In this document: positions 1 through 38,496 of the stretch, one piece after another
Numbering within the stretch: the first letter of the stretch is position 1
Layout: each line of letters opens with the position of its first letter
Notes under the pieces: model-generated
What the model saw: the letters and a program-made list of their open reading frames with translations, nothing else
The model's database searches: none
Told to the model about the DNA's origin: nothing
Source: Acidobacteriota bacterium
Lineage (GTDB): Bacteria; Acidobacteriota; UBA4820; DSQY01
Assembly: GCA_021814355.1 (NCBI GenBank)
Contig: JAKAIJ010000002.1
Span: 1 to 38,496 of the forward strand
DNA: 38,496 nucleotides
Reading direction: 5' to 3'
Made by a program: the position numbers and the translations under genes

Positions 1-193
1 GCGCCAGCCAGCCGTCGAGCAGGTCGGTGACGGAGGCCACGAGGAAGATCCCGACGGCCAGGACCTCGCGGTTGAAGAAGAACCACCGCTCGAACTTGAA
101 CTCCGTAAGCAGCACCACCACGATGATCGGGATCAGGAAGATCCGGAAGACCGTGATCAGGTTGGGGAGGTTGACCGCCCGCGGGCTCCGCAT
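1..193 (-). CDS. pgsA: CDP-alcohol phosphatidyltransferase, PgsA-like (N-terminal part; gene continues beyond the window start)
   Basis: Not in the ORF track because there is no stop in the window. The reverse complement has ATG at 191-193, then MRSPRAVNLPNLITVFRIFLIPIIVVVLLTEF...VASVTDLLDGWLA. This is a hydrophobic N-terminus plus the start of the D-G-x2-A-R CDP-alcohol transferase motif. It lies 8 nt downstream of the regulator stop on the same strand. Confidence 0.7.
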   Translation of the reverse strand, partial: MRSPRAVNLPNLITVFRIFLIPIIVVVLLTEFKFERWFFFNREVLAVGIFLVASVTDLLDGWLA

Positions 194-201
194 CCCTCGC
201 G

Positions 202-1757
<1,556 letters not shown>

Positions 1758-1761
<4 letters not shown>

Positions 1762-2795
1762 GCGGGCGCCTGGCAGGCTGTTGAAAATCCCTTATGGGTC
1801 GCGTTGCCCAGCGCCGCGGGCGCAAGTGCAAGGCGGCGCGACGCCGGCGATGTCTTCAGCGCATCGTCTAGGAGCGCCAACGCAGCAGATACGCCCGCGC
1901 CGCGGCAACCCTTCGGGCGCGAGGGATTGAGGGCCGTCTGCTTTGTTCCGGCTCGTCGCCAGGGGGTATCCACCCTGCCTTCCTCGCCGCGCCTCGCATC
2001 CGGCCCCCAAGCACCTCGCGCGCGGCCCACAAGGGGTTTCTCAACCGCCTGCTTGAGCTGCTCCAGGCGGCTCTTGACGCGGGCGGCGAGGGGGTCGTCG
2101 TCGCCCACCTTGCCCTTCCACGCGGCCTCGGCGGCGGTGTAGGCCTCCTTGGCCTTGGCGTCGTTGCCGGCGCGGTCGTAGTATTCGCCGAGGAGGAGCT
2201 GGGCCGCGCCCTCGGGCAGCAGGCCGCTCTTCGCCCCCGCGAGCTTCTTCCAGCTCTCCTCGGCCTTCTCGGGCCGCCTCTTCGCCTCGTAGAGCCGGGC
2301 CTGGAGCATCAGGGCCAGGGGGCCGGCGACCGGGTCCGCCGTCACGGGGGCAACTTGGGCGAGAGCCTCGTCGAGCTTGCCGGCGCGGGCGCTGGCCATG
2401 GCCCGGTAGAGGGCCACCTGCGGGGCCGCGGCCCCCGCGTCCTTGGCGGCCTCGTCGAGCCGCTTGGAGACCTCCTGGGCGCGGGCGGCCTCGCTGTCGT
2501 AGAAAACCCCGCCCTGGCGCTTGAAGCTTTCCCGGGAGGGGTCGTCCTTCGCGAGCACCGGGGCGTCGAAGGCCTCCGCCACCCGCGAGAGGCGGAACGA
2601 GGCCTCGTCGCGGCGCGCCTGGACCCGGTCGAGAAGGTACTTACCCCCCACGAACGCCGCGAGGCAGAGGACCAAGCCGGCGAGGTAAAGCCTCCAGTGG
2701 CGCTCCACCCCCCCTTCCACGTCCCGGTAGGCCGTGGAGAGTAGGTCGCGGAAGGCGTCGTGGCGCATGTCCTGTTTGGTGAGCCTCTTGGTCAT
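1758..2795 (-). CDS. membrane-anchored TPR-like protein (YfgM-like topology); the last ~97 codons are read through repeat copy B
   Basis: 345-aa ORF with a short cytoplasmic N-terminus, one TM helix (WRLYLAGLVLCLAAFVGGKYLL) and an Ala/Lys/Glu-rich helical repeat region. The C-terminal tail from about KQAVEKPL onward is low-complexity Arg/Ala/Gly sequence encoded by element B (1773-2052). Its stop overlaps the regulator ATG (ATGA at 1758-1761). Confidence 0.55.
1773..2052 (-). repeat. hairpin-closed non-coding element, copy B (280 nt; sense orientation inferred as minus)
   Basis: Arms 1773-1793 and 2031-2052 are inverted repeats homologous to the arms at 22175-22196 and 22710-22730. The interior aligns block by block, as reverse complement, with 22200-22227 plus 22500-22697. 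Example: ...gctcctagacgatg.gc.gaagacatcgccggcgtcgcgccgccttgca... Confidence 0.7.
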
Positions 2796-2822
2796 TGGTC
2801 GGACTCCTCGGAGCGGTGCGGT

Positions 2823-2899
2823 TGGTGTGCCTGGCGGGAGTTGAACCCACGACCCCCTGCTTAGGAGGCAGGTGCTCTATCCAACTGAGCTACAGGCAC
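2823..2899 (-). tRNA. tRNA-Arg (anticodon CCT), CCA end encoded
   Basis: The reverse complement reads GTGCCTGTAGCTCAGTTGGATAGAGCACCTGCCTCCTAAGCAGGGGGTCGTGGGTTCAACTCCCGCCAGGCACACCA. Acceptor stem is GTGCCTG/CAGGCAC. Anticodon stem CCTGC/GCAGG has loop CTCCTAA. T-arm is GGGTTCAACTCCC. Confidence 0.93.
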
Positions 2900-2919
2900 A
2901 GCGGGGGCCACAGGCCCAG

Positions 2920-3201
2920 TCAGTACTCTATCGTAAAGCCCCGCGCACTTTCAAGGTTCGAAGGAGGGTGGAGAGGTTCCAGTTGGTCCACCCGGGCGTG
3001 GGCGGGGCCCTCGGCCAGGGCCGCCGCCAGGAGGTTCACCGCCTCCGCGGCTCCGGCCGCCGCCACCTCCACCGCGCCGTCGGGGAGGTTGCGGACCCAC
3101 CCGCGCAGCCCCAGGGCGAGCGCCCGGCGCTGGACGAAGTACCGGAAACCGACCCCCTGGACGCGCCCGGAGACCCTCCAGGACCGGACCACCACGCTCA
3201 C
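2920..3201 (-). CDS. acyP: acylphosphatase
   Basis: 93-aa ORF with a GTG start. Carries the hallmark V-x-G-x-V-Q-G-V-x-F-R motif (RVSGRVQGVGFRYFV) and a later GWVRNLPDGAVEV segment. Confidence 0.9.
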   Translation of the reverse strand: MSVVVRSWRVSGRVQGVGFRYFVQRRALALGLRGWVRNLPDGAVEVAAAGAAEAVNLLAAALAEGPAHARVDQLEPLHPPSNLESARGFTIEY

Positions 3202-3314
3202 CGTGCCATTCTAGCACCGGGAAGGGTTCAAAAACCTCCGTATGTGACGGCAATCACTTGCGAAATGCGTCCTATGACGGTACATTGGCCCCAGATGGAT
3301 GGGAGGGTGTCGCC

Positions 3315-6300
3315 ATGAGGAGGACCCTTCAACTCGGTTTGGTGTGCCTGCTCCTGGTGGCCGCGGCGGTCGCCGCCTGGCCGCAGATCCCCGGCGAAGG
3401 GTGGGAGCGGATCGGTCTCCTGGGCGGCAACATCACCGCCGTGGCGGTGAGCCCCGACTACGACGCCGACAAGACCCTCTACGCGGGGATCGCCGGCAGC
3501 GGCCTCTGGCGCAGCACCGACCGGGGAACCACCTGGACCCACCTCTCCAGCGTCCCCAACAACGGCACGGTGGCGGCCATCGCCTTCCGGAAAGACTACT
3601 CCTTCGGGAGGACCATCCCCATGTGGGTGGGAACCCGGGAGGGGACCGTCTACACCTCCCTCACCGACTTCGCCACCCTCCGGTACAGCGTCCCCCTCAA
3701 GGACCGGCTCGGCAACGCGGTCCCCGTGACCGGCATGACGGTGCCGGTGGCCGGGAACTACCTCGGCTGGGTGTTCGCGGGAACCTCCGGGGGCGGCATC
3801 TTCCGGAGCCTGGACGAGGGGGGAACCTTCGGCGCCGCGGGGACCACGACGGACACCGACGACTGCCGGGCCCTCGCCTCGGGGCCCACGGGGCAGGTGC
3901 TCGCCGCCTGCGCGAGCGGCAAGGGGATCGTCTACGCCTTCAGCGGCGAGTGGGTTCCCTCGGGGCCGAGCCCGCTGGTGGGGGCGGTGCCCACCGCCCT
4001 CCACATCTCCATGGACAACGGGAACGCCGTCTGGCTCGGCACGCGGGACTTCGGGTTGTGGCGCTCCACCACCGCGGCCTCCAGCTGGTCCGCCGCCTGC
4101 GACGGGGTCACCCTGGCCCAAACGGCGTTCCAGGTGGGCGCCGTGGCCGCCTGCCCGCGCTTCGCCGCCGACGGCGAGGTCTGGGAGGGGCGCTCCGACG
4201 GGCTGCGGATCTCCACGGACGGGGCCGCCACGTGCGGCTGGGACAACCTATTCGCCAGCGTCACCGGCATCGCCTTCGCCCCCAAGTACCACGGGGGCGG
4301 CCTTTGCGACGCGTTCGTGGCGACCACCACCGGCCTCTTCCTCAAGTCCTGCAACCCCGCGCCCCCCGCGGTCACGGCCACCCCGCCCGCGGTCTCGGTA
4401 CCGGCGGTGGCCGTCCAGCAGACCGCCCTGCCCGGGATCTGGGCCGGCTCCAGCTCGGGGCTTCTGCGGATGAAGACCAAGGACGTCCCGCCCCTTTTCC
4501 TTCAGTACAATGCCTGGGGGGCGTTCAACAACGGGATCCCCGACCTAGTCGCGGTCTGCCTCGCCCCCGCCTACCGGGAGGGCGGCGTCTGCGGCACCGA
4601 CCAGCAGACCCTCGTGGTGGCGGACCGGTCGCTGGGGGTCTTCCGGTCCCAGGACGGCGGGAACACCTGGGCCAAGCTCGACCTCAACGGCGCCGGCCAG
4701 TCCACCTGGCCCGCCAACGCCGTCGCGAACGACCTGGCCATCTCCCCGAAGTACGCGACGGGGAGCGCCGACGAGACCCTCTTCGCCGCCACCTCCCTCG
4801 GGCTCCTGCGCTGGGACGGCCCCACGACGGGGTGGGTCCAACCCGCCAAGGATTTTCCCTACAACACGACCCACGTGGCGGTGCCGCTGACCTACGACCG
4901 CGCGGGGGCGGCGCGGTTCCCCTTCCACACGGTCTACTTCAGCACCGACAACGCCACGAGCCGGGGACTCTACTTCTCCGACAACGACGGGGTTACCGTG
5001 GTCCGGTTCACGGGCCTCACGTTCGCGGACATCACGGCGATCTCGGCTTCCCCGGGCCACGGCGTCACCGACGAGCTGCTCTTCGTCTCCACCGGCGTCC
5101 GCGGGACCTACTTCGCGAGCAAGCACCTCGCCGCGACGGCCTGGTGCAACTTCCGGACGGGTCTGAGCCCCTACGTGCGGGACATGGAGGTCGCCCCCGC
5201 CCTCATGGCCGGAGGCATCCGCCTCGTGGCGGCCACGCTGTCGGGCCCCTTCTATGGCGATTTCGACCCCGCGAACCAGTCCGACGGCTGCGCCACGGCG
5301 AAATACAGCTGGAAGCAGGCCGCCTTCGCCCCCGCCTCGGGCTGCCTCGACACCCTGTCGGTGGGGTTCGCCTACCAGGGGGACGGGACGGTGGTGGCGG
5401 TGGGGACCTCGGAGGACGGGGTCCACGTGTCGGTGAACGGCGGGCAGGCCTTTGACGGAGGAACGGGGTACAACTCGCTTCCCGACGACGTCTACAACGT
5501 CCTGCCCCACATGCGGGACGAAAAGATCCTCTTCGCCAGCTCGCCGAGCTACGGCGTCTTCGTCAGCAAGAACAAGGGAGCCTCCTTCCGCCCCTGGAAC
5601 CGCGGCGCGGGCGGCGCGGGCAACCCCTGCGACGTGGAGGAGGCGTTCGGCCTCGGGATGATGACCGACCGCGCCGGCCCAAGCTGGCCCGGCTGGGACG
5701 TCATCTGGGCGGGGACGCGGAGCGAGGGCATCAAGTACCGCTGGACCGTCTACGACACGACCGCGGGGACCATTGACCTCAGGACCCAAAACGGCTGGTA
5801 CGGCACCAACGTGACCACGGGGCGCTTTGAGCGCTTCGACACGCTCGGGACCGGTCAGCAGAAGCCCGCCTGGTCCACCAGCCCGACCCTGGGGATGTAC
5901 CGGTGCGACCCCACCGTCTGGGCCAACTGGTACGCCAACAACACGGGGCTGGGGGCGACGAACGCGAAGTCCATCCGCTTCGGATACAACGGCCCCGACC
6001 CCGTCCCCGCGCCCAACGGCCAGCCCGTAGCGGGGAAGGTCGGGCCGGGCCTGTGGAACTACTACACGGTTGACGTGCCGGCGGGGAGCGGGAGCCTCCT
6101 GTGCAACCTCGCCGACCTGAGCGCCGCCGCGGGGGACGACCCCGACCTCTACCTCAAGTACGCCGGTCCGCCCACCACCGTCAGCTACGACGCCGTGTCG
6201 GCCACCACGGGCGACGAGCGCATTTGCTCCAAGGGGCTCCCGTTCACCCTGCTCAACGAGAATTTCGAGGGCACGTGGGGGCCGTACGGCGACGTGCCGC

Positions 6301-8948
6301 CGGCGGGGTGGACCATCCTCGACTACGGCGACGAGGCGGTTAAGGCCTGGAACCTGAACGACTGGCACAAGTTCGCCAAGGGCGGCATCTACGGCAACGT
6401 GGCGCGGGTCTATTACACGCCGCTCGAGAACCAGAACGAGTGGCTGATGACCCCGACCTTCAACATTCCTGCCACGGCCACCTCGGTGGACCTGGAGTTC
6501 GACCACTACTTCCGCGAGTACACGGGAAGCACCGTCGTCCAGTACGGCCGCGTCTACTACCACTCCGCCCAGCGGGGTTGGACGCTCCTTGCGAGCTACA
6601 GCGCCGACACGGCCAACATGGCCCACGCCACTCTCTCGCTGCTCCCGTACCGGGGCGAGACCAGCGCCCAGATCCTCTTCCAGTACGTGGGGTACAACGG
6701 CTGGTACTGGGAGCTCGACAACGTGAAGGTCTCCGGACTGGATCTCCGGGCGGGGACCTGGTGGATCGGCGTGCGCGGCAACGGCGCCGGCACCAACCCC
6801 TACGAGCTCACCGTCACCCTCAACGGCTGTCCCCTCGGCGTCGCGGCCCCGGCGGCGGCCCGGAGTGGCGCGGGGGGCAAGACCTGGACCCCCGGCGCGT
6901 ACATCCTCCCGGGACCGCTGGCGCCCGCGGCGGGCACCGTCTGGGGCACCGTCAGCAACACCGGCGCGGGCGGCGTCATGCGCGGGACCGACACGGCGGC
7001 CCTCTCGGGCTCCCCGGGAGTGGACGCGGCGGTCTCCCCGGAGGGCCTTCCCGAGCCGCCGGCCGCCCTGGCCGGCCCCGCGCCGGACGCGGTCACCTGG
7101 GAGGCGCGCAACGGCACCGGCGCCGGCGCGCTCACCAACCTCAACAGCCAATGCGTGATCCAGCTCCCCGACCTGACGCTCGTCGCCGGGTGCAACGGCG
7201 GGGTCTTCTACTCACCGGCGCCCGACGAGGGCCGGACCACCTGGGTGGAGTCCACCGCCAACATCGCGGGGGCGTGCAGCAACAACTTCACCGACCTGCT
7301 CCGCTGCTCCAACGGCGACGTCCTGATCGGGGCGAACGGGACCGCCAACGGCGGCGTCTGGCTCTCGGGGGACGAGGGGCGCCACTGGATGCGGCTCACC
7401 ACCGGTTTCGACCCCACCAAGCGCCACCTCCAGGACCTCGTGAACGACAACCCCGCCACCGGCACCGTCCAGTACTACGCGGGGACGGACACGACGGGCC
7501 TCTACACGCGCACCATCACCGCCCCGGCCTACCCCACGGTCACGGGGCTCTCGGCCACCTCCGGGCCCACCACGGGCGGCGGGACGATCACCGTCACGGG
7601 AACCGGATTCTCCAACGCCTGTCCCACGGGGAGCGCGGCCGACTGTCCCAACGCCGGGCCGGTGGTCCTCTTCGACGACGTGGAGGCGGCAAGCACGGCC
7701 TACGTCAGCTCCACCACGCTCACCTGCGTGGTCCCCGCCCATCCCGAGGGGCCCGCGGTGGTGACGGTGCGCAACCCCGACACCCGGCGCGGCGGCTCCC
7801 GGAGCTACACCTACACCTGCACCGCGCCCTCGGGCCTGACCAACAACACCGCGGCCGACGTGAGTTGCGCCGACACGGGCGTGCTGGTGACCTGGGCCAG
7901 GGACGCGGGGAACTGGGCCGACGGAGGGGGCGGCAGCCGGACCTACGACGTGCTGCGGGGCGCCGTCACCGTGGCCTCGAGCCTGGCCTACGGGACGACG
8001 ACCTTCACCGACCTCGGCGGGATCAACGGGACGACCTACACGTACACGGTCCTCTACCGCAACGGGTGCGGCCTCACGGCCACGACCGCCGGCGCCAGCG
8101 CCGCGGACGACGTGGCGCCCGGCGCGCCGGTCATCACGACCATCGCGGACGCCAATGCCTGCGCCCAGAGCGGGGTACAAGTGAACTACACGGCGGGCGG
8201 CGGCGCTACGCGCCACGACCTCTACCGCGACGGTGTTCTCGCCGTGACCAACTACGCCACGGGCGCCACCTACAACCCCGGCGACACGGCGAGCCACACG
8301 TACGTGGTCCGGGCCCTCAGCGGCGCCTGCGGCACCAACTCCGCGGGCAGCGCCTTCGCGGATGCCAACGGGACGCCCGGCGCGCCGGCCATCACCGCCG
8401 TCACCGACAACAACGCCTACGCCCAGGACGGGGTGCGGGTCGCCTTCACCGCGGGCTCCGGCACCACCAAGCACGTCCTGCTGAGGGACGGCGTGGCGGT
8501 GGCGGACCCCTACGTCTCCGGGGCGCTCTACAACCCGGGAGACACGCTCTCCCACACGTACGTGGTCCGGGGTTACAACGGCACCTGCTTCACGGATTCG
8601 ACGGGCGTGGCGGGGACGGACGTGTTCCTAGCGCCGCTGGAGGTTCCCGGGAGCAGCCTGCTCTGGAGCGCCGGGACCAAGACGACCCTGACCTGGTCCG
8701 CGGCGACCGGCGCCACGGGCTACCGGGTCTACCGGGGCGACAAGGCCGAGCTGGCCAACCTGCCGACCGGAGCCAAGGTGTGCAAGGGCTACGACGGCGC
8801 CGCCACCACATCGGGGGCGGTGTTGACCGCGACCCCGCCGTCCGGGAGCTTCTACTGGTATCTGGCGGTGGCCTACAACGGCGCCGGGGAGGGCCCGGCG
8901 GGCGCGGGCTGCGTGCTCAGTTCCACCGGCGCCTGCGCCGCGCCGTGA
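3315..8948 (+). CDS. giant secreted multidomain protein, paralog 1 (BNR/Asp-box propeller regions, split PPC domain with nested MAM/adhesin-like insert, IPT/TIG-like, FN3-like modules)
   Basis: Frame of ORF 3258..8948. Start moved to ATG 3315 (GGGAGGG at 3301-3307). Signal peptide MRRTLQLGLVCLLLVAAAVAAW. Asp-box-like motifs STDRGTTW, SQDGGNTW, SGDEGRHW. PPC-like YYTVDVPAGSG...DPDLYLKY and GTWWIGVRG. IPT-like GGGTITVTGTGFS. Tandem 86-aa FN3-like modules at 8118-8633. Confidence 0.85.
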   Translation: MRRTLQLGLVCLLLVAAAVAAWPQIPGEGWERIGLLGGNITAVAVSPDYDADKTLYAGIAGSGLWRSTDRGTTWTHLSSVPNNGTVAAIAFRKDYSFGRTIPMWVGTREGTVYTSLTDFATLRYSVPLKDRLGNAVPVTGMTVPVAGNYLGWVFAGTSGGGIFRSLDEGGTFGAAGTTTDTDDCRALASGPTGQVLAACASGKGIVYAFSGEWVPSGPSPLVGAVPTALHISMDNGNAVWLGTRDFGLWRSTTAASSWSAACDGVTLAQTAFQVGAVAACPRFAADGEVWEGRSDGLRISTDGAATCGWDNLFASVTGIAFAPKYHGGGLCDAFVATTTGLFLKSCNPAPPAVTATPPAVSVPAVAVQQTALPGIWAGSSSGLLRMKTKDVPPLFLQYNAWGAFNNGIPDLVAVCLAPAYREGGVCGTDQQTLVVADRSLGVFRSQDGGNTWAKLDLNGAGQSTWPANAVANDLAISPKYATGSADETLFAATSLGLLRWDGPTTGWVQPAKDFPYNTTHVAVPLTYDRAGAARFPFHTVYFSTDNATSRGLYFSDNDGVTVVRFTGLTFADITAISASPGHGVTDELLFVSTGVRGTYFASKHLAATAWCNFRTGLSPYVRDMEVAPALMAGGIRLVAATLSGPFYGDFDPANQSDGCATAKYSWKQAAFAPASGCLDTLSVGFAYQGDGTVVAVGTSEDGVHVSVNGGQAFDGGTGYNSLPDDVYNVLPHMRDEKILFASSPSYGVFVSKNKGASFRPWNRGAGGAGNPCDVEEAFGLGMMTDRAGPSWPGWDVIWAGTRSEGIKYRWTVYDTTAGTIDLRTQNGWYGTNVTTGRFERFDTLGTGQQKPAWSTSPTLGMYRCDPTVWANWYANNTGLGATNAKSIRFGYNGPDPVPAPNGQPVAGKVGPGLWNYYTVDVPAGSGSLLCNLADLSAAAGDDPDLYLKYAGPPTTVSYDAVSATTGDERICSKGLPFTLLNENFEGTWGPYGDVPPAGWTILDYGDEAVKAWNLNDWHKFAKGGIYGNVARVYYTPLENQNEWLMTPTFNIPATATSVDLEFDHYFREYTGSTVVQYGRVYYHSAQRGWTLLASYSADTANMAHATLSLLPYRGETSAQILFQYVGYNGWYWELDNVKVSGLDLRAGTWWIGVRGNGAGTNPYELTVTLNGCPLGVAAPAAARSGAGGKTWTPGAYILPGPLAPAAGTVWGTVSNTGAGGVMRGTDTAALSGSPGVDAAVSPEGLPEPPAALAGPAPDAVTWEARNGTGAGALTNLNSQCVIQLPDLTLVAGCNGGVFYSPAPDEGRTTWVESTANIAGACSNNFTDLLRCSNGDVLIGANGTANGGVWLSGDEGRHWMRLTTGFDPTKRHLQDLVNDNPATGTVQYYAGTDTTGLYTRTITAPAYPTVTGLSATSGPTTGGGTITVTGTGFSNACPTGSAADCPNAGPVVLFDDVEAASTAYVSSTTLTCVVPAHPEGPAVVTVRNPDTRRGGSRSYTYTCTAPSGLTNNTAADVSCADTGVLVTWARDAGNWADGGGGSRTYDVLRGAVTVASSLAYGTTTFTDLGGINGTTYTYTVLYRNGCGLTATTAGASAADDVAPGAPVITTIADANACAQSGVQVNYTAGGGATRHDLYRDGVLAVTNYATGATYNPGDTASHTYVVRALSGACGTNSAGSAFADANGTPGAPAITAVTDNNAYAQDGVRVAFTAGSGTTKHVLLRDGVAVADPYVSGALYNPGDTLSHTYVVRGYNGTCFTDSTGVAGTDVFLAPLEVPGSSLLWSAGTKTTLTWSAATGATGYRVYRGDKAELANLPTGAKVCKGYDGAATTSGAVLTATPPSGSFYWYLAVAYNGAGEGPAGAGCVLSSTGACAAP

Positions 8949-8986
8949 GGGACTGTCCCGCGGCGGAACCGGTCCGCGTGAACCAT

Positions 8987-9023
8987 CGCCCGTCCGCCGC
9001 CGGTGGCCGGCGGCGGACGGGCG
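8987..9023 (+). terminator. GC-rich perfect 17-bp stem-loop between the two giant paralogs (attenuator or terminator candidate, no U-tract)
   Basis: cgcccgtccgccgccgg (8987-9003), loop tgg, ccggcggcggacgggcg (9007-9023). It starts 39 nt after the stop of paralog 1 and ends 18 nt before the ATG of paralog 2. Confidence 0.3.
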
Positions 9024-9040
9024 ACTCGTGGGAGCTGAAG

Positions 9041-12000
9041 ATGAAAACCCTCCGAAGAGCGGCGGTGTCCCTCCTTCTGGTCGCGGCGGGCGGCGTGGGC
9101 TCCATGGCCCAGGTCCCGGGCGAAGCCTGGACCCGGATCGGCCTGCTCTCGGGCAACGTGACGACGGTGGCGGTGAGCCCCGCCTACAACACCGACAAGA
9201 CCCTTTACGCGGGGATCGCCGGCAGCGGCCTTTGGCGCAGCACCGACCGGGGAACCACCTGGGCCCACCTCTCCAGCGTCCCCAACACGGCCACGGTCAC
9301 GGCCATCGCCTTCGACCCGCGCTACACGCCCGGAGCCGGCTGGCCCGCCTACGTGGGTACTCAGGAGGGGTACGTCTACGCCTCCTTCGACGATTTCGCG
9401 TCGGTGAACCCGAGCTACCTTCACCAGTTCCTCAACGGCCAGAGCCAGCCCGTGCCCGTGACGGGCCTCGCGGTCCCCCCGACGGGGAGCTGGCAGCTTT
9501 GGGTCTTCGCCGCGGTGCAGGGGATGGGGGTCTACTACAACTATTCGTACGGGGGCGGTGCCATGTGGCACCTCGATTCCCCCGCCACGATGAGCGACGC
9601 CCGCGGCCTCGCGGTGGGGCCGGCAGGACAAGTGCTCGCGGCCGTCCGTTACGTGGACGGTGGACCGGTCTTCCAGTACGGCGGGGCCGGGACGTGGACC
9701 CCCCTGGGCCCGACCGCGCTGGTGGGTGCCACGCCCATGTGCCTCGCCTCCCGCGCCGACGGCGCGGGCAACATGAACATCTGGGTGGGGACCACCAACC
9801 ACGGCCTCTGGCGCTACCACTTCGTCACAGGCCCGGTGTGGGACCCCGGTTGCGACGGGACGTCGGGGACGACCACGACCCCCTACCCGGCGAGCGCCGT
9901 GGCCGCCTGCCCCAACTACGGGGCCGACGCGGAGGTCTGGGAGGGCCGCTGGAGCGGCCTCTTCACCTCCACCGACGGCGGCGTCACCTGCGGCCTCTCC
10001 AGCCCCGTGGACATCATCAACGCCATCGCCTTCAGCCCCGGTTACCACACGGGCGGGCTCTGCGACGCCTTCGTGGCCACAACCTCGGGCCTCTTTCTCA
10101 GGACCTGCGGCCCGGCTCCGCCCGCGCAGCCGGTGACCCCGCCGGCCGTGACCGTGAGCAAGCTGGCGGTGGCCCAGTCGGCCCTCCCCGGCGCCTGGGC
10201 CGCCTCGGGCTACGGCCTCCTGCGCAACACCACCTGGGACCCGGCGACGGGCCGGCCCTACTTCCTCCAGTACAACGCCTCGGGCTCGGGCCTCGGGGCC
10301 ATACCCACCCTCGCCGGCCTCTGCCTCGCGCCGACGTACGCCCGGAACGGCGCCTGCGGGACCGACGCGGCGACCCTGGTGGCCGCCGAGAAAACCCAGG
10401 GCGTCTTCCGGTCCAGGGACCACGGCAACTCGTGGACCAAGCTCGACTACAACTCCCAGGGGGTCTCCACCTGGCCCTCCGGGGCGAGCGCCGTCACCGT
10501 GAACGACCTCGCCATCTCCCCCAAGTACTCCACGGGCGGGGCGGACGAGACGATCTTCGCCGCGACGAGCGGCGGCCTCTACCGCTGGGACGGCGCCGCC
10601 ACCGGGTGGGTGCGCGTCGCCATTGACTGGCTGTACAACTTCACGAAGGTGGCGCTCCCCAACAGCTACGACCGCGCCGCGGGCACCAGCTGGCCCTACC
10701 AGACCGTCTACCTGGCCACCGACAACGCCACCGCTTCCGGCCTCTACATCTCGTTCAACAACGGCCAGACCATCGCCAGGGTCAGCGACACCGATGTCCA
10801 GGCCCCCGACATCACCGCCATCGCCTTCTCGCCCGGGTACGGGGTGAGCGACTACCTCGCTTTCGTCTCGAGGGCCGCCGCGGGGACCTTCTACACGAAC
10901 GACTGGGCCGGCGGCGCTCCGGTCTTTTGGTGCCCCTTCAACTCGGGCCTGCCCTCGTTGAAGATCCGGGACCTCAAGGCGGCGCCCGCCTTCTTCGGGT
11001 CCAGCTATGTGCGCCTCCTCGCGGCCACCGATGTGGGGCCAGCCTACTGCAACTTCCTCAAGACCAACGCCTCCTACCAGTGCTTGGCCATCACCTACGC
11101 CTGGGCCTCCTCCTCCATCACGTTTCCCTCCGGGTGCACGGATACCCTCTCGGCGGCCTTCGCCTATCTGGGCGACGGGTCGGTGGCGGCCGTCGGGACC
11201 GCCGAAGACGGGGTTTTCTTCTCCGTCAACGGCGGACAGACCTTCCCCGCAACCAGGGCGGGCGTCGGCTACCGCTCCCTCCCCGACGACGTTTGGACCA
11301 CGTTCCCGTACATGCGGGGGGACATGAACGACCCGAGCGCCGCCTCGTCCATCCTGCTCGCCGCCTCGCCCACCTTCGGGGTATTCGTCAGCCACAGCAA
11401 GGGGACCACGTTCCAACCCTACAACGGTCCCGGGTGCACGCCTCTGAACGACGGCGCCTACGGTTTCGGAGGAGGGTTCGAGCGGCTCGGCGCCGACCCC
11501 AACTACGCGGGCTGGACCGACGACGCGCTCTTCGCCGGCACCAAGTGCGGAGGCCTCTACTATCGGCGCATCCTCGCCCGCTACGGGACGACGGTCTACT
11601 ACCCCTACTACCTCGACTGGTACGCCTGGGCGCCGACCAACCCCAACCCGGCCCCGCCCCAGCCCGTCGGCCCCTTCCAGAAGATCGTGACCCTCACCAA
11701 CGGGAACATCGCCGAGTCCATACGCGCCTCGAGCGCCAACGACGTCTGCCCGGGACTGGGACAGTACTGGTGCCCGGCCGGGACGGCCACCGAGTTCAGC
11801 GCCGACAACGCGGGGCTGCCCAGCGCGGACACCCCCTCGGTGAGGTACGGGACGACCACGGCGCCGGCCCCCACTCCGCTCACCCTGGGCGTGAACCGGG
11901 CGGGCGCGGTCGCCCAGGGCGTTTGGAACTACTACACGATCCAGGTGCCGGCGGGCCTGGGCCGCCTCAGCGTGGTCCTCCACCAGCTCGACCAGGACGC

Positions 12001-13687
12001 GGACGTCTACCTCCGCTACGCTGGCCCCCCCACGCCGAGCTACTACGACTACGTGTCGGCCGCGGGGGGGATCTATCCCGACAACGTGGAGGTGAGTCCC
12101 TCGAGCACGCCGGTGCCCCTGGTGGCTGGAACGTGGTACATCGGCGTCCGCGGCTTCGCCGCCGGGACCACCCACTACACCCTCACCGTCTCCGACGCCC
12201 AGCGGCTCACGAGCGGCGTGGGCGTCTCGGGCTCCGTCGCGCAGTACGCCAACATCCACTACTACATCGTGGTCCCCGCGGGGTACCCCCACCTGAACCT
12301 CACGCTGACGGGGCTCTCCGGGGACGCGGACCTCTTCGCCCGCTCCGGAGTCGTGGCGTCCAACACCTCCTACGAGTACTGGTCAACCGCGGGCGGGACC
12401 ACCAACGAGAACATTGACATCACCACTGCCACCACGCCGCCCCTCGTCTCCAACACCGTGGAGTTCGTCGACGTCTACGGGTACGCCGCGGGACCGATCA
12501 GCTACACGGTCACGGGCAGCCTCCTCACGACGCTCGCCCCCGGCGGCACCGCCGCGGTGGAGCCCTGGCCACCGGCCAAGGAAGGCGGCGCACCCGCGGC
12601 TTCCCTGAGCGCACCGGTGAACCCCGACAGCCTGCCGGGCCCCCTGGCCCCGGCGGCCGGCACGGTCTGGGGCACGGTGAGCAACTCGGGCGTCTACCGC
12701 GGGTCGGTGGTGGGCGGCTTCGCCGCCTCGCCTGCGGCCACGACCTGGGCGGCCCGCAACGGTTCCGGGCCGGGCGCCCTCGACCTCTCCCGCAGCAGCC
12801 AGTCGGTCATCCAGCTCACCGACGGGACGCTCCTGGCCGGGCAGGCGGGCGCCCTCTGGCAGTCCCCGGCGCCCGACGAGGGGGCGTCTACTTGGAACGA
12901 CTTCTCCGCGGGGCTGAGCGGCACGAGCCTCGACATTCGCGACTTTCTGGAGTGCGGCAACGGCGACGTCCTCGTCGGCGTCAACGGGACGGCGGGCCAG
13001 GGCGGCGTCTGGCTCTCGGGGAGCCAGGGCCGCTACTGGATGAACCTCTCCTCGGGGTTCGACGCCTCCTCCCAGAAGCTCGAGACTCTCGTGAAGGACA
13101 ACCCCGTCACCGGCGCGGTGCAGTACTACACGGGCACCGACAGCACCGGGGCCTACACCCGGACCATCACGCCCCAGCCCTACCCGGTGGTGTCGGGCAT
13201 CAGCGTGGCTACCGGCCCCGCCGCGGGCGGGACTTCGGTCACGGTGACCGGCAGCAACTTCTCCAACAGCTGCCCCACCGGGACGCCGTCGGACTGCCCC
13301 TCGGCCGCGCCCCTCGTACTCTTCGGCGATCGGGCCGTGACGGCCACTTTCGTGAACTCCGGGCAGCTGACGGCCGTCACCCCCTACCACGGCGCGGGGG
13401 CCGTGACCGTCCGCGTGGTCAATCCCGACTCCCGGATGGGAACCTGCGCCTGCACCTTCACCTTCACGGGCGACGATCCCATTGACCTCCGGCTCAGCCG
13501 CGTCTACGTCTCCGGCGGGTGGAGGGTGCGCCTCAGTTGGGGGGTGAGCACGACGGTGAACATCCAGCGCGCCACCGACGCTCAGTTCACCCAGAACGTG
13601 GTGAGCGTGACCGCCACGGGGACGAACTGGACCGACATGAGCTCGGCGGGGAGCGACGGGACGCAGTACTTCTACCGCGTTCTTTAG
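9041..13687 (+). CDS. giant secreted multidomain protein, paralog 2 (BNR/Asp-box propeller regions, two PPC domains, IPT/TIG-like, C-terminal FN3-like)
   Basis: Last 1548 codons of track ORF 6440..13687. ATG 9041 is preceded by GGGAG. Signal peptide MKTLRRAAVSLLLVAAGGVGSMA. N-terminal region is collinear with paralog 1 (LYAGIAGSGLWRSTDRGTTWAHLSSVPN). PPC-like WNYYTIQVPAGLG...DADVYLRY and IHYYIVVPAGYP...DADLFAR. IPT-like AAGGTSVTVTGSNFS. Confidence 0.85.
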   Translation: MKTLRRAAVSLLLVAAGGVGSMAQVPGEAWTRIGLLSGNVTTVAVSPAYNTDKTLYAGIAGSGLWRSTDRGTTWAHLSSVPNTATVTAIAFDPRYTPGAGWPAYVGTQEGYVYASFDDFASVNPSYLHQFLNGQSQPVPVTGLAVPPTGSWQLWVFAAVQGMGVYYNYSYGGGAMWHLDSPATMSDARGLAVGPAGQVLAAVRYVDGGPVFQYGGAGTWTPLGPTALVGATPMCLASRADGAGNMNIWVGTTNHGLWRYHFVTGPVWDPGCDGTSGTTTTPYPASAVAACPNYGADAEVWEGRWSGLFTSTDGGVTCGLSSPVDIINAIAFSPGYHTGGLCDAFVATTSGLFLRTCGPAPPAQPVTPPAVTVSKLAVAQSALPGAWAASGYGLLRNTTWDPATGRPYFLQYNASGSGLGAIPTLAGLCLAPTYARNGACGTDAATLVAAEKTQGVFRSRDHGNSWTKLDYNSQGVSTWPSGASAVTVNDLAISPKYSTGGADETIFAATSGGLYRWDGAATGWVRVAIDWLYNFTKVALPNSYDRAAGTSWPYQTVYLATDNATASGLYISFNNGQTIARVSDTDVQAPDITAIAFSPGYGVSDYLAFVSRAAAGTFYTNDWAGGAPVFWCPFNSGLPSLKIRDLKAAPAFFGSSYVRLLAATDVGPAYCNFLKTNASYQCLAITYAWASSSITFPSGCTDTLSAAFAYLGDGSVAAVGTAEDGVFFSVNGGQTFPATRAGVGYRSLPDDVWTTFPYMRGDMNDPSAASSILLAASPTFGVFVSHSKGTTFQPYNGPGCTPLNDGAYGFGGGFERLGADPNYAGWTDDALFAGTKCGGLYYRRILARYGTTVYYPYYLDWYAWAPTNPNPAPPQPVGPFQKIVTLTNGNIAESIRASSANDVCPGLGQYWCPAGTATEFSADNAGLPSADTPSVRYGTTTAPAPTPLTLGVNRAGAVAQGVWNYYTIQVPAGLGRLSVVLHQLDQDADVYLRYAGPPTPSYYDYVSAAGGIYPDNVEVSPSSTPVPLVAGTWYIGVRGFAAGTTHYTLTVSDAQRLTSGVGVSGSVAQYANIHYYIVVPAGYPHLNLTLTGLSGDADLFARSGVVASNTSYEYWSTAGGTTNENIDITTATTPPLVSNTVEFVDVYGYAAGPISYTVTGSLLTTLAPGGTAAVEPWPPAKEGGAPAASLSAPVNPDSLPGPLAPAAGTVWGTVSNSGVYRGSVVGGFAASPAATTWAARNGSGPGALDLSRSSQSVIQLTDGTLLAGQAGALWQSPAPDEGASTWNDFSAGLSGTSLDIRDFLECGNGDVLVGVNGTAGQGGVWLSGSQGRYWMNLSSGFDASSQKLETLVKDNPVTGAVQYYTGTDSTGAYTRTITPQPYPVVSGISVATGPAAGGTSVTVTGSNFSNSCPTGTPSDCPSAAPLVLFGDRAVTATFVNSGQLTAVTPYHGAGAVTVRVVNPDSRMGTCACTFTFTGDDPIDLRLSRVYVSGGWRVRLSWGVSTTVNIQRATDAQFTQNVVSVTATGTNWTDMSSAGSDGTQYFYRVL

Positions 13688-16600
13688 TCAGGCCCCGCGG
13701 CGCGGTTTTCCGGGGCGGGCGGCCACGGGCCGTCCGCCCCGCCGCTTTGCGGGCGGCCGCCGCACGGCGCCGCCTCGGGCGCTTTTTCCGCCCCTTCGCG
13801 GCCCGGCGTCGGCGGGCTGTCCTACCAGGAGGGCGCGGAGTTCGGGAAACGCCATGACCCGGCGCCACACCTCCTCTGGGCTGTGGGCGCGGCAATCATA
13901 GAGGTGCCAGAGGGCGCGCCGCCGCACTCCCCGGGCCCGGGAGCGGGCGCCCGAGGCGAGGGCCTTGGCGTAGAGCAGCCCGTAGAGGCGGAGCCCCCAG
14001 GGTCCGCCGGGCGACCGTCGCAGCAGCAGCTCGATCTCCCGGTTGGAGACGGAGGCGCCCGAGGAAGCCCGGAGGAAAGCCATGTGGACCTTCAGGTCGT
14101 GCGCCGTCCTCTCCACGGGGGCGGGAAGGAGAGGCCGACCGGACCCCGACCGCCGCCACCGGATCAGCGAGGCGTCCAGGTCCTGCGCCGCGGCGCCGTG
14201 ATCCACGCCCAGGATCAGGAAGAGGCCGGAGGGGAGATTGTGGCGCCGCCCCGCCGCCGCCAGGGGGTCCAATCCCCCCCAGGAGACGATCTCCTCGCGG
14301 ATGCCCCGAGCGTAGCCGAGCGCATCCCACGCCTTGAGGCACTCGTAGGTCACGAAGGCGGCCAGCCTCTCCTGGCCCAGGCGCCGGAACCGCTCCAGGG
14401 CGCTCCCCCGGTGGGCGAGGGCAGCCGCGTAGTGGTTCCGCTGGAGGGCGGCGTTCATGAGCGCCTCTTCGGCGAGCCCGGCCCAGTAATCCTCCCGCGA
14501 GGCCAGCGCCTCTTCCCTCAGCGCGTGGGCCGCCTCCTCCGCCTCGGCCAGCCGCCCGAGCGCCAGCCGCACGAGACAGAGGCTCGAGAGCGTCTGCTGG
14601 CGGCGGCTTCGGAGCGCCAGGGCCTCGGTCATCGCCAGGGTGCGCCGGCCCACGCGCATGGCGCCCGCGTAGTCGTTCTGTTCATAGAGGAGGGCGAGGA
14701 GGTTGACCCCCGCGGTGGCGGCGTGGCCCAGCAGCCCCGCCCTTCCGGCGCGCCGATACGCCTCCTTGAAGCGGGCCCGGGCCGCCTCCGTCTGGCCTCG
14801 GTGCCAGGCGATGTTCCCCAGGTTGACCAGGGCCATGACCCTGAAGATGGCCTGACCCGGTCCGGGAGGCAGCGCGAGCCCCTTCTCCAGGGAGGCCTGC
14901 GCCTCGTCCAATCGCCCCGTCGGTCCGTAGACTCCGCCCACGAGGTTGACGTAGGTCTTCCCCATGCCCACCAGATCGTTGCAGGCCCGGTAGTCCTCGA
15001 GGGAGGTAAGCAGGTGGCGTTCCGCCTCGTCCCACGCCTGGCGCTGCCAGCACCCCTGGGCCTCGAAGTAGCGCAGCCGCCCCCGGTGGGAGCCCGAGAG
15101 TTCCCCCTGCCGTTCCCGGAGGCGCTCCAGGAGCCCCGCGGCCTCCTCGGCCTTTCCCAGCGCGCCGAGGGTGTCCATCAGGGAGAAGGCGTCGTCCACG
15201 TCCTCGGCCCCGGGCGCCAGGTCGCGGCAGACGTAACGCAGGTGCTTGTAGGCCGCGGCGTTGTCGAACCGCCGGAGGGCGTCGCGCCCGGCGAGGCGGT
15301 GGTAGTGCCGGGCGCGCGCCGTCTCGCCGGCGAGCTCCGCGTGGTGGGCCAGCGGCGGCCAGAGACGGGGTTGGGCGGCCCCTCCGCCGCCCTCCAGGAA
15401 CTGGAGGACGCGCCGGTGGGTCTCCCGCTTGAGGCCGAAGGGGGCGGCGTCGTAAACGGCGCCCTGGAGCAGCGTGTCGGCGAAGGCTACGTAGGGTCGC
15501 GCCCCCCGCGTGTCGTCCCGCAGCAGGCCCGCCCCGTGCAGGGCCTCGAGGGCAGAGGAGAACTCCTGGGCCGGCAGATCGGAGACCTGCTGCAGGAGGT
15601 TCAGCGACACCGAGGCGCCCAGCGCGGAGGCGCTCTGGAGCAGCGCGCGGGGGGCGGGCGCCAGGGCGTCCAGGCGCCGGAGGTAGAGGGCTTCGAGGGT
15701 GTCCGGAAAGGTGGCGCGGGAGAGCCGGTCCTCGTCCACGGTGGGTCTTCCGCCGGGGCCCGGCGCCACGAGCCCCTCCCGCCGCAGAGTCTCGAAGAGG
15801 GCGCCGGCCACCCCGGGGTTGCCGTGGGCCCGCTCCTGGAACCAGGCGAGGACCGCGGCGGAGGGGCGGCCGAGGCCGTGGGCCTCCACCAGGAGGTCGG
15901 CCAGCGTCTCGGGGGGGAGCGGCGCGAGCGGGAGCGGCGCGGTGAAGGACTCCAGGGGGGCTAGGGTCTCCGAATCCGGCCGAGTGAAGAACGCGACCCG
16001 CCAGGGGAGGGGACGGGGTTCGCAAAGGAGCGTGGCGAGCAGGTCGAGCGACGGGGCGTCGGCCCACTGGAGGCCGTCGAGCAGCAGGACGCGCTCGCCG
16101 CCGCGCTCGAGAAGGCGGCCGAAGAGGGCGGCGGTGAGATCGCGCCGCTCCTTCGGCGAGAGGCCTGCCAGGGCCTCGGACTCCTCCTCTGGGAGGTCGA
16201 GAAGCGGGTTCATGAGACACCGGAAGCCGGCGGGCTCCTGAGCCAGCGCCGTCTCGCGGGCCTCGGCCAGCACCTCGGGAGGGTCGTGGCGGGTGACGCC
16301 CGCCAGGGCCAGGGCCACGGGCTTCAGGGCGGCGTAGGGCTGATCCCCGTGGTAGGGTGCCAAGCGGACCAGAGTGACCGCGATCTCGCGCTGGCGAGCC
16401 TCCGCCTGGAGGCGGTCGGCGAGGGCCGACTTCCCTGCGCCCGGGTCGCCCGTCACTAGGGGTGGTCTTCCCTCGCGCTCGAAGAGGGTGCGCCGGAGGA
16501 GCCGGACCTCCTTCTCGCGTCCCACCAGGGGACGAAGGGCGTCGGTCTCGCCCCCGCGACGCTCGCCCTCGGGAGAGAAGACGGCCACCGGGTCCCGCTT

Positions 16601-17815
16601 TCCCTTCACCCGGATGGGATCGAGGGCGCGGAAGCGCAGGGTTTCGGCGGCCCCCTCCGCCACCGTCCGGGAGACGAGGGCCCCCCCCGGCGCGGCGGCG
16701 GCCATGAGCCGGGCCGCCAGGTTGATCCCGTCCCCCATGACGGTGAACTCGCGTCGTCCAGGGGCGCCCACGGGACCCGAGAAGAGCGGCGCGGAGGTGA
16801 CGCCCGCCTTCAGGGTGAGCCCCACGAGGACCCGCGCGTCGCGCAGGAGGTCGAGCACGAACCGGACGGCCATCTCCTCCTTCGACTCGCAGGCGTAGGG
16901 TGCCCCAAAGAGGACGATCCCCTTGGTCCCCTTGTCGCCCATGTCGAGCTTGTTGAGCGTCCCACCGTAGCGCCGGGCGCCCGAGGCGAGGAGCCGGTAG
17001 AGCGACTCGACCCGGTCGGGAGCCGCAGGGTCGTCCCACGAGAGCCCCGCCGCCGAGACGAAAACCACAGCGGTGCCGCGGTGCTCGCCGAGGGTCCCCG
17101 CGCCCGCCCGCTCGGCCAGGTGGGCGGGCACCAGCCGCGCCAGGGCCTCGGCCCCGGGGTGGGCTGGCTGGCGCGGCCCCCCCGGCGGGGCAGGCGCCTT
17201 CGTCAGCCGCGCGAATCCCTCCCCACGCGGGGAGGAGACGCATGCGCGGGCCAACCGGAGGAAGCTCGGGTGGGCGACGGCCATGCCGGGCTCCGCGTGG
17301 TGCTCGGCTTCGGCGGCCTGGTCGAGGGGGGGGCCCGCGGCGTAGTAGTCCCAGCCCAGGGCGGGGTCCCCCGGGACGCCGAGAAGGACGTCGCCCGAGG
17401 CGGCGCCGATCTTCATCGAGAGGTCGAAGCGCCCCGCCGCCGTCTCCATGCCCTTGAACTCGGACATGGCCTCCAGCATGGCGAGGCCCGCGGCGGCGGC
17501 CCGGGGTTCCGCCGCCTCCCCCGGGAAGAGCACGGTCATGGCGTCGCCGCCGAAGCGCAGCACGTCGCCGCCGCTGCGGTCCACGAGGAGAATCATCCGG
17601 GTGAAGTAGGCGTTGAGGATTCGGGTCAGCTCCTCTGCGCCTTCGCGGCCAAGGGAAGCGAGGGCCTCGGTGAGGGGGGTGAATCCCGCCACGTCGCAGA
17701 AGAGGACCGCGCCCCGGAGGGTCTTGCGGGCGGGCGCGCCGGCAAGAGCCGGGGCCACCAGGTCATAGACCGCCCTGGGGAGGAAGACGGACAGGTCGCC
17801 GGCCGGCCGGACCAT
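13688..17815 (-). CDS. tandem class III adenylate/guanylate cyclase domains fused to an AAA_16/STAND-like ATPase and a TPR array
   Basis: 1375-aa ORF. CHD 1 carries VLFCDVAGFT and FGGDAMTVLF, so the metal-binding Asp residues are present. CHD 2 is degenerate (VVFVSAAGLS, MGDKG, MGDGINLAARL). P-loop GDPGAGKSALA. Walker B-like RVLLLDGLQWAD. The long C-terminal region is rich in helical repeats (AYKHL, GKAEEA, YVNLGNIAW). Arg-rich tail. Confidence 0.85.
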   Translation of the reverse strand: MVRPAGDLSVFLPRAVYDLVAPALAGAPARKTLRGAVLFCDVAGFTPLTEALASLGREGAEELTRILNAYFTRMILLVDRSGGDVLRFGGDAMTVLFPGEAAEPRAAAAGLAMLEAMSEFKGMETAAGRFDLSMKIGAASGDVLLGVPGDPALGWDYYAAGPPLDQAAEAEHHAEPGMAVAHPSFLRLARACVSSPRGEGFARLTKAPAPPGGPRQPAHPGAEALARLVPAHLAERAGAGTLGEHRGTAVVFVSAAGLSWDDPAAPDRVESLYRLLASGARRYGGTLNKLDMGDKGTKGIVLFGAPYACESKEEMAVRFVLDLLRDARVLVGLTLKAGVTSAPLFSGPVGAPGRREFTVMGDGINLAARLMAAAAPGGALVSRTVAEGAAETLRFRALDPIRVKGKRDPVAVFSPEGERRGGETDALRPLVGREKEVRLLRRTLFEREGRPPLVTGDPGAGKSALADRLQAEARQREIAVTLVRLAPYHGDQPYAALKPVALALAGVTRHDPPEVLAEARETALAQEPAGFRCLMNPLLDLPEEESEALAGLSPKERRDLTAALFGRLLERGGERVLLLDGLQWADAPSLDLLATLLCEPRPLPWRVAFFTRPDSETLAPLESFTAPLPLAPLPPETLADLLVEAHGLGRPSAAVLAWFQERAHGNPGVAGALFETLRREGLVAPGPGGRPTVDEDRLSRATFPDTLEALYLRRLDALAPAPRALLQSASALGASVSLNLLQQVSDLPAQEFSSALEALHGAGLLRDDTRGARPYVAFADTLLQGAVYDAAPFGLKRETHRRVLQFLEGGGGAAQPRLWPPLAHHAELAGETARARHYHRLAGRDALRRFDNAAAYKHLRYVCRDLAPGAEDVDDAFSLMDTLGALGKAEEAAGLLERLRERQGELSGSHRGRLRYFEAQGCWQRQAWDEAERHLLTSLEDYRACNDLVGMGKTYVNLVGGVYGPTGRLDEAQASLEKGLALPPGPGQAIFRVMALVNLGNIAWHRGQTEAARARFKEAYRRAGRAGLLGHAATAGVNLLALLYEQNDYAGAMRVGRRTLAMTEALALRSRRQQTLSSLCLVRLALGRLAEAEEAAHALREEALASREDYWAGLAEEALMNAALQRNHYAAALAHRGSALERFRRLGQERLAAFVTYECLKAWDALGYARGIREEIVSWGGLDPLAAAGRRHNLPSGLFLILGVDHGAAAQDLDASLIRWRRSGSGRPLLPAPVERTAHDLKVHMAFLRASSGASVSNREIELLLRRSPGGPWGLRLYGLLYAKALASGARSRARGVRRRALWHLYDCRAHSPEEVWRRVMAFPELRALLVGQPADAGPRRGGKSARGGAVRRPPAKRRGGRPVAARPGKPRRGA
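13766..13787 (+). terminator. candidate intrinsic terminator for paralog 2, lying inside the 3' tail of the convergent cyclase ORF
   Basis: gcgcc (13767-13771), loop gcctcg, ggcgc (13778-13782), then TTTTT (13783-13787). It is preceded by a stronger 13-bp stem-loop at 13712-13740 (ggggcgggcggcc acg ggccgtccgcccc). Confidence 0.35.
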
Positions 17816-17824
17816 GCGCCCATT

Positions 17825-17884
17825 CTAGCAGGCGGCTGAGAAACTCGCACGCGGCCTACGGGAGTTTTTCAGCAGCCTGCTAGC
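17825..17884. repeat. 60-nt solo palindromic hairpin, identical to the arms of the element at 22175-22730
   Basis: ctagcaggcggctgagaaactc pairs with gagtttttcagcagcctgctag over 22 bp, with one G-A mismatch and one G-T pair. The loop is gcacgcggcctacgg. It lies between the prmC stop (17915) and the cyclase start (17815). Confidence 0.8.
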
Positions 17885-17914
17885 ACCCACGAGAAGGCGC
17901 AGGGGCGCGCGTTC

Positions 17915-18757
17915 TCAGAGCTTTTGCCAGACGGCCACGCGCAGCCGGCCCGCGAGGTCCCTCACCCCGCGGAGCCAGCGCAGGCTGGGGGAGAGACGGC
18001 GCAGGGAGCGGGCCCTGCGCGCCTGCGCCACGCCCAGCTCGGCCACCAGGTGCCCGCCGGGCCGTAGCGCCTGTTCGGCCCACCGCCCCAGGTGCCGGTA
18101 CGGCCCGAGCGGGTCGCCGCTGGGGATCAGGAGCGCCGCCCGCGGCTCGTGGTCGCGGACCTCCGGAGGAAGGGAGGGCCACTCCTTCGCGGTGATGTAA
18201 GGCGGGTTGCTCACCAGGAGGTCCAGGCCCGCGAAGGGGCAGGGGCCCTCGAGATCCGCCCGGACGAGCCGGGCGCGGGCCGCGGCGGCGAGGTTGCGTC
18301 GGGCCCACGCGAGCGCCTCCCGCTCCCGCTCCGCGCCCCAGAGGACGGCCCCGGGGTGCTCCCGCGCCAGCGCCGCCAGGACGCACCCGGACCCCACGCC
18401 CACCTCCAGGACGCGGGGCGCGGGTTCCTCGCCGAGGCAGAGGAGCGACTGCTCTACCAGGTGCTCGGTCTCGGGACGGGGAATCAGGCAGCCCGGGCCG
18501 ACGCGGACGCGGAGGCCCCAGAACTCCTGGAAGCCCCGCAGGTGCTGGAGGGGCTCGCGCGCCTCGCGGCGGTGGAGGAGGGCCTCGAAGATGCCTCCCT
18601 CCCCGCGCGGGAGGGGGGCATCCCGGTGAGCCAGAACCCAAGCCTTGTCGCGGCCCAAGGCGTGGGCCAGCAGAAGCAGAGCGTCGTAGGCGGGATGCGG
18701 AATTCCGACGGCCTTCAGCCGCCGCGCCCCGGAACCGAGCGCGGTTCCTAGTGTCAT
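17915..18757 (-). CDS. prmC: release-factor glutamine N5-methyltransferase
   Basis: Frame of ORF 17915..18925. Start moved to ATG 18755-18757 (MTLGTALGSGARRLKAVGI), which overlaps the upstream stop as ATGA. SAM-binding motif VLEVGVGSGCV. Catalytic NPPY (LLVSNPPYI). Confidence 0.88.
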   Translation of the reverse strand: MTLGTALGSGARRLKAVGIPHPAYDALLLLAHALGRDKAWVLAHRDAPLPRGEGGIFEALLHRREAREPLQHLRGFQEFWGLRVRVGPGCLIPRPETEHLVEQSLLCLGEEPAPRVLEVGVGSGCVLAALAREHPGAVLWGAEREREALAWARRNLAAAARARLVRADLEGPCPFAGLDLLVSNPPYITAKEWPSLPPEVRDHEPRAALLIPSGDPLGPYRHLGRWAEQALRPGGHLVAELGVAQARRARSLRRLSPSLRWLRGVRDLAGRLRVAVWQKL

Positions 18758-19221
18758 CGCTTCCCCCGTATTCCCGCCGGGCTCTCGCTCAGGCGGGGGA
18801 GTGGTCCGACATGTCCGCCAGCGCGATGTCCAGTTGGCGGGCCGCCTCGAAGATGCGCTCGTCCCGGTAGAACTCCCCGAAGAACGAGGCGCCCCACGCC
18901 CGCCGAGGCCAGGAGCTTGAAGCAACCCCAGCAGGGCGACGCCGTGATGTACGCCGTGGCGCCGTCGGTGGAGACGCCGTGCTTGGCGGCCTGGACGATG
19001 GCGTTGGCCTCGGCGTGCGACGTGCGCTCGCAGTGGCCGTTGACGATCATGTGGCCCACCTCGTCGCAGTGGGCGAGGCCGCCCACCGATCCGTTGTAGC
19101 CGGTGGCGATGAGGTACTTGTCCTTCACCAGCACGCAGCCCACGTGCTTCCGATCACAGGTGGCGCGGCTGGCCACCTCGCGCGCGATGTCCATGAAGTA
19201 GGCGTCCCAGGACTTGCGCAT
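18754..19221 (-). CDS. dCMP deaminase / ComEB-family zinc deaminase, with an apparent 1-nt frameshift near 18883
   Basis: Start at ATG 19219-19221 (MRKSWDAYFMDIAREVA), preceded by GGGAGGG. Zinc motifs HAEANAI and PCWGC are present. After GVGRLV the frame yields an Arg/Gly/Pro tail. The adjacent frame instead reads FGEFYRDERIFEAARQLDIALADMSDHSPA, which is family-typical, and stops at 18789. Confidence 0.78.
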   Translation of the reverse strand: MRKSWDAYFMDIAREVASRATCDRKHVGCVLVKDKYLIATGYNGSVGGLAHCDEVGHMIVNGHCERTSHAEANAIVQAAKHGVSTDGATAYITASPCWGCFKLLASAGVGRLVLRGVLPGRAHLRGGPPTGHRAGGHVGPLPRLSESPAGIRGKR

Positions 19222-19270
19222 CGTCCCTCCCGCGGGGCGTCTCCCCGCGCCCATCGTACCACGCCGGCCC

Positions 19271-19279
19271 TGCTATAAT
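19271..19279 (+). promoter_or_regulatory. candidate extended -10 promoter element (TGcTATAAT) for the phosphatase/rnr unit
   Basis: TG at 19271-19272 and TATAAT at 19274-19279, 37 nt upstream of ATG 19316, with GAGGAG at 19301-19306. No good -35 hexamer. Confidence 0.4.
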
Positions 19280-19315
19280 GGCGCCTTCCTCGCGGAGATC
19301 GAGGAGACGCCCGAC

Positions 19316-20071
19316 ATGTACACCGACGTGCACTGCCACCTGCTCCCCGGCGTTGACGACGGCTGCCCCGACTGGGACGCCTCGAAGGCGTGCCTCGACC
19401 GTTGCCGGAGCGAGAAAGTCCGCGCGGTCCTCGTGACCCCCCACATCTGGCCCGACAAGTACCCAAACCGCCCGGCGGAGCTGCGCGAGCGGTTCGCCGC
19501 GTGGAGTTCGCGCGCCGCGGGACTGGGCCTTCAGCTCGCGCTCGGCGCGGAGGTCTACTACCACCACGGCCTGCCCGAGGACCTGGCCGCCGGGAAGCTG
19601 CTGACGCTGGGCGGGGGCCCCCACTTGCTGGTGGAGTTTCCCGTAACGCTCCAGCCGCGGGGGGTGGACGAGACCTTCTACCGGCTCCGCCTCGCGGGGG
19701 CGGAGCCCCTGCTGGCCCACCCGGAGCGCTACGTCTTCGCCCAGCGGGACCCCCGGCGGCTCGCGGCGCTGGCCGAGTCCGGAATCGCCTTCCAGGTGAC
19801 TACCCACTCTCTCGTGGGGACCTTCGGGCCCCAGGTCCAGCGCACCGCCTTCCAGATGCTCGAGAGGGGCTGGGTCGCCCTTGTCGCGTCGGACGCCCAC
19901 CGTCCCGACGCCCGCCCGCCCCTCTTCCGGGAGGCGGTGCGGGTCCTCGAGCGCCGCTACGGCCGGGCCGCCGCGCGCCGCCTCGCCGTGCAGAACCCGC
20001 GCCGGGTCTTCGAGGGGCTCCAGGTCCACCCCGTCCCCTGCGCGCTCCAGCGGCGGGGCCTCTTCGGCTGA
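19316..20071 (+). CDS. PHP-family protein-tyrosine phosphatase (CpsB/YwqE-like)
   Basis: Frame of ORF 19214..20071, start at ATG 19316. N-terminal MYTDVHCHLLPGVDDG matches the D-x-H-x-H...P-G-x-D-D-G signature of CpsB/YwqE phosphatases. Later motifs AHPERY and ASDAH. Confidence 0.8.
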   Translation: MYTDVHCHLLPGVDDGCPDWDASKACLDRCRSEKVRAVLVTPHIWPDKYPNRPAELRERFAAWSSRAAGLGLQLALGAEVYYHHGLPEDLAAGKLLTLGGGPHLLVEFPVTLQPRGVDETFYRLRLAGAEPLLAHPERYVFAQRDPRRLAALAESGIAFQVTTHSLVGTFGPQVQRTAFQMLERGWVALVASDAHRPDARPPLFREAVRVLERRYGRAAARRLAVQNPRRVFEGLQVHPVPCALQRRGLFG

Positions 20072-20075
20072 GCCG

Positions 20076-22178
20076 ATGGCCCTGCGCGAGCGCCTCCTGG
20101 CCCACCTGCGCGCCCTGCCCGCCGGGGAGCTCTCGACCCGCAGCCGCATCGCCGCGGAGTTGGGGCTCTCGCCGCGGGAGCGGCGGGGGCTCGCGCCGCT
20201 GCTCGTCCAGCTCGTCTCGGAGGGGCGGCTCCGATCGAACCGGGGGCGCTACGCCGCCGTCGCGGAACCCGCGGAGGTCTGCGGGACCTTCCACGCGGCC
20301 CGCGGGGCGTACGGTTTCGTCACCCCGGACGGAGCCCCCGACGGCTCCCGGGACGTCTTCATCCCCCCGCCGGCCACGGCCGGCGCCCTGGAGGGCGACC
20401 GCGTCCGGGTCCGCGTGGCCCCGCGTCTTCCGGGAGACAAAGGCCCCGAGGGGGAGGTGACCGCCCTGCTCGCCCGCTCCCGGCGCCCCGTGGCGGGACT
20501 GGTCCGGGGCGGCTTCCTCTATCCCTTCGGCGCCGTCCCGAATCCCATCGCCCTCCCCCGGGGCTCCGCCGGGGAGGGAGGGGTGGCGCTGGTGACCCTT
20601 TGTCCGGGCGAAGGGCCGCCCTTGGCTGAATCGGTGGAGGTCGTGGGTGCCTTCGAGGATCCCCGGACGCCGGTTCGGGTGGCCGAGGCGCGTTACGGCC
20701 TCACCCATGAGTTCCCCCCGGCGGTGGCGCGAGAGGCGGACGCCCTTCCCGAGGAGCCTCCGGCCGGCGACTTGGAGGGGCGGGCGGACCTACGGTTCCT
20801 GCCCGCGGTCACCGTGGACCCCGAGGACGCCAAGGACTTCGACGACGCCCTCTCCCTGCGGCGCGAGGGAGCGGGGTGGCGGCTCTGGGTCCACATCGCC
20901 GACGTCTCGCACTACGTGCGGCCCGGGTCGGCGATGGACGCGGAGGCGCTGCGCCGGGGGAACACCACCTACCTGCCGGGGGTCGCCTACCACATGCTGC
21001 CGTCCCGGCTCTCGGGCGGCCTCTGCTCGCTCGTCGAGGGGCGGGATCGGCTCACCTTCACCGCGGAGCTCGCGGTGGCTCCGGACGGCAGGGTCGCCGA
21101 AGCCCGGTTCCGTAAGGCCGTCATCCGGTCGCGCCGCCGCCTCACCTATGGCGAGGCCCAGGCGGCGCTGGACGGCGAAGGCTCCCTGGAGCCCGATCTA
21201 GCCGCGCTCGTGGGGGAGCTGGGGGCCCTGTCGGAGGTGCTCTCGGCGCGCCGAGCGGCCCGAGGCTCGCTGGACCTGGACCTTCCCGAGGCGGACCTCC
21301 GGTTCGGCCTCACGGGCCGGGTGGAGGAGGTGCTCCCCGCGGCGAGGCTCGCCTCCCACCGGCTCGTGGAGGAGTGCATGCTCCTTGCGAACACCGCCGT
21401 GGCCGAGGCGCTGGAGCGCGCCGGCGCCCCGTGCCTCTACCGCGTCCACGAGGCCCCGGACCCGCGGAAGCTGGAGGCCCTGCGTCCCCTGCTCAACGCG
21501 CTGGGGCTGGGCGAGGCGAGCCGGGGCGACCTGGCGGACCCCGCCATCCTCCGGGCGGTCCTGGAGAGGGCCCGGGGCCACCGGGCGGAGAAGCTGGTCT
21601 CCTACCTCGTCCTGCGGGGCATGATGCAGGCGCGCTACGCCGTGGCCAACGCCGGCCACTTCGGCCTTGCCCTCGCGACCTACGCCCACTTCACGAGTCC
21701 CATCCGCCGTTATCCCGACCTCCTGGTCCACCGCGCCCTCGCGGCGGCGCTGGGCCTTGGCCCCGCGCCGGAGGGGGACCTCGCCTTCGCCGCCGCGCAC
21801 TGCTCGAACGCCGAGCGAGCGGCGGACGCGGCCGAGCGAGAGGTCATGGTGTGGCACCAGATGGCTTTTCTCTCGGGCCGGCTGGGCGACACCTTCGACG
21901 CGCTCGTCCTGGGGTTCTCGCGCGCGGGGATCCGCGTGGAGCTGCTCGACCACCTCATCGAGGGGCTCTGCCCATTCCGGCTGGTGGAGGACGACCGCCT
22001 GCGGGTGGACCCCGACGGCCTGAGGGCGCGCGGCGTCTACTCGGGGGCGGTCCTGCGGGTGGGGGACCCGCTCGCCGTGAGGCTGGTCCGCGTGGACGCC
22101 ACCGCCCTGGAGGCCCAGTTCGTCCCGGAGGGGTGGCCGGGGCCCGTGCGCGGCCGGGGGGGCCGCCGAGGGCGCTAG
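20076..22178 (+). CDS. rnr: ribonuclease R (RNase II/VacB family 3'-5' exoribonuclease)
   Basis: Frame of ORF 19881..22178, start at ATG 20076 (MALRERLL), 4 nt after the upstream stop. RNB core (DPEDAKDFDDALS, WVHIADVSHYV, HFGLA...YAHFTSPIRRYPDLLVHR). S1-like C-terminus and a basic GRGGRRGR tail. The TAG stop lies inside the left arm of repeat A. Confidence 0.9.
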   Translation: MALRERLLAHLRALPAGELSTRSRIAAELGLSPRERRGLAPLLVQLVSEGRLRSNRGRYAAVAEPAEVCGTFHAARGAYGFVTPDGAPDGSRDVFIPPPATAGALEGDRVRVRVAPRLPGDKGPEGEVTALLARSRRPVAGLVRGGFLYPFGAVPNPIALPRGSAGEGGVALVTLCPGEGPPLAESVEVVGAFEDPRTPVRVAEARYGLTHEFPPAVAREADALPEEPPAGDLEGRADLRFLPAVTVDPEDAKDFDDALSLRREGAGWRLWVHIADVSHYVRPGSAMDAEALRRGNTTYLPGVAYHMLPSRLSGGLCSLVEGRDRLTFTAELAVAPDGRVAEARFRKAVIRSRRRLTYGEAQAALDGEGSLEPDLAALVGELGALSEVLSARRAARGSLDLDLPEADLRFGLTGRVEEVLPAARLASHRLVEECMLLANTAVAEALERAGAPCLYRVHEAPDPRKLEALRPLLNALGLGEASRGDLADPAILRAVLERARGHRAEKLVSYLVLRGMMQARYAVANAGHFGLALATYAHFTSPIRRYPDLLVHRALAAALGLGPAPEGDLAFAAAHCSNAERAADAAEREVMVWHQMAFLSGRLGDTFDALVLGFSRAGIRVELLDHLIEGLCPFRLVEDDRLRVDPDGLRARGVYSGAVLRVGDPLAVRLVRVDATALEAQFVPEGWPGPVRGRGGRRGR

Positions 22179-22730
22179 CAGGCGGCTGAGAAACTCGCAT
22201 GGGCCGCGCGCAAGAGGCTTGGGGGGAGGGGTCTGGCCCTCGGAGGATCTCTGGCGCGACGCCAGCGCCCTGGGATGCCACGCAAGGCGCGGGGAGGAGA
22301 CAGATGCAGGGGGCATCGGCGACGAACCGGAACGCGGCGGGGTGCCCAGGCCGCGGCGTCCCTTCGGGTTGCCCCGGAGCCGGGCGTCTTCCATGTCGGC
22401 CCTCGTCTGCGTGCCGTCCCGCACGCCTGCCTCGGGCCTTCGCGAATCTGCACCGATCCGGGGGGCAACGCGCCGGGAGCCCTCCGAGGGCCAGACCCCG
22501 GGATGCTAGGCACGGCGAGGAGGGCGATGCGGTGTCCCATCGTCAACGAGCCGCAACAACGCAGATGGCCCCCAATCCCTTGCGCCCGAATGGGTTGCCG
22601 CGGCACGGCCCCGTCTGCTATGTTGTCGCTCCTAGACGATGTGCGAAGACATCGCCGGCGTCGCGCCGCCTTGCATCCGGAGTCGTGGCGCTGGCAACGC
22701 GGCCTACGGGAGTTTTTCAGCAGCCTGCTA
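22175..22730 (+). repeat. composite hairpin-closed non-coding element, copy A (outer copy of about 284 nt with a nested 272-nt copy at 22228-22499)
   Basis: Arms 22175-22196 and 22710-22730 pair over about 21 bp. The ends are identical to the solo hairpin 17825-17884. A perfect 19-bp inverted repeat (22228-22246 and 22481-22499) bounds the nested part. Only Arg/Pro-rich artefactual ORFs are present. Confidence 0.8.
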
Positions 22731-22778
22731 ACCGCGTCCCCGCGGTATACTCGGACCACGCCCGGAGGGAAGAGCGCG

Positions 22779-24260
22779 ATGCGAATCCGGCCCGTAAAGA
22801 TTGACACCTACCGAGAAAACATCGTCTTTCTCCGCAAGGACTGCGACCTCTGCCGCGCGCAGGGGTTCGCGGCGCTCAGCAAGGTGGAGGTGGCCTCCAA
22901 CGGCCGGTCCCTCGTGGCCGTGCTCCACGTCACCGACGAGCCGTTCTTGGCCAAGGGGGAGGTAGGGCTCTGCGAGTACGCCTTCCAGCAGCTCGGGGTG
23001 CCCGCCGGGGCGGAGGCGCGGGTCCGCCACCTGGATCCCGTGCGCTCCGTGGACCTCGTCCGGAAGAAGCTCCACGGCGAGGTCCTAGACCAGGAGGCCT
23101 ACCGCCGCATCATCCGGGACATCGTGGAGAACCGCTACTCCAAGGTGGAGCTCACGGCCTTCGTCATCGGCTGCGCCCAGGGGTTCATGGACCGCGAGGA
23201 GATCTTCTACCTCTCCCGGGCCATGGTCGAGCAGGGCCAGCGCCTCGACTGGGGTCAGGAGATGGTGGTGGACAAGCACTGCATCGGGGGCATCCCGGGC
23301 AACCGCACCACCATGGTGGTGGTCCCCATCGTGGCGGCCTACGGGCTCACCATCCCCAAGACCTCCTCGCGCTCCATCACCTCCCCAGCGGGCACCGCCG
23401 ACACCATGGAGGTGCTCGCCAACGTGGACCTCACCCTCGAGGACCTGCGGCGGATCGTGAAGGCCGAGGGGGGCTGCCTCGCCTGGGGCGGCTCCTTCGC
23501 CCTGTCGCCCGCCGACGACATCATCATCGCCGTGGAACGGCCCCTCAACATTGACGCCGTGGGCCAGATGATCGCCTCCATCCTCTCGAAGAAGCAGGCC
23601 GCGGGCTCCACGCACGTCCTCATTGACATCCCCGTGGGACCGACGGCCAAGGTCACCACCATGGCCCACGCCACGGCGCTGAAGAAACTGTTCGAGTACG
23701 TGGGCGAGAAGATGGGGATGACCGTGGAGGTGGTGGCCACGGACGGCCGTCAGCCCGTGGGCCGGGGCATCGGGCCCGTGCTGGAGGTCCGCGACGTGAT
23801 GGCGGTCCTCTCCAACGCCCCCGACGCCCCGGCGGACCTGAGGGAGAAGTGCCTGGACCTCGCGGGGCGCATCCTGGACTTTGCCCCCGCCCTGCGGGGC
23901 GGTCACGGGCGGCGCATCGCCGAGCGTATCCTCCACTCGGGGGAGGCCTTCGAGAAGATGCGGCGCATCGTGGAGGCCCAGGGCGCGCGCGCGCCCAGGG
24001 AGCCCGGCCCCATCACCCGCGAGGCCCTGGCCTCCTCGACGGGGACCGTGCTGGCGATAGACAACCACGAGCTCGCGGCCTGCGCCAAGCTCGCCGGTGC
24101 CCCCGTGGACCAGGGGGCGGGACTCGATCTGCTCAAGAAGGTGGGGGATCGGGTGCTCTCCGGGGAGCCGCTCTTCCGCATCCACGCGGAGGAGACGGCG
24201 GACATGGGATTCGCGTGGGACTACTGGACGCGCCACCCCGAGATGGTGGAGATCGGGTAG
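22779..24260 (+). CDS. deoA: AMP phosphorylase-type thymidine phosphorylase family protein
   Basis: Frame of ORF 22275..24260, ATG 22779 preceded by GGAGGGA. The roughly 85-aa N-terminal extension (MRIRPVKIDTYRENIVFLRKD...) is typical of the archaeal-type subfamily. Core motifs VDKHCIGGIPGNRTT and KTSSRSITSPAGTADTME. The neighbouring R15P isomerase and RuBisCO genes support the call. Confidence 0.78.
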   Translation: MRIRPVKIDTYRENIVFLRKDCDLCRAQGFAALSKVEVASNGRSLVAVLHVTDEPFLAKGEVGLCEYAFQQLGVPAGAEARVRHLDPVRSVDLVRKKLHGEVLDQEAYRRIIRDIVENRYSKVELTAFVIGCAQGFMDREEIFYLSRAMVEQGQRLDWGQEMVVDKHCIGGIPGNRTTMVVVPIVAAYGLTIPKTSSRSITSPAGTADTMEVLANVDLTLEDLRRIVKAEGGCLAWGGSFALSPADDIIIAVERPLNIDAVGQMIASILSKKQAAGSTHVLIDIPVGPTAKVTTMAHATALKKLFEYVGEKMGMTVEVVATDGRQPVGRGIGPVLEVRDVMAVLSNAPDAPADLREKCLDLAGRILDFAPALRGGHGRRIAERILHSGEAFEKMRRIVEAQGARAPREPGPITREALASSTGTVLAIDNHELAACAKLAGAPVDQGAGLDLLKKVGDRVLSGEPLFRIHAEETADMGFAWDYWTRHPEMVEIG

Positions 24261-24289
24261 CCCGCGGCGTCCGGAGGGCGGAAGGCGGC

Positions 24290-25156
24290 ATGGGCAGGGT
24301 GGACGAGGCGGTCCGCAGAATCCGCGCCCTGGAGATCCAGGGGGCGAACGCCATTGCCCGCGCCGCCCTCGCCGCCCTGGCGGCGGACCTGGACGCGGAT
24401 CGGGCGGCGGACGGCGCCGCCCTGGCCGCCGCGCTCTCGGGGGCCCGGCCCAACGAACCCATGCTGCGCAACCTCCTGGCCCGGTTCCTGGAGGTGCCGG
24501 TCCCACCCGGCGGGCGCCGCGCCCGCGCCGAGGAGCTCTTGTGCGGCCTCGACGAGGACGAGCGGCGCATCGCCGCGACCGGCGCCGGGCTGGTGCGCGA
24601 CGGGATGAGCGTCTTCACGCACTGCCACTCGAGCACCGCCGTGGCCATCCTGCTGGAGGCCCACCGCCTGGGGCGCAGGTTCCGGGTCCTCAACACCGAG
24701 ACCCGTCCCCGCTACCAGGGGCGCATCACCGCTCGGGAGCTGGCCGCCGCGGGGGTGGAGGTGGTCCACATGGTGGACGCCGCGGCCAAGCGCGCGCTGG
24801 ACGGGGCGGACCTCTTCCTCTTCGGGGCCGACGCGGTCCTCGGCTCCGGGTACCTGGTGAACAAGGTGGGCACGGGGCTCTTCTGCGTCGTGGCGGCGCG
24901 GTACGGGGTGCCCATCTACTGCGCCACCCACACCCTCAAGGTGGTCCGGGACCGGGCGGACGAGGCCGTGGAGCAGCGCGACCCGAAGGAGGTCTGGCCC
25001 GACGCCCCCGCCGGCGTCGTGGTCGAGAACCCCGCCTTCGACAAGGTCTCGCTCCAGTACGTCACCGCCTTCGTCACGGAGCGCGGCCTGCTCGCCGACA
25101 TTCTCGCCGGAACGCCCGCCGCGGACGCTGGTGTGGCGAGTTGGAAAGACGATTGA
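24290..25156 (+). CDS. ribose-1,5-bisphosphate isomerase (eIF-2B alpha/beta/delta-like family)
   Basis: Frame of ORF 23849..25156, ATG 24290 (MGRVDEAVRRIRALEIQGANAIA). Motifs VFTHCHSSTAV, ETRPRYQGR and FGADAVLGSGYLVNKVGT. An MtnA-type isomerase cannot be excluded on sequence alone; the gene context favours R15P isomerase. Confidence 0.72.
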   Translation: MGRVDEAVRRIRALEIQGANAIARAALAALAADLDADRAADGAALAAALSGARPNEPMLRNLLARFLEVPVPPGGRRARAEELLCGLDEDERRIAATGAGLVRDGMSVFTHCHSSTAVAILLEAHRLGRRFRVLNTETRPRYQGRITARELAAAGVEVVHMVDAAAKRALDGADLFLFGADAVLGSGYLVNKVGTGLFCVVAARYGVPIYCATHTLKVVRDRADEAVEQRDPKEVWPDAPAGVVVENPAFDKVSLQYVTAFVTERGLLADILAGTPAADAGVASWKDD

Positions 25157-25232
25157 ACCGACCTCGCCACACTGCGGATGGTGGCGGGACCATTTCTTCC
25201 TGTGCTATCCTCGCGCCCGGAAAGGGAGGCAC

Positions 25233-26510
25233 GTGAGCAGGGAGACCCTGGCCTATTTGGACCTCGGCGGAGCTGTCCGGGAGGGGGACCTCGCCTGCCG
25301 GTTCCGCGTGCGCCCCGCGGCGGGCGGCAGCCTCGAGAAGGCCGCCAACGCCCTGGCTGCCGAGTCCTCCATCGGCACGTGGACCGAAGTGGCCACGCTC
25401 TCCGGCGGCCTGCGCGACCGGCTGCGGGCCCGCGTGGTGGCTCTCGAGGGCGACCAGGCGACGATCGCCTACGCCGCGGAGCTCTTCGAGGGCGGAAACA
25501 TGGCCCAGGTCTACTCCAGCGTGGCGGGGAACATCTTCGGCATGAAGGAGGTTGACGCCCTCAGGCTAGAGGCGGTGCGGTTCCCCCCCGGGCTGGTGCG
25601 CAGCTTCCCGGGCCCCGCGCGTGGCGTGGCGGGCATCCGGAAAGCCCTCGGCGTGACCGGCCGACCGCTCGTGGGGACGATCGTGAAGCCCAAGATCGGG
25701 CTTCCCCCGGCCGAGCAGGCGGCGGTGGTCTACGAGGCCATGGCCGCGGGGTGCGACGTGGTGAAGGACGACGAGAACCTCACGTCCCAGACGTTCTGCC
25801 CCTTCGAGGAGCGCCTCCGCGCCTGCCTGGACGCGGCGAGGCGGGCGGAGGACGAGACGGGCCTGCCCAAGGGCTACATCCCCAACGTGACCGCCCCCAC
25901 CGAGATCATGCTGCGGCGGGCGGGGCTCGTGGCCCACCTGGGGGGCCGCATCGCCATGGTGGACCTCGTGACCGTGGGATGGTCCGGCGTCCAGAGCCTC
26001 CGCAACGCGGGGCTCGACCTCATCCTTCACGGCCACCGCGCCATGCACGCTGCCTTCACGAGGGACCCGTCCCACGGCATCGCCATGGCGGTGCTGGCCC
26101 GGTCGGCCCGGCTGGCGGGCGTGGACCAGCTCCACGTGGGCACGGTGGTGGGCAAGATGGAGGGCCCGGCGCACGAGGTGGCGCGCAGTGCCGCCGCGCT
26201 TCTCACGACGGGGGCGGAGCCGGGCGGGGGCGCAGACGGCCAGGAATGGACGGGCGTCGCGCCGGCGCTGCCCGTCGCCTCGGGGGGGCTGCACCCCGGC
26301 CACGTTCCCGCGGTGGTTGGTCTCTTGGGACGGGACGTGGTCCTCCAATTCGGCGGCGGAATCCACGGCCACCCCGGCGGCACCCGGGCGGGGACCCGCG
26401 CGGCGCGCCAGGCCGTGGACGCGGTAATGGCCGGTGCGAGCCTGCGCGAGGCGGCCCGGAGCGCCCCCGAACTGGCCGCGGCGCTCGAGCGGTGGGGGGA
26501 CGCGGCGTGA
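25233..26510 (+). CDS. rbcL: ribulose-1,5-bisphosphate carboxylase large subunit, form III-like (no small subunit gene)
   Basis: Frame of ORF 25131..26510, GTG 25233 preceded by AAGGGAGG. Catalytic signature is complete: GTIVKPKIG (K175/K177), VVKDDEN (K201, D203, E204), HGHRAMHA (H294, R295), LHVGTVVGKMEG (H327, K334), ASGG and FGGGIHGHPGG. Confidence 0.88.
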   Translation: MSRETLAYLDLGGAVREGDLACRFRVRPAAGGSLEKAANALAAESSIGTWTEVATLSGGLRDRLRARVVALEGDQATIAYAAELFEGGNMAQVYSSVAGNIFGMKEVDALRLEAVRFPPGLVRSFPGPARGVAGIRKALGVTGRPLVGTIVKPKIGLPPAEQAAVVYEAMAAGCDVVKDDENLTSQTFCPFEERLRACLDAARRAEDETGLPKGYIPNVTAPTEIMLRRAGLVAHLGGRIAMVDLVTVGWSGVQSLRNAGLDLILHGHRAMHAAFTRDPSHGIAMAVLARSARLAGVDQLHVGTVVGKMEGPAHEVARSAAALLTTGAEPGGGADGQEWTGVAPALPVASGGLHPGHVPAVVGLLGRDVVLQFGGGIHGHPGGTRAGTRAARQAVDAVMAGASLREAARSAPELAAALERWGDAA

Positions 26511-28300
26511 GGCAGCTGGTGCTCTTCTCCCGGGATTTGCGTGCGCCGGACCTCTGCACCTCCTTCCTGCCGCCCGGCTGGAGGATCGTCTCGGTGCAGA
26601 ACGCCGAGGACGCCCTGACCACCCTCCACGGAGTCAGCCCCGACCTCTTCATCCTGGACGGCGACCCCGAGGAGATGCCCGGCGGCCAGTTCGTCCGCCT
26701 GGCCTGGGAGCGCATGGGCCTCATGCCTCCCGTGCTCTTCGCCCCGGAGGCGCCGCTCCCGTCCGAGGAGGCGGCGGCGCTCGAGGGCGTGGGCGTCATG
26801 AAGGTCCTGAAGCATCCGCTGGAGGGAGCCGAGTTGGAGATGGCCCTGGCTCCATTCCTGGTGCCGCCCGTCCTGCCGGCCATGCGGATCACCGAGCTGC
26901 TGGCCTCGGCCCTCAAGGACACGGAGAGCCGCCACATCTGGTTCGCCCCCGGCGGGGCGCCCATGGGCCTTCTTCTGGGCGGCGGCTACATCGAGGCCCT
27001 GGTCCACGCCTCGTTCCGGGACCTCTGGCGGGCCCGCCTCACCCAGGCCGGGTACGCGCTCCCGCCGATGCGGGGGGAGGTCCTCGACGACCTAGTCTTC
27101 CTGGAGGCGGAGCTCCCCAAGAACGACCCGGAGCTCCTGGCGCTGAAGCAGCAGGCGCTCGCGCTCTGCCTCCAGTCCGTGCCCCCCTCCCAGATCCTCA
27201 AGCTCCAGGAGCGGCGGGGCCTCTCCCGCAACCCCCTCCTCCCGGTGCCCATCCCTTCCCTGCTCCCCATGCTCGTAGAGCGCCTGCCCGAGGCGGACCT
27301 GGCCCCGCTGAAGGAGCCCTCCGTCTCCGTGGTGAAGAAGCAGGGGGCCGACCTGACGGGCTTCCACCTGACCCCCCAGGAGGGGTACATGCTCTACCAG
27401 TGCGAGCAGCCGGTGCGCGTCTCCCGGCTCCTCCAGGCGGGGGCCGTGCCCGAGGGCCAGGCCCTCAAGACCCTCTTCCTCCTCCTGTTGCTGGGTGCGG
27501 TGGAGACCCGACCCGACGCCGGCGAACCGGTGCGGCTTGCCCTGCTCCAGGAGAATATCGAGAAGGAGCAACGGGTCATCTCGCTTCAGTCCACCGTCAT
27601 CGAGAGCCTGGTGGCATCCTTCAACGCCCCCGGGCTCAACCCGCGCCAGATTCTGGGGGTGGCCCAGAACGCCGGGATGGAGACCATCACGCAGGTCCAC
27701 GACACGCTCCACGCCCGCCTGAACCCGGACCTCCTCCACCCGGAGGTGCGCCAGAGGTACGTGAAGGACCTGCTCTACCTCCGGGCAAAGCTCAGCGAGG
27801 CCTACCTCATGCTCCAGGCCTCGGCCATCGAGGAGAAGCACCAGGAGCGGGCCGCGGGCCTCACCGCGGAGGTGGAGGCCCGCCGCATCGGCGACGTCAA
27901 GACCGCCGTCCAGAAGGTCGGCGAGGCCCACCAGCGGGAATGCGAGAGGCTCTTCCGCTATGCCGAGGAGCTCTACAGGCAGGAGCAGGTCTACGAGTGC
28001 ACGCAATACCTCAAGCTGGCCCTCTTCCACAACCCCGGCTCGGCCCCCTGCCACCAGCTGATGGGCAAGATCCTGGCCACCAACCCCAACGCCCGCTCCA
28101 AGCACCAGGCCGAGAGAGAGTTTCTCCAAGCCGTCGAGCTGGACCCCTGGGAGATCGGCTACCTGCTCGACCTTGCCCAGTTCTATCTGGACCAGGGGCT
28201 CGTGGCGCGCTGCAAGACCTATCTCGAAAGCGCCCAGAAGCTTAGCCCAAAGGACCCGCGGGTGCAGAGCATCCGTTCTAGCCTTCGGCAGAGGGAATAA
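26507..28300 (+). CDS. receiver-like / DUF4388-like / degenerate J-like / TPR protein, start/stop-overlapped with rbcL
   Basis: Frame of ORF 25751..28300. The proposed GTG 26507 overlaps the rbcL TGA (GTGA), with GGTGGGGGG upstream. N-terminal CheY-like fold pattern (LVLFSRD...DLFILDGD...VMKVLKHP). J-like segment ILGVAQNAGMETITQVHDTLHARLNPDLLHPE lacks HPD. C-terminal TPRs (YECTQYLKLALFHNP, YLLDLAQFYLDQG). The start codon is uncertain. Confidence 0.6.
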   Translation: MRQLVLFSRDLRAPDLCTSFLPPGWRIVSVQNAEDALTTLHGVSPDLFILDGDPEEMPGGQFVRLAWERMGLMPPVLFAPEAPLPSEEAAALEGVGVMKVLKHPLEGAELEMALAPFLVPPVLPAMRITELLASALKDTESRHIWFAPGGAPMGLLLGGGYIEALVHASFRDLWRARLTQAGYALPPMRGEVLDDLVFLEAELPKNDPELLALKQQALALCLQSVPPSQILKLQERRGLSRNPLLPVPIPSLLPMLVERLPEADLAPLKEPSVSVVKKQGADLTGFHLTPQEGYMLYQCEQPVRVSRLLQAGAVPEGQALKTLFLLLLLGAVETRPDAGEPVRLALLQENIEKEQRVISLQSTVIESLVASFNAPGLNPRQILGVAQNAGMETITQVHDTLHARLNPDLLHPEVRQRYVKDLLYLRAKLSEAYLMLQASAIEEKHQERAAGLTAEVEARRIGDVKTAVQKVGEAHQRECERLFRYAEELYRQEQVYECTQYLKLALFHNPGSAPCHQLMGKILATNPNARSKHQAEREFLQAVELDPWEIGYLLDLAQFYLDQGLVARCKTYLESAQKLSPKDPRVQSIRSSLRQRE

Positions 28301-28337
28301 GTTTGCAGTGCTAAAGCCATGGGGGGGCGCGGAAAAC

Positions 28338-28366
28338 TTGACTTTTGGAAAGCCGTTCTATAAACT
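28338..28366 (+). promoter_or_regulatory. candidate sigma-70 promoter for the LysM gene
   Basis: TTGACT (28338-28343), 17-nt spacer, TAAACT (28361-28366). The alternative -10 is TATAAA at 28359-28364 with a 15-nt spacer. It lies about 40 nt upstream of ATG 28406. Confidence 0.4.
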
Positions 28367-28405
28367 CCATGAGAGACGGTGTCTCGCGTGAGAGGGGAGA
28401 GAGCG

Positions 28406-29809
28406 ATGCGAATCCGCAGAGGGAACTGGTGGTTCGTGCTTCCAGCCCTGTTCGCCTTGGCGTGGTGCCCGGCCCTCTTTGGCCAGGAGAAGGCCCCCGT
28501 GAAGTCCAAGGACCAGGCCGCCGCGCAGGTGCCGCCGGAGGTGTCCCAGAAGGCGAAAGAGTACAAGGGTTCGCCGACGCCGCCCAAGGGGCTCGCGAAG
28601 CAGTCCGATGGACACTGGACTCCCTACACTCCCCCGGAGAAGCCCAAGGAGGGCGAAGTCTACACCATCGTGGCGGGGGACACCCTCTCCGGCATCGCCC
28701 AGCAGAAGCTCGGCACCTGGCTCCTCTGGCCGCAGATCTGGGACGCCAACCCCTACATCAAGGACGCCCACTGGATCTATCCCGGTGACCCGCTTTTGAT
28801 CAAGACCCCCAAGGTCGTGGGCGGGGAGGAGCTCTCGATGGAGGAGGAGGCCGGGCGCGCACGCGCGGGCAAGCTCCTGCTCGACGAAGAGTCCCCCATG
28901 CCGCCGGTGAACGCGCATGACGTCTACTGCTCGGGGTTCATCTCCCCGAGCTTCGGCCTCGGGGCCCTCAAGATCACCTCGGGTCCCAACCGGATGCGGG
29001 AGTCGCTGTCGGAGGGGGACGTGGTCTACCTGAACGGCGGCACCGCGGGCGGTGTGGAGAACGGCAGCGAGTTCTTCGTCCTGGCCAAGGGGCAGGTGGT
29101 CCACCACCCCGAGACCGGCCGCCCGCTGGGCAACCTCTACTCCCGCATCGGCCGGGTGAAGGTCATCTCCGCCCAGGAGCGCTCCTCCATCGCCCAGATC
29201 GTCCAGTCCTGCGACGAGATCCGGTACGGAGCCGCCCTCGTGCCCTACCGGCCCATCCCGATCCCGTGGAACATCGAGGCTTCCAAGGAGCTCCCGGTGT
29301 ACCTCCCCGACTCCCCCAAGTTCACCGGCCGGGTCGTCTGGACCGCGGACCGGCTCGAGAGCGCCGGGCGCAGCAGCATCATCTACACCGACCTTGGGAC
29401 CAACCAGAAGCTGGCCCCCGGCGACAAGCTCTGGGTCTACCGCTACCCCACCTCCGAGGACACCCTCGTCAACAGCATCACCGACCTCTACCGCGAACAG
29501 AAGATTGACGTGGAGGGACGCGACCTCTACCGCGAAGGGAAGCACGACGAGGCCGCCGCCCTCGCTTCGGACACGCGGTTCCCCCAGGGGACCACGGAAG
29601 TCGCGGCCGCCTCCGGGGGCTCCGCCGCGGCGGGAGGCGATACGCGGCTCCCCGCGGGCTCCGGGGCCGCCATGGCCCAGACCGCATCGGGGTACAAGAA
29701 GTACCTGGGCGAGGCGGTGGTGATCACGGTGGACGCCAACACCGCCTGCCTGAAGGTTCTTCTCAGCGCCGAGGAGATCCACATCGGGGACCGGGTGCAG
29801 GTCGAGTAA
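28406..29809 (+). CDS. secreted LysM domain protein
   Basis: Frame of ORF 28379..29809, ATG 28406 preceded by GAGGGGAGAG. Signal peptide MRIRRGNWWFVLPALFALAWCPALFG. LysM motif YTIVAGDTLSGIAQQKLGTWLLWPQIWDANPYIKDAHWIYPGDPLLI. Confidence 0.8.
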   Translation: MRIRRGNWWFVLPALFALAWCPALFGQEKAPVKSKDQAAAQVPPEVSQKAKEYKGSPTPPKGLAKQSDGHWTPYTPPEKPKEGEVYTIVAGDTLSGIAQQKLGTWLLWPQIWDANPYIKDAHWIYPGDPLLIKTPKVVGGEELSMEEEAGRARAGKLLLDEESPMPPVNAHDVYCSGFISPSFGLGALKITSGPNRMRESLSEGDVVYLNGGTAGGVENGSEFFVLAKGQVVHHPETGRPLGNLYSRIGRVKVISAQERSSIAQIVQSCDEIRYGAALVPYRPIPIPWNIEASKELPVYLPDSPKFTGRVVWTADRLESAGRSSIIYTDLGTNQKLAPGDKLWVYRYPTSEDTLVNSITDLYREQKIDVEGRDLYREGKHDEAAALASDTRFPQGTTEVAAASGGSAAAGGDTRLPAGSGAAMAQTASGYKKYLGEAVVITVDANTACLKVLLSAEEIHIGDRVQVE

Positions 29810-29834
29810 GCGGTCCGGGCGGACGAGAGCGGAA

Positions 29835-29866
29835 GGGCGGCCTCACGGCCGCCCTTTTTGTTTTTT
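29835..29866 (+). terminator. rho-independent terminator after the LysM gene
   Basis: gggcggcc (29835-29842), loop tcac, ggccgccc (29847-29854), followed by tttttgtttttt (29855-29866). It sits between convergent genes. Confidence 0.75.
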
Positions 29867-29903
29867 CGCCGTTTCTCCCGCGGGGGGCGCTCGGCGCGCG
29901 CGG

Positions 29904-31100
29904 TCAGCGCGCGCGCGTGAGCACGGCCACCCCGGGCAGATCGTCGCCCGCGAGCAGCTCGAGAGACGCCCCGCCGCCGGTGGAGATGTGCGACACCCGG
30001 TCGGCCACGCCGGCGGCGTGGAGGGCGGCTACCGAATCTCCTCCGCCCACGACGGTCAGCGCCGAGGAGTCGGCCAGCGCGCGGGCCACCGCCATGGTCC
30101 CCTCGCGGAAGGCCTTGCGCTCGAAGACGCCCATCGGGCCGTTCCAGAGGACGGTCCGGGCGAGGGCCACGGCCGCGGCGTACGCCCCGGCGGTGGAGGG
30201 GCCGATGTCCAGGCCCACCAACCCGCCGGGGATCTCGCGGCTGGCCACGGGGCGGGCGCCCGCCTCATCCTCGATGCCCGAAGAGACGACATGGTCCTCG
30301 GGGAGATGGACGGTCACCCTCCGCTCGGCGGCCCGGGCGAGGATGGCCGCGGCGGTCTCCACCTGGTCCGCCTCCACCCGGGAGGCCCCCGTCGCCACCC
30401 CCCGGGCGGCCAGGAAGGTGTAGGCCATGGCGCCGCCGATGCAGAGGGCGTCCACCTGCTCGACCAGGCTGCGCAGGACCGGGATCTTGTCCGAGACCTT
30501 GGCGCCACCGAGGAGGGCCAGGTAGGGCCTCTCGGGATGGCCGAGCTTCCCAAGGAGGTAGGTGAGCTCGCGCTCGAGCAGGAAGCCCATGGCGACCTGG
30601 CCGTAGCGCCGGGGGAGGGCGAAGACCGAGGCGTGGGGCCGGTGGGCCGCGCCGAAAGCGTCATTCACGTAGAGGTCCGGGGCGAGGCGCTGGAGGGCCT
30701 CGGCGAGCGCCGCGTCGCCCTCGGTCTCGCCGGGCTCGAACCGGACGTTTTCCAGGAGCAAGAGCTCGCCCTCCTTCAGCGCCGCCGCCTTGGCGCGGGC
30801 GTCCGGGCCCGCCACGTCGGAGGCGAGAGCCACGGTCCGCCCCGGCAGCAGGGCGGCGAGCCGCTGGGCCACGGGGGCCAGCGAGAGGGAGGAGACCACC
30901 CGCCCCTTGGGGCGGCCCAGGTGCGAGCAGGCCACGACCGCCGCGCCGCCGTCGAGCAGGAACCGGATCGTGTCCACGGCGGACCGGATGCGCGTGTCGT
31001 CGGTGATCCGCCCCTCCTTCACCGGGACGTTGAGGTCCACCCGCAGGAAGGTCCTCCGGCCGCGCAGGGGCACGTCGCGCACGCTCAGGAATTTCTCCAT
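29904..31100 (-). CDS. pgk: phosphoglycerate kinase
   Basis: 398-aa ORF. Motifs RVDLNVPV, CSHLGRPKG, NDAFGAAHR, GGAKVSDK and STGGGA. Confidence 0.95.
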   Translation of the reverse strand: MEKFLSVRDVPLRGRRTFLRVDLNVPVKEGRITDDTRIRSAVDTIRFLLDGGAAVVACSHLGRPKGRVVSSLSLAPVAQRLAALLPGRTVALASDVAGPDARAKAAALKEGELLLLENVRFEPGETEGDAALAEALQRLAPDLYVNDAFGAAHRPHASVFALPRRYGQVAMGFLLERELTYLLGKLGHPERPYLALLGGAKVSDKIPVLRSLVEQVDALCIGGAMAYTFLAARGVATGASRVEADQVETAAAILARAAERRVTVHLPEDHVVSSGIEDEAGARPVASREIPGGLVGLDIGPSTAGAYAAAVALARTVLWNGPMGVFERKAFREGTMAVARALADSSALTVVGGGDSVAALHAAGVADRVSHISTGGGASLELLAGDDLPGVAVLTRAR

Positions 31101-31113
31101 CGTCTCCTCCCTG

Positions 31114-32097
31114 TCAGATGCGGTCTCTGAGCCAGGCGAGCAGGTCCACGAGGCGCATCACGTAGCCGCGTTCGTTGTCGTACCAGGCGATGAGCCGGAT
31201 CATCGTCCCCTGCACGGCCGTGAGCGGGGCGTCCACCACGGCGGAGAAGGGCGACCCGAGGAAGTCCTGGGAGACGAGCTCCTGCCGGGAGAGGCCGAGG
31301 ACCCCCGAGAGAGCGCCGGAGGCGGCCGCCTCCAGCGCCCCGTTCACCGCCTCGGGTTCCGCAGGGGGCCGCTCCGCCTCGACCACGAGCTCGGTCAGGG
31401 AGACGGCGGGGGCCGGGACCCGCACCGCCATCCCGCGCACGCGCCCCTTGAGCTCCTGGAGGACGGACTCCACCGCCAGCGACGCGCTGGTCGTCGTGGG
31501 AATCATGTTCAGCGCCCCCGCCCGGGCGCGCCGCAGGTCGTCGCGCGGGGCGTCCACGAGGGTCTGGCCCACGTTGTAGCAGTGGACGGTGTTGAAGAGG
31601 ACGGCACGGGCGCCGAAGGCCCGGTGCAGGACGCTCAGGGGGGGCACGACGCAGTGGGTCGTACAGGAGGTGGCCGAGAGGAGGCGATCCTCAGGGCGGA
31701 TCGTGCCGTGGTTCACGCCGAAGACCACCTGCCGGTCCACTTCCCGGCTGGAGGCCGTCAACAGGACGGGGCGGCCGTGGCCCGAGAGGGAGAGCCGGTC
31801 CTTGAACCGTCCCGTAGCCTCCACGACCCACTCCACCCCGTGCTCGCCCCAGGGGATCTGGTCCGGGCGCTCGCCCGCGAGGCACGGGAGATCGAGCCCG
31901 CCGAGCCGGAGGCGCCCCGGACCGGCCTCGACGGGGGTGCCCCAGGGGCCGTAGTAGGAGTCGTGGGCGAGGAGGTGGGCCAGGGTGGCCGGGCGGGCCA
32001 CATCGTTGACCGCGGCCACTTCGAGGCCGGGGAGCCCCGCCAGGGCCTTGAAGAGGCCCCGGCCGATGCGGCCCATGCCGTTGATGCCGATGCGCAC
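31114..32097 (-). CDS. gap: glyceraldehyde-3-phosphate dehydrogenase
   Basis: 327-aa ORF. Motifs MRIGINGMGRIGR, catalytic SCTTHC and C-terminal WYDNERGY. Confidence 0.95.
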   Translation of the reverse strand: MRIGINGMGRIGRGLFKALAGLPGLEVAAVNDVARPATLAHLLAHDSYYGPWGTPVEAGPGRLRLGGLDLPCLAGERPDQIPWGEHGVEWVVEATGRFKDRLSLSGHGRPVLLTASSREVDRQVVFGVNHGTIRPEDRLLSATSCTTHCVVPPLSVLHRAFGARAVLFNTVHCYNVGQTLVDAPRDDLRRARAGALNMIPTTTSASLAVESVLQELKGRVRGMAVRVPAPAVSLTELVVEAERPPAEPEAVNGALEAAASGALSGVLGLSRQELVSQDFLGSPFSAVVDAPLTAVQGTMIRLIAWYDNERGYVMRLVDLLAWLRDRI

Positions 32098-32119
32098 GGG
32101 CTGGGTCCCCCGGCGGGTC

Positions 32120-32956
32120 TCAGCGGACCGAGACCGTGACGGCGTTGACGGATTCCCCCACCGCGATGGTGATCTGGGCCGCGCCGCGGGAGACCCCCGT
32201 GACGGTGCCCTTTTCGTCCACCGCGGCCACCTTGGGGTTGGAGGAGGTGAAGGTCGGCGTGGCCGTCATGGGAGACCCGGCGTTGGAGAGGACCGTGAAG
32301 GCGAGGGGGGCCGATTCGCCCATCTTGAGGGAGAGGGCCGGCTGGTCGAGCTTGATGGCCATGGGGACCAGGATCGCGACCGGGACGGAAAAGGTGCACG
32401 CGGCGGCCTTGCCGTAGCGGACGGAGATCTCGGTCTTTCCGTTGGAGAGCAGGGTCAGGACCCCCTTGTTGTCCACGGTGGCCACCTTGGGGTCGCTCGA
32501 GCTCCAGGCGGCCTTGGAGAGGTCCGCGGGTTGGCCCGCCTCGTCGGTGGCGGTCACCTTGAGGGCGTAGGTGCTGTTCGCGGGGCCCGCGGCGGCGGTG
32601 TCCGCCTCCTGGGCGAGCCCGAGCTTGATGGACTGGACGATGCGCACGGTGACCGGCACGCGCGCGGCGACCTGCTCGCAGGTGACGACGATCTCCGCGT
32701 CCCCCGATCCGTAGGCGGAGACCTTGCCGCTCGCGTCCACGTCCGCCACCGCGGACTTGGTGCTCGAGTAGGCGACCGCGGCCTTCATGGGGTTGCCCTT
32801 GGCGTCCTGCACAGTGGCCGAAAGCTGGGCGGTGGCGCCGGCGTCCCTCAGCTCCACCTTGGGGGGACTCACCTGGATTTTAGCCGGCTTCGCGCACGCC
32901 GCGAAACCGAGGAGGACCACCGCCGCAAGACCTGCCGCCATCGCCCGGGAGCGCAT
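32120..32956 (-). CDS. lipoprotein with tandem bacterial Ig-like (Big_2-type) domains
   Basis: Frame of ORF 32120..33148, start moved to ATG 32954-32956, preceded by AAGGAGG. Lipobox LLGFAAC. Repeated beta-rich modules (ATVQDAKGNPM, SSSDPKVATVDNKGVLT, TSSNPKVAAVDEKGTVTGVSRGAAQITI). It ends 22 nt upstream of gap. Confidence 0.7.
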   Translation of the reverse strand: MRSRAMAAGLAAVVLLGFAACAKPAKIQVSPPKVELRDAGATAQLSATVQDAKGNPMKAAVAYSSTKSAVADVDASGKVSAYGSGDAEIVVTCEQVAARVPVTVRIVQSIKLGLAQEADTAAAGPANSTYALKVTATDEAGQPADLSKAAWSSSDPKVATVDNKGVLTLLSNGKTEISVRYGKAAACTFSVPVAILVPMAIKLDQPALSLKMGESAPLAFTVLSNAGSPMTATPTFTSSNPKVAAVDEKGTVTGVSRGAAQITIAVGESVNAVTVSVR

Positions 32957-33228
32957 CCTGGAGCCTCCTTCGTGAAAAGGGCGCGGCCGTCCGGCCCGCG
33001 GGCCGGGTTCGGCGCCGCGCCGGACCCGCCCGTATTGTCCCGCCGCCCTCCTCCCGAAGTCAAGGAAGGAGCCGCCCCCGTTCCGGCGCGAAGGAGGTGT
33101 ACGGCCCGCGTAGGTGCACGGCGCCGATCGGCTGAGGGCGAGCCGCACGATCCGGTCGCGGGAGCGGGACTCTTCGTTGGAAAGGGATTTCAGGCCTTTG
33201 TTCCAGTATAATTCAGCGAGGAGGGCTC

Positions 33229-33975
33229 ATGGCGGGAGTGGTTGCCGTCATTCCGGCACGGTACGCCTCCACCCGTTTTCCCGGCAAGCCGCTGGTCCCG
33301 CTCCTGGGCCGGCCCATGGTGGTCCGGGTCCTGGAGCGCGCCCGCCGGATTCCGGGCGTGGACCGGGTGCTCGTGGCCACGGACGACGACCGCATCGCCG
33401 CCGCGGTGCGGGGCGCGGGGGGGGAGGCGGTGATGACCCCCGCCGACTGCCCCACCGGCTCGGACCGCGCCTGCCGGGCGGTGGAGGGGCTCGCCTGCGA
33501 GGTGGTGCTCAACCTTCAGGGCGACGAGCCCGCCCTCGACCCCGCGGCGGTCGGCGCCCTCGTGGCGCTGGTCCGCTCGGACCCGGCGCTCCCCATGGCG
33601 ACCCTCGCGAGCCCGCTGCGCAGCGAAGAAGAGTTCGCCGACCCCGACGTCGTGAAGGTGGCGATAGGCGAGGAAGGGCGGTGCCTCTACTTCAGCCGCA
33701 GCCCGATCCCGTTCCTGCGGGGGGCCGCTTTCGCCGAGGCCCCGGTCTACCGTCACGTGGGGGTCTACGCCTTCCGGAGAGAGTTCCTCGCGCGCTTCGC
33801 CGCCTGGCCGCAGGGCCGCCTCGAGCGCGCCGAGTCCTTGGAGCAGCTGCGGGCCCTCGAGCGGGGCGTCCCCGTGCGGGCGGCGGTGGTGGAGTGGGCC
33901 CCCGTGGCGGTGGACACCCCCGAGGATGTCCCCCGCGCGGAGGCCGCCCTGCGCGCCCAGGGCGAGACCGGCTGA
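33229..33975 (+). CDS. kdsB: 3-deoxy-manno-octulosonate cytidylyltransferase (CMP-Kdo synthetase)
   Basis: 248-aa ORF. Motifs VIPARYASTRFPGKPL, VATDD, NLQGDEP and VGVYAFRREFL. GAGGAGGG lies upstream. Confidence 0.9.
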   Translation: MAGVVAVIPARYASTRFPGKPLVPLLGRPMVVRVLERARRIPGVDRVLVATDDDRIAAAVRGAGGEAVMTPADCPTGSDRACRAVEGLACEVVLNLQGDEPALDPAAVGALVALVRSDPALPMATLASPLRSEEEFADPDVVKVAIGEEGRCLYFSRSPIPFLRGAAFAEAPVYRHVGVYAFRREFLARFAAWPQGRLERAESLEQLRALERGVPVRAAVVEWAPVAVDTPEDVPRAEAALRAQGETG

Positions 33976-34060
33976 AGTCCGCCGGTCCGGTGGCCTCCCC
34001 CCGGGGCCCGTGATATAGTCATCTACCCGGGACATCGTTGGCTCGCAGGGAGGGAGCGGC

Positions 34061-35673
<1,613 letters not shown>

Positions 35674-35677
<4 letters not shown>

Positions 35678-36513
35678 GCCTGCCCGCCGTGAAGGCCTTC
35701 GACCTCGCGCCCGGCACGACGGCCGGCTCTGACCGGCCGCTCTTCATCGCCGGGCCCTGCGTCATCGAGTCGGGGCCGCACGTGCGGGCCCTGGCGCTCC
35801 AGCTCGCCTCCTGGGGCCGGGAGCTCGGCCTGGCGCTCTGTTTCAAGGCCTCCTTCGACAAGGCCAACCGCACCTCCCTGCGCAGCTACCGCGGACCAGG
35901 CCTCGACGAGGGGCTCCGCGTTCTGGCGGAGGCGAAGCGGGAGTCGGGCCTGCCGGTCCTGACCGACGTGCACGAGCCGGCCCAGGCCGAGCGCTGCGCC
36001 GCCGTGGCCGACGTGCTCCAGGTGCCCGCCTTCCTCTGCCGCCAGACCGACCTGCTGGTGGCCTGCGCCCGCACGGGGCGGGCGGTGAACGTGAAGAAGG
36101 GGCAGTTCCTCTCCCCGTGGGACATGGCCCACGCGGTGGAGAAGCTCACGGCCAGCGGCTGCGAGCGCATCCTCCTGACGGAGCGGGGAGTGAGCTTCGG
36201 GTACAACAACCTTGTGGTGGACATGCGCGCCATCGCCGTGATGCGCTCCTTCGGCTACCCCGTCGTCTTCGACGCCACCCACTCGGTGCAGCTCCCGGGC
36301 GGGGCCGGCGGCGCCTCCTCGGGCCGGCGCGAGTTCATTCCCGCGCTTACCCGGGCGGCCGCGGCGGCGGGCGCCGACGGCTTCTTCGCCGAGGTCCACG
36401 ACGCCCCGGAGCGCGCCCTTTCGGACGGCGCCAACGCCCTCCCGCTCGAGGACTTCCCGGCCTTCTGCCGGAGCGCCGCCGCCTTCCACCGCCTGGCCCG
36501 GGAGGCCGCGTGA
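35674..36513 (+). CDS. kdsA: 3-deoxy-8-phosphooctulonate (KDO8P) synthase
   Basis: ATG 35674 overlaps the pyrG TGA (ATGA). Motifs [37 protein letters not shown] and [13 protein letters not shown]. Confidence 0.93.
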
Positions 36514-37469
36514 GCCCCGGCGCGGGCCGCCGGGTCCTCGACGCCGAGGTGCGAGCTCTCGAGCGGCTCCGCGACAGCCTCGGAGACGCCTTCCGCGGCG
36601 CGGTGGACCGCATGGCCTCGTGCGAAGGGCGCGTGGTGGTCACGGGGATGGGCAAGAGCGGGCTCGTGGGCCACAAGATTTCGGCCACCCTCGCGAGCAC
36701 CGGCACGCCTTCCTTCTTCCTCCACCCCGCCGAGGCGTTCCACGGGGACCTTGGGATGGTGAAGCCCGTGGACGTGGTGCTCGCCCTCTCCAACAGCGGC
36801 GAGACCGAGGAGCTCGTGCGCCTCGTGCCCCTGCTCAAGCGGCTGGGGGCCTTCGTCGTGGCCGCCACCGCCTCCGAGAAGAGCACCCTGGCCACGCTGG
36901 CGGACCTCCACGTGGGCGTCCCGGTGGACGAGGAGGGATGCCCCCTCAACCTCGCCCCCATGGCCTCCACCACGGCCCAGTTGGCGCTGGGCGACGCGCT
37001 GGCCGCGGAGCTCATGGAACGACGGAACTTCAAGCAGGAGGACTTCGCCCTCTTCCACCCGGGCGGCAAGCTGGGCAAGCGATTCATGCGGGTCCGCGAC
37101 CTCATGCACGCGGGCGGGGCGGTACCCCTCGTCCTTCCGTCCACCCCCATGCGCGAGGTGATCTTCGAGATCTCGGCCAAGAAGCTGGGGCTCGCGGTGG
37201 TGGCCGAGGCGGACGGCCGGGTGGTCGGAATCGTCACCGACGGCGACATGCGGCGCCTGCTCGAGAAGCACGGGGGCGCGCTCCTCGAGATGCGTGCCGG
37301 CGAGTGCGCCCACCCCGACCCGAAGACCATCTCCGGCGAGGCCCTGGCCGCCGAGGCGCTCCGCATCCTGGAGGAGTGCAAGATCACCTCCCTGCTCGTC
37401 CTCGACGGCTCCCGCCGTGTCCAGGGCGTCCTCCACCTCCACGACCTCTGGCGCCTCCAGCTGATCTGA
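36510..37469 (+). CDS. kdsD: arabinose-5-phosphate isomerase (SIS domain plus tandem CBS)
   Basis: GTG 36510 overlaps the kdsA TGA (GTGA), with GGGAGG upstream. Motifs [41 protein letters not shown] and NSGETEE. CBS-like C-terminus ([16 protein letters not shown]). Confidence 0.9.
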
Positions 37470-37573
37470 CCGCAGTTTCCCGCGGGCCCGCTTCGGACCC
37501 CGCGGCGGCGCTCCGGGCGTGGCGCGGGGAGGGCGTTCGTGCTACCATCTCAACCCTGCACGGGAGCGCCGGG

Positions 37574-38122
37574 ATGGTGGAAGGACGGGCCCGCGGGACG
37601 ACGCCGGAGCTGGCCTCGCGCTTAAAGAGCCTGCGTCTCCTGGTCTTCGATGTGGACGGCACCCTGACCGACGGCGGGATCGTCCTGGACGGCGGCGACG
37701 GCGAGTGGAAGCGCTTCGACGTCCGGGACGGCGCGGGCATCAAGCTGGCCCAGGCCGCGGGCCTCGAGGTGGCGTTCCTTTCTGGGCGGTCCGCCCCGGC
37801 CACGGCGCGGCGCGCCCGCGAGCTGGGCGTCGCCCGGGTGGCGCAGGGGGCGTGCCAGAAGGGCGAGGCCTTCGCGGCCCTGCTCGCCGGGGCCGGGGTG
37901 GCGGCGGAAGAGGCGGCCTACATGGGCGACGATCTCCTGGACCTGCCCGCCCTGAGGCGCGCCGGCGCGGCGGCGTGTCCCGCCGACGCCCACCCGGCGG
38001 TGCGCGCCGAAGTGGACTACGTCTGCACAGACCCCGGCGGACGCGGCGCCGCCCGGGAGTGGATTGATCTGGTCCTGACGGCCCAGGGCAAAATGGACGG
38101 CCTGCTAAGGGCCTATCCGTAA
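37574..38122 (+). CDS. kdsC: KDO 8-phosphate phosphatase (HAD IIIA)
   Basis: Frame of ORF 36620..38122, ATG 37574. Motifs LLVFDVDGTLTDG, DGAGIKL, SGRSAPATARRARELG and YMGDDLLDLP. The last six codons and the TAA stop (38120-38122) lie in the left arm of repeat C. Confidence 0.85.
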   Translation: MVEGRARGTTPELASRLKSLRLLVFDVDGTLTDGGIVLDGGDGEWKRFDVRDGAGIKLAQAAGLEVAFLSGRSAPATARRARELGVARVAQGACQKGEAFAALLAGAGVAAEEAAYMGDDLLDLPALRRAGAAACPADAHPAVRAEVDYVCTDPGGRGAAREWIDLVLTAQGKMDGLLRAYP

Positions 38123-38390
38123 AATAAGGCATGGTCGCGACGGAGGCCAGCCGCGATGGATGGCAAGGAAGCGAGCGAAGGGCGATGTCGGAGACCATCG
38201 GATGAGCGAGCTGACGCAGCCAGGCGCGCGGATGGCCCCGTCCCTCCGGGCGCGGGCGGCTCCCGTCGCATGGCTTTGTTGGCTTCCCTCGGCAGGCGGC
38301 AAGCCCAGAGCCTGCCTGCGGTCGGCCGCCTCGCCCTGCTCGGGAGGCGCCACGCGCGCGGCCGCGCCCTATTTACGGATAGGCCCTAAG
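38105..38390 (-). repeat. hairpin-closed non-coding element, copy C (286 nt; sense orientation inferred as minus)
   Basis: Arms 38105-38129 (ctaagggcctatccgtaaaataagg) and 38367-38390 (ccctatttacggataggccctaag) pair over about 22 bp. The interior shares ordered blocks with copy B on the same strand (atggtcgcg, ccagc.gcg, gcaagg, ggcgatgtc N6-7 catcg, acgcagc, ccct.cgggcgcg, gctttgtt, cgcgcgcggcc). Confidence 0.7.
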
Positions 38391-38413
38391 ACGGTTCCGG
38401 GAGGACGGCGGCG

Positions 38414-38496
38414 ATGCATAACCTGCTGGGTTTGTTGAAGTGGCTCCTCATCTGCACGATGATCCTGGTCTGGCTGGGACTGAGCCTCGCCAACCG
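38414..38496 (+). CDS. N-terminus of a membrane-anchored protein, possibly LptC (continues beyond the window end)
   Basis: ATG 38414 preceded by GGGAGGA. Reads MHNLLGLLKWLLICTMILVWLGLSLAN, a single N-terminal TM helix. The position directly after kdsD-kdsC matches common kds-lptC synteny. The call rests on position only. Confidence 0.35.
   Translation, partial: MHNLLGLLKWLLICTMILVWLGLSLAN

Follow-up and report, generated by a model that had tools for sequence, protein, structure and literature searches.

A CTAG-bounded MITE family with a symmetric two-hairpin core in Acidobacteriota and its probable dependence on IS1182-family transposases

The junction between rnr and deoA in the Acidobacteriota genome studied here is occupied by a 556-nt element that is closed by long inverted arms and has relatives elsewhere on the same contig. 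An earlier note on the window, by which we mean the whole 38,496-nt stretch of DNA analysed, had read this locus as one member of a non-coding family with covarying helices, and had suggested either a structured RNA or single-stranded DNA with a covarying closing stem, or a mobile unit that lands in the loops of hairpins. The locus thus raises the question of what kind of element this is, what moves it, and what keeps its helices intact. Here, we describe a computational analysis of the copies in the window and of their relatives in metagenome contigs.

Architecture of the element and its relatives in the window

The element at the rnr-deoA junction, termed copy A, is composed of the following features.

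22175-22731, plus strand: copy A, a composite MITE of 556 nt between rnr and deoA, running from CTAG (22175-22178) to a degenerate CTAA (22728-22731)
22175-22199, plus strand: left terminal inverted repeat (arm) of copy A, CTAGCAGGCGGCTGAGAAACTCGCA, identical to 17825-17849
22227-22499, plus strand: nested element A', a full family member that has two hairpin units and 36-nt arms of its own at 22228-22263 and 22464-22499
22477-22587, minus strand: portion of A's D1 hairpin unit on the 3' side of the nested insert; opposite-strand match to the D2 model, 40.8 bits, E = 8e-6
22584-22702, plus strand: D2 hairpin unit of A, with the apical hairpin CGATG-N8-CATCG at 22637-22654; 118.4 bits with the covariance model
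22698-22731, plus strand: right arm of copy A, CGCGGCC followed by the right terminal inverted repeat GAGTTTTTCAGCAGCCTGCTAA

The outer inverted arms that had been drawn for this locus are present, extending over 33 nt (22176-22208 with 22698-22730) at 85% complementarity, and the CGCGGCC of the right arm supplies the interior's basal helix with its 3' strand. The TAG that stops rnr (22176-22178) does lie within the left arm, as part of the terminal CTAG. The reading of the 556-nt element as non-coding also stands: GC1, GC2 and GC3 are equal at about 0.7 in all six frames, variability by codon phase (0.098, 0.110 and 0.091) lacks three-base periodicity, reading frames shift from copy to copy, and family members, which span 280-556 nt, have no coding capacity. 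A small conserved ORF was considered that follows an AGGAGG motif and begins with an ATG within the D1 hairpin; it was dropped, since its frames shift between copies and it has no codon periodicity.

The interior of the element is an inverted duplication of a single hairpin unit of about 115 nt. D1 is the reverse complement of D2, and in every subfamily the opposite strand of D1 matches the D2 model with 55-87 bits; the element therefore has no intrinsic polarity. The minimum-free-energy fold of copy A (z = -6.8 relative to shuffles) contains all of the internal helices proposed earlier, namely 22208-22225 with 22569-22585, 22594-22607 with 22684-22698, and the hairpin at 22637-22654. The nested element A' has arms that are 81% complementary, scores 30.9 bits by nhmmer against a shuffle maximum of 2.4, and gives covariance-model matches at 22254-22370 (minus strand, 49.3 bits) and 22358-22473 (plus strand, 40.8 bits). 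It has no CTAG at its ends and interrupts the D1 stem of A; an A-type copy free of A' is known at L188:297-580. Neither the nested element nor the reverse-complement relation of D1 and D2 had been described in the earlier note.

Three further loci in the window belong to the family.

1769-2054, minus strand: copy B, about 285 nt long and of simple build, its ends decayed to CAAG and CCAG
38106-38389, plus strand: copy C, a remote member of the family whose arms differ (GGGCCTATCCG...), with a direct TAA repeat at 38106-38108 and 38387-38389
17825-17883, plus strand: solo palindrome of 59 nt, A type, with both terminal repeats, a CGCGGCC remnant and CTAG at each end, between prmC and a gene for a 1375-aa protein

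The proposed kinship of B and C with A is borne out. Copy B is homologous to A along its full length, with 79.7% identity over 232 nt, and copy C is genuinely, if remotely, related: the covariance model matches its D2 hairpin with 41.3 bits (E = 6e-6) and its D1, on the opposite strand, with 32.3 bits, and its collinear nhmmer match beats 300 of 300 shuffles. The TPR_21 gene upstream of copy B runs through the element, so that the annotated 345-aa protein bears an element-derived tail of about 96 aa, and the kdsC stop codon TAA (38120-38122) falls in the left arm of copy C. The window elements occupy gene junctions, and all three copies share the orientation of their flanking genes. Outside the window, one family copy sits in frame within a YhcG-like gene.

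The ends of copy A are, as had been noted, those of the solo palindrome, the first 25 nt and the last 34 nt being 100% identical. Copy A had accordingly been described as this hairpin with 498 nt sitting in its loop. That description fails, because the solo palindrome retains CGCGGCC, a part of the interior's basal helix that stands before the right arm in all subfamilies. Judged by its sequence, the solo palindrome is thus to be read as an internally deleted A-type copy and not as an empty target. The idea that the solo palindrome provides a genuine stop, the TAG of an ORF at 17880-18641, was considered and rejected; this ORF has no family match, and prmC lies in another frame and ends at 17915.

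A family bounded by CTAG and its insertion sequence partners

Copy A belongs to a family of MITEs of about 280 bp that is present in over 100 metagenome contigs and has sharp ends at CTAG. A pattern search of metagenome contigs returned more than 600 matches, 118 of which were confirmed, nhmmer with copy B as the query gave 112 matches, and 80 family loci were taken for study. The standard element consists, in order, of CTAG, a terminal inverted repeat of about 22-28 bp, D1, a CC-NNN-GG junction, D2, the second terminal repeat and CTAG. The similarity between copies is bounded exactly by CTAG and the flanks are unrelated. Copies can be dense, with five within 12.7 kb at L149, and many are located at contig ends, which indicates that the elements break metagenome assemblies. 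In searches with short words and with the whole element, the 20-mer GACATCGCCGGCGTCGCGCC gave 96 chance matches in genome contigs, none of which could be extended, a 31-mer common to A and B had no match in metagenome contigs, a 29-mer of the core had none in viral contigs, and BLAST of the element against plasmids and phages returned no match.

Conservation is distributed unevenly along the element. Between subfamilies, the terminal 12 nt are conserved (0.81 identity), and the interior is about 0.80 identical as against about 0.40 for the subterminal arms. The earlier observation that the interior is better conserved than the closing arms is therefore correct for the subterminal arms, but its interpretation as the reverse of an ordinary MITE is not, since the outermost 12 nt are conserved and the terminal 21-23 nt match exactly those of autonomous IS1182-type insertion sequences (see below). 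GC content is 62-75% in the elements, in hosts of 49-74% GC. Derivative forms are common: in addition to the nesting of A' in A, of which L188 offers a similar case, L170 and L178 hold D1-only and D1-deleted copies, the same terminal repeats surround an unrelated interior in L169, a single copy in L157 has left and right arms of two different types, and L189 contains a tandem array of D2 units.

For two subfamilies, the ends are shared with an element that encodes a transposase. The insertion sequence at L178:1565-3112 (1.55 kb) encodes a 431-aa transposase that scores 389 bits against NCBIfam NF033551, the model of the IS1182 family, for which the cut-off is 270 bits; its top relatives from plasmids carry the annotation IS1182 family transposase. 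The 23-nt ends of this insertion sequence, CTAGGAGCGTGTCCGAGAATTAG, are the ends of the MITEs in L128 and L129 (23/23 nt). Likewise, the 21-nt ends of a 1.47-kb insertion sequence at L113:1894-3367, whose transposase contains DUF772 and DDE_Tnp_1, are those of the MITE at L113:139-414 (21/21 nt); IS1182 is the best match of this second transposase, at 181 bits and thus below the 270-bit cut-off. The hairpin core is about 80% identical between the subfamilies, and their partner transposases are only 25% identical. No transposase gene is present in the window's gene tables, and the roughly 60 kb covered of that genome contain no insertion sequence whose arms are of the window's type, CTAGCAGGCGGCTGAGAAAC.

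The D hairpin units are absent from both insertion sequences, as judged by a covariance-model search and by shared k-mers, which are at chance level. A derivation of the core from the interior of an insertion sequence was rejected, with no model matches and no k-mer sharing beyond chance, and descent from an insertion sequence therefore does not explain the interior.

Most copies have CTAG at both ends; this sequence is palindromic, so that filled sites alone fit equally well with duplication of TA, duplication of CTAG, or CTAG as a part of the repeat. In L178, the insertion sequence and the adjoining MITE have one CTAG in common, which argues that CTAG is derived from the target and is not each element's own; together with the direct TAA repeat of copy C, this argues for target duplication. 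The superfamily uses more than one kind of end, since the A' type lacks CTAG and copy C is flanked by TAA. Among the family loci examined no exact empty site was found. In the relative L191, whose DeoA is 81% identical, rnr and deoA are 59 nt apart, compared with 600 nt in the window. This absence holds at the level of synteny, since divergence of the flanks prevents a base-by-base alignment. The relatives L097 and L098 contain no copy in 21 kb and 18 kb, respectively. The suggestion that the family is mobile is thus upheld by unrelated insertion sites, discrete CTAG ends and absence from the rnr-deoA junction of L191. The elements carry conserved terminal repeats together with target-site features of a known IS family, a finding of the kind that the earlier note had itself named as refuting its reading.

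From these data we conclude that the locus is in all probability a MITE that depends on IS1182-family transposases, and that another family member later inserted into the first hairpin of copy A. The transposase, provided in trans, would bind the terminal repeats, and insertion would take place at CTAG, with duplication of either CTAG or TA.

Covariation of the helices and competing explanations

The helices of the element covary. In an alignment of 28 copies that was fitted to no structure, both partners have changed in 57 of 105 pairs, compared with 20.5 +/- 2.8 in shuffles and 9-18 when partners are slid; 96.6% of cells are paired, against 89.2% in shuffles. The compensatory changes noted previously between A and B are consequently real, and they generalise to the 28 copies. 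A long-range pairing of the D1 loop CGAGGAG with the D2 loop CTCCTCG was rejected, as window copies change one side without compensation. A search of Rfam, as proposed earlier, gave no match at gathering score, the only matches being weak ones to GC-rich hairpin models that lie far below cut-offs.

Covariation of this kind could have arisen in different ways. The helices may be kept at the level of DNA, with no selection on RNA, if intrastrand template switching on quasi-palindromes, or the need of both ends to match the same transposase, mimics compensation. The concentration of double changes in the outer stem formed by the terminal repeats (24 of 33 pairs), the correspondence of outer-stem subfamily types to different insertion sequences, the dyad symmetry of the whole element and its weak strand asymmetry are all consistent with this account. 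Template switching, however, leaves unexplained the 6-9-fold lower variability of unpaired internal loops relative to apical loops, and four G-U wobble positions persist uncorrected in 18-26 of the 28 copies; this account of the helices we regard as somewhat doubtful. Alternatively, the two-hairpin interior may be a functional structured RNA, acting in cis on host transcripts or as an RNA of the element's own, with the transposon ends merely as its vehicle, a proposal that is compatible with a MITE and concerns the conservation of the core. Double changes affect 13 of 23 basal-stem pairs in D1 and 10 of 22 in D2, internal loops are almost invariant (variability 0.045-0.055 versus 0.31-0.43 in apical loops), G-U cells outnumber A-C cells by 150 to 39 with four positions fixed as G-U, element GC keeps to 62-75% although host GC ranges from 49 to 74%, and the three window copies are oriented like their flanking genes. 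Yet across the family orientation is unbiased by crude gene calls (34 copies in the same and 30 in the opposite direction, and 5 versus 5 between co-directional gene pairs), promoter-like and terminator-like sites were looked for and none was found, and the two strands fold almost equally (z = -7.1 versus -6.3). Moreover, the excess of G-U over A-C falls to 58 versus 39 cells, or 36 versus 29 pairs, beyond the four fixed positions. With the absence of an Rfam match and a dyad symmetry that deprives the element of polarity, these results do not sustain the earlier suggestion of a structured RNA gene, and we consider an RNA function of the core unlikely.

Other alternatives concern the mode of movement. 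The model in which a mobile unit enters the loops of pre-existing hairpins, with the 59-nt palindrome as an empty target and arms derived from that target, accommodates the fact that A equals the solo palindrome plus 498 nt at a single point; family members do insert within the stems of other copies, and IS1272, of the IS1182 family, has been reported to target inverted-repeat structures without target duplication (PMC5678879). The model is very improbable given that the solo palindrome keeps part of the conserved interior, that arms coincide with the ends of autonomous insertion sequences across 21-23 nt, that the flanks past CTAG are unrelated and contain no hairpin halves, and that the L157 copy combines arms of two types. 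Still less credible is a REP/REPIN element moved by a RAYT, or a palindrome-associated element of the IS200/IS605 type moved by a Y1 transposase: the inverted pairs of hairpin units recall REP doublets, and L189 has its D2 array, but long terminal inverted repeats are common to the elements and DDE insertion sequences, the units measure about 115 nt instead of 20-40 nt, and no Y1 transposase is listed for the window or for any locus that has a gene table.

Within the preferred reading of the locus as an IS1182-dependent MITE, the conserved symmetric D hairpins would act at both ends of the element, possibly as a platform to which the transposase or a host protein binds, or as a fold-back that joins the two ends; alternatively, they may only render the transcribed element harmless. 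We tentatively propose, while thinking it rather less probable than its opposite, that the D hairpin of about 115 nt, of which every element has an inverted pair, is a selected module, either a platform for binding or synapsis at the two transposon ends or a structured RNA. On this view it would have taken on the terminal repeats of different IS1182-type lineages, with transposases only 25% identical, and have spread through Acidobacteriota genomes of 49-74% GC. If this were true, we would be dealing with a MITE superfamily of a "payload-conserved" kind: the core persists and the ends get exchanged. With two autonomous partners in hand, the role of the core is testable.

Comparison with known elements

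MITEPye1 of Paracoccus yeei is an intergenic element without an ORF that has 4-bp direct repeats, terminal repeats like those of IS1182 and a long predicted stem-loop, and it occurs in 1-3 copies per chromosome (PMC11578231). An IS1182-family MITE with 4-bp repeats has thus already been described, and the present family is no new class of element. By description the two are alike in lacking an ORF, in having ends that match an IS1182-family insertion sequence and short flanking repeats, in being intergenic and in their long predicted stem-loops, though no relationship in sequence is expected. The present family differs in its abundance, in its hosts of 49-74% GC, in its strict CTAG flank, and in a dyad-symmetric two-hairpin core that is common to subfamilies with different subterminal arms; it is this well-conserved, symmetric core alone that makes it distinctive. 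IS1272 is reported to replace target inverted repeats without duplication (PMC5678879). Similarly, members of the present family often lie inside inverted-repeat structures, which here are other copies; unlike IS1272, their ends are at CTAG and abutting elements share one CTAG. Likeness to the IS1182 family itself rests on MITE ends identical to those of the L178 insertion sequence, whose transposase passes the family cut-off, and the window elements differ from such insertion sequences in having no transposase.

Correia elements of Neisseria and ERIC sequences of enterobacteria are also small intergenic repeats with terminal inverted repeats that form long hairpins when transcribed and exist in forms with internal insertions or deletions; compensatory changes are known in ERIC. 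Their sequences and hosts are unrelated to those of the present family. We know of no autonomous partner with identical ends for Correia or ERIC, in contrast to the two found here. REPINs are REP doublets moved by RAYTs, in which two inverted palindromic units form a larger hairpin; the units described here, by comparison, are about 115 nt long and enclosed by the terminal repeats of DDE transposons, and no RAYT was seen in the available gene tables.

The family offers ample natural material for comparing the terminal 12 nt, the subterminal arm and the structured core, which evolve at very different rates. It also affects annotation, as the elements alter real genes, including the stops of rnr and kdsC and the tail of the TPR protein, and create spurious ORFs, 39 representatives of which (protein clusters) match a single reading frame of copy B.

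A repeat family in the rnr-deoA gap

The window, a complete MAG contig (38,496 bp, 72% GC) whose closest named relatives by DeoA protein are Acidobacteriota / Thermoanaerobaculaceae MAGs, contains no gene in the gap between rnr and the AMP-phosphorylase gene, where GC content is equal across the three codon positions in all six frames. The element in this gap has 33-nt arms, 85% complementary, that close the whole region; it folds much more stably than shuffled sequences (z = -6.8), and a search of Rfam gave no match at gathering or permissive thresholds.

Features in the window:
22176-22178, stop codon of rnr (RNase R)
22779, start of the AMP-phosphorylase gene
22175-22731, copy A of the element
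2054-1769, minus strand, copy B
38106-38389, copy C
17825-17883, solo palindrome
3258-8948, plus strand, large ORF (1896 aa)
6440-13687, plus strand, large ORF (2415 aa), overlapping the preceding one as listed

Searches of genome and metagenome collections with exact DNA words taken from these two copies, A and B, gave no genuine match. The TPR_21 gene upstream of B continues through it, and for this reason a single translated reading frame of the copy served as query against 1.84 billion representative proteins. It recovered 39 short "proteins" with the common peptide RPKGSGGAGASAALALLDD..SPASRRLASAPAALGTR, which are spurious ORFs across other element copies. A search with the peptide alignment recovered 80 metagenome loci, from 118 matches confirmed among more than 600 pattern matches, and nhmmer with B as query gave 112 matches, of which about 36 span the full length and many of the rest are truncated at contig ends. 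One locus, L149, has 5 copies within 12.7 kb. The repeat family proposed in the earlier note is real and was well observed.

The annotated TPR_21 protein (345 aa; window 1758-2795, minus strand; public protein collection, sources NCBI and ENA) reads through B because the left CTAG of B has decayed to CAAG; its C-terminal ~96 residues derive from translation of the transposon, and its stop codon and the start of a sigma-54 activator gene overlap. The two very large plus-strand ORFs (window 3258-13687) have TIG, PPC and sortilin-like matches and common long direct repeats at ~5.7 kb spacing with 71-81% identity. In another contig (L190:1753-2031; Logan SRR22388213), a decayed copy lies in frame within a YhcG_C/DUF1016-like gene that adjoins a type I restriction specificity (Methylase_S) gene, and the SIR2_2/STALD and ThsB_TIR gene pair alongside looks like a Thoeris defence system.

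Element anatomy and nested copies

When copies were aligned with their flanks, similarity began exactly at CTAG and ended exactly at CTAG ~280 bp on, and the flanks were unrelated; GC content is 62-75% in the elements and 49-74% in their hosts. The consensus order is CTAG, an arm (~25 nt), hairpin domain D1, CC-NNN-GG, hairpin domain D2, a second arm and CTAG. In every subfamily, a covariance model of D2 also picked up D1 on the opposite strand, with 55-87 bits, far above the 27-40 bits of D2's own reverse strand; therefore, the interior consists of a single ~115-nt hairpin unit duplicated in inverted orientation, and the element as a whole has dyad symmetry. Variability is 0.31-0.43 in apical loops, 0.20 in subterminal arms and 0.045-0.055 in internal loops. 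The claim that interiors are conserved while arms vary is correct, as the identity between subfamilies shows (0.80 in the interior, 0.40 in the subterminal arms), except for the outermost bases, which are conserved (0.81 over the terminal 12 nt) like ordinary terminal repeats. One element (L189:9927-10657, on a 4.9-Mb contig; ENA ERZ26167216 / NCBI) has four tandem D2 units, one in the full-length copy and three more, and this array has been called as a 218-aa protein (P0128).

Copies A and B share 79.7% identity over 232 nt, and A has an additional 273 nt (22227-22499) bounded by their own 36-nt arms. The D2 covariance model matched both units of this insert, A' (49.3 and 40.8 bits), which is therefore an entire element of the family lodged in A's D1 stem, and both units of C (41.3 and 32.3 bits), which is therefore a distant member. 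A contig from a sister strain, L188, carries both an A-type copy that lacks the nested element (L188:297-580) and a C-type copy with an A'-type insert. Copy A is a nested pair of elements.

Over its first 25 and last 34 nt, A is identical to the solo palindrome; the earlier note had read A as this hairpin plus 498 nt in its loop. The layout of the palindrome is left arm, CGCGGCCTACGG and right arm, and CGCGGCC, the 3' strand of the interior's basal helix, stands directly before the right arm in all subfamilies irrespective of arm type. Retention of this interior-derived sequence contradicts an unoccupied target; the palindrome is therefore a copy minus its interior, that is, a deletion derivative. 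Within the prmC coding region (window 18113-18197, plus strand) ARAGORN calls a tRNA-Thr(CGT) that the Rfam tRNA model does not confirm, and the call is thus probably a false positive.

Transposon ends and the hairpin core

Two full-length insertion sequences were found on contigs that also carry MITEs:
L178:1565-3112, insertion sequence of 1.55 kb with a 431-aa transposase
L113:1894-3367, second insertion sequence, with a DUF772 + DDE_Tnp_1 transposase

The ends of the L178 insertion sequence (23 nt) are identical to those of MITEs, gene-less mobile elements, in L128 and L129; its transposase scores 389 bits against the NCBIfam IS1182-family model (cut-off 270), and the closest plasmid homologues carry IS1182 family transposase annotation. 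It adjoins a D1-less MITE with a single CTAG common to both, as would follow from CTAG (or its TA) being the duplicated target and not from each element owning one. The L113 ends (21 nt) are identical to those of a MITE on the same contig (L113:139-414), and the best NCBIfam match of its transposase is IS1182 (181 bits, below cut-off). Identity between the two transposases is only 25%, and D units are absent from both insertion sequences. Among the other loci, L169:6148-6460 is a MITE with main-subfamily terminal repeats and an entirely different AT-rich interior containing its own long inverted repeat, L170 is a derivative with D1 only, and L157 has left and right arms of different types. The family is of a known kind, a MITE family using IS1182-type ends. 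MITEPye1 is a described IS1182-family MITE with 4-bp direct repeats (PMC11578231), and inverted-repeat structures are the reported target of IS1272, also of the IS1182 family (PMC5678879); such targeting may be related to the frequent nesting here.

No stop codon closes the L113 transposase ORF (L113:1974-3367), which enters the right terminal repeat and continues to the contig end; TAG would serve as the stop codon, provided that the element terminates in the usual CTAG. The same terminal motif is the source of the rnr stop codon in the window.

The covarying helices that had been proposed are borne out. For 28 copies aligned with MAFFT, RNAalifold gave 105 pairs, with 96.6% of cells paired versus 89.2% in shuffles. 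Both sides changed in 57 of the 105 pairs; the control values were 20.5 +/- 2.8 for shuffles and 9-18 for slid partners. The outer stem supplies 24 of these 57, and since both ends must match the same transposase, paired change there needs no base pairing. This terminal-repeat argument is not applicable to the basal stems of D1 (13 double-changed pairs) and D2 (10), or to the apical stems. G-U cells number 150 versus 39 for A-C, with 92 of the G-U cells at four fixed positions; outside these, the comparison is 58 versus 39 cells and 36 versus 29 pairs. Folding is good on both strands, the elements are randomly oriented with respect to the ORFs beside them (34 same, 30 opposite, by a crude ORF-based gene call), and a search for promoter-like and terminator-like sites found none. 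Something constrains the D units, whether on RNA, single-stranded DNA or a DNA-protein complex, and the dyad symmetry points more to a function at both ends of the transposon. The residual puzzle is that a conserved symmetric hairpin core is common to subfamilies tied to very different transposases.

The rnr-deoA junction in relatives

Copies A, B and C are present in all assemblies of the window's strain. In L191 (DeoA 81% identical) the rnr-deoA order is kept with a gap of only 59 nt, and no copy occurs in 21 kb and 18 kb of sequence from relatives whose DeoA is 88% and 78% identical, respectively. The 202-nt rnr-deoA gap of L098 (8057-8257; DeoA 78% identical) holds a different ~150-nt element (L098:8056-8205) with inverted ends TAGGGCCCCAATCCCGCGATGG and CCATCGCGGGATTTAGGCCCT; the junction was therefore colonised independently.

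The operon encoding AMP phosphorylase (DeoA-like), ribose-1,5-bisphosphate isomerase (IF-2B family) and RuBisCO large subunit (window 22779-27000) is kept in the Acidobacteriota relatives L097, L098 and L191. A GTATACT motif ~20-50 nt 5' of the deoA start codon is conserved in all four relatives:
window 22754-22760
L191:2383-2389
L097:9934-9940
L098:8233-8239

The motif, which reads GGCGTATACT in L097 and L098 and lies 3' of the MITE in the window, is a possible -10 element of the AMP-salvage operon.

Follow-up and report, generated by a model that had tools for sequence, protein, structure and literature searches.

Does the repeated element that follows rnr in this Acidobacteriota genome carry a second member of its own family, and by what route would one such element have come to lie inside another? 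The window, by which we mean the whole 38,496-nt stretch of DNA that was analysed (71.6% G+C), contains five elements in 38.5 kb: the rnr-proximal copy A, the insert that interrupts it, copies B and C, and a 53-bp copy. An earlier note, made from the sequence alone, had claimed that a second family member is nested in the rnr-proximal copy, and on this central point it was right: the insert is a complete second family member within copy A, with terminal repeats of its own and two modules. The best overall explanation, to which we assign a probability of roughly 0.85, combines a nested MITE-like element, a transposase acting in trans at TA, movement of the composite, and modules that are under selection.

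The features on which the argument depends are listed below. Two models supply the scores: R1, a covariance model of the hairpin module with 103 training sequences, the second-arm modules of the window lying outside the training set; and a profile HMM trained on 49 full-length elements, all taken from other genomes and none from the window. Loci elsewhere carry L numbers.

22176-22177: TA target duplication to the left of A, read from the sequence
22178-22227, minus strand: host element A, part 1 (3′ terminal repeat region in the host orientation), 92-94% identical to L026 and L058
22228-22499, plus strand (that of the better-kept module): nested 272-nt Y-type element, the insert, recognised as a clean block absent from other copies and by the profile HMM
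22228-22263: left terminal inverted repeat of the insert, its first 19 nt perfect, common to L102 and L116
22268-22351, plus strand: insert arm 1, hairpin module, R1 45.4 bits (in the R1 training set), also a pattern match
22360-22368, plus strand: central CCCTTCGGG mini-hairpin between the insert arms, read from the sequence
22376-22459, minus strand: insert arm 2, degenerate module, R1 21.1 bits, E=0.0014 (outside the training set)
22464-22499: right terminal inverted repeat of the insert, 36 nt, 81%
22491-22576, plus strand: A arm 2 module, R1 44.1 bits
22500-22728, minus strand: host element A, part 2 (arms 1 and 2 and a terminal repeat), 86-89% identical to L026, L058 and L059
22603-22688, minus strand: A arm 1 module, R1 71 bits
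22729-22730: TA target duplication to the right of A, read from the sequence
1773-2052, plus strand: copy B, an uninterrupted host-type element, profile HMM 123.6 bits
1814-1900, plus strand: first B module, R1 79.5 bits
1926-2011, minus strand: second B module, R1 46.8 bits
17828-17880: 53-bp termini-only derivative, in which 22 nt from the start of A are joined to 31 nt from its end (100% identical to A), with TA/TA within CTAG
38109-38386, plus strand: copy C, of a third subfamily, profile HMM 60.5 bits, with TAA/TAA at 38106-38108 and 38387-38389
38149-38234, plus strand: first C module, R1 43.8 bits
38259-38347, minus strand: second C module, R1 16.3 bits, E=0.026

The insert is a complete member of the element family

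A full element runs from a terminal inverted repeat through a top-strand module 1, a CCCTTCGGG-type hairpin and a bottom-strand module 2 to the opposite terminal inverted repeat. The terminal inverted repeats are ~30-36 bp long, and the modules, of ~85 nt, each lie ~55 nt from the nearest end. The central mini-hairpin is also found mid-element in B, in C and in Y-type elements of other genomes. The two strands adopt one and the same Y-shaped fold (z-scores of -4.2 to -6.3), and the elements are without coding capacity, their sequence being filled by covarying hairpins. Y-type elements measure 272-280 nt, single-module elements ~165 nt and the termini-only form 53 nt; across genomes there are two size classes, one of ~255-295 nt with two modules and one of ~165 nt in which a long hairpin bears a single module at its tip. 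The terminal repeats vary by subfamily (for example GAGCCTGTCCGCGAATAGG, GCAGGCTGYTGARAAA, GGGGNCTGNTGAAAAAG, GTGTCCTG... and GTGCTCCATCC...), while the module stays constant.

Membership of the insert was judged in three ways. The block pattern GCAAGG-N15-GATG-N6-10-CATCG-N11-14-ACRYRGC, which is partly circular in that it was composed after viewing B, the insert, A and C, matches exactly B(+), the insert(+), A(-) and C(+) in the window against a chance expectation of 0.00, and with this post hoc pattern the shared ordered blocks that had been read by eye were recovered in all four copies. With the profile HMM the insert obtained 37.7 bits (E=1.6e-11) on the minus strand and 32.4 bits (E=6.3e-10) on the plus strand, the corresponding scores of A, B and C being 132.5, 123.6 and 60.5 bits. 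Finally, R1 detects a module on each strand of B, A, the insert and C, for a total of eight in the window. The insert and B or C are ~60% identical whichever orientation is chosen, in agreement with the 55-60% estimated earlier by eye. Strict local alignment of the insert with B or C yielded z-scores of -1.3 to 5.4, barely above shuffles and ambiguous as to orientation; it is superseded by the pattern, covariance-model and profile-HMM tests.

Two descriptive claims of the earlier note need rewording. The opposite orientation of insert and host holds only by the better-kept module, which is on the plus strand in the insert (45.4 bits against 21.1 on the minus strand) and on the minus strand in the host (71 against 44.1); because every element has one module per strand and the same Y fold, orientation comes down to which arm is better preserved, and the profile HMM scores of the insert are nearly equal on the two strands. 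An element built in this way might present a module, and work alike, whichever way it had inserted. Likewise, the closing stem of the insert is indeed distinct from that of its host, but what had been called unrelated is the terminal inverted repeat of another subfamily, the one seen in L102 and L116.

The insert interrupts arm 2 of host copy A

The 272 nt are bounded, as had been claimed, by a perfect 19-bp inverted repeat, GGGGTCTGGCCCTCGGAGG at 22228-22246 and its reverse complement at 22481-22499, and the two arms remain 81% complementary when the repeat is followed to 36 nt; 500 shuffles of 22100-22800 that preserved dinucleotides gave no perfect inverted repeat longer than 14, the longest being 10 on average. 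The block is cleanly missing from copy B, again as claimed, and also from the host-type copies L026, L058, L059 and L027, and in uninterrupted host-type copies the junction sequence runs unbroken as GGGGGCC(A/G)GATGC. Host A without the insert (22178-22227 joined to 22500-22728, reverse strand) is 279 nt long, matches B (1773-2052) over the full length with 80% identity and is 86-94% identical to the elements of the four Acidobacteriota MAGs just named; its own terminal inverted repeat is 33 nt at 85%. The inner junctions in the window read GA and GG, and the reported lack of a target-site duplication there is correct.

The same nest occurs once more, in the Acidobacteriota MAG contig JBBIKI010000015.1 (L102, 1911-2233), where an element of the same host subfamily carries the insert at the same left junction, GGGGG-TA-GGGGTCTGG, with TA at the left insert junction only. 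The L102 composite is without ~200 nt, and its breakpoint fuses the insert module to the host arm-2 module, the two forming a direct repeat on the strand concerned; to judge from this breakpoint, L102 was shortened by recombination between the insert module and the host arm-2 module. Since neither rnr nor the thymidine-phosphorylase-like neighbour is present at L102, the locus is not orthologous to that in the window. Between the two loci the insert segment is 94% identical (3 differences in 52) and the host parts 82-86%, and the higher identity of the insert may be read as a marginal hint that the site was targeted repeatedly. Two histories would fit: transposition of the whole composite by means of its outer repeats, or repeated targeting of the host site by the insert subfamily. 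The nesting probably predates arrival beside rnr, and so did not happen at this locus, because A keeps an intact duplication at its outer ends whereas none flanks the insert and insert arm 2 is degenerate, and because the non-orthologous L102 holds this composite too, joined in the same way on the left.

Un-nested versions exist for both partners: the host in L026, L058, L059 and L027, and the insert in L116, the single further copy recovered when metagenomes were scanned with an insert 23-mer. L116 (~175-455 of metagenome contig Ga0124853_1006936) is a free-standing insert relative with the same left repeat, GGGGTC(C/T)GGCCC...GAGGATCTCTGGCGCGACGCCAGCGCC, and with modules of 47.1 and 45.3 bits. 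Its right terminal repeat is decayed, and it is located upstream of a gene starting at ~500. In a search for other nests, the larger spans seen in L004, L036, L070, L079 and L107 were spurious or truncated elements.

The alternative that survives best, although we regard it as improbable, is that the composite was formed by recombination of two elements, illegitimate or module-to-module, and not by transposition. Such an origin would be in keeping with the inner junctions of the window, which are without target duplication, and the L102 deletion demonstrates that module-to-module recombination takes place. However, the block ends exactly at the tips of the 36-nt inverted repeat and the host is colinear on both sides of it, module exchange would yield chimeric arms and not a complete element with its own termini, and a TA stands beside the left tip in L102. 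We therefore prefer transposition, by which a 272-nt non-autonomous MITE-like element would have entered an older member of its superfamily, in arm 2 and 5-6 nt outside the GCUAGG motif of that arm. The host and insert would then have moved as a composite unit on the outer repeats, and probably landed in this way on the TA of the rnr stop region.

Target duplications mark the family as transposon-like

Short direct repeats flank the elements of the window: TA/TA around A, TA/TA around the 53-bp copy and TAA/TAA around C; the flanks of B, TG/TT, are decayed. Across genomes, 46 of 79 non-redundant elements had TA no more than 4 nt away from each end, compared with 1.5 (maximum 5) for random placement in the same loci, the usual contexts being CTA-element-TAG and TTA or TAA on both sides. 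Terminal inverted repeats are present across these 79 elements. Being shorter than ~500 bp and non-coding, having terminal repeats and, at the level of the family, target duplications, and occurring in several copies at loci that are unrelated, the elements behave as a MITE would, i.e. as a miniature non-autonomous DNA transposon.

The earlier note took self-nesting as a hallmark of active mobility. Evidence of recent movement does exist, but it concerns the outer repeats, in the form of the TA/TA duplication and the 53-bp copy, and not the nesting. The termini-only copy is 100% identical to the termini of A, whereas B is only 80% identical to A, suggestive either of recent activity of the A lineage or of a recent insertion followed by internal deletion. 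Because the 53-bp copy has no modules, these may be dispensable for movement, unless the deletion occurred in place.

We give still less credence to the possibility that the copies are non-mobile paralogous genes for a structured ncRNA, with the inverted termini serving as its closing helix. In its favour, the hairpin covaries strongly and is asymmetric between strands, complementarity of the closing stems is kept although their sequence changes from copy to copy, and Kribbella has one exact-pattern match per genome among the matches listed. Against this, TA or TNA direct repeats flank the elements far above chance, copies lie at unrelated loci, overlapping stop codons and inside ORFs, the 53-bp termini-only copy has its own TA/TA at a new site, one element lies within another, and some MAGs hold at least nine loci. 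The least probable account of all, that the 272 nt are ancestral and copy B an internal-deletion variant, can point to A and B differing by exactly this block and to the internal deletions known in the family (L102 and the 53-bp copy), but it has almost nothing left to it when L026, L058, L059 and L027 show the same uninterrupted junction as B, when the block carries both modules and is framed by a perfect terminal inverted repeat of its own, when its relative stands alone in L116, and when ~50 Y-type elements across phyla are B-sized, at 255-295 nt, and not 551 nt; it is because the four MAG copies and B are all uninterrupted at the junction that the 272 nt are read as an insertion into A and not as a deletion in B.

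In the mobile-element reading that we favour, a transposase acting in trans would recognise the terminal repeats, insert at TA and duplicate TA or TNA. A search of the window and of ~0.9 Mb of related loci revealed neither a transposase nor an autonomous partner; terminal-repeat patterns in the related loci occurred solely as pairs around modules, and a scan for inverted repeats spaced 650-2600 bp apart returned only an unrelated IS in L014. IS1031-group elements make a 3-bp TNA duplication and have termini starting with GAG, and IS630 targets CTAG and duplicates TA. The insertion footprints of IS5 (IS427/IS1031) and IS630 are thus like the TA/TNA of the present family, a likeness that does not demonstrate parentage, and no transposase with matching termini was found. 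A 2-bp duplication is made by IS427-group members of the IS5 family (PMC3281130, Table 2). The terminus of IS5A of E. coli, GGAAGGTGCGAATAAG, the sole IS5-family terminus compared, bears a weak resemblance to GAGCCTGTCCGCGAATAGG. A DDE enzyme of the IS5 family (IS427/IS1031 group) or of the IS630 type would be a candidate mobiliser.

Two neighbouring insertions were noted at related loci. At L100 (2952-3015) a short module-less MITE with a terminal repeat of the Eubacterium type adjoins a module-bearing element, and the unrelated IS of L014 (2032-3378; 1347 bp, with 54-bp terminal repeats) abuts another.

Gene context in the window

At the left end of A, the TAG stop codon of rnr consists of the left TA duplication and the first G of the element (22176-22178), the encoded RNB domain protein spanning 19881-22178. 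The 53-bp derivative (17826-17882 with its flanks) lies 12 nt upstream of the start of a 1375-aa ORF on the minus strand (13688-17815). A HAD-like ORF (36620-38122) ends within the left terminal repeat of C, with its stop at 38120-38122, and a TPR_21 ORF on the minus strand (1758-2795) runs through the whole of copy B without a stop, the TPR_21 domain ending ~100 aa earlier. At 18113-18197, ARAGORN called an 85-nt tRNA-Thr(CGT), which, unlike the tRNA-Arg at 2826-2899, is without an Rfam tRNA match at the gathering threshold, and is probably a false positive inside coding sequence.

The hairpin module is under selection as a folded single strand

The module is laid out as a GC clamp, an AAGG/AACGCA internal loop, a covarying 5-bp helix, a G/A-rich symmetric internal loop and a GAUG...CAUC helix. 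In the 103-sequence alignment, paired cells amount to 86.8%, versus 64.9% in shuffles, and the covariation score is 0.501, versus 0.139 in shuffles (0 of 500 reach 0.501) and at most 0.147 in slid-partner controls. Double changes are seen in 15 of the 23 pairs, eight pairs being uninformative in that they are fixed by the search pattern, and the inner helix changes from GCCGC/GCGGC to AAAAUUU/AAAUUUU in Firmicutes. Among 52 sequences dereplicated at 85%, G·U outnumbers A·C by 60 to 29 (binomial p ~0.001, with sequences that are not fully independent), an excess that indicates that it is the sense strand that folds, as RNA or as ssDNA. The modules are under selection as single-stranded hairpins, RNA or ssDNA.

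What such a hairpin does may lie at the RNA level, in stabilising or insulating host transcripts, or at the DNA level, as a hairpin or cruciform that aids transposition, and we are undecided between the two. Single-module elements are sense to the neighbouring gene in four cases and antisense in five, without bias, and a simple role in read-through RNA is therefore not favoured. Conservation of the module across subfamilies with differing termini suggests a role for conserved host machinery, and our best guess, offered with low confidence, is that the module might act through such machinery independently of any particular transposase. Tentatively, and at less than even odds, the ~85-nt hairpin may be a functional module, of RNA or ssDNA, that has not been described before and that serves via host machinery as cargo or cis-factor on TA-targeting MITEs. 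If the hairpin were such a signal, it would represent a new widespread structured motif and open a way to learn how MITEs persist or remain harmless.

Searches of Rfam 15 returned only a tRNA for the whole window at gathering thresholds, noise only for 22150-22760 and 1740-2080 at E<=10, and nothing on the modules of eight diverse loci at E<=0.1. The module was also considered as a phage feature and rejected as such: a scan of viral contigs gave two matches, both in apparent coding regions and attributable to chance.

The module is spread across phyla

A pattern scan of one genome per species gave at least 113 loci, with several per MAG and at least nine in some; chance coding matches in Pseudomonas/Ectopseudomonas, Rhodobacterales and Sandaracinobacter were then removed. 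The module is present in at least seven phylum-level groups, among them Acidobacteriota, Planctomycetota, Gemmatimonadota, Alphaproteobacteria, Actinomycetota, Myxococcota (Myxococcales) and Firmicutes, and the family extends from Firmicutes of the gut to Acidobacteriota of soil. Carriers among the Acidobacteriota are many MAGs with several loci each; those among the Alphaproteobacteria are Rhizobium, Sinorhizobium, Bosea, Kaistia, Sphingomonas and Borborobacter; the Actinomycetota are represented by Kribbella and others, and the Firmicutes by Eubacterium and Lachnospiraceae. Cultivated carriers include Kribbella, Rhizobium sp. FY34 and Sphingomonas sp. AOB5.

The Kribbella loci (L002, L016, L020, L060, L061, L076, L081, L087, L094 and L098) and the related loci of Actinomycetota MAGs (L068 and L106) have a highly conserved core of ~90 nt, flanked by subterminal arms of 20-30 nt that differ between copies and are complementary within each. 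In transposase-binding repeats such variation of the arms would be unusual.

Relation to known elements

MITEs are normally lineage-specific and defined by their termini. The present family is the reverse of a typical MITE, with termini that vary and an internal ~85-nt covarying hairpin that is conserved across phyla: it is a MITE superfamily defined by this conserved, covarying, strand-specific hairpin on both strands, and not by its termini, and it is absent from Rfam 15. In the open-access literature we found no description of a cross-phylum MITE with a structured core. In other respects the elements are like the bacterial type II MITEs Chunjie, QMITE and ERIC and like bacterial MITEs at large (PMC10969869), in that they measure less than 500 bp, do not code for protein, lie in many copies and for the most part between genes, and have inverted repeats at their ends and short duplications of the target, with transcripts predicted to form long hairpins, size variants produced by internal deletion, and insertion into one another, which is documented for BOX, RUP and SPRITE (PMC10969869). 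Nesting itself is routine, and several subfamilies of one MITE superfamily are present in this genome. Bacterial MITEs are AT-rich, whereas the present family is GC-rich (66-75% GC). In a published survey, 98% of MITE clusters were genus-specific, with clustering at 95% identity, which is far tighter than in the comparison made here (bioRxiv 10.1101/2024.01.18.576219).

HEARO/omega RNA, Acido-Lenti-1 and group II intron domains share with the family a multicopy, mobile-element-linked occurrence and a conserved covarying structure, but the present elements differ from them in having no Rfam 15 match, no associated protein gene and the hallmarks of DNA transposons. The rhizobial elements RIME1 and RIME2 were considered as well; a plasmid search found the Sinorhizobium copy in 3 records, none of them in S. 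meliloti, and its rarity on plasmids, set against the abundance of RIME, speaks weakly against identity, so that the two are probably not the same.

The Correia elements of Neisseria (CREE/NEMIS), which are ~100-155 bp long, also have a TA duplication, inverted termini (~26 bp in Correia) and no known cognate transposase, and, like the present family, can sit near gene ends. They are confined to Neisseria, however, and are without the two-module Y architecture. The Correia hairpin transcript is reportedly bound or cut by RNase III (PMC2649163). The module was not detected in Correia elements, R1 giving no match at E<=1, with filters off, in three Correia-bearing loci, including L118 (2082-2236), a Neisseria-type Correia element in an IMG/VR contig. 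Compared by eye and over a short length, the Correia core GGCGTTGCCTCGCCTTGG resembles the reverse complement of the outer motif of the module, GCAAGGCG...CAACGC, with the inner helices missing.
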